Assembly: GCA_000004985.1 (NCBI GenBank) | Contig: GG738954.1 | Reading direction: 5' to 3' (one strand) | DNA length: 21,721 nt | Source of the DNA: Naegleria gruberi | Taxonomy: Eukaryota | Shown: piece after piece, positions 1 to 21,721 of the stretch | Layout: every line of letters starts with the position of its first letter | Position numbering within the stretch: the stretch's first letter is position 1 | Notes under the pieces: model-generated | The model's input: the letters and a program-made list of their open reading frames with translations, nothing else | What the model was told of the DNA's origin: nothing | Databases searched by the model: none | Program-made: the position numbers and the translations under genes

Positions 1-822
1 TTGGTGTTTAGGACTCTTGGAATGATATTCTGCATTGTGTCCAAATCATTCGTTGTGAATATCAGAAATAGAATGGAAACAAATGTCAAAATTAATTTTG
101 ATGTCACTAGTCAAGAATATAGAGATGTGTTTGTTTATGACAATAGCACAATCACTGGACAACAAGTGGGTATTGAATCTTACTGGAGAGAGCTAGATCA
201 AGGTTTCTATTCATTGGAAATCTTCTTTTCTACCAATACTGTCACCATTCTTTTAATTGCAATGTGTTTTATTGGAAATATCTTTCTTAAAACTGTGATT
301 CATGCAAAGGGACAACATCAATCGAAGGGTAGTAAGGTTTTATTGTATATTTTCAATGGATTGTCTTGTTTCTTTGGAATTTCCTTTTTTGTTATGGTTG
401 TGGTTTTGAGTGTCATCAGTCCGCTGTTTTGGTTGAAGATTTTGGAAAGAGATTCTGGAAATGTAGTGTTTATTGTGATGGCAGCAATATTTATATCTCA
501 AATATGTATTCAAAGTATATTTTCAATAGTAAGTTGACCAATCAGATGTTTTGTAAAAATTATTGAAATTTGACAGGTCAATACTGTGAAAGTCATTAAG
601 GTTATTAGAGAAATGGGTAAAACAGATACATCTAGAAGAGCTCTAGTTAAGGTTACTATTCTTCAACTCATCCTACTCATGACAGCTTTCATCTTTTTAA
701 TAGCAGCAATTTGTTATTCCATTTATGGAAATTACTTGTATTTGGCTTATTTCATTCTACTTAATATTGGGGTTATTGTATTTGTTTCTGTAATTTTGGC
801 AATTTCTGCATCAACTGCTTGA
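1..822 (+). CDS. 3' portion of a multi-pass membrane protein gene (5' end lies upstream of the window). Two exons, 1..528 and 577..822, joined in frame 1, stop TGA at 820..822. Several hydrophobic helices; possibly GPCR-like, function unknown.
   Basis: The frame-1 ORF is open from position 1. A GTAAGT donor sits at 529..534 immediately after codon 526..528, and a ...tttgacAG acceptor ends at 576. Exon 2 (577 onward) continues in the same frame for another 81 codons, including two more hydrophobic helices (LILLMTAFIFLIAAICY and LAYFILLNIGVIVFVSVILAI). Unspliced, the protein would stop at 535..537 straight after the donor. Confidence 0.55.
529..576 (+). other. spliceosomal intron (48 nt, GTAAGT...ACAG), phase 0
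   Basis: Canonical GTAAGT donor at 529..534, a pyrimidine/A-rich interior, an AG acceptor at 575..576, and frame preserved across the junction into an ORF rich in TM helices. Confidence 0.55.
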
Positions 823-888
823 AAAGTTTTCAATTTTAAAACAATTACAATTTTCACTTGAGCATAAATTTTGTAACAAAAAACAATG

Positions 889-1263
889 TCATTTAATTTT
901 CGTTTCTTGATTTATTTCAAATTGAAGAAGTTCACCATGTTGAGGATATTTAGCAATCAATTCTTTCATAAATTTCTCATTAGAACGAACAATTCTTGGT
1001 GCATGTTTGATTGAGTGGATGTGGTAATGAACTGAGAGTGAAACTATTTCCAAATTAGAGGCAAGTTCGAGGTCGATGAGTTTAAGTGTTGTTTCGTGAT
1101 GTTTGAGAGCTTGTTTGATAATGTCCAAATCAGATTTTAGTAATTGTTTCGTCTGGGTTATTCGAAAGTCTTGTTCTTCTTCATCATGTGGATAGCATTC
1201 GAATAATTGACTCACCATTTGTGGATAGTATTGAATGTTTGCCAGTAGAGCAGATAATAACAA
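889..1263 (-). CDS. hypothetical protein (124-aa ORF). The first ATG is at 1216..1218, which would give a 110-aa product.
   Basis: A 375-nt open frame on the minus strand in AT-rich sequence is unlikely by chance; stop TGA (complement of 889..891). No recognisable motif. The upstream overlapping ORF 1184..1366 (-) and a GTGAGT at about 1208..1213 (minus strand) leave the true 5' structure uncertain. Further 5' exons may lie towards or inside the 1457..5267 gap. Confidence 0.35.
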   Translation of the reverse strand: MLLSALLANIQYYPQMVSQLFECYPHDEEEQDFRITQTKQLLKSDLDIIKQALKHHETTLKLIDLELASNLEIVSLSVHYHIHSIKHAPRIVRSNEKFMKELIAKYPQHGELLQFEINQETKIK

Positions 1264-1456
1264 TCTTTGCTGAAACTAGACGAAAGTTATCTTGCAATTC
1301 TCGGGAAGCAATGTTCCAATCCAAATAACAAACACATTCATGCATTTTCTTTTCAATTATTCTCAATAATATACTAGCTAATTAACTAATTTGTGGAAAA
1401 AATCTTTTGATATTTGCAAAGATTTTAACTTTCCAAATTGGACTAATTGTAATCTT

Positions 1457-4400
1457 NNNNNNNNNNNNNNNNNNNNNNNNNNNNNNNNNNNNNNNNNNNN
1501 NNNNNNNNNNNNNNNNNNNNNNNNNNNNNNNNNNNNNNNNNNNNNNNNNNNNNNNNNNNNNNNNNNNNNNNNNNNNNNNNNNNNNNNNNNNNNNNNNNNN
1601 NNNNNNNNNNNNNNNNNNNNNNNNNNNNNNNNNNNNNNNNNNNNNNNNNNNNNNNNNNNNNNNNNNNNNNNNNNNNNNNNNNNNNNNNNNNNNNNNNNNN
1701 NNNNNNNNNNNNNNNNNNNNNNNNNNNNNNNNNNNNNNNNNNNNNNNNNNNNNNNNNNNNNNNNNNNNNNNNNNNNNNNNNNNNNNNNNNNNNNNNNNNN
1801 NNNNNNNNNNNNNNNNNNNNNNNNNNNNNNNNNNNNNNNNNNNNNNNNNNNNNNNNNNNNNNNNNNNNNNNNNNNNNNNNNNNNNNNNNNNNNNNNNNNN
1901 NNNNNNNNNNNNNNNNNNNNNNNNNNNNNNNNNNNNNNNNNNNNNNNNNNNNNNNNNNNNNNNNNNNNNNNNNNNNNNNNNNNNNNNNNNNNNNNNNNNN
2001 NNNNNNNNNNNNNNNNNNNNNNNNNNNNNNNNNNNNNNNNNNNNNNNNNNNNNNNNNNNNNNNNNNNNNNNNNNNNNNNNNNNNNNNNNNNNNNNNNNNN
2101 NNNNNNNNNNNNNNNNNNNNNNNNNNNNNNNNNNNNNNNNNNNNNNNNNNNNNNNNNNNNNNNNNNNNNNNNNNNNNNNNNNNNNNNNNNNNNNNNNNNN
2201 NNNNNNNNNNNNNNNNNNNNNNNNNNNNNNNNNNNNNNNNNNNNNNNNNNNNNNNNNNNNNNNNNNNNNNNNNNNNNNNNNNNNNNNNNNNNNNNNNNNN
2301 NNNNNNNNNNNNNNNNNNNNNNNNNNNNNNNNNNNNNNNNNNNNNNNNNNNNNNNNNNNNNNNNNNNNNNNNNNNNNNNNNNNNNNNNNNNNNNNNNNNN
2401 NNNNNNNNNNNNNNNNNNNNNNNNNNNNNNNNNNNNNNNNNNNNNNNNNNNNNNNNNNNNNNNNNNNNNNNNNNNNNNNNNNNNNNNNNNNNNNNNNNNN
2501 NNNNNNNNNNNNNNNNNNNNNNNNNNNNNNNNNNNNNNNNNNNNNNNNNNNNNNNNNNNNNNNNNNNNNNNNNNNNNNNNNNNNNNNNNNNNNNNNNNNN
2601 NNNNNNNNNNNNNNNNNNNNNNNNNNNNNNNNNNNNNNNNNNNNNNNNNNNNNNNNNNNNNNNNNNNNNNNNNNNNNNNNNNNNNNNNNNNNNNNNNNNN
2701 NNNNNNNNNNNNNNNNNNNNNNNNNNNNNNNNNNNNNNNNNNNNNNNNNNNNNNNNNNNNNNNNNNNNNNNNNNNNNNNNNNNNNNNNNNNNNNNNNNNN
2801 NNNNNNNNNNNNNNNNNNNNNNNNNNNNNNNNNNNNNNNNNNNNNNNNNNNNNNNNNNNNNNNNNNNNNNNNNNNNNNNNNNNNNNNNNNNNNNNNNNNN
2901 NNNNNNNNNNNNNNNNNNNNNNNNNNNNNNNNNNNNNNNNNNNNNNNNNNNNNNNNNNNNNNNNNNNNNNNNNNNNNNNNNNNNNNNNNNNNNNNNNNNN
3001 NNNNNNNNNNNNNNNNNNNNNNNNNNNNNNNNNNNNNNNNNNNNNNNNNNNNNNNNNNNNNNNNNNNNNNNNNNNNNNNNNNNNNNNNNNNNNNNNNNNN
3101 NNNNNNNNNNNNNNNNNNNNNNNNNNNNNNNNNNNNNNNNNNNNNNNNNNNNNNNNNNNNNNNNNNNNNNNNNNNNNNNNNNNNNNNNNNNNNNNNNNNN
3201 NNNNNNNNNNNNNNNNNNNNNNNNNNNNNNNNNNNNNNNNNNNNNNNNNNNNNNNNNNNNNNNNNNNNNNNNNNNNNNNNNNNNNNNNNNNNNNNNNNNN
3301 NNNNNNNNNNNNNNNNNNNNNNNNNNNNNNNNNNNNNNNNNNNNNNNNNNNNNNNNNNNNNNNNNNNNNNNNNNNNNNNNNNNNNNNNNNNNNNNNNNNN
3401 NNNNNNNNNNNNNNNNNNNNNNNNNNNNNNNNNNNNNNNNNNNNNNNNNNNNNNNNNNNNNNNNNNNNNNNNNNNNNNNNNNNNNNNNNNNNNNNNNNNN
3501 NNNNNNNNNNNNNNNNNNNNNNNNNNNNNNNNNNNNNNNNNNNNNNNNNNNNNNNNNNNNNNNNNNNNNNNNNNNNNNNNNNNNNNNNNNNNNNNNNNNN
3601 NNNNNNNNNNNNNNNNNNNNNNNNNNNNNNNNNNNNNNNNNNNNNNNNNNNNNNNNNNNNNNNNNNNNNNNNNNNNNNNNNNNNNNNNNNNNNNNNNNNN
3701 NNNNNNNNNNNNNNNNNNNNNNNNNNNNNNNNNNNNNNNNNNNNNNNNNNNNNNNNNNNNNNNNNNNNNNNNNNNNNNNNNNNNNNNNNNNNNNNNNNNN
3801 NNNNNNNNNNNNNNNNNNNNNNNNNNNNNNNNNNNNNNNNNNNNNNNNNNNNNNNNNNNNNNNNNNNNNNNNNNNNNNNNNNNNNNNNNNNNNNNNNNNN
3901 NNNNNNNNNNNNNNNNNNNNNNNNNNNNNNNNNNNNNNNNNNNNNNNNNNNNNNNNNNNNNNNNNNNNNNNNNNNNNNNNNNNNNNNNNNNNNNNNNNNN
4001 NNNNNNNNNNNNNNNNNNNNNNNNNNNNNNNNNNNNNNNNNNNNNNNNNNNNNNNNNNNNNNNNNNNNNNNNNNNNNNNNNNNNNNNNNNNNNNNNNNNN
4101 NNNNNNNNNNNNNNNNNNNNNNNNNNNNNNNNNNNNNNNNNNNNNNNNNNNNNNNNNNNNNNNNNNNNNNNNNNNNNNNNNNNNNNNNNNNNNNNNNNNN
4201 NNNNNNNNNNNNNNNNNNNNNNNNNNNNNNNNNNNNNNNNNNNNNNNNNNNNNNNNNNNNNNNNNNNNNNNNNNNNNNNNNNNNNNNNNNNNNNNNNNNN
4301 NNNNNNNNNNNNNNNNNNNNNNNNNNNNNNNNNNNNNNNNNNNNNNNNNNNNNNNNNNNNNNNNNNNNNNNNNNNNNNNNNNNNNNNNNNNNNNNNNNNN

Positions 4401-5267
4401 NNNNNNNNNNNNNNNNNNNNNNNNNNNNNNNNNNNNNNNNNNNNNNNNNNNNNNNNNNNNNNNNNNNNNNNNNNNNNNNNNNNNNNNNNNNNNNNNNNNN
4501 NNNNNNNNNNNNNNNNNNNNNNNNNNNNNNNNNNNNNNNNNNNNNNNNNNNNNNNNNNNNNNNNNNNNNNNNNNNNNNNNNNNNNNNNNNNNNNNNNNNN
4601 NNNNNNNNNNNNNNNNNNNNNNNNNNNNNNNNNNNNNNNNNNNNNNNNNNNNNNNNNNNNNNNNNNNNNNNNNNNNNNNNNNNNNNNNNNNNNNNNNNNN
4701 NNNNNNNNNNNNNNNNNNNNNNNNNNNNNNNNNNNNNNNNNNNNNNNNNNNNNNNNNNNNNNNNNNNNNNNNNNNNNNNNNNNNNNNNNNNNNNNNNNNN
4801 NNNNNNNNNNNNNNNNNNNNNNNNNNNNNNNNNNNNNNNNNNNNNNNNNNNNNNNNNNNNNNNNNNNNNNNNNNNNNNNNNNNNNNNNNNNNNNNNNNNN
4901 NNNNNNNNNNNNNNNNNNNNNNNNNNNNNNNNNNNNNNNNNNNNNNNNNNNNNNNNNNNNNNNNNNNNNNNNNNNNNNNNNNNNNNNNNNNNNNNNNNNN
5001 NNNNNNNNNNNNNNNNNNNNNNNNNNNNNNNNNNNNNNNNNNNNNNNNNNNNNNNNNNNNNNNNNNNNNNNNNNNNNNNNNNNNNNNNNNNNNNNNNNNN
5101 NNNNNNNNNNNNNNNNNNNNNNNNNNNNNNNNNNNNNNNNNNNNNNNNNNNNNNNNNNNNNNNNNNNNNNNNNNNNNNNNNNNNNNNNNNNNNNNNNNNN
5201 NNNNNNNNNNNNNNNNNNNNNNNNNNNNNNNNNNNNNNNNNNNNNNNNNNNNNNNNNNNNNNNNNNN
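1457..5267. other. assembly gap (3811 N)
   Basis: Continuous run of n. All four ORFs in the track running through it (1378..5514 and 1382..5329 on the minus strand, 1391..5272 and 1407..6146 on the plus strand) are artefacts of translating N as X. Confidence 1.
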
Positions 5268-6146
5268 GTTGATTCACTCTCTGAGAATATTCCACAAATT
5301 GACTTGACCAACTTTTTAAATGAATACAAGAATGAGAAGGGAAGAGGTTTCGCCAGTAGAGGAAGAAGTTTAAAATCAATTTTGAGTGGAAATATTTCAG
5401 AAAAGGAATCTCAACGATTGGATAACTTGTTTGGTGTAGAGTATTTGGAGGATATTTATGATGAATTGAGAACTGGTGATGTCTTGTTGCATTCTGGAAA
5501 GGGAACTTTCTCAAAAGCTATTCAATTGGGATTTTCATCGACTTGGTCTCACTTGTCGATTATTATTAGAAATCCACCGAAAGAATTATTGGAATTGTAT
5601 AAGGTTCAAGTTGATGCTTCATCAAGATTTTCAACTGTTTTTGTTGCAGAATCTGAAACTGATACTGTGGACAATAAGGAAGGTGGTGGAATTCAATTAG
5701 TAGAATTGAGAAGGTGGTTTATGGATTATTTGGAAAGAGATCCAACTGATTTGTGTTGTTTGAGAAGATTGAACATTCCTTCAATGGATAATAGACCAAA
5801 GGATGAGAATATTGTGGATCAATTCCCAACACTTGTTGATTATTTGAAGATTTCCATTGATAAGAAATACGAAACTTCAAAATCTGAATTATTGAAATGT
5901 GTCATTAAGAGAAATACTCAATCCAATGATGCTAATGTATTCTGTTCTGAATTTGTGGCTGAATGCTATCTTAGAATGGGTTTATTGCCACAAAACACAA
6001 TTACCTGCAATTATGGACCTCGTGACTTTAGTCAGGAATCTAATTTGGTTAATACAGTTCTATTGAAAGGAGCCAACTTGACAAAAGAAAAGAGAATTCG
6101 AGTAAGAGAATGGGATGAAAAGAATGATTGGAATGTTCAACCATAA
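5268..6146 (+). CDS. 3' part of a gene (start codon is inside the gap) encoding a permuted papain-fold hydrolase domain of the YiiX/YaeF (C92) / NlpC-P60 superfamily type; putative cysteine amidase or peptidase.
   Basis: In-frame continuation of the real-sequence end of ORF 1407..6146, with no Met between the gap edge and the domain; stop TAA at 6144..6146. Motifs seen in the translation: GDVLLHSGKGTFSKAIQ...TWSHLSIIIRN (a His-containing strand) followed about 150 aa later by VFCSEFVAECYLRMGLLP (a nucleophile Cys in a C-S-E-[FL]-V context). The His-before-Cys order is characteristic of permuted NlpC/P60-like enzymes. Confidence 0.6.
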   Translation, partial: VDSLSENIPQIDLTNFLNEYKNEKGRGFASRGRSLKSILSGNISEKESQRLDNLFGVEYLEDIYDELRTGDVLLHSGKGTFSKAIQLGFSSTWSHLSIIIRNPPKELLELYKVQVDASSRFSTVFVAESETDTVDNKEGGGIQLVELRRWFMDYLERDPTDLCCLRRLNIPSMDNRPKDENIVDQFPTLVDYLKISIDKKYETSKSELLKCVIKRNTQSNDANVFCSEFVAECYLRMGLLPQNTITCNYGPRDFSQESNLVNTVLLKGANLTKEKRIRVREWDEKNDWNVQP

Positions 6147-6271
6147 ATTTAATAAATTGTAATTTAATACTGATATAATAAAATATTAGAAATAATGTAA
6201 ATATATATAAGTGATTTATTTAGCGCAGCTGTCTTTGGTATTGTCTTGTGACAATACTTCAAAGAAAATGC
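6147..6271. promoter_or_regulatory. short shared 3' intergenic region between convergent genes, carrying AATAAA-type poly(A) signals on both strands
   Basis: AATAAA at 6151..6156 (+) and again at about 6178..6183 (+). TTTATT (AATAAA on the minus strand) at about 6217..6222, downstream of the minus-strand gene whose stop is at 6272..6274. Only about 125 bp separate the two stop codons. Confidence 0.35.
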
Positions 6272-7405
6272 CTAAAAATAATCATTTTGTTCTCTACTGT
6301 TTGAGTTAGAATCATCTTGTTCAAACAAAAAATCAAAGTCTGAATTAAGGGGAAAATTACCATTAGAACTTTCGTCTTGTTGATTGGGATCATATGCTAA
6401 TAGGTCAGTAATACATTCTTCGAACAATCTTTGAGGCGAAGAAATTAGATTTGGGAAGGAATTTGGACTTGGTGGTGCACTACTGGCAGCCATTTGAGAC
6501 ATGGCAGTTGGATACGTAGAATTCGGGATTCTTGGATCCATTAATGGGGTTGTTGGGATGAAATTTTGCATCACCGTATTGAAAGTTAGTGGTGTACTAG
6601 CAGATGGTGTCATTGGAACAAAGTTTTGCATTGGATTGACACTTGGTGGTGTAATAATATTAGGAACTAGTGGTGACAAAGAGTTTCCAGAAAGTGTTTG
6701 AGAATTATAAGATTGAATACTACCTGTATCATCACCAGAAGAGGAAGCTGCAACTACCTTCTTCTTTCTTGGTTTAGTCTTCTCACTGGTCTTTCTTTTA
6801 GTTCCAGATTTTGGCTCTTGATCTTCAATCATCGTTTCAGCAGAGGAACTAGAGGAAGCAGAAGCAGCAGCTCTCTTTCTAGGCTTTCTTTTCTTTCTGT
6901 TTGTTGTTACAGGTTCCAATCCACCATCAACATTAATTTCTTCTTCTTTTTCTTCTGACATTTCATCATCATCAGCAATCCATAGAGGTTCATCTTCACC
7001 ATTCAAATAGATGGCTTGAACCACTGATAAATTAGAATTATTCCTGACCACAGCCAGCCTTGTCTTCAACTTGATAACATGACCAAGGAGCACAATAATA
7101 ATATCACCCACTGCCTTTGTTGGGCACTTAACTTGACAAGCACCAAGTATCTTGGAAATTGTCATTTCAGCACGCATCTTGTTATCGCTAAAGTTGTTCT
7201 TCATCATGTACCAGCCTGATCTGTTTTGCAATGCATCAACCACAACCACTCTGATCTTGATGCCATCGAACAATTCCAATGAAACATGGGCCAATCCCTT
7301 CTTTCTAATAACAATTTTAAAAACAGGACGATGGGTAATTGGATCGTAAATAGTTTGTTCAAAGATTGGTTTATCAACGTTATTGACGTTATTGTTCTTG
7401 GTCAT
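6272..7405 (-). CDS. hypothetical nuclear protein, likely a transcription regulator: about 150-aa N-terminal globular domain of unrecognised family, an acidic stretch, two basic NLS-like clusters, an S/T/P-rich region with internal repeats, and an acidic/hydrophobic C-terminal tail.
   Basis: Intronless 377-aa ORF with ATG (complement of 7403..7405) and TAG stop (complement of 6272..6274). Features in the translation: basic clusters RKKRKPRKR and KRKTSEKTKPRKKK; a Ser run (AAASASSSSSA); a repeated motif MQNFVPMTPSASTP / MQNFIPTTPLMDP; and a C-terminal DFDFLFEQDD activation-domain-like tail. The plus-strand ORFs 6501..6701, 6698..6958 and 7152..7349 are antisense to this gene and are rejected. 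Confidence 0.7.
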   Translation of the reverse strand: MTKNNNVNNVDKPIFEQTIYDPITHRPVFKIVIRKKGLAHVSLELFDGIKIRVVVVDALQNRSGWYMMKNNFSDNKMRAEMTISKILGACQVKCPTKAVGDIIIVLLGHVIKLKTRLAVVRNNSNLSVVQAIYLNGEDEPLWIADDDEMSEEKEEEINVDGGLEPVTTNRKKRKPRKRAAASASSSSSAETMIEDQEPKSGTKRKTSEKTKPRKKKVVAASSSGDDTGSIQSYNSQTLSGNSLSPLVPNIITPPSVNPMQNFVPMTPSASTPLTFNTVMQNFIPTTPLMDPRIPNSTYPTAMSQMAASSAPPSPNSFPNLISSPQRLFEECITDLLAYDPNQQDESSNGNFPLNSDFDFLFEQDDSNSNSREQNDYF

Positions 7406-7676
7406 CGCGAGAGGGTTAAGAGGGTTTGATATTTGAAACTCTGATTAATTAAAATGATTTTTTTTTTGTTTTTAAAATATCAAATATTTCCGCGGTTTTA
7501 AGCTACAAAGTCAATCATGTTCCCCATTGGTTGAAAATGCACGTTTACAAAATCAAATTACTGGTGTTGATATTCATTCAATGAAAATCCACCCATGCAC
7601 AAAAGGTTGTCAATGACTTGAATTTACTTTACAATAAAAAGTCTTGTTCGGAACTGGAACAAGTAATACGCGCGTA

Positions 7677-10405
7677 NNNNNNNNNNNNNNNNNNNNNNNN
7701 NNNNNNNNNNNNNNNNNNNNNNNNNNNNNNNNNNNNNNNNNNNNNNNNNNNNNNNNNNNNNNNNNNNNNNNNNNNNNNNNNNNNNNNNNNNNNNNNNNNN
7801 NNNNNNNNNNNNNNNNNNNNNNNNNNNNNNNNNNNNNNNNNNNNNNNNNNNNNNNNNNNNNNNNNNNNNNNNNNNNNNNNNNNNNNNNNNNNNNNNNNNN
7901 NNNNNNNNNNNNNNNNNNNNNNNNNNNNNNNNNNNNNNNNNNNNNNNNNNNNNNNNNNNNNNNNNNNNNNNNNNNNNNNNNNNNNNNNNNNNNNNNNNNN
8001 NNNNNNNNNNNNNNNNNNNNNNNNNNNNNNNNNNNNNNNNNNNNNNNNNNNNNNNNNNNNNNNNNNNNNNNNNNNNNNNNNNNNNNNNNNNNNNNNNNNN
8101 NNNNNNNNNNNNNNNNNNNNNNNNNNNNNNNNNNNNNNNNNNNNNNNNNNNNNNNNNNNNNNNNNNNNNNNNNNNNNNNNNNNNNNNNNNNNNNNNNNNN
8201 NNNNNNNNNNNNNNNNNNNNNNNNNNNNNNNNNNNNNNNNNNNNNNNNNNNNNNNNNNNNNNNNNNNNNNNNNNNNNNNNNNNNNNNNNNNNNNNNNNNN
8301 NNNNNNNNNNNNNNNNNNNNNNNNNNNNNNNNNNNNNNNNNNNNNNNNNNNNNNNNNNNNNNNNNNNNNNNNNNNNNNNNNNNNNNNNNNNNNNNNNNNN
8401 NNNNNNNNNNNNNNNNNNNNNNNNNNNNNNNNNNNNNNNNNNNNNNNNNNNNNNNNNNNNNNNNNNNNNNNNNNNNNNNNNNNNNNNNNNNNNNNNNNNN
8501 NNNNNNNNNNNNNNNNNNNNNNNNNNNNNNNNNNNNNNNNNNNNNNNNNNNNNNNNNNNNNNNNNNNNNNNNNNNNNNNNNNNNNNNNNNNNNNNNNNNN
8601 NNNNNNNNNNNNNNNNNNNNNNNNNNNNNNNNNNNNNNNNNNNNNNNNNNNNNNNNNNNNNNNNNNNNNNNNNNNNNNNNNNNNNNNNNNNNNNNNNNNN
8701 NNNNNNNNNNNNNNNNNNNNNNNNNNNNNNNNNNNNNNNNNNNNNNNNNNNNNNNNNNNNNNNNNNNNNNNNNNNNNNNNNNNNNNNNNNNNNNNNNNNN
8801 NNNNNNNNNNNNNNNNNNNNNNNNNNNNNNNNNNNNNNNNNNNNNNNNNNNNNNNNNNNNNNNNNNNNNNNNNNNNNNNNNNNNNNNNNNNNNNNNNNNN
8901 NNNNNNNNNNNNNNNNNNNNNNNNNNNNNNNNNNNNNNNNNNNNNNNNNNNNNNNNNNNNNNNNNNNNNNNNNNNNNNNNNNNNNNNNNNNNNNNNNNNN
9001 NNNNNNNNNNNNNNNNNNNNNNNNNNNNNNNNNNNNNNNNNNNNNNNNNNNNNNNNNNNNNNNNNNNNNNNNNNNNNNNNNNNNNNNNNNNNNNNNNNNN
9101 NNNNNNNNNNNNNNNNNNNNNNNNNNNNNNNNNNNNNNNNNNNNNNNNNNNNNNNNNNNNNNNNNNNNNNNNNNNNNNNNNNNNNNNNNNNNNNNNNNNN
9201 NNNNNNNNNNNNNNNNNNNNNNNNNNNNNNNNNNNNNNNNNNNNNNNNNNNNNNNNNNNNNNNNNNNNNNNNNNNNNNNNNNNNNNNNNNNNNNNNNNNN
9301 NNNNNNNNNNNNNNNNNNNNNNNNNNNNNNNNNNNNNNNNNNNNNNNNNNNNNNNNNNNNNNNNNNNNNNNNNNNNNNNNNNNNNNNNNNNNNNNNNNNN
9401 NNNNNNNNNNNNNNNNNNNNNNNNNNNNNNNNNNNNNNNNNNNNNNNNNNNNNNNNNNNNNNNNNNNNNNNNNNNNNNNNNNNNNNNNNNNNNNNNNNNN
9501 NNNNNNNNNNNNNNNNNNNNNNNNNNNNNNNNNNNNNNNNNNNNNNNNNNNNNNNNNNNNNNNNNNNNNNNNNNNNNNNNNNNNNNNNNNNNNNNNNNNN
9601 NNNNNNNNNNNNNNNNNNNNNNNNNNNNNNNNNNNNNNNNNNNNNNNNNNNNNNNNNNNNNNNNNNNNNNNNNNNNNNNNNNNNNNNNNNNNNNNNNNNN
9701 NNNNNNNNNNNNNNNNNNNNNNNNNNNNNNNNNNNNNNNNNNNNNNNNNNNNNNNNNNNNNNNNNNNNNNNNNNNNNNNNNNNNNNNNNNNNNNNNNNNN
9801 NNNNNNNNNNNNNNNNNNNNNNNNNNNNNNNNNNNNNNNNNNNNNNNNNNNNNNNNNNNNNNNNNNNNNNNNNNNNNNNNNNNNNNNNNNNNNNNNNNNN
9901 NNNNNNNNNNNNNNNNNNNNNNNNNNNNNNNNNNNNNNNNNNNNNNNNNNNNNNNNNNNNNNNNNNNNNNNNNNNNNNNNNNNNNNNNNNNNNNNNNNNN
10001 NNNNNNNNNNNNNNNNNNNNNNNNNNNNNNNNNNNNNNNNNNNNNNNNNNNNNNNNNNNNNNNNNNNNNNNNNNNNNNNNNNNNNNNNNNNNNNNNNNNN
10101 NNNNNNNNNNNNNNNNNNNNNNNNNNNNNNNNNNNNNNNNNNNNNNNNNNNNNNNNNNNNNNNNNNNNNNNNNNNNNNNNNNNNNNNNNNNNNNNNNNNN
10201 NNNNNNNNNNNNNNNNNNNNNNNNNNNNNNNNNNNNNNNNNNNNNNNNNNNNNNNNNNNNNNNNNNNNNNNNNNNNNNNNNNNNNNNNNNNNNNNNNNNN
10301 NNNNNNNNNNNNNNNNNNNNNNNNNNNNNNNNNNNNNNNNNNNNNNNNNNNNNNNNNNNNNNNNNNNNNNNNNNNNNNNNNNNNNNNNNNNNNNNNNNNN
10401 NNNNN
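7677..10405. other. assembly gap (2729 N)
   Basis: Continuous run of n. All three minus-strand gap ORFs are artefacts. Of the two plus-strand gap ORFs, only the real-sequence tail of 7644..10478 (10406 onward) is retained; 7618..10413 is an artefact. Confidence 1.
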
Positions 10406-10627
10406 GGAATTGATGAAGGAAATTGATGACGATCAAAATGGATTGATAACATTTGATGGTAAGTTTACACTGCTCTAGTACAATATCTTTGCTAACACCA
10501 TATTTAAAATTAACACATTGTTCCTATCTACCCTAACCAACATTCACATGAAATAACAACTTTCATCTCTTTTGAACAACATCAAACAGAATTCAAGGAA
10601 GCTATGGCTGGTTGGATGCTCCAATAA
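10406..10627 (+). CDS. 3' end of an EF-hand calcium-binding protein gene (calmodulin/centrin-like superfamily). Exons 10406..10458 and 10590..10627; the 5' part is in the gap. Deduced C-terminus: ELMKEIDDDQNGLITFDEFKEAMAGWMLQ*.
   Basis: After the gap, the open frame encodes EIDDDQNGLITFDG. This matches the EF-hand loop consensus D-x-D-x-[DN]-G-x-I-x-x-x-E except that position 12 is interrupted by GTAAGT at 10459. Splicing to the acceptor ...tcaaacAG|aa at 10588/10590 builds the codon G+AA = Glu, giving DDDQNGLITFDEF, a canonical loop plus exiting helix. The frame then runs 11 more codons to TAA at 10625..10627. Confidence 0.5.
10459..10589 (+). other. spliceosomal intron (131 nt, GTAAGT...AACAG), phase 1, splitting the invariant Glu codon of an EF-hand loop
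   Basis: GGTAAGT donor at 10458..10464, a ctaacac branch-point-like motif at about 10493..10499, and an AG at 10588..10589. This acceptor is the only one that restores an EF-hand-compatible residue; the alternative AG at 10477..10478 gives V-Q-Y-L-C-stop. Confidence 0.45.
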
Positions 10628-11331
10628 ATTTTTTAAAAATCTTTTATTTTGGCGCTCTTGAAATTTACTGTTCTTTCAATATTGTGTGATGATTTGTTCT
10701 TTTGCTTCGGAATTACAAGACAGCAACAAATTTGTTGGGATTGATCAAAATCGTTACTTTCCACAATTTATCTTTTGAAAAAAATTTAAAGTTTTCAATA
10801 TTTATTTAAATATTAAAAAAATATAACAATGAAGGAGGCAAGTGAAGAAGAGACTGTTCTTTGTGAACATGATCTCGATTATAATTGATTAGCAGTATTA
10901 GTATTATTCATGATCAAATGTAACAAAAATAGTTCATATGAACGACGGAAGGCTCTAATTTCTGCATGATTTGTTTTAAAAGCAATCAAACTATGATGAT
11001 GTTTATCAAAGTAGACATTTTGATAAATATTAGGCGTGCCAAGAACATTTGGATAGATTCGATCAACAATCTTCATCGTGATTCGAATTACTTTTGTAGT
11101 TATTACATTAAGGAATCATCGCTTTAGTATTTCAATCTCACTGAATGTCTTTAAAGTACTAAAACCAAAAACATCATCACTTCTCATATCTACTTGGATT
11201 GGCCGAAGTTTGGAAATATTACATGTTTCATACAACACATGTGGTTCACATCTTCTCCTGGCAAAACCTATCAAAAACTACAATGCCAATGCTGTTGGCA
11301 TGAATATAATTTATTCAACAACAAGAAAAGA

Positions 11332-14300
11332 ATGGAATCAACATTAGGCAGAAGATCATCTATTTCCACCTCTTCATCAGATGGTGGTTCTTCAATAACT
11401 TCTGCCTCTTTTGCCAGCTCCTTATTCAAAACCTTTAATGAATATCTATCAATGATGTATTTATGTAGCAAGATGAGGATGAACACCCTCACAAGGTTTA
11501 GCAACAGTAAAGGCAGCTATGTAGAAGGTTTGCCTGTAACAGTCCCTTGGAAGATACGACTGGCTAGATTGGCTATATCGTTATGGTTTTTATACATGTT
11601 GTGGATTGGAATTTGGTTACCTGCATTGACTTCTCATCAGGAGTATTCTAGTATACTTTCATCTAATAGTACCATAAATAATGAATATAATACTTCACCG
11701 TTTGGATTTGAAGGAGGATGGGTATTTAGAGTATTGAACTATCCACTCACTTTATCAACAGATGCCATTCCTTATGAGGGAATAATTGCACTTTCTGTCA
11801 TATTTACATTGATTTCATTGGTGAATATTATCTTGATGATTATTGGAATGAAGAAGAGATGTGAAGGAATTTACAAAATATTTGACAAGGTTGGGATGTA
11901 TTGTTCATTAGTAGTATCGTTTATTGGACCAGTTGCCTTATTTATTATGAGCAGTTTTGTTGATTGTAATCCAAATATTCAAATCAATGTCGAAGATCAG
12001 ACAGCAAGTGTTTCTGGATTGTCAAGATTTCCATCAGTTCAATGTTATTCTAAAACAAATACTATTTTAATTGTCATGAGTTTGATTGGAATGATGATTA
12101 CATTTGTGAGTTGGAGTTTCTCTGTGTTTTTATTGCCAATCAATACACCCAATGTTGGAATTCCTTTTGTGACGAAGGATAACTTTATATTGGCACCAAC
12201 TATTTGCACGATAGGATTCGAATTGTTAATCATATTCTTGATTCCACCGAATTACATGATGGGGAGAGCGATAGTTCATCTCATTTTGAGCATTTATCAA
12301 CATTCCACTCATCATTTACAGTTTACCATTTTATCATCGAATGATGAATTCACTCTATTTTGGAGTTGTTTGTGCAAGATTTGGAGTTAGTATTGGATTT
12401 TTGATTAGTTCATTGGTCAATTTAAATCTTTTGAGTGATTTGGGACTTGGAATGATGGGATTGAGTATTGGATTGGGAATTCTATTTTTCATTCTTGCTT
12501 TTACTGCTTTGGAAATTTACACAAGGTTGTGCTGCAGGCGAATTAGAAACATCTTTTCAAGAAAGATATCAGAATCCACAATCACTAACAGCAAGCAAGA
12601 CATCAACCTTTACTCAATAGTAGAAAAGGAAGCTCTTTCAATCTTTACTCTTTGTGAGCATGTTTCATCCAGAAGTTTGACTCTATTCTTGCAATCTACT
12701 GTTTGCCTAAAAGAACAAAACGGGTATAAGGAGGATGATGAATATATAGCACTGGACGATAAGTTGTTGGCAATATCCTTTGTCAAGTCTATTTCGCAAC
12801 AAAAATCTTTCGTCAATGCAGACATGTTGATAATTTCCGGAATGCTTATTAACTTTAATAGCAAAGAGGACAACAAGTATCAATTCGCCAGTTATCTTCT
12901 AGCAAAAGCATACAAACGAACCTCCAACACTATCAAGAAGTTAATCGTTTTAGAAAAACAAAAAGAAATTGAGATTGATTTGAATGAAGTGACCAAAACA
13001 AATATTGAAGTCAGAAATGCAATCACAGAGGTGGCTAAAAAGTTGGAAGAATTACGTATTGTTCATAGATCATTCTGGAAGGAAATGCTTAATGAAATGC
13101 CAAACGAAACCAAACTTTTACAAATTAATAGTAAGGCAACCGTATTATCCAAATTTTGTGAAAAATCCTTTTCCAACTTGATGAAGTCTCATAATCATGA
13201 CAAGACAGTAATCAGATTCTATGCAAAATATGTGGAGGAATTCAAGTTTGATAAGGAATTGTCGAATTCATTGTTTGAAGAAGCTAACCAGTTGGAAGAC
13301 GAAGAATCCAGATCAAGAAAGTATTCAATAATGAAATTACAACCAAATGAAACAAAGAAATTCAAAAATAAGGTAGCTCCATCATCTCCAAATTTAATGG
13401 ATGATATGAGTGTTACTGGAAGAGAAACCATGTTCGATTCTATGGGATCGCTCAGCATGAAAAAATTCTCTAATCAGCCAACTAACAATCCATTAAATGA
13501 GACAGATTTTGAAGGAGTAGAAAATGAAGGTATTGACAAGAAGGAATCATTTTTCAGAGCTGCCATCAATACTCCATTTCAATCAAAGTTGAAAATATCC
13601 ATCTTCCTTGGCCTTTCAGTGCTATTACATATTTGTATGATTGCAATATTTGTGCTAAGTATGGTATTTAGTGAAAAAGTTGTTTCTACTCCTCTTGTAT
13701 TGCAGAGTTGCATTACAGGCTCAACACCTGGCGCCTTGTTGAGATTTACGAGAATGAATCAAATTTTGACTGAGGTTTACGCAAATGAAGGACAACCTTG
13801 GTTACAGAACTCTACCAGGTATTACGAAATTAATAACTTTTTGAAAAATTACAAGAATAGATATTTGGAGCATAAGGGGTATTTGGAAACATTAATTTCC
13901 AATTCACAATCAGGAAAGTTTACAAGTAACATGTATACTGACTTTACAGAGAGAGCAAGTCCAATTTTAATTCCAATTTCAACAACAGACCCTAAATCTA
14001 TTGAATTTGTAAATACCTTCTCAAAGAATGTTTCAATGAGTGAAGTTTCTCAAGAATTCTTGCATCATGTTGAACAATTTTTGAACTTTGGAGAAAAGCA
14101 ATACAATGAAACAACAAAAAGTTACAGTTTCATGTATGTCTACTTGAATAGAAGATATTTAGCCGATAATTATCTCCAATTCTGTAGATCATTCCAGGAG
14201 AGCGAAAGAGCTAGTACTTTTGAACTGAATATCATACTCTCGAGCTATATTTTTGCTTCTTCTTCCGTAATGACGATGATTTACGTTATTTTCATTTTGA

Positions 14301-14887
14301 TTTCAAGGAGTGAGATGACTTGGTTCAGTAAGATCACATCTCTTTACAAGAAAATTCCAAAAGATTTTGTTGGAATAATTTATCACAAATTGGAAGAAAA
14401 GACAAAAGATGATGCCAAACATTTGAAGAAAAATCCTCTCTTGCAACCAAAAAATTTTACTTTAATACTGGCTATTTTGATAGTTGTAATATTCATGTTG
14501 TCTTCTGGTTTGATTTATTATGAAATTTCAATGAATATTTCAACTGCATCATCTGCCATTTACAATGTTGATTTGATGAGCGTCTTTTTGAGAACAGTTC
14601 ATAGAGTTACTATTAGATTAAATGAATTCTTCATTTATCTTACCCTGCCTTCTGGAAAATTCATTAACAGTCCATATTTAGTTTCGAATAATTCACAATT
14701 GCAAACAATGAAAACAGAAATCAGACAATTCATTGATTTGACTGCAACCATTTATGATCAGGTTATTTATGGCCAAGATGGAGTTACTTCTTCTCTTGTT
14801 GGGCAATATTCTGAAATTGACAAGATGATAACAGGTCAGTCCACATGCAGCAATTCCACAATTGATTACGAAATTAGCAATAATGGA
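11332..14887 (+). pseudogene. copy 1 of the giant membrane-sensor adenylyl-cyclase paralog family (8-TM N-terminal block, coiled coil, TM-bracketed loops). A +1 frameshift (extra g at about 12294) splits the reading frame: 11332..12390 in frame 1, then 12341..14887 in frame 2. The 3' end (PAS and cyclase) is missing at the 14888..15050 gap. Either a pseudogene or a sequencing error.
   Basis: The ATG at 11332 sits in an aaaag-aATGGA context like the copy-3 start. The N-terminal TM block from 11693 onward is about 93-95% identical at nucleotide level to copy 3 (20137 onward). At 12281..12300, copy 1 reads catctcattttgaGcatttatc where copy 3 reads catctcattttgacatttatc; one extra base shifts the frame and gives a stop at 12388..12390. 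The downstream frame (12341..14887) is collinear with copy 2 (15058..17589). The frame-1 ORF extension back to 11194 is not conserved in copy 3 and is taken to be 5' UTR. Confidence 0.6.
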
Positions 14888-15050
14888 NNNNNNNNNNNNN
14901 NNNNNNNNNNNNNNNNNNNNNNNNNNNNNNNNNNNNNNNNNNNNNNNNNNNNNNNNNNNNNNNNNNNNNNNNNNNNNNNNNNNNNNNNNNNNNNNNNNNN
15001 NNNNNNNNNNNNNNNNNNNNNNNNNNNNNNNNNNNNNNNNNNNNNNNNNN
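14888..15050. other. assembly gap (163 N) joining non-collinear parts of two paralogs
   Basis: Upstream of the gap, copy 1 ends at the position equivalent to copy 2 nt 17589 (the ...IDYEISNNG loop). Downstream, sequence resumes at the position equivalent to copy 1 nt 12338 / copy 3 nt 20778 (the ...YHRMMNSLYF junction). About 1.6 kb of copy 1 (its 3' part) plus an intergenic region plus about 1.1 kb of copy 2 (its 5' part) are unaccounted for. Confidence 1.
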
Positions 15051-18000
15051 TCATCGAATGATGAATTCACTCTATTTTGGAATTGTTTGTGCAAGATTTG
15101 GAGTGAGTATTGGATTTTTGATTAGCTCATTAGTCAATTTAAATCTTTTGAGTGATTTGGGTCTTGGAATGATGGGATTGAGTATTGGATTGGGAATTCT
15201 ATTTTTCATTCTTGCTTTTACTGCTTTGGAAATTTACACACTCGTAGTTTGCAGACAAATAAGAAATATTTTCAAAACCAAGATTAGTGCCTGTGAAATA
15301 AATGAGAGCAGAGCAGATTTATCACTTTACAACATTATTGAAAGAGAGGCAGTTTCCATTTTCATTGTTTGTGAACAATTATCTCTAAGACACTTGATGT
15401 TGTTTTTACAATTTTCAATTGGGCAAAATGTGAAACATCACTCCCCCGATCATTACGGTGTGACTATTGTCAGTGATCCATTAATGGCTATTGCTTTTGT
15501 GAAATCCATTTCTCAGCAGAAATCCTTCCTTAATACTGAAATGTTGCTCATTTCAAGTGTTTTGGTCAATTACATTTGGCAAGATGATCACAGATCTCAA
15601 TTTGCAAATTATCTACTGGCAAAGGCTCTTAAACATTGTCATCAAACGTTAAAGAGAGTTCTTATCACTGAAAAACAAAAAGAAATTGAAATTACACTTA
15701 ACGAGCTAACCAAGACAAATATGGAAGTAAGAAACACAATTACAGAATTAGAAATTACCCTTGCTGAGCTTCGAATTGTTCATAAATCATTCTGGAAGGA
15801 AATGTTGAACGATATTCCAAACGAAACCAAACTTTCACAAATTAATAGCAGAGCTTCTGTCCTAACACTATTCTGTGACCAGAATTTCCTCAATCTTACC
15901 AAAGCTCACAGTCATGATAAGACAGTGATTCGTTTTTATGCATCCTACCTTGAGGAATTCAAATTCGATAAGGAACTATCTACTTCATTGTTTGAAGAAG
16001 CTGCTGCAATGGAAGAAGAAGAATCGAGATCAAAGAATGTCAATCATCACAATCCACAATCATATTACGAAGCAAAGAAATTCAAGAATAAGATTGTGCC
16101 CTCATCCAATGTGGAAATGTCCACCAATAATGAAGATATTAGTACTGAAAGAGATGAAAGTGGTTCAGCCCTAAATGGAAAAAGTCAATTCAATGGGAAT
16201 GAGATGGATTTCGAAGGTGTCGAAAATCAAGGAATTGACAAGAAGGAAACCTTCTTCAGAACTGCCATCAATGCTCCATTCCAATCCAAACTGAGAATCT
16301 CGATCTTTCTATTCTTGTCAGTTTTGATGCATGTCTTGTTAATTGTCATTTTCATTCTGAGTATTGTTTATAATGAGAGAGTTGTTTCTACTCCTCTTGT
16401 ATTGCAGAGTTGCATTCCTGGTTCAACACCTGGTGCATTACTAAGAGTTGCAAGAATGAATCAAATTTTGACTGAGGTTTACGCAAATGAAGGACAATCA
16501 TGGTTAAAGAACTCGAGTAGAATGTATGAATTGAATTATTTCACATCAACCTTCAGAAATCGATATTTGGAGCATAAGGGGTATTTGGAAACATTAATTT
16601 CCAATTCACAATCAGGTAAATTTACAAGTAACATGTATAATGACTTTACAGAGAGAGCAAGTCCAATTTTAATTCCAATTTCAACAACAGATCCTAAATC
16701 GATTGAATTTGTAAACACCTTCTCAAAGAATGTTTCAATGAGTGAAGTTTCTCAAGAATTCTTGCATCATGTTGAGCAATTTTTGAACTTTGGAGAAAAG
16801 CAATACAATGAAACAACAAAGAGTTACAGTTTCATGTACATTTATTTAAATAGAAGATATTTAGCCGATAATTATCTCCAATTCTGCAAGTCATTCCAGG
16901 AAAGCGAAAGAGCCAACACTCACCAGTTGAATATTATTTTACTGGCCTATATTTTCACATCCTCCTCAGTAATGACGATGATTTACGTTATTTTCATTTT
17001 GATTTCAAGGAGTGAGATGACATGGTTCAGTAAGATCACATCTCTTTACAAGAAAATTCCAAAAGATTTTGTTGGAATAATTTATCACAAATTAGAAGAA
17101 AAGACAAAAGATGATGCCAAGCACTTGAAGAAAAATCCTCTCTTGCAACCAAAGGCCTTTTCTCTGATATTGGCACTTCTAATTGTGACAGTTTTCATGT
17201 TGTCTTCTGGTTTGATTTATTATGAAATTTCAATGAATATTTCAACTGCTTCATCTGCCATTTACAATGTTGATTTGCTGAGTGTATTTTTGAGAACAGT
17301 TCATAGAGTTACCATTAGACTGAATGAATTGTTTATTTACTTGTCATTGCCATCTGGAAAATTCATTAACAGTCCATATTTAGTTTCGAATAATTCACAA
17401 TTGCAAACAATGAAAACAGAAATCAGACAATTCATTGATTTGACAGCAACCATTTATGATCAGGTTATTTATGGACAAGATGGAATAACAACACCACTCG
17501 TTGGAAAATACTCCAAATTAGATAAGATTATTACTGGTCTATCGACTTGCACCAATTCCTCAATTGACTATAATTGGAAATCTAATGGAAACAAAATTAT
17601 TGGACAAAGTAATGAATTGTTAAAAGATTGTTATGGTCTTCAAAAGTACATGTCTACATTCACAATTCTTGCAGGACAAGTGAGTGAAAAGTTCTTCAAT
17701 CCTTCCTATGCTTCGACACAATCTGAAGAAGCATTCGCAGAATTGTTAACATTATTTAATATGTGTGATATGGTTTATGACAAGTTTAGAGATTTTCTCA
17801 CAACATTGGTCAGTTTGACATCTGTTCCTTCCATTACAATTTCAATTGTCTTGATTTTCGGTATAACTTCAATGCTCATATTACAATATATGATTTTCAT
17901 CAGTTTCCAAACCTATGATCACGAAATAACCAATATGAAAGCATTCTTGAATTATCTGTCCACAGAATTCATAGAATCAAATGATGGACTCAAGAGTTTT

Positions 18001-19206
18001 GCCTTGTACAACTCTATTGGAACGAACTATTTGACTGGACGAAAGCTAAAACAATCCTCAGCTACAGATCAAGATTCTTTGAAGAAATTAATGAGTTCAA
18101 TGGTAGATGGTGCACTATTAGCAAACGAAAGTGGAGATATCATTCTTTTCAACGGACCAGCTCAGAACATGTTCGGAAAGTCAATTTCTGATGTTCTGGG
18201 AACAAACTTTATGCATTTATTTGATGAGCACTCTGGTGAAAAGTTGTCCAACATTTTGAAAACAATCAAGAGTGAAATTGATGAAAATGTCAAACATGGA
18301 GATGTTATTGAATTGGAATGTGTTAGAAAGAATTCCACAAAGTTTCCAGCCATGGTTACTATCTTTGTTTCGAGAATTTCTGGCAGCTCTTACAAGGGAA
18401 AGAGTAACTCAATGGTTGTTTCATGCTTTATGAGAGATATCACTCCAGAGAAGAAGCAAAATTCACTTCTAGCAGAGGAGAAGAAAAATTCAGAAAATTT
18501 ATTGAGAAACATCTTGCCAGATGCTGTTGCAAGCAAGTTGAAATCAGGTGAGACATTTATTGCTGAGAGATTTAGTGATATTACTTGTTTCTTTAGTGAT
18601 ATGGTTGGTTTTACGAAAATGTCAAGTGGAATGAATCCAAGTGAATTGGTTTTGATGTTGTCATCAATTGTGAATGGATTTGATGATTTGACAGATGTTT
18701 ATTCATTGGAAAAGATCAAGACAATTGGTGATGCTTATTTTTGTGTTGGAGGTTTACATAATAATCCACAATCTGATCATCCTGAAAGAACATTGAGATT
18801 TGCAATTGATACATTTCAAGTGATTAGAAATTATAATATTGAACATCCTCAAAATCAATTGAATATTCGAGTTGGAATCAATACAGGATCAGTTGTTGCT
18901 GGTGTAATTGGAAAGAAGAAGTTTGCCTATGATTTATGGGGTGATACCATCAATACTGCTTCTCGAATGGAATCAACTTCAATGGCAGGAAGAATTCAAA
19001 TTTCCAGATCAACCTATCAGAGAGTCTATGATATTGGATTTGAATTTGAACAGAGAAGTGTTGAAGTGAAAGGAAAAGGTGTTTGTGAAACCTATTTATT
19101 GAAGGATAAACATCATGCAACGTCAATAATTCCAGTAACAGAATCACAAATTCTCAAGAAGGAACAAAGCAACGAAGAAAAATTAAGCGAACAATTAGAT
19201 CAATAA
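15051..19206 (+). CDS. copy 2: membrane-sensor adenylyl cyclase, 5'-truncated by the gap (open frame from 15052; first in-frame ATG at 15058; 1382 codons to TAA at 19204..19206). Order of parts: TM pair, coiled coil, TM, about 180-aa loop, TM, TM, about 190-aa loop, TM, PAS, class III cyclase domain.
   Basis: A single uninterrupted 4.1-kb ORF. Hydrophobic helices at about 15058..15250, 16290..16380, 16925..17010, 17160..17230 and 17800..17900. Heptad-rich segment EKQKEIEITLNELTKTNMEVRNTITELEITLAELRIVHKSF at about 15660..15790. C-terminal cyclase motifs: FFSDMVGFT (metal-binding Asp), KIKTIGDAYFCVGGL (second metal Asp plus specificity Lys), YDLWGDTINTASRMEST (specificity Asp, and the Asn/Arg transition-state pair). 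Confidence 0.85.
18080..18440 (+). other. PAS sensor domain within copy 2
   Basis: LKKLMSSMVDGALLANESGDIILFNGPAQNMFGKSISDVLGTNFMHLFDE...GDVIELECVRKNSTKFPAMVTIFVSR. The PAS-like core pattern is hydrophobic - N - x - A - x - x - hydrophobic - hydrophobic - G, followed by a beta-rich segment, placed between the last TM helix and the cyclase domain. Confidence 0.55.
18550..19100 (+). other. class III nucleotidyl cyclase catalytic domain (CYC/CHD), with residues predicting adenylyl cyclase specificity and homodimeric function
   Basis: Both metal-binding Asp residues are present (FSDMVGF and IGDAY). The base-specifying pair is Lys (KIKTIGD) and Asp (YDLWG), not the Glu/Cys pair of guanylyl cyclases. 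The Asn (TINTA) and Arg (SRME) transition-state residues are also present. Having every catalytic residue in one domain is typical of cyclases that act as homodimers. Confidence 0.9.
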
Positions 19207-19703
19207 AATGCCAGGTTTTGAGATAATGGTGGGCTTAGAATTTAACGAAAATGGTTTGCCTTCTTGATGTGTTTTGAAGCTGAATTAGGTTAAATGTTAT
19301 TACCGAGAGTCGTTTTACTTAGTTACACATGCAGCTGAGATTCATCGGTGGTGCTGGCATCGGTAGAGTCTTTCATTAAATTTGAAGTGGTTGACTTTTC
19401 ATTAGAAATATTTGCGATGAGATGGAAAAATGATTGATGTTGAGGTGAAAATTTATGTCATGGCTTCTCGAAATCTACAACCACATAGCTTGGATCCTCA
19501 TCCTAAAACAAATCTTGACCCAAATAAGTAACAATCTCTACAGCTCTTGCACATCCCAAAAACAGACCTGCGCCACAAAATTTTCTTTTTTTTACCCAAA
19601 TTTCCTTAATAATGCCTCAACAACCTCCACAAATTACAGTTGCAAAAATGGCGCTCTTTTTCGCTAAGGCAATTAGTCATTTAAAACCAACCTTAGAAAA
19701 AAA

Positions 19704-21721
19704 ATGGAGCCATCATCGATAGGGGGAGGATCATCAGTTTCAGGCTCCACACAAACATCCAATGCCTCTTCAAGTTCCTTGTCTGGAAACATCTTTAGAA
19801 CAGTTAATGAATTTCTCACAAATTTGTACATGTCGGGAAAGTTGAGAATGAATGGTTTAACGAGACAATATACATCAATGAATAGCAGTTTGTTAGGTGC
19901 TGGTGTTTCTAGTGCTGGATTTTATGAGAGCTTTAATAGGAAACCTTCGTGGAATGTAAGGTTGTGCAGAGGTTTACTGTTTGTCTGGTTTTTGTATATC
20001 ATGTGGATTGGAGTGTGGTTACCTGGATTAACTTCTCATCAGGATTATTCACAAATATATTCTTCATCATCTTCTGTTTCATCATCAAGCAATTCAGGAA
20101 ATCAAACGAGTAGTATAGTAAATAATGAATTTAACACTTCACCGTTTGGATTTGAAGGAGGATGGGTATTTAGAGTATTGAATTATCCACTCACTTTATC
20201 AACAGATGCCATTCCTTATGAGGGAATAATTGCCTTGTCTGTCCTATTTACATTGATTTCATTGGTGAATATTATCTTGATGATTATTGGAATGAAGAAG
20301 AGATATGGAAATGTTTACAAATTCTTGGATAAAGTGGCGATGTGTTGGGGAATGATTGTATTATTCAGTGGACCAGTTGCCTTGTTTATTATGAGCAGTT
20401 TTATTGATTGTAATCCAAATATTAGGATTGAAATTGAGAATCAGACAGCAAGTGTTTCTGGATTGTCAAGATTTCCAACAGTTCAGTGCTATTCAGCTGA
20501 TAATATAGTATTACTAGTTCTGAGTTTGATTGGAATGATGATTACATTTGTGAGTTGGGGTTTCTCTGTGTTTTTATTGCCAATCAATACACCCAATGTT
20601 GGAATTCCTTTTGTGACGAAGGATAACTTTATATTGGCACCAACCATTTGCACGATAGGATTGGAATTGTTAATCATGTTCTTGATTCCACCGAATTTCA
20701 TGATGGGGAGAGCGATTGTTCATCTCATTTTGACATTTATCAACATTCCACTCATCATTTACAGTTTACCATTTTATCATCGAATGATGAATTCACTCTA
20801 TTTTGGAATTGTTTGTGCAAGATTTGGAGTGAGTATTGGAGTATTGATTAGCTCATTGGTCAATTTAAATCTGTTGAGTGATTTGGGACTTGGAATGATG
20901 GGATTGAGTATTGGATTGGGAATTCTATTTTTCATTCTTGCTTTTACTGCTTTGGAGATTTACACGCTCGTTGTTTGCAGACAAATAAGAAATATTTTCA
21001 AAACCAAGATTAGTGCCTGTGAAATAACTGAGAGCAGAGCAGATTTATCCCTGTACAACATTATTGAAAGAGAGGCAGTTTCCATTTTCATTGTTTGTGA
21101 ACAATTATCTCTGAGACACTTGATGTTGTTTTTACAATTTTCAATTGGGAAAAATGTGAAACATCACTCCCCCGATCATTACGGTGTGACTATTGTCAGT
21201 GATCCATTGATGGCTATTGCTTTTGTGAAATCCATTTCTCAGCAGAAATCCTTCCTTAATACTGAAATGTTGCTCATTTCAAGTGTTTTGGTCAACTACA
21301 TTTGGCAAGATGATCACAGATCTCAATTTGCAAATTATCTACTAGCAAAGGCTCTTAAACATTGTCATCAAACTTTAAAGAGAGTTCTTATCACTGAAAA
21401 ACAAAAAGAAATTGAAATTACACTCAACGAGCTAACCAAGACAAATATGGAAGTAAGAAACACAATTACAGAATTAGAAATAACCCTTGCTGAGCTTCGA
21501 ATTGTTCATAAATCATTCTGGAAGGAAATGTTGAACGATATTCCAAACGAAACCAAACTTTCACAAATTAATAGCAGAGCTTCTGTCCTAACACTATTCT
21601 GTGACCAGAATTTCCTCAATCTTACCAAAGCTCACAGTCACGATAAGACAGTGATACGTTTTTATGCGTCCTACCTTGAGGAATTCAAATTCGATAAGGA
21701 ACTATCTACTTCATTGTTTGA
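19704..21721 (+). CDS. copy 3: membrane-sensor adenylyl cyclase paralog, 5' complete (ATG 19704..19706), open to the window end (3' partial). N-terminal Ser-rich segment, then the 8-TM block, then the start of the coiled-coil region.
   Basis: Translated codon by codon from 19704 to 21721 in frame (positions divisible by 3) with no stop. It is missing from the supplied ORF track, apparently because that track requires a terminal stop. About 97-98% nucleotide identity to copy 2 over 20785..21721 versus 15058..15994 (about 22 mismatches in about 940 nt). N-terminal TM block 93-95% identical to copy 1. ORF 20648..20851 (+) and ORF 20489..20701 (-) are off-frame or antisense and are rejected. Confidence 0.8.
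   Translation, partial: MEPSSIGGGSSVSGSTQTSNASSSSLSGNIFRTVNEFLTNLYMSGKLRMNGLTRQYTSMNSSLLGAGVSSAGFYESFNRKPSWNVRLCRGLLFVWFLYIMWIGVWLPGLTSHQDYSQIYSSSSSVSSSSNSGNQTSSIVNNEFNTSPFGFEGGWVFRVLNYPLTLSTDAIPYEGIIALSVLFTLISLVNIILMIIGMKKRYGNVYKFLDKVAMCWGMIVLFSGPVALFIMSSFIDCNPNIRIEIENQTASVSGLSRFPTVQCYSADNIVLLVLSLIGMMITFVSWGFSVFLLPINTPNVGIPFVTKDNFILAPTICTIGLELLIMFLIPPNFMMGRAIVHLILTFINIPLIIYSLPFYHRMMNSLYFGIVCARFGVSIGVLISSLVNLNLLSDLGLGMMGLSIGLGILFFILAFTALEIYTLVVCRQIRNIFKTKISACEITESRADLSLYNIIEREAVSIFIVCEQLSLRHLMLFLQFSIGKNVKHHSPDHYGVTIVSDPLMAIAFVKSISQQKSFLNTEMLLISSVLVNYIWQDDHRSQFANYLLAKALKHCHQTLKRVLITEKQKEIEITLNELTKTNMEVRNTITELEITLAELRIVHKSFWKEMLNDIPNETKLSQINSRASVLTLFCDQNFLNLTKAHSHDKTVIRFYASYLEEFKFDKELSTSLF

What the first reader, a model, noticed from the sequence alone, without database searches (positions are those of the whole stretch)
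11332..21721. Tandem array of giant membrane-sensor adenylyl cyclases with a new domain layout
Three consecutive same-strand paralogs encode proteins of roughly 1800 aa with the order: N-terminal 8-TM block, coiled coil, TM, about 180-aa loop, TM, TM, about 190-aa loop, TM, PAS, class III cyclase domain. The two large loops bracketed by TM helices carry conserved Cys residues and several N-x-[ST] sites, so they look like extracytoplasmic ligand-sensing modules. I cannot assign them to any known sensor fold. The N-terminal 8-TM block also has no obvious family: I found no K-channel selectivity filter and no rhodopsin lysine. The combination may be a lineage-specific family of environmental-sensing cAMP generators, expanded by local duplication.
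Basis: partly seen in the sequence, partly recalled or inferred. Interest (0 to 1): 0.65.

Follow-up and report, generated by a model that had tools for sequence, protein, structure and literature searches.

The report
Naegleria TmcB-like receptor adenylyl cyclase paralogs
This small, gap-ridden scaffold of the amoeba Naegleria gruberi holds pieces of two or three neighbouring copies of a 12-helix membrane adenylyl cyclase of about 1,740 residues; its two large outside loops look like bacterial chemoreceptor sensor bundles, and the family, confined to Naegleria's relatives (Heterolobosea), is in the databases but has never been studied.

Summary

No copy is intact here. Copy 1 has a 1-nt frameshift and is cut by an assembly gap. 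Copy 2 starts mid-gene after that gap. Copy 3 runs off the scaffold end. Only the copy 2 to copy 3 adjacency lies in gap-free sequence.

Conserved Cys pairs and N-glycosylation sequons fit an outside-facing position. An exhaustive profile search found only 200 relatives, and every hit matching over more than the TPR whose source I could look up is heterolobosean.

Verdict: a real, uncharacterised, lineage-specific receptor-type cyclase family, already deposited with automatic annotation. It is a new variant of a known kind.

The parts
11332..12290 (+). Copy 1, N-terminal part (frame 1): N-terminus and TM1-TM6 of the 8-TM block
   Evidence: The ATG at 11332 matches the start of the full-length paralog P0001. 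P0001 aa 1-320 are 98.4% identical to this stretch.
12289..12291 (+). 1-nt insertion (frameshift) in copy 1
   Evidence: Copy 1 reads TTGAGCATTTATC where copy 3 reads TTGA-CATTTATC. The frame changes from 1 to 2 here. This is also the point where identity to P0001 drops from 98% to 74%.
12290..14887 (+). Copy 1 body (frame 2): TM7-8, TPR_TmcB region, TM9, loop 1, TM10, TM11 and about half of loop 2; cut by the gap
   Evidence: ORF 12341-15061. TPR_TmcB E 2.6e-14. DNA is 81% identical to copy 2. dN/dS against copy 2 is 0.17.
14888..15050 (.). Assembly gap (163 N) separating copy 1 from copy 2
   Evidence: N-run. The sequence resumes at the position equivalent to 12334 in copy 1 and 20777 in copy 3.
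15058..15255 (+). Copy 2: TM7 and TM8 (the ORF begins mid-gene)
   Evidence: Hydropathy. 97.7% DNA identity to copy 3 20777-21721.
15256..16293 (+). Copy 2: cytoplasmic helical region; the Pfam TPR_TmcB match lies at 15724-16029
   Evidence: PF25474, E 2.9e-13, 50.3 bits against a cut-off of 27.
16297..17910 (+). Copy 2 sensor module: TM9 (16297-16365), loop 1 (16366-16929), TM10 (16930-17007), cytoplasmic linker, TM11 (17149-17223), loop 2 (17224-17832), TM12 (17833-17910)
18079..18444 (+). Copy 2 PAS domain
   Evidence: PAS_9 E 9e-15, PAS E 1.4e-7.
18445..18561 (+). Copy 2 helical linker between PAS and cyclase (cyclase-transducer-like segment NLLRNILPDAVASKLK)
   Evidence: Aligns with the helix preceding C2 of AC9. 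Nearly invariant in 30 family members.
18562..19104 (+). Copy 2 class III cyclase catalytic domain; stop codon at 19204-19206
   Evidence: PF00211 E 6.9e-57. Alignment to AC9 C1 and C2 shows both metal-binding Asp, Lys and Asp for ATP specificity, and the Asn and Arg.
19704..21721 (+). Copy 3, N-terminal 672 aa: 8-TM block (about 19965-20978) and start of the TPR_TmcB region; runs off the scaffold end
   Evidence: Open frame from ATG 19704. TPR_TmcB E 9.6e-10. Public partial model P0020.

Best explanation
These are neighbouring paralogs of a heterolobosean family of receptor-type class III adenylyl cyclases.

**Shown**
- One chain has 12 TM helices and a cytoplasmic TPR_TmcB domain between TM8 and TM9.
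- It has two loops of about 190-200 aa, between TM9/10 and TM11/12. Each folds into a helical bundle continuous with its flanking TM helices.
- After TM12 come a PAS domain, a conserved helical linker and one catalytic domain. That domain has all the residues needed for a homodimeric, ATP-specific cyclase.

**Inferred**
- The protein works as a homodimer, or as a heterodimer of paralogs.
- The two disulfide-stabilised, glycosylated bundles face the outside. They bind a ligand or sense a physical cue in the way four-helix-bundle chemoreceptor and histidine-kinase sensors do.
- Helix displacement passes through TM12 to the PAS domain and the linker helix, which sets the geometry of the two catalytic domains and so the cAMP output.
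- The PAS domain may add a second, cytoplasmic input.
- The N-terminal 8-TM block and the TPR domain have no assigned role. They may act as a scaffold or regulatory platform.
- The copies arose by recent local duplication with gene conversion and remain under purifying selection.
For: **Identity of the window.** P0019 and P0020 are N. gruberi gene models on a contig of exactly 21,721 bp.

**Domains.** Pfam hits on the window copies. A census of 30 full-length members gives cyclase 30/30, PAS 29/30 and TPR_TmcB 27/30.

**Catalytic residues.** The alignment to AC9 shows FSDMVGFT and IGDAYF (metal-binding Asp), KTIG and YDLWGD (Lys and Asp for ATP), and NTASRM (Asn and Arg).

**Topology.** 12 hydrophobic segments. 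The linker between TM10 and TM11 is rich in Lys and Arg (11 of 47 residues).

**Outside-facing loops.** Cys pairs are conserved at 91-100% and sequons at 53-83%.

**Family size and range.** There are 200 hits among 1.84 billion representatives. At least 30 have the complete order. The named ones are Naegleria, Willaertia, Acrasis and Pharyngomonas.

**Selection.** dN/dS is 0.17 for copy 1 against copy 2 and 0.05 for copy 2 against copy 3.
Against: - There is no experimental data on activity, localisation, ligand or expression.
- No sequence relation to any sensor family was found. Pfam gave nothing recurrent up to E = 1, and a PDB profile search gave nothing below E = 1.5. Foldseek found nothing significant.
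- I could not inspect model coordinates, so the disulfides and the packing of the two bundles are unverified.
- Topology comes from hydropathy and parity, not from a dedicated predictor.
- 'Outside' could equally be the lumen of an organelle.
- None of the copies in the window is intact.
Confidence: 0.6

Rival explanations
1. Transporter- or channel-coupled cyclase. On this view the 12-TM module moves or conducts a solute or ion and the cyclase reports that activity, as in the ciliate and apicomplexan K+-channel cyclases. The loops would be structural caps rather than ligand sensors.
For: There are twelve TM helices. The 8-TM N-terminal block is conserved, with motifs that include polar and charged residues (consensus). 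No sensor family is detected by sequence in the loops.
Against: No Pfam transporter or ion-channel family hits any of 30 members at E up to 0.05. No PDB chain matches the N-block profile below E = 0.39. There is no internal 4+4 repeat in the N-block. The loops match sensor bundles better than anything else in the PDB.
Confidence: 0.15
2. Endomembrane protein. The same enzyme would sit in an internal membrane such as the contractile vacuole, ER or Golgi, or a phagosome. The loops would then face the lumen and sense lumenal content or membrane state rather than the environment.
For: Disulfides and N-glycosylation sequons fit a lumenal position as well as an extracellular one. No signal peptide or sorting information was analysed.
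Against: Nothing here distinguishes the plasma membrane from an endomembrane. The analogy with bacterial periplasmic sensors says nothing about the compartment.
Confidence: 0.15
3. The 'array' is largely an assembly product or a set of decaying copies. This unplaced 21.7-kb scaffold would mix reads from near-identical paralogs or haplotypes. Copy 1 would be a pseudogene or a chimeric consensus, and the real locus would hold fewer genes, for example a P0001-like gene plus copy 3.
For: About 31% of the scaffold is N. P0001 on a 508-kb scaffold equals the copy 1 N-terminus plus the copy 2 body at 98% each. The frameshift lies exactly at the switch point, inside a tract 99% identical between copies. 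The 163-N gap is far too small for the missing 3.2 kb or more. Identity between copies is mosaic. The public gene model is a chimera.
Against: Copy 2 and copy 3 are head-to-tail in gap-free sequence. The copy 1 body is a distinct sequence, 81% identical to copy 2, with dS 0.96 and dN/dS 0.17, so at least three different coding sequences exist. Whatever the local assembly, the family itself is real.
Confidence: 0.35

Closest known systems
Dictyostelium TmcB / TmcB-like membrane proteins (Pfam PF25474 TPR_TmcB)
   Same: The TPR_TmcB domain is matched above the Pfam cut-off. It sits between an N-terminal multi-TM block and a four-TM segment with two large loops. A green-algal TPR_TmcB protein, P0165, has the same TM spacing. 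TmcB is reported as a regulator of the cAMP pathway (Muramoto et al. 2005, cited in PMC12750705).
   Different: TmcB itself could not be retrieved and compared. P0165 and some heterolobosean members lack the cyclase. Outside Heterolobosea, the one named hit (P0165) matched my profile over the TPR region only.
Bacterial four-helix-bundle sensor domains (4HB_MCP/TarH type: Tar, Tsr, PcaY, NarX/NarQ, NIT)
   Different: No sequence similarity was found. There are two bundles per chain instead of one. Disulfides, sequons and a beta-hairpin insertion are present. The context is eukaryotic. The bundle fold is simple, so convergence is likely.
Receptor-type class III adenylyl cyclases of protists (trypanosomatid receptor cyclases, Dictyostelium ACG)
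   Same: An extracytoplasmic sensor is followed by a TM helix and a single catalytic domain that must dimerise. These cyclases also form lineage-specific gene expansions. This comparison rests on my own knowledge.
   Different: Those have a single TM or few TMs, with a periplasmic-binding-protein-like or CHASE ectodomain. Here there are 12 TMs, a TPR_TmcB domain, two helical-bundle loops and a PAS domain. No such ectodomain families are detected.
Animal membrane adenylyl cyclases (AC1-9)
   Same: These are the closest catalytic-domain sequences in the PDB (AC9, E 4e-66). The helix preceding the catalytic domain is conserved, and there are 12 TM helices in total.
   Different: Animal enzymes are 6TM-C1-6TM-C2 pseudo-heterodimers with short loops. 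Here all 12 TMs precede one catalytic domain, and that domain combines the C1 and C2 catalytic residues.

Membership tests
Class III nucleotidyl cyclase (PF00211), ATP-specific, homodimeric type | Catalytic-domain profile match above the curated cut-off | tested here: met
   192.4 bits against a cut-off of 21.9, E 6.9e-57. Present in 30 of 30 family members.
Class III nucleotidyl cyclase (PF00211), ATP-specific, homodimeric type | Two metal-binding Asp, substrate-specifying Lys and Asp, and transition-state Asn and Arg, all in one domain | tested here: met
   The alignment to AC9 C1 and C2 gives FSDMVGFT, IGDAYF, KTIG, YDLWGD and NTASRM. These positions are nearly invariant in 30 members.
Class III nucleotidyl cyclase (PF00211), ATP-specific, homodimeric type | Measured cAMP synthesis and dimerisation | not testable with these tools
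   Needs enzyme assays.
TmcB-like proteins (PF25474 TPR_TmcB) | TPR_TmcB profile match above the curated cut-off | tested here: met
   50.3 bits (copy 2), 53.6 (copy 1) and 38.9 (copy 3) against a cut-off of 27. Present in 27 of 30 members.
TmcB-like proteins (PF25474 TPR_TmcB) | Full-length similarity to Dictyostelium TmcB, including the TM blocks and loops | not tested
   The TmcB sequence could not be retrieved, because the word-index searches returned only Naegleria proteins. The algal TPR_TmcB protein P0165 shares the TM spacing.
Bacterial 4HB sensor domains (4HB_MCP / TarH / NIT) | Four-helix-bundle fold between two TM helices | tested here: met
Bacterial 4HB sensor domains (4HB_MCP / TarH / NIT) | Sequence-profile membership | tested here: not met
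   No such Pfam family appears in 30 full-length members at E up to 0.05, nor in 11 loop segments at E up to 1. A PDB profile search gave nothing below E = 1.5.
K+-channel-fused cyclases of ciliates and apicomplexans | Ion-transport or channel domain in the TM block | tested here: not met
   No ion-channel Pfam hit in any member.
Animal-type 2x6TM pseudo-heterodimeric cyclase | Two catalytic domains (C1, C2), each preceded by 6 TM helices | tested here: not met
   There is one catalytic domain, after all 12 TM helices.
Prominin / Tweety-homolog type membrane proteins | Structural match of the two-loop helical ectodomain | tested here: not met

The most novel reading that the evidence does not exclude
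TmcB-like membrane modules would be a eukaryotic class of chemoreceptor. Their two helical-bundle loops in one chain would form an intramolecular counterpart of the bacterial 4HB sensor dimer. In Heterolobosea this receptor is fused directly to PAS and an adenylyl cyclase. That would be a Rosetta-stone fusion: it would explain why cyclase-less TmcB regulates cAMP signalling in Dictyostelium, and it predicts that TmcB partners physically with a cyclase.
Probability: 0.25. Interest if true: 0.65.

Novelty: new variant of a known kind. Interest (0 to 1): 0.45.

Why it matters
Naegleria carries one of the largest cyclase repertoires of any microbe (at least 81 by the count in PMC9928731). What these enzymes sense is unknown, including in the brain-eating N. 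fowleri, which has several members of this family.

A defined architecture with a confidently modelled ectodomain gives concrete targets for ligand screens and for chimeras with reporter cyclases. It also links the otherwise obscure TmcB-like proteins to cAMP synthesis.

On the practical side, the public gene model for this scaffold is a chimera and should not be used as a reference sequence.

Tried and rejected
**Searches that failed or added nothing**
- Two of the three word-index homology searches, run with alignments of the membrane module, returned only Naegleria proteins. They could not reach TmcB or other distant relatives.
- Exact-sequence locus look-ups for P0001, P0020 and P0003 found nothing. 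I therefore could not inspect the 508-kb scaffold or test for tandem clusters elsewhere.
- The AlphaFold-database fold libraries were not available.
- Foldseek against the PDB gave nothing significant.
- Literature searches found no description of this architecture.

**Models and ideas set aside**
- The first AF2 run, on a 5-sequence alignment, was unusable (pLDDT 47.6).
- I considered a Prominin/TTYH-like ectodomain, because the TM-loop-TM-TM-loop-TM pattern is similar. I dropped it for lack of structural support.
- I tested the N-block for an internal 4+4 duplication; the result was negative.
- I tested for duplication of the TM-loop-TM unit. There is only a weak hint (P 1e-4 over 222 columns, probability 58%).
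- A LOV, heme or flavin assignment for the PAS domain is not supported: only generic PAS families match.
Full report
**Origin of the window**

The window has three N-runs: 1457-5267, 7677-10405 and 14888-15050. Coding GC is about 33%. The copy 2 protein is 98% identical to a Naegleria gruberi predicted protein. The cluster look-up showed a second member, P0019 (NAEGRDRAFT_76300, XP_002668778.1), on a contig of exactly 21,721 bp. P0020, a partial N. gruberi protein identical to copy 3, is on the same contig. The window is therefore a whole small scaffold of the NEG-M reference assembly, and the N-runs are scaffold gaps.

**Anatomy of the copies**

- Copy 1 starts at ATG 11332, the same start as the full-length paralog P0001. 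It reads in frame 1 to about 12290 and then continues in frame 2 to the gap at 14887.
- The frame change is a single extra base: TTGAGCATTTATC against TTGA-CATTTATC in copy 3. It lies inside a 120-nt tract that is 99% identical between the two copies.
- Copy 2 resumes directly after the gap, at the position equivalent to 12334 in copy 1 and 20777 in copy 3. It is open from 15058 to the stop at 19206, 1382 aa.
- Copy 3 starts at ATG 19704, after a 497-nt spacer, and is open to the scaffold end, 672 aa.
- DNA identity is 81% for copy 1 against copy 2, 79% for copy 1 against copy 3, and 97.7% for copy 2 against copy 3.
- dN/dS is 0.17 for copy 1 against copy 2 (dS 0.96) and 0.05 for copy 2 against copy 3 (dS 0.10). 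The sequences have evolved as coding genes.
- Identity between copies 1 and 2 is mosaic, 65-100% per 60 nt. This indicates gene conversion or assembly mixing.

**How far the assembly can be trusted**

P0001 (NAEGRDRAFT_71008, 1740 aa, on a 508-kb scaffold) matches the copy 1 N-terminus at 98.4% over aa 1-320. It matches the copy 2 body at 97.9% over aa 335-1710, but the copy 1 body at only 74%. The switch falls exactly at the frameshift.

The 163-N gap would need to hide the last 1.6 kb or so of copy 1, a spacer and the first 1.07 kb or so of copy 2. The public model P0019 begins mid-gene at 12344, runs through the copy 1 body, jumps the gap as if it were an intron and continues in copy 2. It is a chimera.

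In my view only the copy 2 to copy 3 tandem adjacency is secure. Copy 1 may be a pseudogene, a recombination product or a chimeric consensus.

**Domain layout**

- Pfam finds Guanylate_cyc (E 6.9e-57), PAS_9 (9e-15) and TPR_TmcB (2.9e-13, 50.3 bits against a cut-off of 27) in copy 2. It also finds TPR_TmcB in copies 1 and 3.
- Hydropathy on the 1742-aa composite gives eight N-terminal TM segments at about aa 88-425.
- A cytoplasmic region of about 345 aa follows.
- Next come TM9, a loop of about 186 aa, TM10, a 47-aa linker with 11 Lys or Arg, TM11, a loop of about 200 aa and TM12.
- With PAS and the cyclase in the cytoplasm, both loops lie outside. So do the TM1-2 and TM3-4 loops of the N-block, and the TM3-4 loop carries a conserved Cys pair (C236, C262).

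**Catalytic domain**

The closest solved relatives are animal AC9, AC8 and AC5 (E down to 4e-66). The alignment shows the C1-type metal-binding Asp residues (FSDMVGFT, IGDAYF) together with the C2-type Lys (KTIG), Asp (YDLWGD), Asn and Arg (NTASRM) in one domain. The helix NLLRNILPDAVASKLK aligns with the helix that precedes C2.

This is the residue set of a homodimeric, ATP-specific class III cyclase. The assignment rests on established knowledge of the class; activity was not measured.

**Family**

- I built a profile of TM7 to TM12 and ran it with HMMER against 1.84 billion representatives. It found only 200 proteins at E up to 1e-3, of which 70 score at 1e-30 or better.
- Local domain HMMs show at least 30 representatives with the full order: N-block, TM7/8, TPR, loop 1, loop 2, PAS, cyclase.
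- Every hit matching over more than the TPR whose source I could look up is heterolobosean: N. gruberi (at least four further loci), N. lovaniensis, N. fowleri, Willaertia magna, Acrasis kona and Pharyngomonas kirbyi.
- A Pfam census of 30 full-length members gives cyclase 30/30, PAS 29/30 and TPR_TmcB 27/30. No family is assigned to the N-block or the loops.
- Cyclase-less relatives exist: Willaertia P0004, which keeps PAS, and P0024 and P0042, unnamed representatives with only TPR_TmcB.
- A green-algal protein, P0165 (TPR_TmcB E 8e-38 plus PAS, no cyclase), keeps the same TM spacing. The membrane module therefore appears to be the general TmcB-like layout, with PAS and cyclase added in Heterolobosea.

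**The loops**

- Across 53-56 members, loop 1 has a Cys pair at C452 and C610, each 98% conserved. Loop 2 has a pair at C831 (91%) and C858 (100%).
- Sequons at N558 (83%), N830 (69%) and N584 (53%) recur.
- A first AF2 run on 5 sequences failed (pLDDT 47.6). With a 61-row alignment, the segment from TM9 to TM12 reached pLDDT 88.6 and pTM 0.81.
- In that model each loop is a bundle of long helices. The first and last helices continue into the TM helices, and loop 1 has an inserted beta-hairpin.
- Foldseek against the PDB found nothing at E up to 1e-3.
- A profile search of the loops against PDB sequences, and Pfam scans up to E = 1, gave nothing. The resemblance is one of fold and architecture, not demonstrable homology.
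- hhalign of TM9-loop1-TM10 against TM11-loop2-TM12 gave P 1e-4 over 222 columns (probability 58%). TM-containing controls gave 0.01-0.1 over 24-42 columns. This is a weak hint of an ancient duplication of the unit.

**N-terminal block**

There is no Pfam hit, no PDB sequence relative and no internal repeat.

**Mechanism**

The shown and inferred steps are set out under the best explanation. In short, two outside-facing helical-bundle sensors per chain would pass a signal through TM12, PAS and the conserved linker helix to a dimeric cyclase. The main alternatives are a transport-coupled enzyme, an endomembrane location, and an assembly artefact for the array itself.

**Literature**

The Naegleria pangenome paper counts at least 81 cyclases and notes that membrane-bound cyclases serve in sensing (PMC9928731). 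The Acrasis genome paper notes an enrichment of cyclase domains (PMC11589745). Dictyostelium tmcB is cited as a regulator of the cAMP pathway in macrocyst formation (PMC12750705, citing Muramoto et al. 2005). I found no paper describing this architecture, but the searchable library is incomplete.

**Verdict**

The family is real and uncharacterised, and its architecture is distinctive. Its parts are known kinds, and the proteins are already deposited with automatic domain annotation. The 'three-gene tandem array' is only partly secure. I rate it a new variant of a known kind, with interest 0.45.

Noticed in passing
window 12344-19206: The public gene model NAEGRDRAFT_76300 (P0019, 2187 aa) is a chimera. 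It starts mid-gene, runs through the copy 1 body, treats the assembly gap 14888-15050 as an intron and continues in copy 2.
   Followed up: yes
window 12289-12291: The copy 1 frameshift lies exactly where identity to the full-length paralog P0001 drops from 98% to 74%. It sits inside a tract 99% identical between copies. It could be a recombination breakpoint or a chimeric consensus.
   Followed up: partly
window 13638-14868 vs 16340-17570: Identity between copies 1 and 2 is mosaic. Blocks of 97-100% alternate with blocks of 65-80% per 60 nt, as expected from gene conversion between tandem paralogs or from assembly mixing.
   Followed up: partly
window 1457-5267, 7677-10405, 14888-15050: Three N-runs make up 6,703 of 21,721 bases (31%). 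ORF lists across them are meaningless, and genes in the first half of the scaffold are fragments.
   Followed up: yes
window 5268-6146 (+): This is the open C-terminal part of a gene emerging from the first gap. It has a borderline match to Peptidase_C92, the permuted papain-like amidase family (E 5.7e-6, 26.9 bits against a cut-off of 27).
   Followed up: partly
window 889-1263 (-) and 6272-7405 (-): The first is a 124-aa ORF with a DUF4116 repeat match (E 1.5e-6). The second is a 377-aa Ser/Pro/acidic low-complexity ORF with only weak, probably compositional, hits.
   Followed up: no
window 1-537 and 586-822 (+): These are two hydrophobic ORFs at the scaffold start with no Pfam match. They may be exons of a truncated membrane protein.
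   Followed up: no
P0004 (Willaertia magna), P0024, P0042, P0165 (Pedinophyceae): Relatives with the same membrane layout but no cyclase domain exist. P0004 and P0165 keep PAS, while P0024 and P0042 have only TPR_TmcB. This shows that the TmcB-like module occurs on its own.
   Followed up: partly

What the first reader, a model, noticed from the sequence alone, without database searches (positions are those of the whole stretch)
12281..12400. One-base frameshift splits copy 1 at the boundary between the N-terminal TM block and the sensor body
Copy 1 reads ...cattttgaGcatttatcaac... where copy 3 reads ...cattttgacatttatcaac.... The extra base at about 12294 puts the downstream sequence out of frame, with a stop at 12388..12390. 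The correct downstream frame reopens from 12341 with MMNSLYFG.... Flanking sequence is otherwise about 95% identical to copy 3, so the lesion is recent. Three readings are possible: a young pseudogene; a split gene expressing an 8-TM fragment and a separate sensor-cyclase fragment from the internal Met; or a sequencing error.
Basis: seen in the sequence. Interest (0 to 1): 0.5.

Follow-up and report, generated by a model that had tools for sequence, protein, structure and literature searches.

The report
One-base frameshift in Naegleria cyclase paralog
One extra base interrupts an otherwise intact membrane cyclase gene in a gap-ridden Sanger draft scaffold of the amoeba Naegleria gruberi; it is most likely a sequencing or assembly error, or else a very young null allele, and it is ordinary either way.

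Summary
Relative to copy 3, copy 1 carries one extra base (G at 12290, not about 12294). The upstream frame then stops at 12388-12390, and the downstream frame is open from 12290, with its first ATG at 12341.

The window is a complete 21,721-bp scaffold of the Naegleria gruberi NEG-M Sanger draft, and 31% of it is N. Deleting the one base gives 1,185 open codons. Copy 1 is an old paralog under purifying selection (dS about 0.95, dN/dS 0.13-0.18), and its four other nucleotide-level indels against copy 2 are all in frame. Any real lesion would therefore be younger than about 0.4-0.9% neutral divergence.

It lies in the middle of transmembrane helix 6 of an 8-helix block, not at a domain boundary, and helices 7 and 8 are encoded downstream. 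It also lies inside a roughly 430-bp gene-conversion tract shared by at least four paralogs. The deposited gene model is itself a chimera across an assembly gap.

- Consensus or assembly error: about 0.55.
- Real, very recent frameshift: about 0.37.
- Functional split gene: about 0.04.
- Intron or programmed frameshift: 0.02 or less.

Interest is low.

The parts
11332..12390 (+). Copy 1, upstream reading frame: ATG 11332 (MESTLGRR..., the same start as the paralog NAEGRDRAFT_71008) to the premature TAG at 12388-12390. The last 33 codons (12289-12387) are out-of-frame sequence. This stretch is not covered by any deposited gene model.
12290..12290 (+). The extra base: G relative to copy 3 (TTGA[G]CATTT). 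It can equally be described as an extra A at 12292 if the ancestral codon was AGC (Ser), the residue that the paralog P0001 has at this position.
12256..12325 (+). Codons of transmembrane helix 6 of the N-terminal 8-helix block. The lesion lies in its middle.
   Evidence: hydropathy scan; family alignment; AlphaFold2 helix 333-354 of copy 3, model pLDDT 81.2 and pTM 0.79
12094..12520 (+). Homogenised block (gene-conversion tract) shared with copies 2 and 3 and with P0001. It differs from copy 3 by 13 substitutions plus the indel in 427 nt. dS is 0.074, against 0.64-1.9 in the flanks. From 12274 to 12364 the indel is the only difference.
12341..14887 (+). Copy 1, downstream reading frame (open from 12290). 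It encodes TM7, TM8, the TPR_TmcB region and further TM segments, then runs into the assembly gap. The PAS and cyclase domains of copy 1 are not in the assembly. The deposited model EFC36034.1 starts at ATG 12344.
14888..15050 (.). Assembly gap (163 N). The next contig starts inside the conserved block (15051 corresponds to 12334). A full tandem arrangement would need about 3.2 kb here. The deposited 2,187-aa model splices across the gap and fuses copy 1 to copy 2.
15051..19206 (+). Copy 2. Its N-terminus is lost in the gap. It carries TPR_TmcB, PAS and a class III cyclase domain, and is an intact ORF to the stop at 19204-19206.
19704..21721 (+). Copy 3. It is intact across the junction (…HLILTFINIPLIIYSLPFYHRMMNSLYFG…) and runs off the end of the scaffold. 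The deposited partial model is EFC36035.1.

Best explanation
Copy 1 is a normal full-length member of the Naegleria family of membrane cyclases. The family architecture is an N-terminal 8-helix membrane block, a TmcB-type TPR region, further TM segments, a PAS domain and a class III adenylate/guanylate cyclase domain.

The extra base at 12290 is most likely not in the genome. I read it as a base-calling or consensus error in a thinly covered, repeat-rich scaffold of the 2010 Sanger draft of N. gruberi NEG-M. It sits in a roughly 430-bp stretch that is nearly identical in at least four paralogs, where reads from different copies are easiest to confuse.

Shown: the base is present in the deposited sequence; the gene is otherwise intact and constrained; the scaffold is of poor quality. 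Inferred: that the base is an artefact.
For: - Provenance. The window is a whole 21,721-bp scaffold of N. gruberi NEG-M (EFC36034.1 lies on a contig of exactly 21,721 nt). That genome is a Sanger draft (PMC9928731 Table 1).
- Coverage. 6,703 of 21,721 positions are N, in three gaps. If these are coverage gaps, Lander-Waterman gives about 1.2x coverage. About half of the assembled bases would then rest on one read, and one or two indel errors in the roughly 9.7 kb of coding sequence would be expected (my inference).
- Misassembly nearby. The second contig starts inside the conserved block at 15051. The 163-N gap is about 3 kb too small for a tandem array. The deposited model fuses two copies across it.
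- Intactness. Removing one base gives 1,185 open codons. The wrong frames carry about 99 stops each.
- Constraint. dN/dS is 0.18 against copy 2 (dS 0.95) and 0.13 in the unconverted part against copy 3. The four other indels against copy 2 are 3, 6, 6 and 18 nt.
- Age limit. With 5.5% of substitutions creating stops, plus indels, no second lesion implies under 0.4-0.9% neutral divergence since any loss of function.
- Relatives are in frame. Copy 3, and the closest relative of the copy 1 N-terminus (P0001, 292/294 identical over residues 1-294), both read through in frame. So do about 69 of 88 family representatives.
- Superstring pattern. Copy 1 reads A-G-C-A where copy 3 reads A-C-A (Thr) and P0001 has Ser. 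If the P0001 codon is AGC, copy 1 is the gap-free union of the two variants. That is the pattern a column-wise consensus makes from two read types.
Against: - No read or trace data could be examined, so the error is inferred, not shown.
- The inserted G is not in a homopolymer and not in a GC compression, the usual sites of Sanger indel errors.
- Copies 2 and 3 (about 6 kb of coding sequence in the same scaffold) show no frameshift, so the local error rate cannot be very high.
- The gaps may reflect repeat-induced assembly breaks rather than low coverage.
- The codon for Ser320 of P0001 is unknown, because its DNA was not retrievable. The 'superstring' argument is therefore only a lead; a chance match has a probability of about 1 in 4.
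- Tandem, redundant paralogs in a family of about 80-100 genes are exactly where young null alleles are expected.
Confidence: 0.55

Rival explanations
1. The extra base is real. On this reading it is a very recent +1 frameshift that has just inactivated copy 1, either as a nascent pseudogene or as a null allele on one haplotype. Translation would give a 352-aa product with five TM helices, half of TM6 and a 33-residue nonsense tail. The remaining 850+ codons would not be translated.
For: - The base is in the deposited sequence.
- The site is not a typical Sanger error context (read directly from the sequence).
- The family is large and locally redundant. There are three tandem copies here plus P0001, 'at least 81 cyclases' in the genus (PMC9928731) and 88 representatives. 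Loss of one copy should therefore be tolerated.
- The annotators also could not read through: the deposited model starts at 12344.
- The rest of the coding sequence in the scaffold is clean.
Against: - There is only one lesion in 1,185 codons, dN/dS is 0.13-0.18, and all other indels are in frame. The event would have to be younger than about 0.4-0.9% neutral divergence, a narrow time window.
- The scaffold quality and the repeat context favour error.
- No independent sequence carrying the frameshifted ORF exists in a 15-billion-protein collection, tried with 7 alternative starts. That collection apparently holds no independent NEG-M assembly, so this is weak evidence.
Confidence: 0.37
2. The lesion is real and the locus works as a split gene. 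A 5-TM N-terminal fragment and a separate TM7-TM8-TPR-PAS-cyclase protein, starting at Met 12341 or 12344, would be made from their own messages or by reinitiation. They might reassemble in the membrane.
For: - An ATG pair lies 51 nt after the lesion, in the right frame.
- A few family models in other loci begin near TM6 or TM7. P0029 (1,225 aa) and P0053 (1,061 aa) show that N-truncated forms are at least annotated.
Against: - The break is inside a membrane helix of a confidently predicted compact bundle, not between domains.
- The Met pair replaces V/I-E in the conserved PF(Y/F)RR(V/I)ENS loop motif and is present in the intact copies 2 and 3 and in P0001, so it is not a dedicated start.
- The 51 nt between lesion and ATG is coding sequence identical to copy 3, which leaves no room for a promoter.
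- Reinitiation after a 352-codon ORF is not expected under eukaryotic scanning (established knowledge).
- The arrangement is not conserved in any relative.
- The truncated models elsewhere start at scattered positions, as annotation artefacts do.
Confidence: 0.04
3. The frame is restored at the RNA or translation level, either by a small spliceosomal intron that removes a segment of length 3n+1 or by programmed +1 ribosomal frameshifting between 12290 and 12387.
For: - 52 formal GT..AG pairs of length 3n+1 would give an open frame, for example 12225-12321 (97 nt, ending in tttacAG).
- The two frames overlap over 33 codons, so a +1 shift is geometrically possible (read directly).
Against: - All candidate donors are poor (GTTAAT, GTTCAT, GTTTAC, GTTGTT, GTGCAA). 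A genuine intron in the same window uses GTAAGT...ACAG (10459-10589; the spliced peptide hits EF-hand_1 at 31.2 bits).
- Every candidate would delete conserved TM codons that are translated in copy 3, P0001 and the family.
- No known +1 shift motif is present, and the frameshift is absent from all relatives, whereas programmed sites are conserved.
- A shift at the stop would leave 33 wrong residues in TM6-TM7.
Confidence: 0.02

Closest known systems
Naegleria membrane adenylate/guanylate cyclases with a TmcB-type TPR region and a PAS domain (e.g. N. gruberi NAEGRDRAFT_71008 / XP_002674019.1, 1,740 aa; N. lovaniensis C9374_003576; N. fowleri FDP41_011611)
   Same: Copy 1 has the same N-terminal 8-helix block and the same TPR_TmcB region (53.6 bits). 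Copies 2 and 3 and P0001 add PAS and Guanylate_cyc domains. The copy 1 N-terminus is 292/294 identical to that of NAEGRDRAFT_71008. Family members in three Naegleria species align across the lesion site in a single stretch.
   Different: As deposited, copy 1 is interrupted by one base in TM6, and its PAS and cyclase end is missing in an assembly gap.
Single-lesion frameshifts and split or fused gene models in draft eukaryotic assemblies
   Same: The features are one isolated indel in an otherwise constrained ORF, a low-coverage scaffold, contig breaks at paralog repeats, and a gene model that begins at the first ATG after the lesion and bridges a gap. In the same family, N. fowleri FDP41_006142 (824 aa) plus FDP41_006143 (808 aa) appear as one 1,651-aa protein (CAG4713405.1) in another annotation.
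   Different: Reads were not available, so the artefact is not demonstrated here.
Young unitary pseudogenes or null alleles in tandem gene arrays
   Same: The setting is a tandem array with recent duplication (copy 2 versus copy 3: dS 0.10) and mosaic gene conversion, with a single disabling frameshift.
   Different: Established pseudogenes show several lesions and dN/dS near 1. Copy 1 shows one lesion and dN/dS of 0.13-0.18.
Dictyostelium TmcB/TmcC proteins (Pfam PF25474, TPR_TmcB)
   Same: They share the TPR_TmcB region.
   Different: Only that region is shared, according to Pfam. I did not test whether TmcB proteins have the same TM block or a cyclase domain.

Membership tests
Naegleria TM-block / TPR_TmcB / PAS / class III cyclase family | TPR_TmcB region (PF25474) downstream of the N-terminal TM block | tested here: met
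   The copy 1 body scores 53.6 bits against a cut-off of 27. Copies 2 and 3 and P0001 also match.
Naegleria TM-block / TPR_TmcB / PAS / class III cyclase family | PAS domain plus Guanylate_cyc (PF00211) catalytic domain at the C-terminus | not testable with these tools
   For copy 1 this part lies in the gap after 14887. The feature is met in copy 2 (192.4 bits) and in P0001 (191.6 bits).
Naegleria TM-block / TPR_TmcB / PAS / class III cyclase family | N-terminal 8-helix membrane block and downstream body encoded in one continuous reading frame | tested here: not met
   As deposited, copy 1 is broken at 12290. The feature is met once that one base is removed. It is met in copy 3, in P0001 and in about 69 of 88 representatives.
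Established (old) pseudogene | Several disabling lesions and relaxed constraint (dN/dS near 1) | tested here: not met
   There is one lesion in 1,185 codons. dN/dS is 0.18 against copy 2 and 0.13 against copy 3 in the unconverted part. The other indels are 3, 6, 6 and 18 nt.
Young pseudogene / null allele | The lesion is present in the genome (independent reads) and translation of the downstream part is lost | not testable with these tools
   No reads, traces or independent assemblies of this locus were reachable.
Sequencing / assembly artefact | The lesion lies in sequence repeated among paralogs, in a low-quality part of the assembly | tested here: met
   The lesion sits in a 427-nt block about 97% identical among copies. 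The scaffold is 31% N. A contig breaks inside the same block at 15051, and the gap size is inconsistent with a tandem array. The genome is a Sanger draft.
Sequencing / assembly artefact | The extra base is absent from, or poorly supported in, the underlying reads | not testable with these tools
Spliceosomal intron removing the lesion | Consensus GT donor and AG acceptor, length 3n+1, and a removed segment that is not coding in relatives | tested here: not met
   52 formal pairs exist, but none has a GTAAGT-like donor and all remove conserved TM codons. The local reference intron is 10459-10589, GTAAGT...ACAG.
Programmed +1 ribosomal frameshift | The shift site is conserved in relatives and has a recognisable slippery or hungry-codon motif | tested here: not met
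   Copy 3, P0001 and the family are in frame at this site. No known motif appears in 12290-12390 (read directly).

The most novel reading that the evidence does not exclude
The extra base is real and the locus is expressed as two polypeptides: a 5-TM N-terminal fragment, and a TM7-TM8-TPR-PAS-cyclase protein initiated at Met 12341 or 12344. This would be a naturally split receptor cyclase caught just after fission. The N-truncated family models elsewhere (P0029, P0053) would then be older examples of the same route.
Probability: 0.04. Interest if true: 0.45.

Novelty: new member of a known kind. Interest (0 to 1): 0.1.

Why it matters
It matters little for biology. Either way this is one interrupted copy in a large, redundant, tandemly duplicated family of Naegleria receptor cyclases.

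It does matter for annotation:
- The deposited model for this locus (NAEGRDRAFT_76300, 2,187 aa) is a chimera of two paralogs joined across an assembly gap.
- That model lacks the N-terminal membrane block. Family counts and domain architectures drawn from this scaffold are therefore unreliable.

The surrounding pattern is the more interesting lead, and it is ordinary for tandem families. It consists of mosaic gene-conversion tracts plus a paralog (NAEGRDRAFT_71008) that combines the copy-1-type membrane block with the copy-2/3-type body.

Tried and rejected
1. Independent sequence of the locus. The look-up of encoding contigs found nothing on record for P0001, P0002, P0010, the frameshifted ORF and the neighbouring 377-aa gene. 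Exact look-up of the frameshifted ORF with 7 alternative starts, and of copy 2, found none in the collection. Three homology searches returned only the P0001/P0002 cluster as a close relative. The second search, a 340-aa junction query, returned nothing at all, not even P0001, so that tool's negatives are weak.

2. Metagenome scans with a gapped DNA pattern across the lesion, and with the junction peptide, gave no relative.

3. DNA of P0001, needed to read its Ser320 codon, was not retrievable, so the 'superstring consensus artefact' idea stays untested.

4. Intron rescue was enumerated and rejected. +1 frameshifting was rejected on lack of conservation and lack of a motif.

5. Literature. No paper in the library mentions either locus tag or accession. 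The 2010 genome paper is not held, so coverage and heterozygosity figures could not be cited.

6. Fold searches of the TM block gave no meaningful PDB neighbour. They do not bear on the lesion.

7. I considered P0001 as a simple allele of 'copy 1 N-terminus + copy 2 body'. Its C-terminal tail is not encoded anywhere in the window, and it has private substitutions in the conserved block. The allele-versus-paralog question is left open.
Full report
**What the window is.** The window holds three runs of N: 1457-5267, 7677-10405 and 14888-15050. Together they make 6,703 of 21,721 positions. A protein search with the repaired copy 1 found one cluster of two Naegleria gruberi proteins. One of them, EFC36034.1 / XP_002668778.1 (NAEGRDRAFT_76300, 2,187 aa), lies on a contig of exactly 21,721 nt. 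Two further deposited models sit on the same record:
- EFC36035.1, a partial model of 649 aa that is 100% identical to copy 3.
- EFC36036.1, 377 aa, at 6272-7405 on the minus strand.

The window is therefore a complete small scaffold of the N. gruberi NEG-M draft, which was sequenced by the Sanger method (PMC9928731 Table 1).

**The genes.** Three paralogs lie head to tail on the + strand.
- Copy 1 starts at ATG 11332 (MESTLGRR...) and runs into the gap at 14888.
- Copy 2 emerges from that gap at 15051 and ends at 19206.
- Copy 3 starts at ATG 19704 and runs off the scaffold end.

Pfam finds TPR_TmcB in all three. It finds PAS plus the class III cyclase catalytic domain in copy 2 and in the paralog P0001. 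Hydropathy gives eight TM segments in the first roughly 400 residues. An AlphaFold2 model of copy 3 residues 1-433, built on a 33-sequence family alignment, is confident (pLDDT 81.2, pTM 0.79). It shows the same helices.

A full HMMER scan of 1.84 billion representatives found 88 relatives (39 at E of 1e-30 or lower). Those whose source was looked up are N. gruberi, N. fowleri and N. lovaniensis proteins, plus unnamed proteins from ENA and Logan assemblies. Full-length members are mostly about 1,500-1,800 aa.

**Checking the observation.** The alignment of copy 1 with copy 3 shows a single gap column: TTGAGCATTT against TTGA-CATTT. By direct indexing the extra base is G at 12290, not about 12294. 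The upstream frame ends at TAG 12388-12390, and the downstream frame has ATG ATG at 12341. That frame is open from 12290 and is closed immediately upstream by TGA 12287-12289. Removing the base yields 1,185 uninterrupted codons. The two wrong frames of the same DNA have about 99 stops each.

**Where the lesion lies.** It is not at a domain boundary. In copy 1 numbering it follows residue 319, inside predicted TM6 (313-331). TM7 (340-358) and TM8 (366-384) are downstream. In the model it lies in the middle of helix 333-354 of copy 3, followed by helices 360-386 and 392-432.

In the family alignment the helix is conserved. It is followed by the motif PF(Y/F)RR(V/I)ENS, and the 'MM' of MMNSLYFG occupies the V/I-E positions of that motif. 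The upstream fragment would therefore carry five intact helices plus half of a sixth, then a 33-residue nonsense tail.

**How old the lesion could be.** Copy 1 is an old paralog, 78% identical in nucleotides to copies 2 and 3. Three results show long-standing purifying selection:
- Against copy 2, dS is 0.95 and dN/dS is 0.18.
- In the unconverted stretch against copy 3, dS is 1.9 and dN/dS is 0.13.
- The four other indels between the copy 1 and copy 2 bodies are 3, 6, 6 and 18 nt.

In this sequence 5.5% of point substitutions create stops. Allowing for an indel-to-substitution ratio of 0.05-0.2, the absence of any second lesion limits the time since loss of constraint. The 95% bound is 0.4-0.9% neutral divergence (the indel ratio is my assumption).

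The block 12094-12520 has dS of 0.074 against copy 3, while the flanks have 0.64-1.9. Similar tracts occur at 11674-11853 and at four places in the body. These are gene-conversion tracts.

**Assembly quality around the lesion.** Several features point to a weak assembly here.
- The contig after the 163-N gap begins inside the conserved block (15051 corresponds to 12334).
- For a real tandem array the gap would have to hold the last 1,617 nt of copy 1, about 497 nt of spacer and about 1,073 nt of the copy 2 N-terminus. That is about 3.2 kb (coordinates).
- The deposited model starts at 12344 and splices ...EIDKMIT to VNLNLLSDLG... across the gap, fusing two paralogs.
- The paralog P0001 (NAEGRDRAFT_71008, on a 508-kb scaffold) is a mosaic. 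Residues 1-294 match the copy 1 N-terminus at 292/294, and residues 415-1688 match copy 2 at about 99%. It reads HLILSFINIPLVIYSLPFYHRMMNSLYFG in frame.
- The C-terminal tail of P0001 is not encoded in the window, so it is not simply the same locus.

If the three gaps are coverage gaps, 31% uncovered corresponds to about 1.2x coverage. About half of the assembled bases would then be single-read (my inference).

**A lead that I could not test.** Copy 1 reads A-G-C-A where copy 3 reads A-C-A (Thr) and P0001 has Ser. In its own upstream frame copy 1 also reads Ser (AGC). If the P0001 codon is AGC, copy 1 equals the gap-free union of TTGAGC-TTT and TTGA-CATTT. A column-wise consensus of two read types would produce exactly that. 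A chance match has a probability of about 1 in 4. The DNA of P0001 was not retrievable.

**Alternatives at the RNA or translation level.** 52 GT..AG pairs of length 3n+1 would formally restore the frame. Their donors are poor (GTTAAT, GTTCAT, GTTTAC and others), and all of them remove conserved TM codons. A genuine intron in the same window, 10459-10589 in an EF-hand gene, uses GTAAGT...ACAG, and the spliced peptide hits EF-hand_1 at 31.2 bits. Programmed +1 frameshifting lacks a motif and lacks conservation.

**Search for independent evidence.** No independent copy of this locus was reachable. Five exact-gene look-ups, one nine-sequence exact look-up, three homology searches and two metagenome scans found nothing beyond the deposited proteins. 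One of the homology searches missed even P0001, so these negatives are weak. No paper in the library mentions the loci.

**Verdict.** The sequence feature exists as deposited. The gene it interrupts looks alive.

| Reading | Probability |
|---|---|
| Consensus or assembly error | 0.55 |
| Real, very young frameshift (null allele or nascent pseudogene) | 0.37 |
| Functional split gene | 0.04 |
| Intron or programmed frameshift | 0.02 |

I weigh the narrow time window a real lesion would need against the poor state of the scaffold and the repeat context. Only reads or a copy-specific PCR can decide between the first two readings. Both are ordinary, so interest is low.

Noticed in passing
window 12344-19206, gap 14888-15050: The deposited model EFC36034.1 / NAEGRDRAFT_76300 (2,187 aa) starts at the second ATG after the lesion. 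It splices ...EIDKMIT|VNLNLLSDLG... across the 163-N gap, fusing the copy 1 body to the copy 2 body. A true tandem would need about 3.2 kb in that gap.
   Followed up: yes
P0001 (NAEGRDRAFT_71008, 508-kb scaffold) versus window 11332-12290 and 15058-19206: This paralog is a mosaic. Residues 1-294 match the copy 1 N-terminus at 292/294, and residues 415-1688 are about 99% identical to copy 2. The switch falls inside the conserved block. Its C-terminal tail is not encoded in the window. It could be an unequal-crossover or conversion hybrid, an allele, or a collapsed assembly.
   Followed up: partly
window 11674-11853, 12094-12520, 13855-14169, 14260-14439, 14485-14619, 14665-14754: Tracts of 93-99% nucleotide identity between copy 1 and copies 2/3 sit in a background of 50-75%. 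Inside 12094-12520 dS is 0.074, against 0.64-1.9 outside. This is mosaic gene conversion among tandem cyclase paralogs.
   Followed up: partly
window 15051-15995 versus 20777-21721: Copies 2 and 3 are 97.7% identical (dS 0.10, dN/dS 0.05). This is a much younger duplication or conversion than the split from copy 1.
   Followed up: partly
[not shown]
   Followed up: partly
window 10406-10628: This is the 3' end of an EF-hand gene emerging from the second gap. It has a 131-nt intron at 10459-10589 (GTAAGT...ACAG). The spliced peptide ELMKEIDDDQNGLITFDEFKEAMAGWMLQ hits EF-hand_1 at 31.2 bits.
   Followed up: yes
window 5268-6146 (+): This is the C-terminal part of an ORF emerging from the first gap. 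It has a borderline match to Peptidase_C92, the permuted papain-like YaeF/YiiX family (26.9 bits, cut-off 27).
   Followed up: partly
window 6272-7405 (-): This is a 377-aa Ser/Lys-rich ORF, deposited as EFC36036.1 / NAEGRDRAFT_54609. It has no Pfam domain above cut-off.
   Followed up: partly
family members P0029 (N. gruberi EFC40474.1, 1,225 aa), P0053 (1,061 aa); N. fowleri FDP41_006142 and FDP41_006143 versus CAG4713405.1: Several family gene models start within or just after TM6/TM7. One N. fowleri gene is two adjacent models (824 + 808 aa) in one annotation and a single 1,651-aa protein in another. Split or truncated models are common in this family.
   Followed up: no
L001 (ENA metagenome assembly ERZ929261, contig k127_183807, 8,694 nt): A 1,736-aa family member in the same 90%-identity cluster as N. 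gruberi NAEGRDRAFT_72081 sits on a metagenome contig. A close relative of N. gruberi is therefore present in that sample.
   Followed up: no

What the first reader, a model, noticed from the sequence alone, without database searches (positions are those of the whole stretch)
11693..14887. Mosaic identity between copy 1 and copies 2/3: near-identical tracts flanking a strongly diverged segment, suggesting gene conversion
Copy 1 11693..12530 is about 93-95% identical at nucleotide level to copy 3 20137..20970, including third codon positions and runs of more than 50 identical bases. Copy 1 about 12534..13690 (coiled coil and first TM region) is far more diverged from copy 2 about 15250..16390, with many amino-acid replacements and indels, for example LCCRRIRNIFSRKISESTITNSKQD against LVVCRQIRNIFKTKISACEINESRAD. 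From 13861 to 14887, copy 1 is again 90-97% identical to copy 2 16564..17589, covering the second half of loop 1, two TM helices and loop 2. Sharp switches between about 70% and about 95% identity within one gene pair are the signature of ectopic gene conversion between tandem paralogs. Purifying selection at protein level would not keep synonymous sites identical. The homogenised tracts are the N-terminal TM block and the putative sensing loops; the coiled-coil/linker segment escapes.
Basis: seen in the sequence. Interest (0 to 1): 0.6.

Follow-up and report, generated by a model that had tools for sequence, protein, structure and literature searches.

The report
Patchwork gene conversion among Naegleria cyclase paralogs
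Three neighbouring copies of a membrane-bound adenylate cyclase gene in the amoeba Naegleria gruberi have swapped stretches of DNA, so one copy is a patchwork of young and old sequence; this is a real but ordinary example of gene conversion, and it sits in a poorly assembled, mis-annotated scaffold.

Summary
The window is a complete 21,721-bp scaffold of the Naegleria gruberi NEG-M draft genome, and its N runs are assembly gaps. It holds three paralogs of a receptor-type class III adenylate cyclase (8-TM head, TmcB-TPR region, 4 more TM helices with two large loops, PAS, cyclase).

Copy 1 against copies 2 and 3 alternates between tracts of 95-100% identity and segments of 55-67% identity.

- Synonymous divergence is 0.12-0.29 in high tracts and 0.85 to saturated in low segments.
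- Identity to the N. lovaniensis ortholog is flat (36-41%) across all parts, so differing constraint does not explain the pattern.
- Site patterns switch topology between segments (Fisher p=1.7e-7).
- A fourth paralog, NAEGRDRAFT_71008 on another scaffold, has a copy-1 head and a copy-2/3 body (p=4e-50).

Best explanation: ectopic gene conversion or recombination between an old "alpha" lineage and a young "beta" lineage. The direction and the number of events are unresolved.

Caveats: copy 1 and copy 2 are joined only across an unsized gap. The annotated model NAEGRDRAFT_76300 is a fusion artefact. Copy 1 carries a 1-nt frameshift that may be an assembly error.

This is a known kind of process and of low-to-moderate interest.

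The parts
11332..12291 (+). Copy 1 head: the N-terminal block of about 8 TM helices, 'type-1/alpha' head. It is an open frame from the ATG at 11332.
   Evidence: tblastn of P0001 aa 1-320 gives 98.4% identity. Translation. Hydropathy TM map.
12292..12292 (+). A single extra base (A) in copy 1 that shifts the frame. Copy 1 reads TTGAGCATTT, copy 3 reads TTGACATTT, and P0001 encodes Ser-Phe (the TTGAGCTTT spelling is inferred from the protein, since its DNA could not be fetched). It is either a pseudogenising mutation or a consensus artefact from merged paralog reads.
   Evidence: The c1/c3 alignment has one gap column here.
12293..14887 (+). Copy 1 body: last head helices, TmcB-TPR region, TM9, loop 1, TM10, TM11 and part of loop 2. 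It is cut off by the assembly gap, so the PAS and cyclase parts are not assembled.
   Evidence: Pfam TPR_TmcB hit, E=2.6e-14. Open frame with no stops. TM map.
11332..11674 (+). Low segment, copy 1 vs copy 3 (19704-20118): 56% nt identity with indels, dS 1.6. P0001 is 99% identical to copy 1 here.
11675..11860 (+). High tract, copy 1 vs copy 3 (20119-20304): 96.2% identity. dS is 0.12 for 11689-11838.
11861..12076 (+). Mixed zone, copy 1 vs copy 3: three low patches (11861-11924, 11980-11995, 12042-12076; 37-61% identity) separated by two short high tracts. dS is 0.57 for 11839-12088.
12077..12523 (+). High tract shared by all copies: c1 vs c3 96.6%, and c1 vs c2 97.4% from 12335 on. The three copies form a star here. 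The head/body switch of the fourth paralog P0001 falls in this tract.
12524..13859 (+). Main low ('alpha') segment of copy 1 vs copies 2/3/P0001: 57-63% nt and 60% aa identity, synonymous sites saturated. It covers the TmcB-TPR region, TM9 and the first part of loop 1. It contains two 100%-identical islands (13678-13714, 13751-13795) and one weakly elevated stretch (13058-13131, 90.5%).
13860..14211 (+). High tract, copy 1 vs copy 2 (16562-16913): 95.2% identity. dS is 0.22 for 13861-14170.
14212..14266 (+). Low patch: 58% identity. pS is 0.76 for 14171-14274.
14267..14451 (+). High tract: 97.8% identity. For 14275-14430, dS is 0.16 and dN is 0.
14452..14491 (+). Low patch: 55% identity.
14492..14617 (+). 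High tract: 96.0% identity.
14618..14650 (+). Low patch: 67% identity. It appears only with some HMM settings.
14651..14782 (+). High tract: 98.5% identity.
14783..14887 (+). Low patch running into the gap: 66% identity. dS is 1.6 for 14771-14887.
14888..15050 (.). Assembly gap of 163 N between the copy 1 contig and the copy 2/3 contig. About 3.2 kb would be needed here if copies 1 and 2 are both complete.
   Evidence: Protein records P0019, P0020 and P0021 give a contig length of 21721, equal to the window.
15051..19206 (+). Copy 2 ('beta' body): it starts right after the gap at the equivalent of copy 1 position 12334, so its head is not assembled. It has the TmcB-TPR region, 4 TM helices, PAS, a class III cyclase domain and a stop at 19204-19206.
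   Evidence: Pfam Guanylate_cyc 6.9e-57, PAS_9 9e-15, TPR_TmcB 2.9e-13. Alignment to AC9 catalytic domains.
19704..21721 (+). Copy 3: its own 'type-3' head plus a beta body, as an open frame that runs off the scaffold end. It lies 497 nt downstream of the copy 2 stop. It is annotated as the partial protein P0020.

Best explanation
These are paralogs of one Naegleria gruberi gene for a multi-pass membrane adenylate cyclase (8-TM head, TmcB-type TPR region, four more TM helices with two roughly 190-aa loops, PAS domain, class III cyclase domain).

Two sequence lineages exist. 'Alpha' now survives only in copy 1, as its middle and several short patches. Its head type is also found in the fourth paralog, NAEGRDRAFT_71008. 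'Beta' is carried by copies 2 and 3 and by the body of NAEGRDRAFT_71008. Alpha and beta split long ago: synonymous sites are saturated and aa identity is 60%. The split still came after N. gruberi separated from N. lovaniensis.

More recently, at dS of about 0.1-0.2, homologous recombination copied stretches of 40-450 nt from one lineage into the other without reciprocal exchange. This is ectopic gene conversion. It was either several events or one event with patchy heteroduplex repair or template switching. This is about the time the beta copies duplicated. The result is that copy 1 is a patchwork and NAEGRDRAFT_71008 is an alpha-head/beta-body hybrid.

Shown: the mosaic, its presence at synonymous sites, the topology switches, and the flat ortholog conservation.

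Inferred: the mechanism, the timing, and the direction. The preferred direction is that an old alpha gene was partly overwritten by beta, because this needs no unseen donor.
For: - The identity profile alternates between 95-100% and 55-67% with abrupt borders, and this is robust to HMM settings.
- dS is 0.12-0.29 in high tracts and 0.85 to saturated in low segments. dN/dS is well below 1 wherever it can be computed.
- Third-position differences are 0.12 vs 0.54 when tracts are defined from positions 1+2 only (Fisher p=5e-39 and 3e-34).
- Local aa difference and local synonymous difference correlate (rho 0.86, p=7e-9).
- Permutation of sites gives p<=1e-4.
- Ortholog control: N. lovaniensis is 36-41% identical in head, middle and tail alike, and is equidistant from alpha and beta.
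- Triple site patterns are a 3/5/2 star in 12334-12523 and 217 vs 9 in 12524-13057 (Fisher p=1.7e-7).
- The fourth paralog groups with copy 1 in the head (89:5) and with copy 3 in the middle (0:101), p=4e-50.
- High-tract divergences are homogeneous (3.1%, chi-square p=0.22). They are indistinguishable from the copy 2 vs copy 3 divergence of 2.3%.
- The short alpha patches (33-64 nt) lie between high tracts of 126-185 nt. Single Sanger reads would span several borders, so the fine mosaic cannot come from a wrong join of contigs (inference).
Against: - All DNA comes from one small draft scaffold made of four short contigs. No reads and no independent assembly could be examined. No independent alpha-type sequence exists in the protein or metagenome collections.
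- The donor, the recipient and the number of events cannot be determined.
- GC3 is not raised in the high tracts (0.29 vs 0.36), so there is no GC-biased conversion signature.
- The fourth paralog is available only as protein.
- The frameshift at 12292 looks like a merge of two paralog spellings. This hints that reads of more than one copy were co-assembled in the 12077-12523 tract.
Confidence: 0.78

Rival explanations
1. Same process, opposite direction. Copy 1 is a young beta duplicate from the same duplication burst as copies 2 and 3. It later imported alpha patches (1.3 kb plus several of 33-105 nt) from an old alpha paralog that is lost, unassembled or hidden in a gap.
For: - All high tracts have one divergence (about 3%), equal to the copy 2 vs copy 3 divergence.
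- Site patterns in the high tract are star-like.
Both are expected if copy 1 is simply a fourth product of the beta burst.
Against: - It needs a donor that is not seen anywhere. Protein searches find alpha sequence only on this scaffold.
- The alpha-type head, including its diverged 5' 115 codons, is present in two genes. This fits an alpha gene that still exists as copy 1.
Confidence: 0.3
2. Assembly artefact. The mosaic is produced by co-assembly or chimeric joining of Sanger reads from several near-identical paralogs or haplotypes in a poorly covered 21.7-kb leftover scaffold.
For: - The scaffold is 31% gap and consists of four contigs of 1.5-6.7 kb.
- Copy 1 ends and copy 2 begins at a gap, and copy 2 starts 42 nt after the copy 1 frameshift.
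- That frameshift looks like a merge of the AGC and ACA spellings.
- The annotated model across the gap is an evident fusion.
- The neighbouring gene has a 96.5%-identical twin on the 508-kb scaffold, so the scaffold may be a haplotig or duplicate.
Against: - Reads 40% divergent cannot be merged, so the alpha sequence is real.
- Alpha patches of 33-64 nt sit inside high tracts shorter than a read, so the borders must lie within single reads.
- In the high tracts copy 1 differs from every other known copy by 2-5% at its own sites, so it is not borrowed from them.
- A chimeric join in a high tract still requires the alpha gene to carry a near-identical tract there.

This rival can affect which head belongs to which body, the adjacency of copies 1 and 2, and the frameshift. 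It cannot remove the mosaic.
Confidence: 0.07
3. No exchange at all. The copies are of one age, and strong purifying selection keeps some parts identical while others evolve fast or under diversifying selection.
For: High tracts have low dN/dS (0 to 0.35). They include TM helices and loops that could be constrained.
Against: - Synonymous divergence differs several-fold or more between tracts.
- Low segments also have dN/dS well below 1 where it is measurable.
- The ortholog shows no extra conservation of the high tracts.
- Topology switches between segments.
Confidence: 0.02
4. Copies 1 and 2 are not two genes. They are an internal tandem duplication of about 2.7 kb inside one very long gene, as in the annotated 2187-aa model NAEGRDRAFT_76300.
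For: - The stated gap is only 163 nt.
- The offset between copy 1 and copy 2 is a constant 2702-2717 nt.
- A gene model was built this way.
Against: - The two bodies are in different frames across the gap (12335 is frame 2, 15052 is frame 1), so an ad hoc intron is needed.
- No homolog has such a duplicated architecture: the fourth paralog, N. lovaniensis and Willaertia proteins are 1404-1740 aa, and the N. fowleri model is 824 aa.
- Gap sizes in repeats are unreliable.

Even if this were true, the mosaic and its explanation would stand.
Confidence: 0.05

Closest known systems
Interlocus (ectopic) gene conversion in tandem gene families, e.g. human gamma-globin and red/green opsin genes and CYP21A2/CYP21A1P (from general knowledge, not tested here)
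   Same: Paralogs show tracts of tens to hundreds of bases that are near-identical at synonymous sites. These tracts are bordered abruptly by old, diverged sequence, and phylogenies differ by segment.
   Different: The organism is a heterolobosean amoeba and the gene is a receptor-type adenylate cyclase. The patchwork is unusually fine (at least 9 tracts in 3.5 kb), and all tracts have one apparent age. Donor and recipient are unknown.
Mosaic products of a single recombination event: patchy mismatch repair of heteroduplex DNA, or template switching during break-induced replication or synthesis-dependent strand annealing, as described in yeast (from general knowledge)
   Same: Many alternating donor/recipient patches with a single age, as the homogeneous 3% divergence of all high tracts suggests.
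   Different: Nothing here shows a single event. Alpha and beta are about 40% diverged in the low segments, which is far beyond what usually supports heteroduplex formation. Any such event must have started in already similar tracts.
Segmental gene conversion that builds mosaic VSG genes in Trypanosoma brucei, a distant relative within Discoba. PMC3170485 describes VSG switching by RAD51-dependent gene conversion.
   Same: A surface or membrane protein gene family whose members are rebuilt from pieces of paralogs.
   Different: There is no evidence here of a programmed, recurrent or expression-linked process. Only four copies are involved, and the divergence dates the exchange to evolutionary time rather than somatic time.
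Class III transmembrane adenylate cyclases (e.g. mammalian AC9, PDB 7pd4) and Dictyostelium TmcB/TmcC proteins (Pfam PF25474)
   Same: The cyclase domain aligns to both AC9 catalytic halves. It keeps both metal-binding Asp residues, the adenine-specifying Lys and Asp, and the Asn/Arg pair on a single chain. The TPR_TmcB and PAS_9 domain hits are above Pfam cut-offs.
   Different: There is one catalytic domain per chain, so a homodimer is expected. The membrane part has an 8+4 TM layout with a TmcB-TPR insert, and a PAS domain precedes the cyclase. This architecture is seen here only in Naegleria and Willaertia.

Membership tests
Ectopic gene conversion between paralogs | Abrupt alternation of near-identical and diverged tracts between paralogs, beyond chance | tested here: met
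   Sliding windows and HMM segmentation. Permutation p<=1e-4.
Ectopic gene conversion between paralogs | The contrast holds at synonymous sites (different ages, not different constraint) | tested here: met
   dS 0.12-0.29 vs 0.85 to saturated. Third-position differences 0.12 vs 0.54 with tracts defined from positions 1+2 only, p=5e-39.
Ectopic gene conversion between paralogs | High tracts are not intrinsically more conserved between species | tested here: met
   N. lovaniensis ortholog identity is 0.40-0.41 (head), 0.36-0.38 (middle) and 0.37-0.38 (tail).
Ectopic gene conversion between paralogs | Segment-specific phylogenetic incongruence | tested here: met
   3/5/2 vs 217/2/7 site patterns, Fisher p=1.7e-7. 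P0001 groups with copy 1 in the head (89:5) and with copy 3 in the middle (0:101), p=4e-50.
Ectopic gene conversion between paralogs | Non-reciprocal transfer with an identifiable donor and recipient | not testable with these tools
   There is only one alpha carrier and no outgroup close enough. The DNA of the fourth copy is not retrievable.
Ectopic gene conversion between paralogs | GC-biased composition of converted tracts (a frequent correlate, not obligatory) | tested here: not met
   GC3 is 0.29-0.30 in high tracts and 0.33-0.37 in low segments of copies 1 and 2.
Ectopic gene conversion between paralogs | The mosaic is present on single DNA molecules (not an assembly product) | not testable with these tools
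   No reads or second assembly are available. Metagenome scans found nothing. The only argument is that patch sizes are shorter than a read.
Tandemly arrayed paralogs | Copies adjacent, head to tail, on one contiguous sequence | tested here: inconclusive
   Copies 2 and 3 are contiguous with a 497-nt spacer. Copy 1 is joined to copy 2 only across 163 N, where about 3187 nt are expected.
Class III adenylate cyclase | Guanylate_cyc catalytic domain above the Pfam cut-off, with metal-binding Asp x2, substrate-specifying Lys and Asp, and transition-state Asn and Arg | tested here: met
   PF00211 at 192 bits against a cut-off of 21.9. The alignment to AC9 C1 and C2 shows FSDMVGFT, IGDAY, KIKTIGD, YDLWGD and TINTASRM. 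The meaning of these residues is from established knowledge. This applies to copy 2 only, because the cyclase parts of copies 1 and 3 are not in the window.
TmcB/TmcC-like membrane proteins (Pfam PF25474) | TPR_TmcB domain above the gathering score | tested here: met
   50.3 bits for copy 2 and 53.6 bits for copy 1, against a cut-off of 27.

The most novel reading that the evidence does not exclude
The very fine, single-age patchwork could be the footprint of a recurrent segmental-conversion process that reshuffles the membrane and loop modules of Naegleria's greatly expanded sensor-cyclase repertoire. That would be a diversity-generating mechanism comparable to mosaic VSG formation in trypanosomes, rather than incidental concerted evolution. 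Alternatively, it could be a usable marker of meiotic-type heteroduplex repair in an organism whose sex has never been observed.
Probability: 0.04. Interest if true: 0.6.

Novelty: new member of a known kind. Interest (0 to 1): 0.25.

Why it matters
The practical value is the largest.
- The annotated protein NAEGRDRAFT_76300 (XP_002668778, 2187 aa) is a fusion of two paralogs across an assembly gap and should not be used as a real architecture.
- This scaffold is a close duplicate or haplotig of part of a 508-kb scaffold.
- Copy number and phylogenies of Naegleria cyclases built from whole-gene alignments will be misleading, because different parts of these genes have different histories.

Biologically, it is a clean, statistically strong case of homologous exchange between diverged paralogs in N. 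gruberi. It adds to indirect evidence that this amoeba has active recombination. It does not reveal a new mechanism.

Tried and rejected
- Fetching the source DNA of the fourth paralog and its neighbour with the look-up of encoding contigs: not on record.
- Searching for independent alpha-type sequence: the protein search returned only this scaffold's own copy 3 model. An exact-match scan of metagenomes for the 12523/12524 junction found nothing. A peptide-pattern scan of metagenomes found nothing.
- A single-breakpoint max-chi-square test and a longest-run test on four-fold sites gave only modest p values: 0.03 and 0.21 for c1-c2, 0.0005 and 0.06 for c1-c3. A single breakpoint does not suit a many-tract mosaic, and few sites qualify. 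These were replaced by the block-variance test and the positions-1+2-defined test.
- The GC-biased conversion signature is absent.
- Polarising events by shared amino-acid states in high tracts (c1=c2 against P0001 4, c1=P0001 against c2 0, c2=P0001 against c1 9) involved too few sites to decide.
- Flank synteny with N. lovaniensis: none within 10 kb.
- Intron explanation for the frame change at 12292: rejected. Copy 3 and P0001 read straight through, and copy 1 differs by one extra base.
- Literature: no paper held describes this locus or gene conversion in Naegleria cyclases. The N. gruberi genome paper is not held.
Full report
**What the window is.** The window has three N runs: 1457-5267, 7677-10405 and 14888-15050. 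The best protein match of the long ORF 15058-19206 is a Naegleria gruberi predicted protein (P0001, NAEGRDRAFT_71008, 1740 aa, 98% identity), which lies on a 508,457-bp contig. Its 90% cluster holds a second member, P0019 (NAEGRDRAFT_76300, 2187 aa), from a contig of exactly 21,721 bp, the length of the window. P0020 (a partial model of copy 3) and P0021 (ORF 6272-7405, minus strand) are also on a 21,721-bp contig. The window is therefore a whole small scaffold of the N. gruberi NEG-M draft, made of four contigs. The N runs are scaffold gaps whose stated sizes are only estimates.

**The gene.**
- Copy 2 (15051-19206) has TPR_TmcB, PAS/PAS_9 and Guanylate_cyc domains above the Pfam cut-offs.
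- The cyclase domain aligns to both catalytic halves of mammalian AC9. It keeps both metal-binding Asp residues, the Lys and Asp that specify ATP, and the Asn/Arg pair on one chain (the meaning of the residues is from established knowledge of class III cyclases). A homodimeric adenylate cyclase is the likely activity.
- Hydropathy gives about 8 TM helices in the head (aa 80-400), a soluble TmcB-TPR region, then TM9, a roughly 190-aa loop, TM10, a short loop, TM11, a second roughly 190-aa loop and TM12 before the PAS domain.
- Homologs with this architecture appear only in N. lovaniensis (44%), Willaertia magna (27-32%) and, as a short model, N. fowleri. In N. lovaniensis the gene is single-copy within 10 kb either side, and the flanks are not syntenic.

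**Layout of the copies.**
- Copy 1 starts at the ATG at 11332. It reads through the head to 12291 and has one extra base at 12292 (TTGAGC-A-TTT) that shifts the frame. It then stays open to the gap at 14887.
- Copy 2 starts immediately after the gap at the equivalent of copy 1 position 12334, so its head is missing.
- Copy 3 starts at the ATG at 19704, 497 nt after the copy 2 stop, and runs off the scaffold end.
- If copies 1 and 2 are both complete genes, the gap must hold about 3187 nt, not 163.
- The annotated model P0019 begins at 12344. It runs through the copy 1 body, jumps the gap by an 'intron' and continues with the copy 2 body. It is an annotation artefact.
- The extra base at 12292 looks like the union of two spellings: AGC (Ser, as in P0001) and ACA (Thr, as in copy 3). 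The copy 2 contig starts 42 nt further on. This suggests that reads from more than one copy were merged there (inference).

**Check of the observation.** Sliding windows and a two-state HMM (robustness) show that the two 'high' blocks are themselves patchworks.
- Against copy 3: 11675-11860 (96.2%), 11925-11979, 11996-12041 and 12077-12522 (96.6%).
- Against copy 2: 12335-12523 (97.4%), 13678-13714 and 13751-13795 (100%), 13860-14211 (95.2%), 14267-14451 (97.8%), 14492-14617 (96.0%) and 14651-14782 (98.5%).
- Between these lie segments of 16-535 nt at 37-69% identity.
- Copies 2 and 3 are uniformly 97.7% identical over the 945 nt they share.

**Is it age or constraint?**
- By Nei-Gojobori estimates, dS is 0.12-0.29 in high tracts and 0.85 to saturated in low segments, including the short patches. 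dN/dS is well below 1 wherever dS is measurable.
- To avoid circularity, codons were classed from positions 1 and 2 only. Third-position differences are then 0.12 vs 0.54 (Fisher p=5e-39) for c1-c2 and 0.07 vs 0.54 (p=3e-34) for c1-c3.
- Local amino-acid difference and local synonymous difference correlate (rho 0.86).
- Permuting sites within codon positions never reaches the observed block variance in 10,000 trials.
- The N. lovaniensis ortholog is 36-41% identical in head, middle and tail alike, so the high tracts are not specially conserved parts of the protein. The ortholog is equidistant from the copy 1 middle and the copy 2 middle. The two lineages (called alpha and beta here) therefore split within the N. 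gruberi line, but long ago.

**Topology switches.**
- In 12334-12523 the three copies form a star: 3, 5 and 2 sites for the three possible pairings. In 12524-13057, 217 sites group copy 2 with copy 3 against 9 for the other two pairings (Fisher p=1.7e-7).
- At protein level, the fourth paralog P0001 groups with copy 1 in the head (89 sites to 5, including the diverged first 115 codons). It groups with copy 3 in the middle (101 to 0; p=4e-50).
- At least one of these genes is therefore a recombinant, with a breakpoint inside the shared high tract 12077-12523.

**Relation to the other scaffold.** The neighbouring gene P0021 (6272-7405, minus strand) has a twin, P0022, on the same 508-kb contig as P0001. 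The twin is 327/339 identical outside gaps. This scaffold is therefore a close duplicate, or a diverged haplotype, of that region. The main locus seems to carry a single alpha-head/beta-body gene. This is what an unequal crossover between an alpha gene and a downstream beta gene would leave (inference; its DNA could not be fetched).

**Mechanism.** The best-supported reading is ectopic gene conversion or recombination between an old alpha lineage and a young beta lineage.
- All high tracts have the same divergence (pooled 3.1%, chi-square p=0.22), and this is not distinguishable from the copy 2 vs copy 3 divergence.
- The exchanges therefore date to about the time of the beta duplications. They could be several events in a short period, or one event with patchy heteroduplex repair or template switching.
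- The direction is open. I prefer 'alpha gene partly overwritten by beta' because no other alpha donor exists in any searched collection. The star-like patterns fit the reverse direction equally well.
- There is no GC-bias signature.
- Tract borders do not follow domain borders. The idea that selection protects the linker is not supported beyond the bare fact that the longest alpha stretch covers the TmcB-TPR region and TM9.

**Assembly artefact as a rival.**
- It cannot create the mosaic. Alpha and beta low segments are too diverged to be co-assembled.
- Several alpha patches and the high tracts between them fit within one Sanger read.
- In high tracts copy 1 has its own private differences from every other copy.
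- It can, however, affect which head belongs to which body, the adjacency of copies 1 and 2, and the frameshift.

**Comparison with what is known, and verdict.** This is interlocus gene conversion of the familiar kind, in a new organism and gene family. The papers held do not mention it. The practical by-products are the correction of a fused gene model and a warning about whole-gene phylogenies of these cyclases.

Noticed in passing
window 12344-19206 (across 14888-15050): The public gene model NAEGRDRAFT_76300 / XP_002668778 (2187 aa) is a fusion of the copy 1 body and the copy 2 body, bridged over the assembly gap by an invented intron. It lacks the copy 1 head because of the frameshift.
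   Followed up: yes
window 12277-12300: Copy 1 has one extra base (A at 12292). The spelling AGCA looks like the union of AGC (Ser, as in the fourth paralog) and ACA (Thr, as in copy 3). The copy 2 contig begins 42 nt downstream. This may be a consensus artefact from merged paralog reads rather than a real pseudogene.
   Followed up: partly
window 6272-7405 (- strand): An intronless 377-aa ORF (P0021) with an acidic and Ser/Lys-rich middle and only sub-threshold Pfam hits. It has a twin (P0022, 339 aa, 327/339 identical outside gaps) on the same 508-kb scaffold as the fourth cyclase paralog. The 32-aa gap between them may be a differing intron call. This implies that the scaffold is a segmental duplicate or haplotig.
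   Followed up: partly
window 5268-6146 (+ strand): An ORF emerging from the first gap has a borderline match to Peptidase_C92 (permuted papain-like amidase, YaeF/YiiX): E=5.7e-6, 26.9 bits against a cut-off of 27.
   Followed up: no
window 1457-5267, 7677-10405, 14888-15050: 31% of the scaffold is N. The four contigs are only 1.5-6.7 kb long, so every long-range statement about this scaffold rests on mate-pair links.
   Followed up: partly
window 19704-20118 vs 11332-11674: The first ~115 codons of copy 3 and copy 1 are only 47% identical. Copy 3 has a Ser-rich insertion (VSSSSNSGNQTSSI) and an 11-aa insertion. The upstream regions of the two copies are unrelated.
   Followed up: partly
window 19100-19206: The C-terminal tail of copy 2 after KDKHHA (28 aa) differs entirely from the Gln-rich 48-aa tail of the fourth paralog. 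Only a weak 50% match over 22 aa was found in the window.
   Followed up: partly
L001 10001-15364 (N. lovaniensis PYSW02000034.1): The single-copy N. lovaniensis ortholog spans 5364 nt for 1614 aa, so its model has about 500 nt of introns. The N. gruberi copies read as uninterrupted ORFs.
   Followed up: no

What the first reader, a model, noticed from the sequence alone, without database searches (positions are those of the whole stretch)
14860..15130. Gap 14888..15050 joins the body of copy 1 to the middle of copy 2: probable collapsed tandem repeat or chimeric assembly
Sequence before the gap corresponds to the second sensor loop of the protein (...STIDYEISNNG, which matches copy 2 position 17589). 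Sequence after the gap starts at the N-terminal-TM / body junction (tcatcgaatgatgaattcactc, which matches copy 1 position 12338 and copy 3 position 20778). About 1.6 kb of copy 1 (PAS plus cyclase), an intergenic region and about 1.1 kb of copy 2 (promoter, Ser-rich N-terminus and most of the TM block) cannot fit in a nominal 163-N gap. Either the gap is much larger than annotated, the assembler mis-joined near-identical repeat units, or the locus carries a genuine chimeric or truncated paralog. Copy number and copy order in the array are therefore uncertain.
Basis: seen in the sequence. Interest (0 to 1): 0.55.

Follow-up and report, generated by a model that had tools for sequence, protein, structure and literature searches.

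The report
Undersized assembly gap in cyclase array
The 163-N run is a scaffold gap in a small, gap-ridden draft scaffold of the amoeba Naegleria gruberi; it hides about 3.2 kb of a tandem array of membrane adenylyl-cyclase genes, and the public annotation has fused two neighbouring genes across it into one false 2187-residue protein, so it is an assembly and annotation artefact rather than new biology.

Summary
The window is a complete 21,721-bp Naegleria gruberi scaffold that is 31% N, in three gaps. It carries three head-to-tail copies of a gene of about 1,700 codons: N-terminal TM block, TmcB-type TPR, two loop regions, PAS, class III cyclase.

Copy 1 stops at 14887 in the second loop. After 163 N the sequence resumes at 15051, inside the N-terminal TM block of copy 2. 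The contiguous copy 2 to copy 3 junction gives a ruler of 1617 + 497 + 1073 = 3187 bp, which should lie where 163 N are written.

The deposited model XP_002668778.1 (2187 aa) bridges the gap with a chance GT-AG "intron" at 14835-15133 and fuses the two bodies. A 98% identical intact gene, XP_002674019.1 (1740 aa), lies two accession numbers from a 99% identical copy of the window's C2/C92 gene on a 508-kb scaffold. The window therefore looks like a near-duplicate, haplotig-like assembly of that locus.

Blocks of 96-98% identity, including synonymous sites, point to gene conversion. This is the likely cause of the assembly failure.

A genuine truncated chimera is unlikely but is not excluded without reads. 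Interest is low.

The parts
11332..12291 (+). Copy 1, N-terminal part: Ser-rich start and the first six hydrophobic segments. Left unannotated in the public record.
   Evidence: ATG at 11332. 98.4% identical to P0001 aa 1-320 in frame 1.
12287..12294 (+). One-base frameshift site in copy 1. It reads GAGCATTT where copy 3 has GACATTT. It separates the N-terminal part (frame 1) from the body (frame 2).
   Evidence: tblastn switches frame at 12290/12291. Whether it is a real mutation or a consensus error is not known.
12290..14887 (+). Copy 1 body: last TM segments of the N-terminal block, TmcB-type TPR region, first loop, and part of the second loop. It ends at the contig end.
   Evidence: 74% aa identity to P0001 aa 320-1180. 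78% DNA identity to copy 2, varying from 43 to 98% per 100 columns.
14888..15050 (.). Scaffold gap, 163 N. The expected content is about 3.1-3.2 kb or more.
14835..15133 (+). Artefactual 299-bp GT-AG 'intron' of the deposited model XP_002668778.1 / NAEGRDRAFT_76300. It bridges the gap and fuses copy 1 to copy 2.
   Evidence: P0010 aa 1-830 map to 12344-14833 and aa 831-2187 map to 15133-19203, both at 100%. GT/AG ends and the split codon GTC were checked.
15051..19206 (+). Copy 2, from the seventh hydrophobic segment of the N-terminal block to its stop codon: TPR_TmcB, two loops, PAS, class III cyclase. Its first roughly 335 codons lie in the gap.
   Evidence: ORF 15058-19206, 1382 aa. Pfam domains. 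97.9% identity to P0001 aa 335-1710.
19207..19703 (.). Spacer between copy 2 and copy 3, contiguous sequence with no N.
19704..21721 (+). Copy 3: an uninterrupted reading frame from its ATG through the N-terminal TM block into the body, cut off by the end of the scaffold. Deposited as the partial model XP_002668779.1.
   Evidence: 97.7% DNA identity to copy 2 over 20777-21721.
15051..15290 (+). Block in which all three copies are nearly identical (equivalent to 12334-12573 and 20777-21016). The post-gap contig starts inside it.
   Evidence: Alignment A1. 96% and 91% identity in the first two 100-column windows, copy 1 vs copy 2.
1457..5267 (.). Gap 1, 3811 N. It is also bridged by a fused gene model, XP_002668777.1.
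7677..10405 (.). Gap 2, 2729 N.

Best explanation
The N run is an ordinary scaffold gap in the draft N. gruberi assembly, and its nominal size is far too small.

The locus is a head-to-tail array of paralogous genes for a multi-pass membrane, PAS-containing class III cyclase that is adenylyl-cyclase-like. The contig on the left ends in the second loop region of copy 1. The contig on the right begins in the N-terminal TM block of the next copy.

At least about 3.1-3.2 kb is missing: the PAS and cyclase end of copy 1, a spacer of about 0.5 kb, and about 1.0-1.07 kb of the copy 2 N-terminus. Further 5.7-kb units may be missing as well.

The likely cause (inferred) is that tracts of near identity between copies, made by gene conversion, stopped contig extension and confused mate-pair gap sizing.

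The gene predictor then bridged the gap with a chance GT-AG pair. This created the deposited 2187-aa fusion protein, which is not a real protein.
For: Shown:
- The window is a whole 21,721-bp N. gruberi scaffold with three N runs totalling 6703 N.
- The flanks are out of register. The copy 1 to copy 2 offset is 2717 bp, against a 5726-bp unit measured on the contiguous copy 2 to copy 3 sequence. The expected fill is 3187 bp.
- P0010 is copy 1 body plus copy 2, joined by a 299-bp GT-AG intron that contains the gap.
- A second gap in the same scaffold gives a second fused model. P0012 joins 73-789 to 5331-6143, and the C2 domain seen in P0011 is missing.
- Intact units exist. Copy 3 reads through from its ATG into the body. 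P0001 (1740 aa) has an N-terminus 98.4% identical to that of copy 1 and a body 97.9% identical to copy 2. The N. lovaniensis orthologue is collinear from aa 53 onwards.
- The C2/C92 flank gene has a 99% identical copy, EFC41277.1. It lies two accessions from P0001 (EFC41275.1) on the same 508,457-bp scaffold.
- The post-gap contig starts in a three-way near-identical block.
- Among conserved residues, codon identity is 0.87-0.95 in the high-identity blocks and 0.38 in the divergent blocks. This indicates gene conversion rather than selection alone.
Against: No reads, mate pairs or long-read assembly could be consulted, so neither the true gap length nor the adjacency of the two contigs is shown.

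The left contig ends in copy-1-specific sequence: the last 100 bp are only about 70% identical to copy 2. Its end is therefore not explained by a repeat boundary.

A mis-sizing of about 3 kb is large for paired-end gap estimates.

P0001 joins a copy-1-type N-terminus directly to a copy-2-type body. The related locus on the 508-kb scaffold may therefore really differ in structure.
Confidence: 0.8

Rival explanations
1. The gap size is about right and the locus really holds a 3'-truncated copy 1 followed, after about 160 bp, by a 5'-truncated copy 2. This would be a genuine rearranged or decaying pair of paralogues.
For: Copy 1 already carries a one-base frameshift at about 12290, which would fit a decaying gene. 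The left contig ends in copy-specific sequence rather than repeat sequence. The assembler did estimate 163 bp.
Against: The junction is out of register: the second loop is joined to TM segment 7. Unequal crossing-over between tandem copies gives in-register hybrids instead. With 163 N the two frames do not connect; they are frame 2 and frame 1. The break coincides exactly with a contig boundary in a scaffold that has two other large gaps. Copy 2 is otherwise an intact 1382-codon frame, 98% identical to an intact 1740-aa gene.
Confidence: 0.07
2. The two contigs are wrongly scaffolded. Contig 10406-14887 and contig 15051-21721 are not neighbours, or they are separated by one or more further whole units, or they come from different haplotypes or duplicated loci.
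For: The window is a near-duplicate of a locus on a 508-kb scaffold, where a copy-1-type N-terminus is joined directly to a copy-2-type body in P0001. P0001 is equally distant from copy 2 and copy 3, with 5 and 4 differences in 314 aa. Its C-terminal 30 residues are encoded nowhere in the window. At least one more sequence variant of this gene therefore exists. Near-identical tracts could misplace mates.
Against: Orientation and order are what a simple tandem array predicts. Tandem arrangement is directly shown for copies 2 and 3 in contiguous sequence. Nothing in the window contradicts adjacency.
Confidence: 0.13

Closest known systems
Under-sized or collapsed scaffold gaps in tandem gene arrays of draft shotgun assemblies, with gene models fused across the gap
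   Same: There is a run of N between contigs. The flanks correspond to different positions of a repeating unit. Near-identical tracts exist between units. The predictor invents an intron across the gap.
   Different: Nothing unusual. The only open point is how much is missing, which cannot be measured here.
XP_002674019.1 / NAEGRDRAFT_71008 (P0001), a 1740-aa predicted protein on a 508-kb N. gruberi scaffold
   Same: 98.4% identical to the copy 1 N-terminus and 97.9% identical to the copy 2 body. Same domain order. It has a 99% identical C2/C92 neighbour gene.
   Different: It is one uninterrupted gene that combines a copy-1-type N-terminus with a copy-2/3-type body. Its last 30 residues have no counterpart in the window. 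The window shows at least three copies; only P0001 was retrieved from the 508-kb scaffold, and the retrieval tool is not exhaustive.
Class III adenylyl cyclases with PAS sensor domains (Pfam PF00211 with PF13426/PF00989). The closest solved catalytic domains are mammalian AC9, AC8 and AC5.
   Same: The cyclase domain scores 192 bits and PAS_9 scores 55 bits. The best solved relatives are AC9 (E 7e-67) and AC8. The motifs FSDMVGF, KIKTIGDAY, YDLWGDTINTASRM are present. From general knowledge of class III cyclases, these carry the metal-binding Asp residues, the Lys/Asp adenine-specifying pair and the Asn/Arg pair.
   Different: There is a single catalytic domain per chain, so a homodimer is implied, unlike the C1/C2 pseudo-heterodimer of mammalian enzymes. 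The membrane part is quite different: a block of about 8 TM segments, then a TPR region, then two loops of about 190-200 aa each, bounded by hydrophobic segments.
TmcB/TmcC proteins (Pfam PF25474, TPR_TmcB)
   Same: The TPR_TmcB domain is matched at 50 bits against a cut-off of 27. N. fowleri relatives are named TmcB/TmcC TPR repeat proteins.
   Different: Here the TPR region is embedded in a cyclase. No functional link was tested.

Membership tests
Assembly gap with wrong nominal size in a tandem array | The run of N lies between contigs in the deposited record and is not a later mask | tested here: met
   163 N. The deposited models P0010 and P0012 jump over N runs.
Assembly gap with wrong nominal size in a tandem array | The flanks map to non-adjacent positions of the repeat unit, and the missing stretch exceeds the nominal gap | tested here: met
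   14887 corresponds to 17589, and 15051 corresponds to 12334 and 20777. 3187 bp are expected against 163 N.
Assembly gap with wrong nominal size in a tandem array | Near-identical tracts between units that can stop or mislead assembly | tested here: met
   Blocks of 96-98% identity. Three-way near identity at the start of the right contig. The left contig end is copy-specific, so this holds for one side only.
Assembly gap with wrong nominal size in a tandem array | Excess read depth on collapsed segments, inconsistent mate pairs, and spanning long reads longer than the gap | not testable with these tools
   No reads are available, and N. gruberi DNA is absent from the contig look-up.
Genuine hybrid gene from unequal crossing-over | In-register junction between homologous positions of two copies, giving a continuous frame | tested here: not met
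   The junction joins loop 2 of one copy to TM segment 7 of the next. The frames differ.
Class III nucleotidyl cyclase (PF00211) | The catalytic domain scores above the Pfam gathering score | tested here: met
   192.4 bits against a cut-off of 21.9, covering profile positions 3-182 of 183.
Class III nucleotidyl cyclase (PF00211) | Catalytic and adenine-specifying residues are present | tested here: met
   Alignment to AC9 C1 and C2 shows conserved FSDMVGF, KTIGDAY and YDLWGDTINTASRM. The assignment of residue roles rests on general knowledge of the family.
Class III nucleotidyl cyclase (PF00211) | cAMP or cGMP synthesis | not testable with these tools
   This needs an enzyme assay.
PAS-domain sensor proteins | The PAS domain scores above the gathering score | tested here: met
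   PAS_9 scores 55.3 bits against 27, and PAS scores 32 bits against 22.6.

The most novel reading that the evidence does not exclude
The 21.7-kb scaffold and the 508-kb scaffold could be two real haplotypes, or recent duplicates, that differ in copy number of this sensor-cyclase array. P0001 would then be a natural in-register hybrid of a copy-1-type N-terminus and a copy-2-type body, produced by unequal crossing-over. Under this reading, gene conversion is actively shuffling the loop-coding segments among copies, and the array is a rapidly diversifying receptor repertoire in Naegleria.
Probability: 0.2. Interest if true: 0.35.

Novelty: not a real feature. Interest (0 to 1): 0.12.

Why it matters
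The value is mainly practical.

Two public N. gruberi proteins from this scaffold are fusions made across assembly gaps:
- XP_002668778.1 / D2W4G8 (2187 aa)
- XP_002668777.1 / D2W4G6 (494 aa)

They should not be used as evidence for domain architectures. The first shows a duplicated TPR/loop body, and the second lacks its C2 domain.

Counts of cyclase genes in this genome are uncertain at this locus.

The biology underneath is ordinary for this organism: a tandem array of PAS-cyclase receptor genes with gene-conversion tracts.

Tried and rejected
- Fetching the 508-kb scaffold or the window's own record by exact protein look-up failed four times. N. gruberi appears not to be in that collection, so no dot-plot against the main scaffold was possible.

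- The genome paper and a review of it are not held. Literature searches found no mention of either protein and nothing on this scaffold.

- I looked for the C-terminal tail of P0001 in the window and found only noise.

- I tested whether the first contig (1-1456) or the region upstream of copy 1 holds another cyclase fragment. It does not.

- I tried to use SNP patterns in the first 240 bp after the gap to decide whether the hidden copy 2 N-terminus is copy-1-like or copy-3-like. The pattern is mixed and uninformative.

- The third homologue search, with copy 1 body as query, returned only the copy 3 partial model and missed P0001 and P0010. I therefore do not treat the absence of a copy-1-type gene elsewhere as evidence.

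- I considered explaining the figure 163 by misplaced mates of a 3-kb library. Simple arithmetic gives negative gaps rather than a small positive one, so I dropped that argument.

- There are no tRNAs and no relevant tandem repeats in the window.
Full report
**What is in the sequence.**

The window has three N runs: 1457-5267 (3811 N), 7677-10405 (2729 N) and 14888-15050 (163 N). Together they make up 6703 of 21,721 bases.

The bases before the third run encode ...STIDYEISNNG. The bases after it begin tcatcgaatgatgaattcactc.

Self-BLASTN finds three related units on the + strand:
- 12334-14887 aligns with 15051-17589 at 78% identity.
- 15051-15995 aligns with 20777-21721 at 97.7%.
- 11584-13278 aligns with 19986-21721 at 77%.

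The left flank of the gap corresponds to copy 2 position 17589. The right flank corresponds to copy 1 position 12334 and copy 3 position 20777.

**Where the window comes from.**

The 1382-codon frame 15058-19206 has TPR_TmcB, PAS and a class III cyclase domain. Its closest database relative is a Naegleria gruberi protein.

The 90% cluster of that protein has two members:
- P0001 (XP_002674019.1, NAEGRDRAFT_71008, 1740 aa), on a 508,457-bp scaffold.
- P0010 (XP_002668778.1, NAEGRDRAFT_76300, 2187 aa), on a contig of exactly 21,721 bp.

The window is therefore a complete small scaffold of the public N. gruberi assembly. It carries four deposited models, EFC36033 to EFC36036.

**What the annotation did with the gap.**

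P0010 maps at 100% identity as aa 1-830 to 12344-14833 and aa 831-2187 to 15133-19203. The two parts are joined by a 299-bp "intron", 14835-15133, with GT and AG ends and a split GTC codon. The whole N run lies inside this intron.

The 2187-aa protein is thus the body of copy 1 fused to nearly all of copy 2. It contains the TPR and loop regions twice.

The same thing happened at gap 1. P0012 (494 aa) joins a multi-TM fragment at 73-789 to 5331-6143. Its 99% identical relative P0011 has a C2 domain in that place.

This also shows that the N runs belong to the deposited record.

**What an intact unit looks like.**

Copy 3 is an uninterrupted frame from its ATG at 19704, through the N-terminal TM block, into the body, until the scaffold ends.

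P0001 shows the following order of features (hydropathy scan; domains):
- a Ser-rich start
- about eight hydrophobic segments between aa 80 and 404
- the TPR region
- a hydrophobic segment at 752-770
- a loop of about 190 aa
- hydrophobic segments at 960-986 and 1038-1056
- a second loop of about 200 aa
- a hydrophobic segment at 1253-1284
- PAS, then cyclase

The N. lovaniensis orthologue is collinear with P0001 from aa 53 onwards, so the N-terminal block is an integral part of the gene.

In these terms the left contig ends in the second loop of copy 1. The right contig begins at about aa 335, before the last two segments of the N-terminal block.

**How much is missing.**

Copy 2 and copy 3 are joined by contiguous sequence, which provides a ruler:
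- 17590-19206, the end of the gene: 1617 bp
- 19207-19703, the spacer: 497 bp
- 19704-20776, the N-terminal part: 1073 bp

The sum is 3187 bp. With a copy-1-type N-terminus of 1002 bp the figure would be about 3.1 kb.

The unit length is 5726 bp, but the copy 1 to copy 2 offset in the scaffold is only 2717 bp. A 163-bp gap cannot hold this. Whole extra units could be hidden as well.

**Why the assembly probably failed here (inference).**

Identity between copy 1 and copy 2 varies from 43% to 98% per 100 columns.

Among residues that are conserved, the fraction of identical codons is 0.87-0.95 in the high-identity blocks and about 0.38 in the divergent blocks. The high-identity blocks are therefore recent gene-conversion tracts, not just constrained protein sequence.

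The right contig starts inside one such block, where all three copies are nearly identical for about 240 bp.

P0001 combines an N-terminus 98.4% identical to that of copy 1 with a body 97.9% identical to copy 2. This suggests that the hidden N-terminus of copy 2 is nearly the same as that of copy 1. That is exactly the situation in which reads are pooled and contigs break.

The one-base frameshift in copy 1 lies in this same conserved block. It reads GAGCATTT, against GACATTT in copy 3 and an inferred GAGCTTT for the Ser-Phe of P0001. It could be a consensus built from two kinds of reads. That is a guess and needs the traces.

One point does not fit neatly. The left contig ends in copy-specific sequence.

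**Relation to the 508-kb scaffold.**

The window's C2/C92 peptidase-like gene fragment (5268-6143) is 99% identical to P0011 = EFC41277.1 (NAEGRDRAFT_71011). P0011 lies on the same 508-kb scaffold as P0001 = EFC41275.1 (NAEGRDRAFT_71008), two accession numbers away.

The window is therefore a near-duplicate of that locus. It is most simply a second-haplotype or leftover scaffold.

P0001 is equally distant from copy 2 and copy 3, with 5 and 4 differences in 314 residues. Its last 30 residues are encoded nowhere in the window.

I could not read the DNA of the large scaffold. I therefore cannot say whether it really has one hybrid gene, an unannotated array, or its own collapse. The protein search tool is not exhaustive, since it missed P0001. 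I draw nothing from the absence of further copies.

**Rivals.**

A genuine truncated pair with about 160 bp between them is unlikely. The junction is out of register, the frames do not connect, and the break sits exactly on a contig boundary of a poor scaffold. I give it about 0.07.

The two contigs may not be direct neighbours, or more units may lie between them. This cannot be excluded, and I give it about 0.13.

The main explanation is an undersized gap at a unit boundary, with an artefactual fused model. I give it about 0.8.

**The genes themselves.**

The catalytic domain is closest to mammalian AC9, AC8 and AC5 among solved structures. It keeps the motifs that, from general knowledge of class III cyclases, carry the metal-binding aspartates, the Lys/Asp pair for adenine, and the Asn/Arg pair.

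With one catalytic domain per chain the enzyme should act as a homodimer. A PAS domain lies upstream, and a large membrane and loop portion is the likely sensor. This is inference from domain content and nothing was tested.

Cyclase-rich signalling repertoires are noted for heteroloboseans (PMC11589745).

**Verdict.**

The feature is an assembly gap plus an annotation artefact, not a biological novelty, and interest is low.

The useful outcome is a warning about two fused public protein models and an uncertain copy number at this locus.

Noticed in passing
window 73-789, gap 1457-5267, and 5331-6143: The deposited model XP_002668777.1 (NAEGRDRAFT_76298, 494 aa) is a second fusion across a gap. 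It joins a multi-TM fragment to the C-terminal papain-like (C92) part of a C2-domain protein. The 99% identical P0011 on the 508-kb scaffold has a C2 domain where the gap lies.
   Followed up: yes
window 12287-12294: A one-base frameshift separates the copy 1 N-terminal part (frame 1) from its body (frame 2). It reads GAGCATTT, and copy 3 reads GACATTT. Because of it, the N-terminal 320 codons of copy 1 (11332-12291) are unannotated. It may be a real pseudogene mutation or a consensus error from pooled repeat reads.
   Followed up: partly
window 12334-14887 compared with 15051-17589: Identity between copies 1 and 2 is a mosaic, from 43% to 98% per 100 columns. Synonymous sites are also identical in the high-identity blocks, for example around 13919-14158 and 14279-14398. 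This points to repeated gene conversion within the array.
   Followed up: yes
P0001 aa 1711-1740, relative to window 19180-19206: The intact relative on the 508-kb scaffold has a different, Gln-rich C-terminal tail that is encoded nowhere in the window. Similarity to copy 2 stops right after ...KDKHHA. This may be another copy type or a modelled splice.
   Followed up: partly
window about 14780-14887 and 17480-17620 (second loop): The stretch just before the gap is the most variable part of the second loop. Copies 1 and 2 diverge there, and the N. lovaniensis orthologue lacks about 44 residues at this exact place.
   Followed up: no
window 21721 (scaffold end): The scaffold ends inside copy 3, at a position equivalent to 15995 of copy 2. 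The array therefore runs off the assembly, and its total copy number is unknown.
   Followed up: no
window 6275-7405, minus strand: A 377-aa acidic, Ser/Pro-rich protein (XP_002668780.1, NAEGRDRAFT_54609) gives only weak low-complexity Pfam matches. Its 90% cluster has no partner from the 508-kb scaffold.
   Followed up: partly

What the first reader, a model, noticed from the sequence alone, without database searches (positions are those of the whole stretch)
16380..17800. Two large TM-bracketed loops carry the most strongly conserved sequence in the family: candidate novel ligand-binding module
Loop 1 (NERVVSTPLVLQSCIPGSTPGALLR ... YLADNYLQFCKSFQESERA) and loop 2 (YEISMNISTASSAIYNVD ... LSTCTNSSIDYNWKSNG ... 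LLKDCYGLQKY ... FNMCDMVYDKF) each span about 180-190 aa between hydrophobic helices. They contain paired Cys residues and several N-x-[ST] sequons. They are the region homogenised between copies 1 and 2 (see the gene-conversion finding). They resemble no sensor domain I can recognise; I see no CHASE, Cache/dCache, periplasmic-binding-protein or ANF-receptor motif. Their position relative to the TM helices suggests a double-loop extracytoplasmic sensor that signals through the intracellular PAS and cyclase.
Basis: inference. Interest (0 to 1): 0.5.

Follow-up and report, generated by a model that had tools for sequence, protein, structure and literature searches.

The report
Twin four-helix ectodomains in amoebal cyclase
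The two big loops are real, outward-facing parts of a membrane adenylate cyclase from a Naegleria-like amoeba. They are predicted to fold as disulfide-stapled four-helix bundles resembling bacterial chemoreceptor sensor domains, so they are plausible but unproven signal sensors, and they are not the most conserved part of the family.

Summary
The loops exist as described. In ORF 15058-19206 (1382 aa), loop 1 (aa 441-623) and loop 2 (aa 723-918) are each bracketed by single hydrophobic helices. A PAS domain and a class III cyclase domain follow.

Homologues are heterolobosean cyclases (Naegleria, Willaertia, Acrasis). My first guess of Trichomonas was wrong.

Across 28 family sequences, two Cys pairs (C452/C610, C831/C858) and several N-x-S/T sites are conserved. 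Charge distribution fits loops-out, cyclase-in. An extracytoplasmic location is therefore well supported.

"Most conserved in the family" is not supported. The loops show 20-23% identity, against 65-75% for the cyclase and its linker. The high similarity of copies 1 and 2 extends to synonymous sites, so it reflects gene conversion rather than constraint.

Best reading: a tandem four-helix-bundle ectodomain that controls the cyclase through TM6 and the PAS domain. Ligand binding is untested.

A third tandem gene copy and a frameshift in copy 1 were also found.

The parts
15058..19206 (+). Copy 2 of the cyclase gene as visible in the window (1382 codons). Its true 5' part, the N-terminal 6-TMH block, is hidden by the N-run 14888-15050.
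   Evidence: ORF list and translation. Pfam: TPR_TmcB aa 223-324, PAS_9 aa 1017-1129, Guanylate_cyc aa 1169-1349. 'MMNSLYFG' is shown to be internal by copy 3.
15724..16029 (+). Cytosolic TPR_TmcB domain (aa 223-324), upstream of the finding.
   Evidence: Pfam PF25474, E 2.9e-13, 50.3 bits against a cut-off of 27.
16291..16377 (+). TM3 (aa 412-440), running in to out.
   Evidence: Hydropathy peak 3.14. Continuous helix in the AF2 model (model residues 10-41). K+R 2.4 before and 1.2 after.
16378..16926 (+). Loop 1 / ectodomain 1 (aa 441-623). Predicted four-helix bundle with a beta-hairpin and short helices inserted between helices 2 and 3. Nearly invariant residues: C452, R466, Q469, P540, N558, N598, F609, C610.
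16411..16413 (+). Cys452 codon on the first ecto-helix, 12 residues after TM3. Putative disulfide partner of Cys610.
   Evidence: 27/28 family sequences. Pairing is inferred from equal height on neighbouring helices 1 and 4; no distance was measured.
16885..16887 (+). Cys610 codon on the last ecto-helix of loop 1, 14 residues before TM4.
   Evidence: 27/28 family sequences, within the conserved F-C motif.
16927..17010 (+). TM4 (aa 624-651), running out to in.
   Evidence: Hydropathy. Part of the continuous helix at model residues 200-264. K+R 1.2 before and 2.9 after.
17011..17148 (+). Short cytosolic TM4-TM5 linker (aa 652-697) with the conserved motif I-P-K-D-x-x-G-x-I-Y-H-x-L (K669, G673, H677).
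   Evidence: K669 25/28, G673 27/28, H677 23/28. K+R 17.4 per 100 aa. Predicted helix at model residues 268-286.
17149..17223 (+). TM5 (aa 698-722), running in to out.
   Evidence: Hydropathy 2.51. Part of the helix at model residues 297-362. K+R 2.3 before and 0.6 after.
17224..17811 (+). Loop 2 / ectodomain 2 (aa 723-918). Four long predicted helices, with a variable insert bounded by Cys831 and Cys858 between helices 2 and 3. Nearly invariant residues: E757, G806, D822, C831, C858.
   Evidence: DSSP of the whole-module AF2 model: helices at model residues 297-362, 378-404, 449-478 and 481-520; low pLDDT only at 433-453. Conservation. Loop 2 was not modelled or fold-searched on its own.
17548..17550 (+). 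Cys831 codon, within the family-wide N-C-T motif.
   Evidence: 28/28 sequences. A sequon at this position occurs in 15/21.
17629..17631 (+). Cys858 codon. Putative partner of Cys831, closing a loop of variable length.
   Evidence: 25/28 sequences. The segment between the two Cys is the low-confidence, length-variable part of the model.
17812..17901 (+). TM6 (aa 919-948), running out to in and leading to the PAS domain.
   Evidence: Hydropathy 2.38. Helix at model residues 526-553. K+R 1.3 before and 2.1 after.
18106..18444 (+). Cytosolic PAS domain (aa 1017-1129).
   Evidence: Pfam PAS_9, E 9e-15.
18562..19104 (+). Class III cyclase catalytic domain (aa 1169-1349). All six canonical residues are present in one chain: D1181, D1225, K1221, D1292, N1299, R1303. 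This predicts a homodimeric adenylate cyclase.
   Evidence: Pfam Guanylate_cyc, E 6.9e-57. Motif positions. Residue roles are assigned from established knowledge of class III cyclases.
13676..14887 (+). The same loop 1 - TM4 - linker - TM5 - loop 2 module in copy 1, cut inside loop 2 by the N-run. Equivalent Cys codons lie at 13709-13711, 14183-14185 and 14846-14848.
   Evidence: Translation. Coordinates. Identity profile.

Best explanation
The region encodes the membrane-embedded input module of a receptor-type adenylate cyclase from a heterolobosean (Naegleria-like) amoeba.

Architecture. The full protein has eight N-terminal TM helices, a cytosolic TPR_TmcB domain and then four more TM helices. 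These last four display two ectodomains on the outer (or lumenal) face: TM3-EC1-TM4 and TM5-EC2-TM6. Each ectodomain is predicted to be an up-down four-helix bundle whose first and last helices continue directly into the flanking TM helices. Each carries a conserved Cys pair (probably a disulfide) and conserved N-glycosylation sites.

Inferred mechanism. A stimulus acting on the ectodomains shifts the TM helices. The stimulus could be a small ligand bound in or between the bundles, or a physical cue. TM6 passes the change to the cytosolic PAS domain. The PAS domain passes it through the highly conserved helical linker to the cyclase domain, which must pair as a homodimer to make cAMP. The strong divergence of the loops against a conserved catalytic end suggests that paralogues differ in what they sense.

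Shown here: the architecture, topology indicators, conservation pattern, predicted fold and family membership. Inferred: disulfide formation, glycosylation, ligand binding and the signalling route.
For: Architecture and topology:
- Domains and hydropathy.
- Positive-inside pattern at TM3 to TM6. K+R before/after each helix: 2.4/1.2, 1.2/2.9, 2.3/0.6, 1.3/2.1.
- Conserved Cys pairs, 25-28 of 28 sequences.
- Conserved sequons: N558 in 19/21, the N-C-T at C831 in 15/21, N584 in 13/21.
- Sequon density in the loops is 1.3-1.4x that expected from composition, against 0.5x in the cyclase.

Predicted fold:
- AF2 of aa 402-955: pLDDT 83.9, pTM 0.77, nearly all helical, with TM helices extending into the ecto-helices.
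- AF2 of loop 1 alone: pLDDT 88.1, pTM 0.82.

Family and catalytic end:
- 58 representative clusters match. All 23 with a source name are Naegleria, Willaertia or Acrasis. They share the same Pfam order.
- All six catalytic residues are present.
- The loops are the variable part and the catalytic end is conserved.
Against: - No ligand, pocket or binding residue was identified.
- I could not read model coordinates, so Cys-Cys distances and the packing of the two bundles are unverified.
- Sequon enrichment is weak. The PAS region also reaches 1.25x.
- The PAS domain or the 8-TMH block could be the real sensor.
- The models rest on only 20 aligned sequences.
Confidence: 0.6

Rival explanations
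1. The ectodomains are structural rather than sensory. They would be glycosylated, disulfide-stapled spacers that help folding, dimerisation, trafficking or protection of the 12-TM anchor. The cytosolic PAS domain, the TPR_TmcB domain or cytosolic partners would then control the cyclase.
For: - A PAS domain, a classic intracellular sensor, sits directly before the cyclase.
- The loops have few invariant polar residues. About 12-13 of roughly 190 columns reach 70% conservation, and several of those are Cys, Gly, Pro or glycosylation Asn.
- Four-helix bundles are also generic scaffolds. Designed bundles and talin score like the sensor domains.
Against: - Purely structural spacers seldom keep nearly invariant charged or polar helix residues such as R466, Q469, E757 and D822 across 20-25% identical paralogues.
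- Variable ectodomains combined with a conserved output is the usual pattern of receptor families.
- pN/pS of about 0.09-0.21 in the loops shows purifying selection.
Confidence: 0.22
2. The module senses a physical or membrane cue rather than a soluble ligand. Candidates are osmolarity, ionic strength, membrane tension or lipids. Alternatively the 12-TM anchor has a transport or channel-like activity coupled to the cyclase. The helical ectodomains would then act as levers.
For: - There are twelve predicted TM helices in all.
- TM helices continue rigidly into long ecto-helices.
- Established knowledge, not tested here: Dictyostelium ACG is an osmosensing cyclase, some ciliate and apicomplexan cyclases are fused to channel-like or ATPase-like modules, and Naegleria differentiation responds to ionic conditions.
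Against: - No transporter or channel family hit was found in Pfam. Foldseek matches to transporters were all non-significant (E>0.1, TM-score <=0.2).
- The diversity of the ectodomains among dozens of paralogues fits many chemical inputs better than one physical cue.
Confidence: 0.13
3. The loops are cytosolic, or the ORF is a pseudogene relic with no function.
For: - Copy 1 carries a frameshift, and tandem copies recombine.
- The published Trichomonas TMAC family, which has the same architecture on paper, is 46% pseudogenes.
Against: - Copy 2 is open for 1382 codons with all catalytic residues intact.
- pN is much lower than pS in the loops.
- An even number of TM helices on each side, charge bias, conserved Cys pairs and conserved sequons all place the loops outside.
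Confidence: 0.05

Closest known systems
Heterolobosean membrane-bound PAS adenylate/guanylate cyclases (e.g. Naegleria gruberi XP_002674931.1 and XP_002672713.1; N. fowleri, N. lovaniensis, Willaertia magna and Acrasis kona paralogues)
   Same: - Homologous over the whole TM3-to-TM6 module: E 6e-96 to 1e-4, 22-39% identity.
- Same Pfam order, TPR_TmcB - PAS - Guanylate_cyc.
- Same N-terminal TMH block.
- Same four conserved Cys.
   Different: - The closest named relative is only about 39% identical in this region. The best hit overall is an unnamed metagenome protein at 42-44%. The window therefore comes from an organism or paralogue not in the collections searched.
- No source annotates or describes the ectodomains.
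Bacterial four-helix-bundle sensor domains flanked by two TM helices (4HB_MCP/TarH type: Tar, Tsr, PcaY_PP; NarX/NarQ; PilJ-type McpN; HK9; QseE)
   Same: - Predicted up-down four-helix bundle whose first and last helices continue into TM helices.
- The output is a dimeric signalling enzyme reached through a helical linker.
   Different: - No sequence or profile similarity. Identity in the structural alignments is 4-15%.
- Two bundles per chain rather than one.
- Eukaryotic, with conserved Cys pairs and N-glycosylation sites.
- Large inserts between helices 2 and 3: a beta-hairpin in loop 1 and a Cys-bounded variable loop in loop 2.
- PAS rather than HAMP follows the membrane.
- Designed bundles score equally well, so homology is not shown.
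NIT domain of NasR (PDB 4akk), two tandem four-helix bundles in one chain
   Different: - No Pfam NIT hit.
- NIT is a soluble cytoplasmic domain.
- The alignment may include TM helices.
Trichomonas vaginalis transmembrane adenylyl cyclases (TMACs; Cui et al. 2010, PMC2914791)
   Same: - The published topology is the same on paper: 6-8 N-terminal TMHs, a ~300-aa conserved cytosolic domain, 4-6 TMHs separating two extracellular domains, and a C-terminal type III cyclase.
- Both are large, recombining, pseudogene-rich tandem families.
   Different: - Homology was not shown here. None of the 23 hits with a source name is from Trichomonas, and no TMAC sequence could be retrieved for comparison.
- The paper does not mention a PAS domain (0 occurrences).
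Dictyostelium TmcB family (Pfam PF25474, TPR_TmcB)
   Same: - The cytosolic domain just upstream of TM3 matches PF25474 above its cut-off.
- One paper describes the tmcB family as acting in cAMP signalling during Dictyostelium sexual development (PMC8516963).
   Different: - The match lies outside the loops.
- Whether TmcB proteins have equivalent ectodomains was not tested.
Other eukaryotic receptor-type cyclases (trypanosome receptor adenylate cyclases, Dictyostelium ACG)
   Same: An extracellular domain is coupled through the membrane to a class III cyclase that works as a dimer (established knowledge).
   Different: - From established knowledge, those proteins have one TM helix and a periplasmic-binding-protein-like or CHASE-type alpha/beta ectodomain.
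- Here there are 12 TM helices and two all-helical ectodomains. No PBP, ANF or CHASE hit was found.

Membership tests
Heterolobosean membrane-bound PAS adenylate cyclase family | Significant sequence similarity across the TM3-loop1-TM4-TM5-loop2-TM6 module | tested here: met
   phmmer against 1.84 billion representatives gave 58 hits at E<=1e-3 and 13 at E<=1e-30, most spanning query residues ~2-553. Named members are Naegleria, Willaertia and Acrasis.
Heterolobosean membrane-bound PAS adenylate cyclase family | Domain order: N-terminal TMH block - TPR_TmcB - 4 TM helices with two loops - PAS - class III cyclase | tested here: met
   Pfam on the window protein and on N. gruberi P0002 gives the same order. 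The N-terminal block is present in copies 1 and 3. It is hidden by an N-run in copy 2.
Heterolobosean membrane-bound PAS adenylate cyclase family | Conserved ectodomain Cys pairs | tested here: met
   C452 27/28, C610 27/28, C831 28/28, C858 25/28.
Class III adenylate cyclase | Catalytic-domain profile match above the curated cut-off | tested here: met
   PF00211, 192.4 bits against a cut-off of 21.9.
Class III adenylate cyclase | Two metal-binding Asp, Lys/Asp substrate-specifying pair, Asn/Arg transition-state pair | tested here: met
   D1181, D1225, K1221, D1292, N1299 and R1303 were located by motif. Role assignment rests on established knowledge of the motifs, not on a structural alignment.
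Class III adenylate cyclase | cAMP synthesis by a dimer | not testable with these tools
   Needs an enzyme assay.
Bacterial 4HB sensor domains (4HB_MCP / TarH / NarX-type) | Up-down four-helix bundle between two TM helices on the extracytoplasmic side | tested here: met
   [not shown]
Bacterial 4HB sensor domains (4HB_MCP / TarH / NarX-type) | Sequence-profile membership (Pfam 4HB_MCP, TarH, PilJ, NIT, CHASE3 or similar) | tested here: not met
   No such hit at E<=1 in the query or in 19 relatives. A family-profile search of PDB sequences found nothing relevant.
Bacterial 4HB sensor domains (4HB_MCP / TarH / NarX-type) | Binds a signal molecule, typically at or near a dimer interface | not testable with these tools
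   Coordinates could not be read and there are no binding data.
NIT domain | Profile match and a two-bundle soluble domain | tested here: not met
   [not shown]
Trichomonas TMAC family (Cui et al. 2010) | Topology: N-terminal TMHs, conserved cytosolic domain, further TMHs separating two extracellular domains, C-terminal cyclase | tested here: met
   The paper's description was compared.
Trichomonas TMAC family (Cui et al. 2010) | Sequence homology to a TMAC such as TVAG_350120 | tested here: inconclusive
   No Trichomonas protein appears among the 23 hits with a source name. The supplements hold no sequences. Profile searches of the word-indexed collection returned nothing useful.
TmcB family (PF25474) | TPR_TmcB profile match | tested here: met
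   50.3 bits against a cut-off of 27 at aa 223-324. The match lies outside the loops.
CHASE / Cache / periplasmic-binding-protein / ANF-receptor sensors | Profile match and an alpha/beta fold | tested here: not met
   No Pfam hits. The predicted fold is almost entirely helical.

The most novel reading that the evidence does not exclude
The two ectodomains pack side by side as a covalently linked pseudo-dimer. This would be a single-chain eukaryotic counterpart of the dimeric Tar/NarX-type four-helix-bundle sensor, with a binding site between the bundles lined by the nearly invariant R466/Q469 (bundle 1) and E757/D822 (bundle 2). The module would define an undescribed eukaryotic receptor superfamily shared by heterolobosean cyclases, Trichomonas TMACs and perhaps Dictyostelium TmcB. 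Dozens of paralogues per genome would then be tuned to different external chemicals.
Probability: 0.2. Interest if true: 0.6.

Novelty: new variant of a known kind. Interest (0 to 1): 0.35.

Why it matters
Naegleria and its relatives carry 80 or more membrane cyclases (PMC9928731), and their inputs are unknown. These ectodomains are the variable part of a conserved cAMP-producing scaffold. If they are tandem four-helix-bundle sensors, they are the likely place where these amoebae read their chemical surroundings. One relative is the pathogen N. fowleri.

The prediction yields concrete, testable residues and domain boundaries for ligand screens and chimeras. It would also be a case of eukaryotes using a sensor architecture known mostly from bacterial chemoreceptors and histidine kinases.

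As it stands, the result is a structural prediction for a family already present but poorly annotated in databases. It is useful but not surprising.

Tried and rejected
1. I first assumed the gene was a Trichomonas vaginalis TMAC, from memory. Source names then showed that the hits are Heterolobosea. The Trichomonas link is kept only as an untested resemblance.
2. All three homologous-protein searches were unproductive. They used the loop region, loop profile A1 and N-domain profile A4. The results were only P0001, or nothing.
3. The exact-sequence look-up of the window protein found no record, so the organism stays unidentified.
4. The afdb50 fold library was unavailable. I could not see whether TmcB or Trichomonas models share the module.
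5. Foldseek against PDB gave no match at E<0.1.
Only loop 1 was modelled alone.
7. Internal duplication of the two halves is inconclusive. hhalign gave probability 68% with the TM helices included but 2.8% for the loops alone.
8. I looked for a Tar-like stripe of conserved arginines on helix 1 of loop 2. R746, R750 and R754 are only 13-16/28 conserved, so I do not lean on it.
9. Sequon density as a topology marker is weak. The PAS region and the small linker are also above expectation. Only the positionally conserved sequons are informative.
Full report
**What is at the coordinates**

The window is low-GC (about 33%) and interrupted by three N-runs: 1457-5267, 7677-10405 and 14888-15050. The finding lies inside ORF 15058..19206 (+), which is open for 1382 codons. 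Pfam places a TPR_TmcB domain at aa 223-324, a PAS domain at aa 1017-1129 and a class III cyclase domain at aa 1169-1349.

Hydropathy gives single TM-length peaks at aa ~412-440, 624-651, 698-722 and 919-948. These bracket loop 1 (aa 441-623, nt 16378-16926) and loop 2 (aa 723-918, nt 17224-17811).

Loop 1 has exactly two Cys and loop 2 has three. Each loop has three N-x-[ST] sequons.

**Which family**

I first took this for a Trichomonas transmembrane cyclase. Cui et al. 2010 describe the same layout, including "two extracellular domains". That was a recalled resemblance, and the data corrected it.

An exhaustive phmmer search with aa 402-955 found 58 representative clusters at E<=1e-3. I looked up source names for 30 of them. 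Every one of the 23 that carried a name is heterolobosean: Naegleria gruberi, N. fowleri, N. lovaniensis, Willaertia magna or Acrasis kona. One N. gruberi member is annotated "membrane bound adenylate/guanylate cyclase with PAS domain". Unnamed hits sit on eukaryotic metagenome contigs.

The best hits are only 39-44% identical, and the exact protein is not on record. The source is therefore a heterolobosean, or a paralogue, absent from the collections. Naegleria genomes are reported to hold at least 81 cyclases (PMC9928731). I found no paper describing the ectodomains.

**Full gene structure**

The ORF upstream of copy 1 (11194..12390) is the N-terminal multi-TM block of the same family (E 1e-37 to N. 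gruberi P0002). It is joined to copy 1 only through a 1-nt frameshift near nt 12290.

A third tandem copy opens at nt 19677 (first ATG at 19704) and runs off the window end. It has that block in frame with "...LPFYHRMMNSLYFG...". "MMNSLYFG" is therefore internal, not a true start.

Full-length proteins have 6+2 N-terminal TM helices, the cytosolic TPR domain and then TM3 to TM6. That makes 12 TM helices in all. Copy 2's N-terminal block is hidden by the N-run.

**Topology**

- The cyclase and PAS domains must be cytosolic, and one TM helix separates them from loop 2.
- Family-wide K+R counts in the 15 residues before/after TM3, TM4, TM5 and TM6 are 2.4/1.2, 1.2/2.9, 2.3/0.6 and 1.3/2.1. This fits the positive-inside rule for loops-out.
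- C452 and C610 are each kept in 27/28 sequences, C831 in 28/28 and C858 in 25/28. C903 is not conserved.
- C452 lies 12 residues after TM3 and C610 lies 14 residues before TM4, on the first and last ecto-helices. A stalk-stapling disulfide is plausible (inference; no distances were available).
- C831 and C858 bound the length-variable, low-confidence insert of loop 2.
- Sequons at N558 (19/21), at the N-C-T of C831 (15/21) and at N584 (13/21) are positionally conserved. Overall sequon enrichment is only 1.3-1.4x and is weak evidence.

**Conservation**

The title claim fails family-wide. Identity of 20 representatives to the query is 0.23 for loop 1 and 0.20 for loop 2. It is 0.65 for the cyclase, 0.75 for the PAS-cyclase linker, 0.38 for TPR_TmcB and 0.32 for PAS.

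The homogenisation claim is correct. Copy 1 versus copy 2 shows 88-97% nt identity over most of 16408-17487, against 53-69% in 15238-15777. Synonymous divergence drops in parallel: pS is 0.28-0.42 in the loops against 0.77-0.81 in the N-domain. The similarity therefore reflects a younger shared history through gene conversion or recombination. It does not reflect extra constraint. pN/pS of about 0.09-0.21 does show purifying selection.

Copy 3 is 97.7% identical to copy 2 over 938 nt, in a stretch where copy 1 is only 53-69% identical. The array is a recombining mosaic.

**Fold**

By sequence the loops match nothing. There was no Pfam hit at E<=1 in the query or in 19 relatives. A profile search of PDB sequences gave nothing relevant.

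AlphaFold2 with a 20-sequence family alignment gave a confident model of aa 402-955 (pLDDT 83.9, pTM 0.77). It is nearly all helical, and the TM helices continue into long ecto-helices. Loop 1 has a small beta-hairpin. Loop 2 has a disordered Cys-bounded insert.

Conclusions on fold:
- Each loop is best described as an up-down four-helix bundle with an insert between helices 2 and 3.
- The architecture (TM - bundle - TM) is that of bacterial 4HB sensors.
- The fold is too simple, and sequence identity too low (4-15%), to claim homology.
- Loop 2's fold rests on the secondary-structure pattern and on the higher whole-model scores. It was not tested separately.
- Whether the two halves arose by internal duplication is unresolved.

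**Mechanism**

The cyclase domain has both metal Asp residues, the Lys/Asp pair that specifies ATP, and the Asn/Arg pair, all in one chain. It should therefore act as a homodimeric adenylate cyclase (established knowledge of class III enzymes).

The most conserved segment of the whole protein is the helical linker between PAS and cyclase. This fits a rigid signalling path.

I infer the following route. A stimulus acting on one or both bundles displaces TM helices. TM6 relays this to the PAS domain, the linker and the catalytic dimer. The nearly invariant R466 and Q469 (helix 1 of bundle 1), E757 (helix 1 of bundle 2) and D822 are the best candidates for a functional site or an inter-bundle contact.

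Divergent ectodomains on a conserved output suggest many input specificities. None of this is tested here. The main rival is that the loops are structural and the PAS domain senses.

**Verdict**

- "Novel" holds only at the sequence-family level, not for the fold or the protein family.
- This is a new variant of a known kind of sensor architecture, found in a new member of a catalogued but uncharacterised cyclase family.
- Interest is moderate to low (0.35).

Noticed in passing
window 19677-21721 (+): There is a third tandem copy of the cyclase gene. The frame is open from 19677 (first ATG at 19704) to the window end, 681 codons with no stop. It carries the intact 360-aa N-terminal block with six TM-like segments, in frame with MMNSLYFG at nt 20784. 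It is 97.7% identical to copy 2 over 938 nt. The ORF listing does not show it because it runs off the window end.
   Followed up: yes
window ~12288-12295 (copy 1): A one-nucleotide frameshift separates copy 1's N-terminal TMH block (ORF 11194..12390) from the rest (ATG 12341). Copy 3 reads straight through the equivalent site. Copy 1 is either a pseudogene or carries an assembly error.
   Followed up: partly
window 14888-15050: The 163-base N-run cuts copy 1 inside loop 2 and ends 7 nt before copy 2's MMNSLYFG. Those 7 nt (TCATCGA) match copy 1's upstream sequence. The run therefore hides the rest of copy 1, the spacer and copy 2's N-terminal block, and its true size is probably several kb.
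   Followed up: partly
It is predicted helical. It may be a juxtamembrane signalling element.
   Followed up: partly
window 18448-18561 (aa 1131-1168): The PAS-to-cyclase linker is the most conserved stretch of the whole protein, with 75% mean identity across 20 family representatives. This exceeds the catalytic domain itself (65%).
   Followed up: no
window 5268-6146 (+): This is the C-terminal part of an ORF emerging from the first N-run. It gives a borderline match to Peptidase_C92, the permuted papain-like YiiX/YaeF amidases (26.9 bits against a cut-off of 27).
   Followed up: no
window 6272-7405 (-): This 377-aa ORF has a long Ser/Pro/Lys-rich low-complexity tail. It has only weak, sub-threshold Pfam hits (TFIIF_alpha, CDC45).
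   Followed up: no
window 1-537 (+): This multi-TM ORF fragment at the window start has no Pfam hit and no similarity to the cyclase family.
   Followed up: partly
P0027 and P0049 (the latter N. gruberi XP_002683621.1): Two family members carry long, mutually similar C-terminal extensions (roughly 400-500 aa) after the cyclase domain. A Pfam scan of P0049 found no hit there at E<=0.01; P0027 was not scanned.
   Followed up: no

What the first reader, a model, noticed from the sequence alone, without database searches (positions are those of the whole stretch)
18550..19100. Catalytic-domain residues predict a homodimeric adenylyl, not guanylyl, cyclase
The single catalytic domain has both metal-binding Asp residues (FSDMVGF, IGDAY), the adenine-specifying Lys (KIKTIGD) and Asp (YDLWGD), and the Asn/Arg transition-state pair (TINTASRME). 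In mammalian membrane adenylyl cyclases these residues are split between two domains. Having all of them in one chain implies a head-to-tail homodimer with two active sites, as in bacterial and protist class III enzymes. The PAS domain and coiled coil immediately upstream could couple the sensor to dimer geometry.
Basis: established knowledge. Interest (0 to 1): 0.5.

Follow-up and report, generated by a model that had tools for sequence, protein, structure and literature searches.

The report
Naegleria PAS-linked class III adenylyl cyclase
The region encodes a standard, complete class III cyclase catalytic domain at the end of a large Naegleria membrane protein; its residues predict an ATP-using enzyme that works as a symmetric dimer, which is the expected, ordinary case for single-domain cyclases.

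Summary
Nt 18562-19104 (+) encode a Pfam PF00211 cyclase domain (E 7e-57). It forms the C-terminus of a 1382-codon ORF (15058-19206) whose 5' end is lost in a scaffold gap.

- Metal Asp: D1181 and D1225.
- Adenine-specifying pair: K1221 and D1292. Guanylyl cyclases have Glu and Cys there.
- Transition-state pair: N1299 and R1303.
- Also R1271 and K1338.

All untruncated sequences among the 123 closest database relatives carry the same eight residues. An AlphaFold model (pLDDT 92.7) shows a PAS domain, a 24-residue helix, a short "handle" helix and then the cyclase fold. Its best structural match is the homodimeric mycobacterial Cya cytosolic domain (TM 0.90-0.92).

The protein is from Naegleria gruberi. 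Its catalytic domain is 100% identical to that of a deposited "predicted protein". It belongs to a heterolobosean-only family of polytopic-membrane/PAS/cyclase proteins with an invariant 39-residue PAS-to-cyclase linker. The window holds three tandem paralogues.

It remains untested biochemically. This is an ordinary new member of a well-known kind, so interest is low.

The parts
15051..19206 (+). Gene copy B. It is the 3' 4.1 kb of a roughly 1740-codon gene for a polytopic membrane / PAS / cyclase protein. The listed ORF starts at 15058, but that ATG is internal; the true 5' end (about 335-358 codons) is lost in the N gap 14888-15050.
   Evidence: ORF. (the contig restarts at 15051 with ..HRMMNS). 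(P0001, N. gruberi predicted protein of 1740 aa, aligns at 98% identity from its aa 335).
15724..16029 (+). TPR_TmcB repeat region (aa 223-324) within the membrane module.
   Evidence: PF25474, E 2.9e-13.
18082..18444 (+). PAS domain (aa 1009-1129). Its ligand is unknown. It has no LOV cysteine and no aligned FixL proximal His.
   Evidence: PAS_9 E 9e-15; PAS E 1.4e-7. (modelled PAS fold, pLDDT mostly above 90). (only marginal FixL/EcDOS similarity).
18445..18561 (+). 39-residue linker, equivalent to a helical domain / cyclase transducer element. It comprises a helix at aa 1129-1152, the LP kink (P1154) and a handle helix at aa 1155-1162 (LLRNILPDAVASKLK at nt 18499-18543).
   Evidence: helices at model residues 130-153 and 156-163. 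(aligns to the helical region of AC9 C2 and of mycobacterial Cya). (linker length is 39 aa in 33 of 35 family members). (90% identical to N. lovaniensis).
18562..19104 (+). Class III (subclass IIIa-like) cyclase homology domain, aa 1169-1349.
   Evidence: PF00211 E 6.9e-57. (AC9, AC8, AC5, Cya, GC-A). (Foldseek: 5o5k/5o5l TM 0.90-0.92, rmsd 1.7-1.8).
18598..18600 (+). D1181, first metal-binding Asp (FSDMVGF).
   Evidence: same column as AC5-C1 D396 and Rv1625c D256. D in 117/117 untruncated relatives.
18718..18720 (+). K1221, adenine-specifying Lys (KTIGD).
   Evidence: same column as AC2-C2 K938 and Rv1625c K296, where GCs have Glu. K in 124/124.
18730..18732 (+). D1225, second metal-binding Asp (IGDAY).
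   Evidence: same column as C1 D440 and Rv1625c D300. D in 124/124.
18868..18870 (+). R1271, conserved phosphate-contacting Arg of the RVGI strand.
   Evidence: same column as the Arg of MRVGIH in AC5-C1 (position D396+88, i.e. R484). R in 123/123.
18931..18933 (+). D1292, adenine-specifying Asp (YDLWG).
   Evidence: same column as C2 D1018 and Rv1625c D365, where GCs have Cys. D in 120/120.
18952..18966 (+). N1299 (18952-18954) and R1303 (18964-18966), the transition-state-stabilising pair (TINTASRME).
   Evidence: same columns as C2 N1025/R1029 and Rv1625c N372/R376. N in 120/120 and R in 120/120.
19069..19071 (+). K1338 of VKGKG, the triphosphate-contacting Lys.
   Evidence: same column as C2 K1065 (K938+127). 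K in 119/119.

Best explanation
Nt 18562-19104 encode the C-terminal catalytic domain of a Naegleria gruberi receptor-type class III (IIIa-like) adenylyl cyclase.

One chain carries the complete catalytic set: two metal Asp, the Lys/Asp adenine-recognition pair, the Asn/Arg transition-state pair and two phosphate-binding basic residues. In class III enzymes the active site forms at the interface of two catalytic domains. One domain supplies the metal Asp residues. The other supplies the Lys, Asp, Asn and Arg. Two copies of this chain arranged head to tail would therefore form two equivalent ATP sites, making cAMP and pyrophosphate.

The PAS domain is joined to the cyclase by a linker of fixed length (39 residues: a long helix, a Leu-Pro kink and a short handle helix). 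In related enzymes this element pairs in the dimer and sets the relative orientation of the two catalytic domains. A PAS or membrane-module signal would therefore be transmitted as a change in dimer geometry.

Shown here: domain identity, residue equivalence, fold, linker conservation, and family and taxon.

Inferred: catalytic activity, ATP preference, self-pairing and the direction of regulation.
For: - Pfam PF00211 E 6.9e-57, and PAS_9 E 9e-15.
- The best sequence matches among solved structures are AC9, AC8 and AC5, then mycobacterial Cya/Rv1625c at 168 bits over the single domain, then GC-A. The class IIIb structures I recognise in the list by entry code from memory score far lower.
- The alignment to PDB-verified references puts all eight catalytic residues in the canonical columns. 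GCs have Glu, Cys and Arg where this protein has Lys, Asp and Ala.
- All 124 aligned sequences, where not truncated, carry D-K-D-R-D-N-R-K.
- The AF2 model has pLDDT 92.7 and a PAS - helix - handle helix - cyclase layout.
- The top Foldseek hits are the dimeric Cya cytosolic domain 5o5k/5o5l (TM 0.90-0.92, rmsd 1.7-1.8 A). sGC chains align over about 390 columns.
- The catalytic domain is 81% and the linker 90% identical to the N. lovaniensis orthologue, against 33-48% for the rest of the protein. This indicates purifying selection on the output module.
- The linker is 39 aa in 33 of 35 family members.
- Literature: Lys/Asp specify ATP and Glu/Cys specify GTP (PMC7384201). Single-domain class III ACs need homodimerisation, and the Rv1625c D300A and R376A mutants complement each other (PMC4821796). 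The helical domain brings the catalytic domains into an active dimer (PMC5699072).
Against: - There is no biochemical, expression or oligomer data.
- Only a monomer could be modelled.
- The gene sits in a tandem array of close paralogues (74-84% identical), so mixed dimers are possible.
- Its 5' end is missing from this assembly, and the neighbouring copy A has a frameshift. Integrity of the full gene at this locus is therefore not shown here.
- The linker helix has few hydrophobic a/d positions, so a stable coiled coil is not evident from sequence alone.
Confidence: 0.85

Rival explanations
1. The enzyme works mainly as a heterodimer with a paralogue. Naegleria has 80 or more cyclases, and three near-identical copies lie in tandem here. 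Self-pairing would then be only one of several combinations.
For: - Tandem copies A, B and C share the same architecture.
- Naegleria encodes at least 81 cyclases (PMC9928731).
- Some family members have degenerate catalytic sets (P0181 DKEK.., P0166 ..DIKK, P0146 DT-) that could act only as partners in asymmetric dimers.
Against: This chain lacks nothing, so it does not need a partner. 21 of the 36 cyclase-bearing family members carry the complete catalytic set, and most of the others are truncated entries rather than substituted ones. There is no evidence of co-expression.
Confidence: 0.15
2. It is a guanylyl or dual-specificity cyclase despite the Lys/Asp pair.
For: GC-A scores almost as high as mycobacterial Cya by sequence and by fold. 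Specificity in class III enzymes is partly set during catalysis and not only by the two residues (PMC7384201).
Against: All three positions that separate GCs from ACs are of AC type: Lys rather than Glu, Asp rather than Cys, and no Arg two residues before. Engineered Glu->Lys / Cys->Asp changes convert GCs into ACs (PMC7384201, citing Scheib 2018).
Confidence: 0.04
3. The copy in this window is a non-functional duplicate or an assembly artefact, such as an alternative haplotype or a collapsed repeat, and not an expressed enzyme.
For: - The scaffold is full of N gaps, and the gene is cut by one.
- Adjacent copy A carries a 1-nt frameshift and is a mosaic: 98% identical to P0001 at its N-terminus and 74% in its body.
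- The C-terminal tail differs from P0001, at 33% identity.
Against: The reading frame is uninterrupted for 1382 codons. The catalytic domain is 100% identical in protein sequence to P0001 and 81% identical to the N. lovaniensis orthologue. No catalytic residue is lost.
Confidence: 0.08

Closest known systems
Mycobacterial Cya / Rv1625c (class IIIa homodimeric membrane adenylyl cyclase; PDB 5o5k, 5o5l, 4p2m, 7yzk)
   Same: It has a single catalytic domain per chain, with all six canonical residues in the same columns (D256/K296/D300/D365/N372/R376). The catalytic domain is preceded by a helical domain with the LLxNxLPxxxAxxLK motif. It gives the best structural match (TM 0.90-0.92) and 37-40% identity.
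   Different: Cya has a 6-TM anchor joined directly to the helical domain and has no PAS domain. The Naegleria protein has a much larger membrane module of about 1300 aa with many hydrophobic segments and TmcB-type TPR repeats. A PAS domain sits between that module and the helix.
Mammalian membrane adenylyl cyclases AC1-9 (C1/C2 pseudo-heterodimer; PDB 1azs, 1cjk, 6r3q, 8sl3)
   Same: They share the fold and chemistry. They give the highest whole-protein sequence scores, because both C1 (106 bits) and C2 (120 bits) match. The adenine-recognition pair is Lys/Asp.
   Different: In the mammalian enzymes the catalytic set is split. C1 has the two Asp and lacks the Lys/Asp/Asn/Arg set. C2 has Lys/Asp/Asn/Arg and lacks the metal Asp residues (FASIPDF, IGSTY). 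That gives one active site plus a forskolin site. Here both sets are in one domain, which predicts two active sites.
Soluble guanylyl cyclase (H-NOX - PAS - coiled coil - cyclase) and receptor GC-A
   Same: sGC has the same PAS - helical linker - cyclase order, and sGC chains align to the model over about 390 columns. The catalytic domain is 43-44% identical to that of GC-A.
   Different: The GCs have Glu, Cys and Arg at the purine-recognition positions where this protein has Lys, Asp and Ala. sGC is an obligate alpha/beta heterodimer with one active site. It has an H-NOX domain and no membrane module.
Sensor-coupled homodimeric cyclases with a fixed helical coupler (rhodopsin-GC RhGC, bPAC/OaPAC, phytochrome-cyclase fusions)
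   Same: A sensor domain signals through a helix and a cyclase transducer element to a symmetric cyclase dimer (PMC7384201, PMC5995499). RhGC catalytic domains match at TM 0.86-0.91.
   Different: The sensors differ (rhodopsin, BLUF, phytochrome). The PAS domain here has no recognisable chromophore-binding signature.

Membership tests
Class III nucleotidyl cyclase (Pfam PF00211, cyclase homology domain) | Significant full-length match to the family profile | tested here: met
   E 6.9e-57, 192 bits against a cut-off of 21.9, covering profile positions 3-182 of 183.
Class III nucleotidyl cyclase (Pfam PF00211, cyclase homology domain) | Beta-alpha-beta-beta-alpha-beta cyclase fold | tested here: met
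   AF2 pLDDT 92.7; Foldseek TM 0.84-0.92 and rmsd 1.7-3.0 A to solved AC and GC catalytic domains.
Catalytically competent class III cyclase | Two metal-binding Asp, plus the Asn and Arg transition-state residues | tested here: met
   D1181, D1225, N1299 and R1303 are in the canonical columns. R1271 and K1338 are also in their canonical columns.
Catalytically competent class III cyclase | Measured cyclase activity | not testable with these tools
   This needs an enzyme assay on recombinant protein.
Adenylyl (not guanylyl) cyclase | Lys and Asp (or Thr) at the two purine-recognition positions; GCs have Glu and Cys/Ser | tested here: met
   K1221 and D1292 align with AC2-C2 K938/D1018 and Rv1625c K296/D365. 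GC-A, sGC alpha1 and sGC beta1 show E and C in those columns. The rule is as stated in PMC7384201.
Adenylyl (not guanylyl) cyclase | ATP preferred over GTP in turnover | not testable with these tools
   This needs an ATP versus GTP assay.
Homodimeric (single-domain) class III cyclase | One cyclase domain per chain that carries both the metal-binding set and the substrate/transition-state set | tested here: met
   One search shows a single PF00211 stretch. One search shows both sets present, unlike mammalian C1 or C2 taken alone.
Homodimeric (single-domain) class III cyclase | Head-to-tail dimer observed, with inter-subunit active sites | not testable with these tools
   Only a monomer model could be built. 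Testing needs SEC-MALS or AUC, mutant complementation, or a multimer prediction.
Subclass IIIa (Linder & Schultz; mammalian tmACs, GCs, Rv1625c) | Closest similarity to IIIa references, and Asp (not Thr/Ser as in IIIb) at the second purine position | tested here: met
   the IIIa structures score 84-229 bits. The hits I take to be IIIb (CyaB 3r5g, CyaC 1wc0 and the PACs; subclass assigned from memory) score 26-55 bits. No entry that I recall as IIIc or IIId (Rv1264, Rv1900c, trypanosomal) is among the 54 hits. D1292 is Asp.
Cyclases with a helical domain / cyclase transducer element | Helix plus short handle helix directly N-terminal to the catalytic domain, with conserved length | tested here: met
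   (helices at aa 1129-1152 and 1155-1162). (this stretch aligns to the AC9-C2 and Cya helical regions). (39 aa in 33 of 35 family members).
LOV or haem-PAS sensor | Flavin-adduct Cys (GxNCRFLQ), or the FixL-type proximal His | tested here: not met
   The sequence reads TNFMHLFDE at the LOV motif position (LOV motif recalled from memory). In the marginal FixL alignment (E 0.023) the proximal His column, as I recall its position, is Leu.

The most novel reading that the evidence does not exclude
The roughly 1300-residue polytopic membrane module is found only in Heterolobosea. It has about 108 cluster representatives among 1.84 billion, and it contains TmcB-type TPR repeats. It may be a genuine ligand- or stimulus-sensing receptor that controls cAMP synthesis through the PAS domain and the fixed 39-residue coupler. 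That would make this family a lineage-specific class of receptor adenylyl cyclases with an unknown input, expanded by tandem duplication.
Probability: 0.3. Interest if true: 0.45.

Novelty: new member of a known kind. Interest (0 to 1): 0.15.

Why it matters
The direct significance is small. The result assigns a likely substrate (ATP) and quaternary logic (a symmetric dimer with two sites) to one of the many unannotated "predicted protein" cyclases of Naegleria gruberi.

It also defines clean construct boundaries for anyone who wants to test it: PAS at 18082-18444, linker at 18445-18561 and cyclase at 18562-19104.

The wider family may be a tractable system for asking what membrane anchors of adenylyl cyclases sense. 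That family combines a heterolobosean-only membrane module, a PAS domain, an invariant 39-aa linker and the cyclase. The catalytic-domain finding itself is the textbook case.

Tried and rejected
No chain with the Rv1264 entry codes as I recall them appeared among the 54 PDB sequence hits at E<=0.001. I used the class IIIa homodimer Rv1625c/Cya instead.
- **Retinal GC.** To my knowledge there is no solved structure of its catalytic domain. I used GC-A and sGC alpha1/beta1 as the GC references.
- **Locus of P0001.** An exact look-up (look-up of encoding contigs) found nothing on record. The relation of this window to the reference assembly stays unresolved: it could be an allele, a different strain or a paralogue.
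- **Literature on TmcB.** The search for 'TmcB' or 'tiny macrocysts' returned nothing relevant.
- **Naegleria genome paper.** It is not held in the library. The cyclase counts come from PMC9928731.
- **Pfam scan of the whole membrane-module family.** The scan exceeded the size limit. I replaced it with HMMs built from my own alignment.
- **LOV photoreceptor or haem-PAS reading of the PAS domain.** Considered and rejected for lack of the signature residues.
- **Prokaryotic reading of the window.** Rejected. The best hits are Naegleria, the GC content is 33%, and the architecture is eukaryotic.

Full report
**Where the finding sits**

The window has 33% G+C and contains three runs of N: 1457-5267, 7677-10405 and 14888-15050. 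The finding lies at the 3' end of a 1382-codon ORF on the + strand, 15058..19206.

Pfam finds three features in the ORF:
- TmcB-type TPR repeats at aa 223-324 (E 2.9e-13).
- A PAS domain at aa 1017-1129 (PAS_9, E 9e-15).
- One adenylate/guanylate cyclase catalytic domain at aa 1169-1349 (PF00211, E 6.9e-57, profile positions 3-182 of 183).

**The motifs**

All quoted motifs are present:
- FSDMVGF at 18592-18612.
- KIKTIGDAY at 18712-18738.
- YDLWGD at 18928-18945.
- TINTASRME at 18946-18972.
- VKGKG, with KGKG at 19069-19080.

**Organism and gene**

The best database match is a Naegleria gruberi "predicted protein" of 1740 aa (P0001), at 98% identity over 99% of the ORF. Next come orthologues in N. 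lovaniensis (44%) and Willaertia magna (32%) with the same Pfam architecture.

The contig after the gap restarts at 15051 with ..HRMMNS, which is aa ~335 of P0001. The ATG at 15058 is therefore internal. About 335-358 N-terminal codons, which are hydrophobic and multi-pass in P0001, are lost in the assembly gap.

The window holds three tandem paralogues:
- Copy A, 11332-14887, which runs into the gap.
- Copy B, which is this gene.
- Copy C, from 19785 to the end of the window.

**Testing the residue assignments**

I recalled catalytic-domain sequences of six reference proteins and verified each against the PDB sequence file. The few wrong residues were corrected from the printed alignments. 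The references were:
- GC-A (9bcv).
- sGC beta1 and alpha1 (6jt0).
- Rv1625c-type Cya (4p2m).
- AC5 C1 (8sl3/1azs_A).
- AC2 C2 (1azs_B).

In the MAFFT alignment, the spacing of the reference residues reproduced the published numbering. For IIC2, K938 to D1018, N1025, R1029 and K1065 gave +80, +87, +91 and +127. For C1, D396 to D440 gave +44. For Rv1625c the series was 256/296/300/365/372/376. The columns are therefore the right ones.

| Residue here | Role | AC5 C1 | AC2 C2 | Rv1625c | GCs |
|---|---|---|---|---|---|
| D1181 | metal Asp | D396 | - | D256 | - |
| D1225 | metal Asp | D440 | - | D300 | - |
| K1221 | purine recognition | - | K938 | K296 | Glu |
| D1292 | purine recognition | - | D1018 | D365 | Cys |
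| N1299 | transition state | - | N1025 | N372 | - |
| R1303 | transition state | - | R1029 | R376 | - |
| R1271 | phosphate contact | Arg of MRVGIH | - | - | - |
| K1338 | triphosphate contact | - | K1065 | - | - |

"GCs" means GC-A, sGC alpha1 and sGC beta1, which all show Glu and Cys in those two columns.

The GC-typical Arg two residues before the Cys (MPRYCLFG) is Ala here (KFAYDLWG). HMMER's own alignment to AC9 C1 and C2 gives the same equivalences.

Mammalian C1 lacks the Lys/Asp/Asn/Arg set. C2 lacks the metal Asp residues (FASIPDF, IGSTY). This chain has both sets.

**Relatives**

A search with the PAS-to-cyclase segment gave thousands of hits. The 120 best, plus P0001-3 and the query, were aligned. 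Every sequence not truncated at the relevant position has D-K-D-R-D-N-R-K.

After the heterolobosean paralogues, the closest catalytic domains are cyanobacterial and Leptospira cyclases at 50-56% identity. That is higher than the metazoan ACs and GCs at 29-44%.

Among solved structures the ranking is AC9/AC8/AC5, then Cya/Rv1625c, then GC-A. The structures I recognise as class IIIb (subclass from memory) are far behind. No entry I recall as IIIc or IIId appears in the list. This places the domain in or next to subclass IIIa.

**Structure**

An AlphaFold2 model of aa 1000-1360, built with the 124-sequence alignment, has mean pLDDT 92.7. It shows, in order:
- A PAS fold.
- A helix at ORF aa 1129-1152.
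- The Leu-Pro kink.
- A short helix at aa 1155-1162.
- The cyclase fold.

[quoted passage not shown] GC-A, Rv1625c, RhGC, AC9 and AC5/AC2 follow. sGC chains align over about 390 columns, that is, including their PAS and helical parts.

The 5o5k paper shows that this helical domain brings two catalytic domains into the active dimer (PMC5699072).

**Conservation pattern**

Identity to the N. lovaniensis orthologue varies sharply by region:

| Region | Identity to N. lovaniensis |
|---|---|
| Cyclase domain | 81% |
| Linker | 90% |
| PAS domain | 48% |
| Membrane module | 33-35% |

The output module is thus under the strongest constraint.

The membrane module (aa 1-999) has only 108 relatives at E<=1e-3 among 1.84 billion cluster representatives. 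Of ten looked up, nine carry names, and all nine are from Naegleria, Willaertia or Acrasis. Thirty-five of the relatives carry PAS plus cyclase, and the PAS-to-cyclase linker is 39 residues in 33 of those 35. An invariant linker length is what a rigid helical coupler requires.

**Mechanism**

This part is inference from established knowledge. Class III active sites lie at the interface of two catalytic domains. Single-domain enzymes must homodimerise, and they form two sites. In Rv1625c the D300A and R376A mutants, each inactive alone, complement each other (PMC4821796). Lys/Asp read adenine, and Glu/Cys read guanine (PMC7384201).

The protein is therefore most likely an adenylyl cyclase acting as a head-to-tail dimer with two ATP sites. 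Its activity would be set by the PAS domain and membrane module through the helical linker.

The following are not shown: activity, substrate ratio, oligomeric state, the PAS ligand, and expression. The PAS domain has no LOV Cys and no aligned FixL His, and its similarity to haem-PAS domains is only marginal.

**Rivals**

- Mixed dimers with paralogues are possible. Three tandem copies lie here, Naegleria has at least 81 cyclases (PMC9928731), and a few family members have degenerate catalytic sets.
- GTP or dual specificity is unlikely, because all three discriminating positions are of AC type.
- A dead duplicate or assembly artefact is unlikely for this copy. The frame is intact for 1382 codons and the catalytic domain is 100% identical to P0001. 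However, copy A has a 1-nt frameshift, and the locus is gapped.

**Verdict**

This is the ordinary, expected configuration for a single-domain class III cyclase, in a lineage already known for a very large cyclase repertoire. The exact catalytic domain is already deposited, though unnamed. It is a new member of a known kind, and interest is low.

Noticed in passing
window 11332-14887, 15051-19206, 19785-21719 (+): Three tandem paralogues of the same membrane/PAS/cyclase gene. Copy A runs into the N gap 14888-15050, copy B loses its 5' end in the same gap, and copy C runs off the window. Copies A and C are 74-84% identical to P0001 where they align.
   Followed up: partly
window ~12291-12293 (+): Copy A has a single extra base (TTGAGCATTT against TTGA-CATTT in copy C). 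This shifts the frame between its N-terminal 320 codons and the rest, so it is either a pseudogene or a sequencing error.
   Followed up: partly
window 11332-12291 versus 12290-14887: Copy A is a mosaic. Its first 320 codons are 98% identical to P0001, but the following 870 are only 74% identical. This suggests gene conversion between tandem copies or a chimeric contig.
   Followed up: no
window 15058-18054 (aa 1-999 of the ORF): The membrane module with TmcB-type TPR repeats has only 108 relatives among 1.84 billion cluster representatives. Of ten looked up, the nine that carry names are all heterolobosean (Naegleria, Willaertia, Acrasis). Nearly all long members end in PAS + cyclase.
   Followed up: partly
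window 18445-18561: The PAS-to-cyclase linker is exactly 39 residues in 33 of 35 family members. It is also 39 residues in 20 of the 28 sequences with both domains among the closest relatives, a set that includes the heterolobosean paralogues and unnamed metagenome proteins.
   Followed up: yes
window 18562-19104: Outside Heterolobosea, the catalytic domain is closest to cyanobacterial and Leptospira cyclases (50-56% identity). It is less similar to metazoan ACs and GCs (29-44%). This hints at a bacterial-type origin for this cyclase lineage.
   Followed up: no
window 19105-19206: The C-terminal tail after the cyclase domain is only 33% identical to P0001, although the domain itself is 100% identical. 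The window is therefore not the same allele or locus as the deposited model.
   Followed up: no
P0181, P0166, P0146 (family members, not in the window): A few family members have substituted catalytic residues (DKEK....DIKK, DT-). They are candidates for inactive or asymmetric-partner cyclases.
   Followed up: no
window 5268-6143 (+), 892-1275 (-), 6275-7444 (-): Other coding fragments in the window: a Peptidase_C92-like (permuted papain-like amidase) fragment abutting an N gap, a DUF4116-containing ORF, and a low-complexity Ser/Lys/acidic-rich ORF with no family above threshold.
   Followed up: partly
P0019 (295 aa, on a 1323-bp contig): A partial N. gruberi PAS-cyclase protein is 83% identical to this segment and sits on a tiny contig. 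It could be the missing 3' end of copy A or C that fell into a gap.
   Followed up: no
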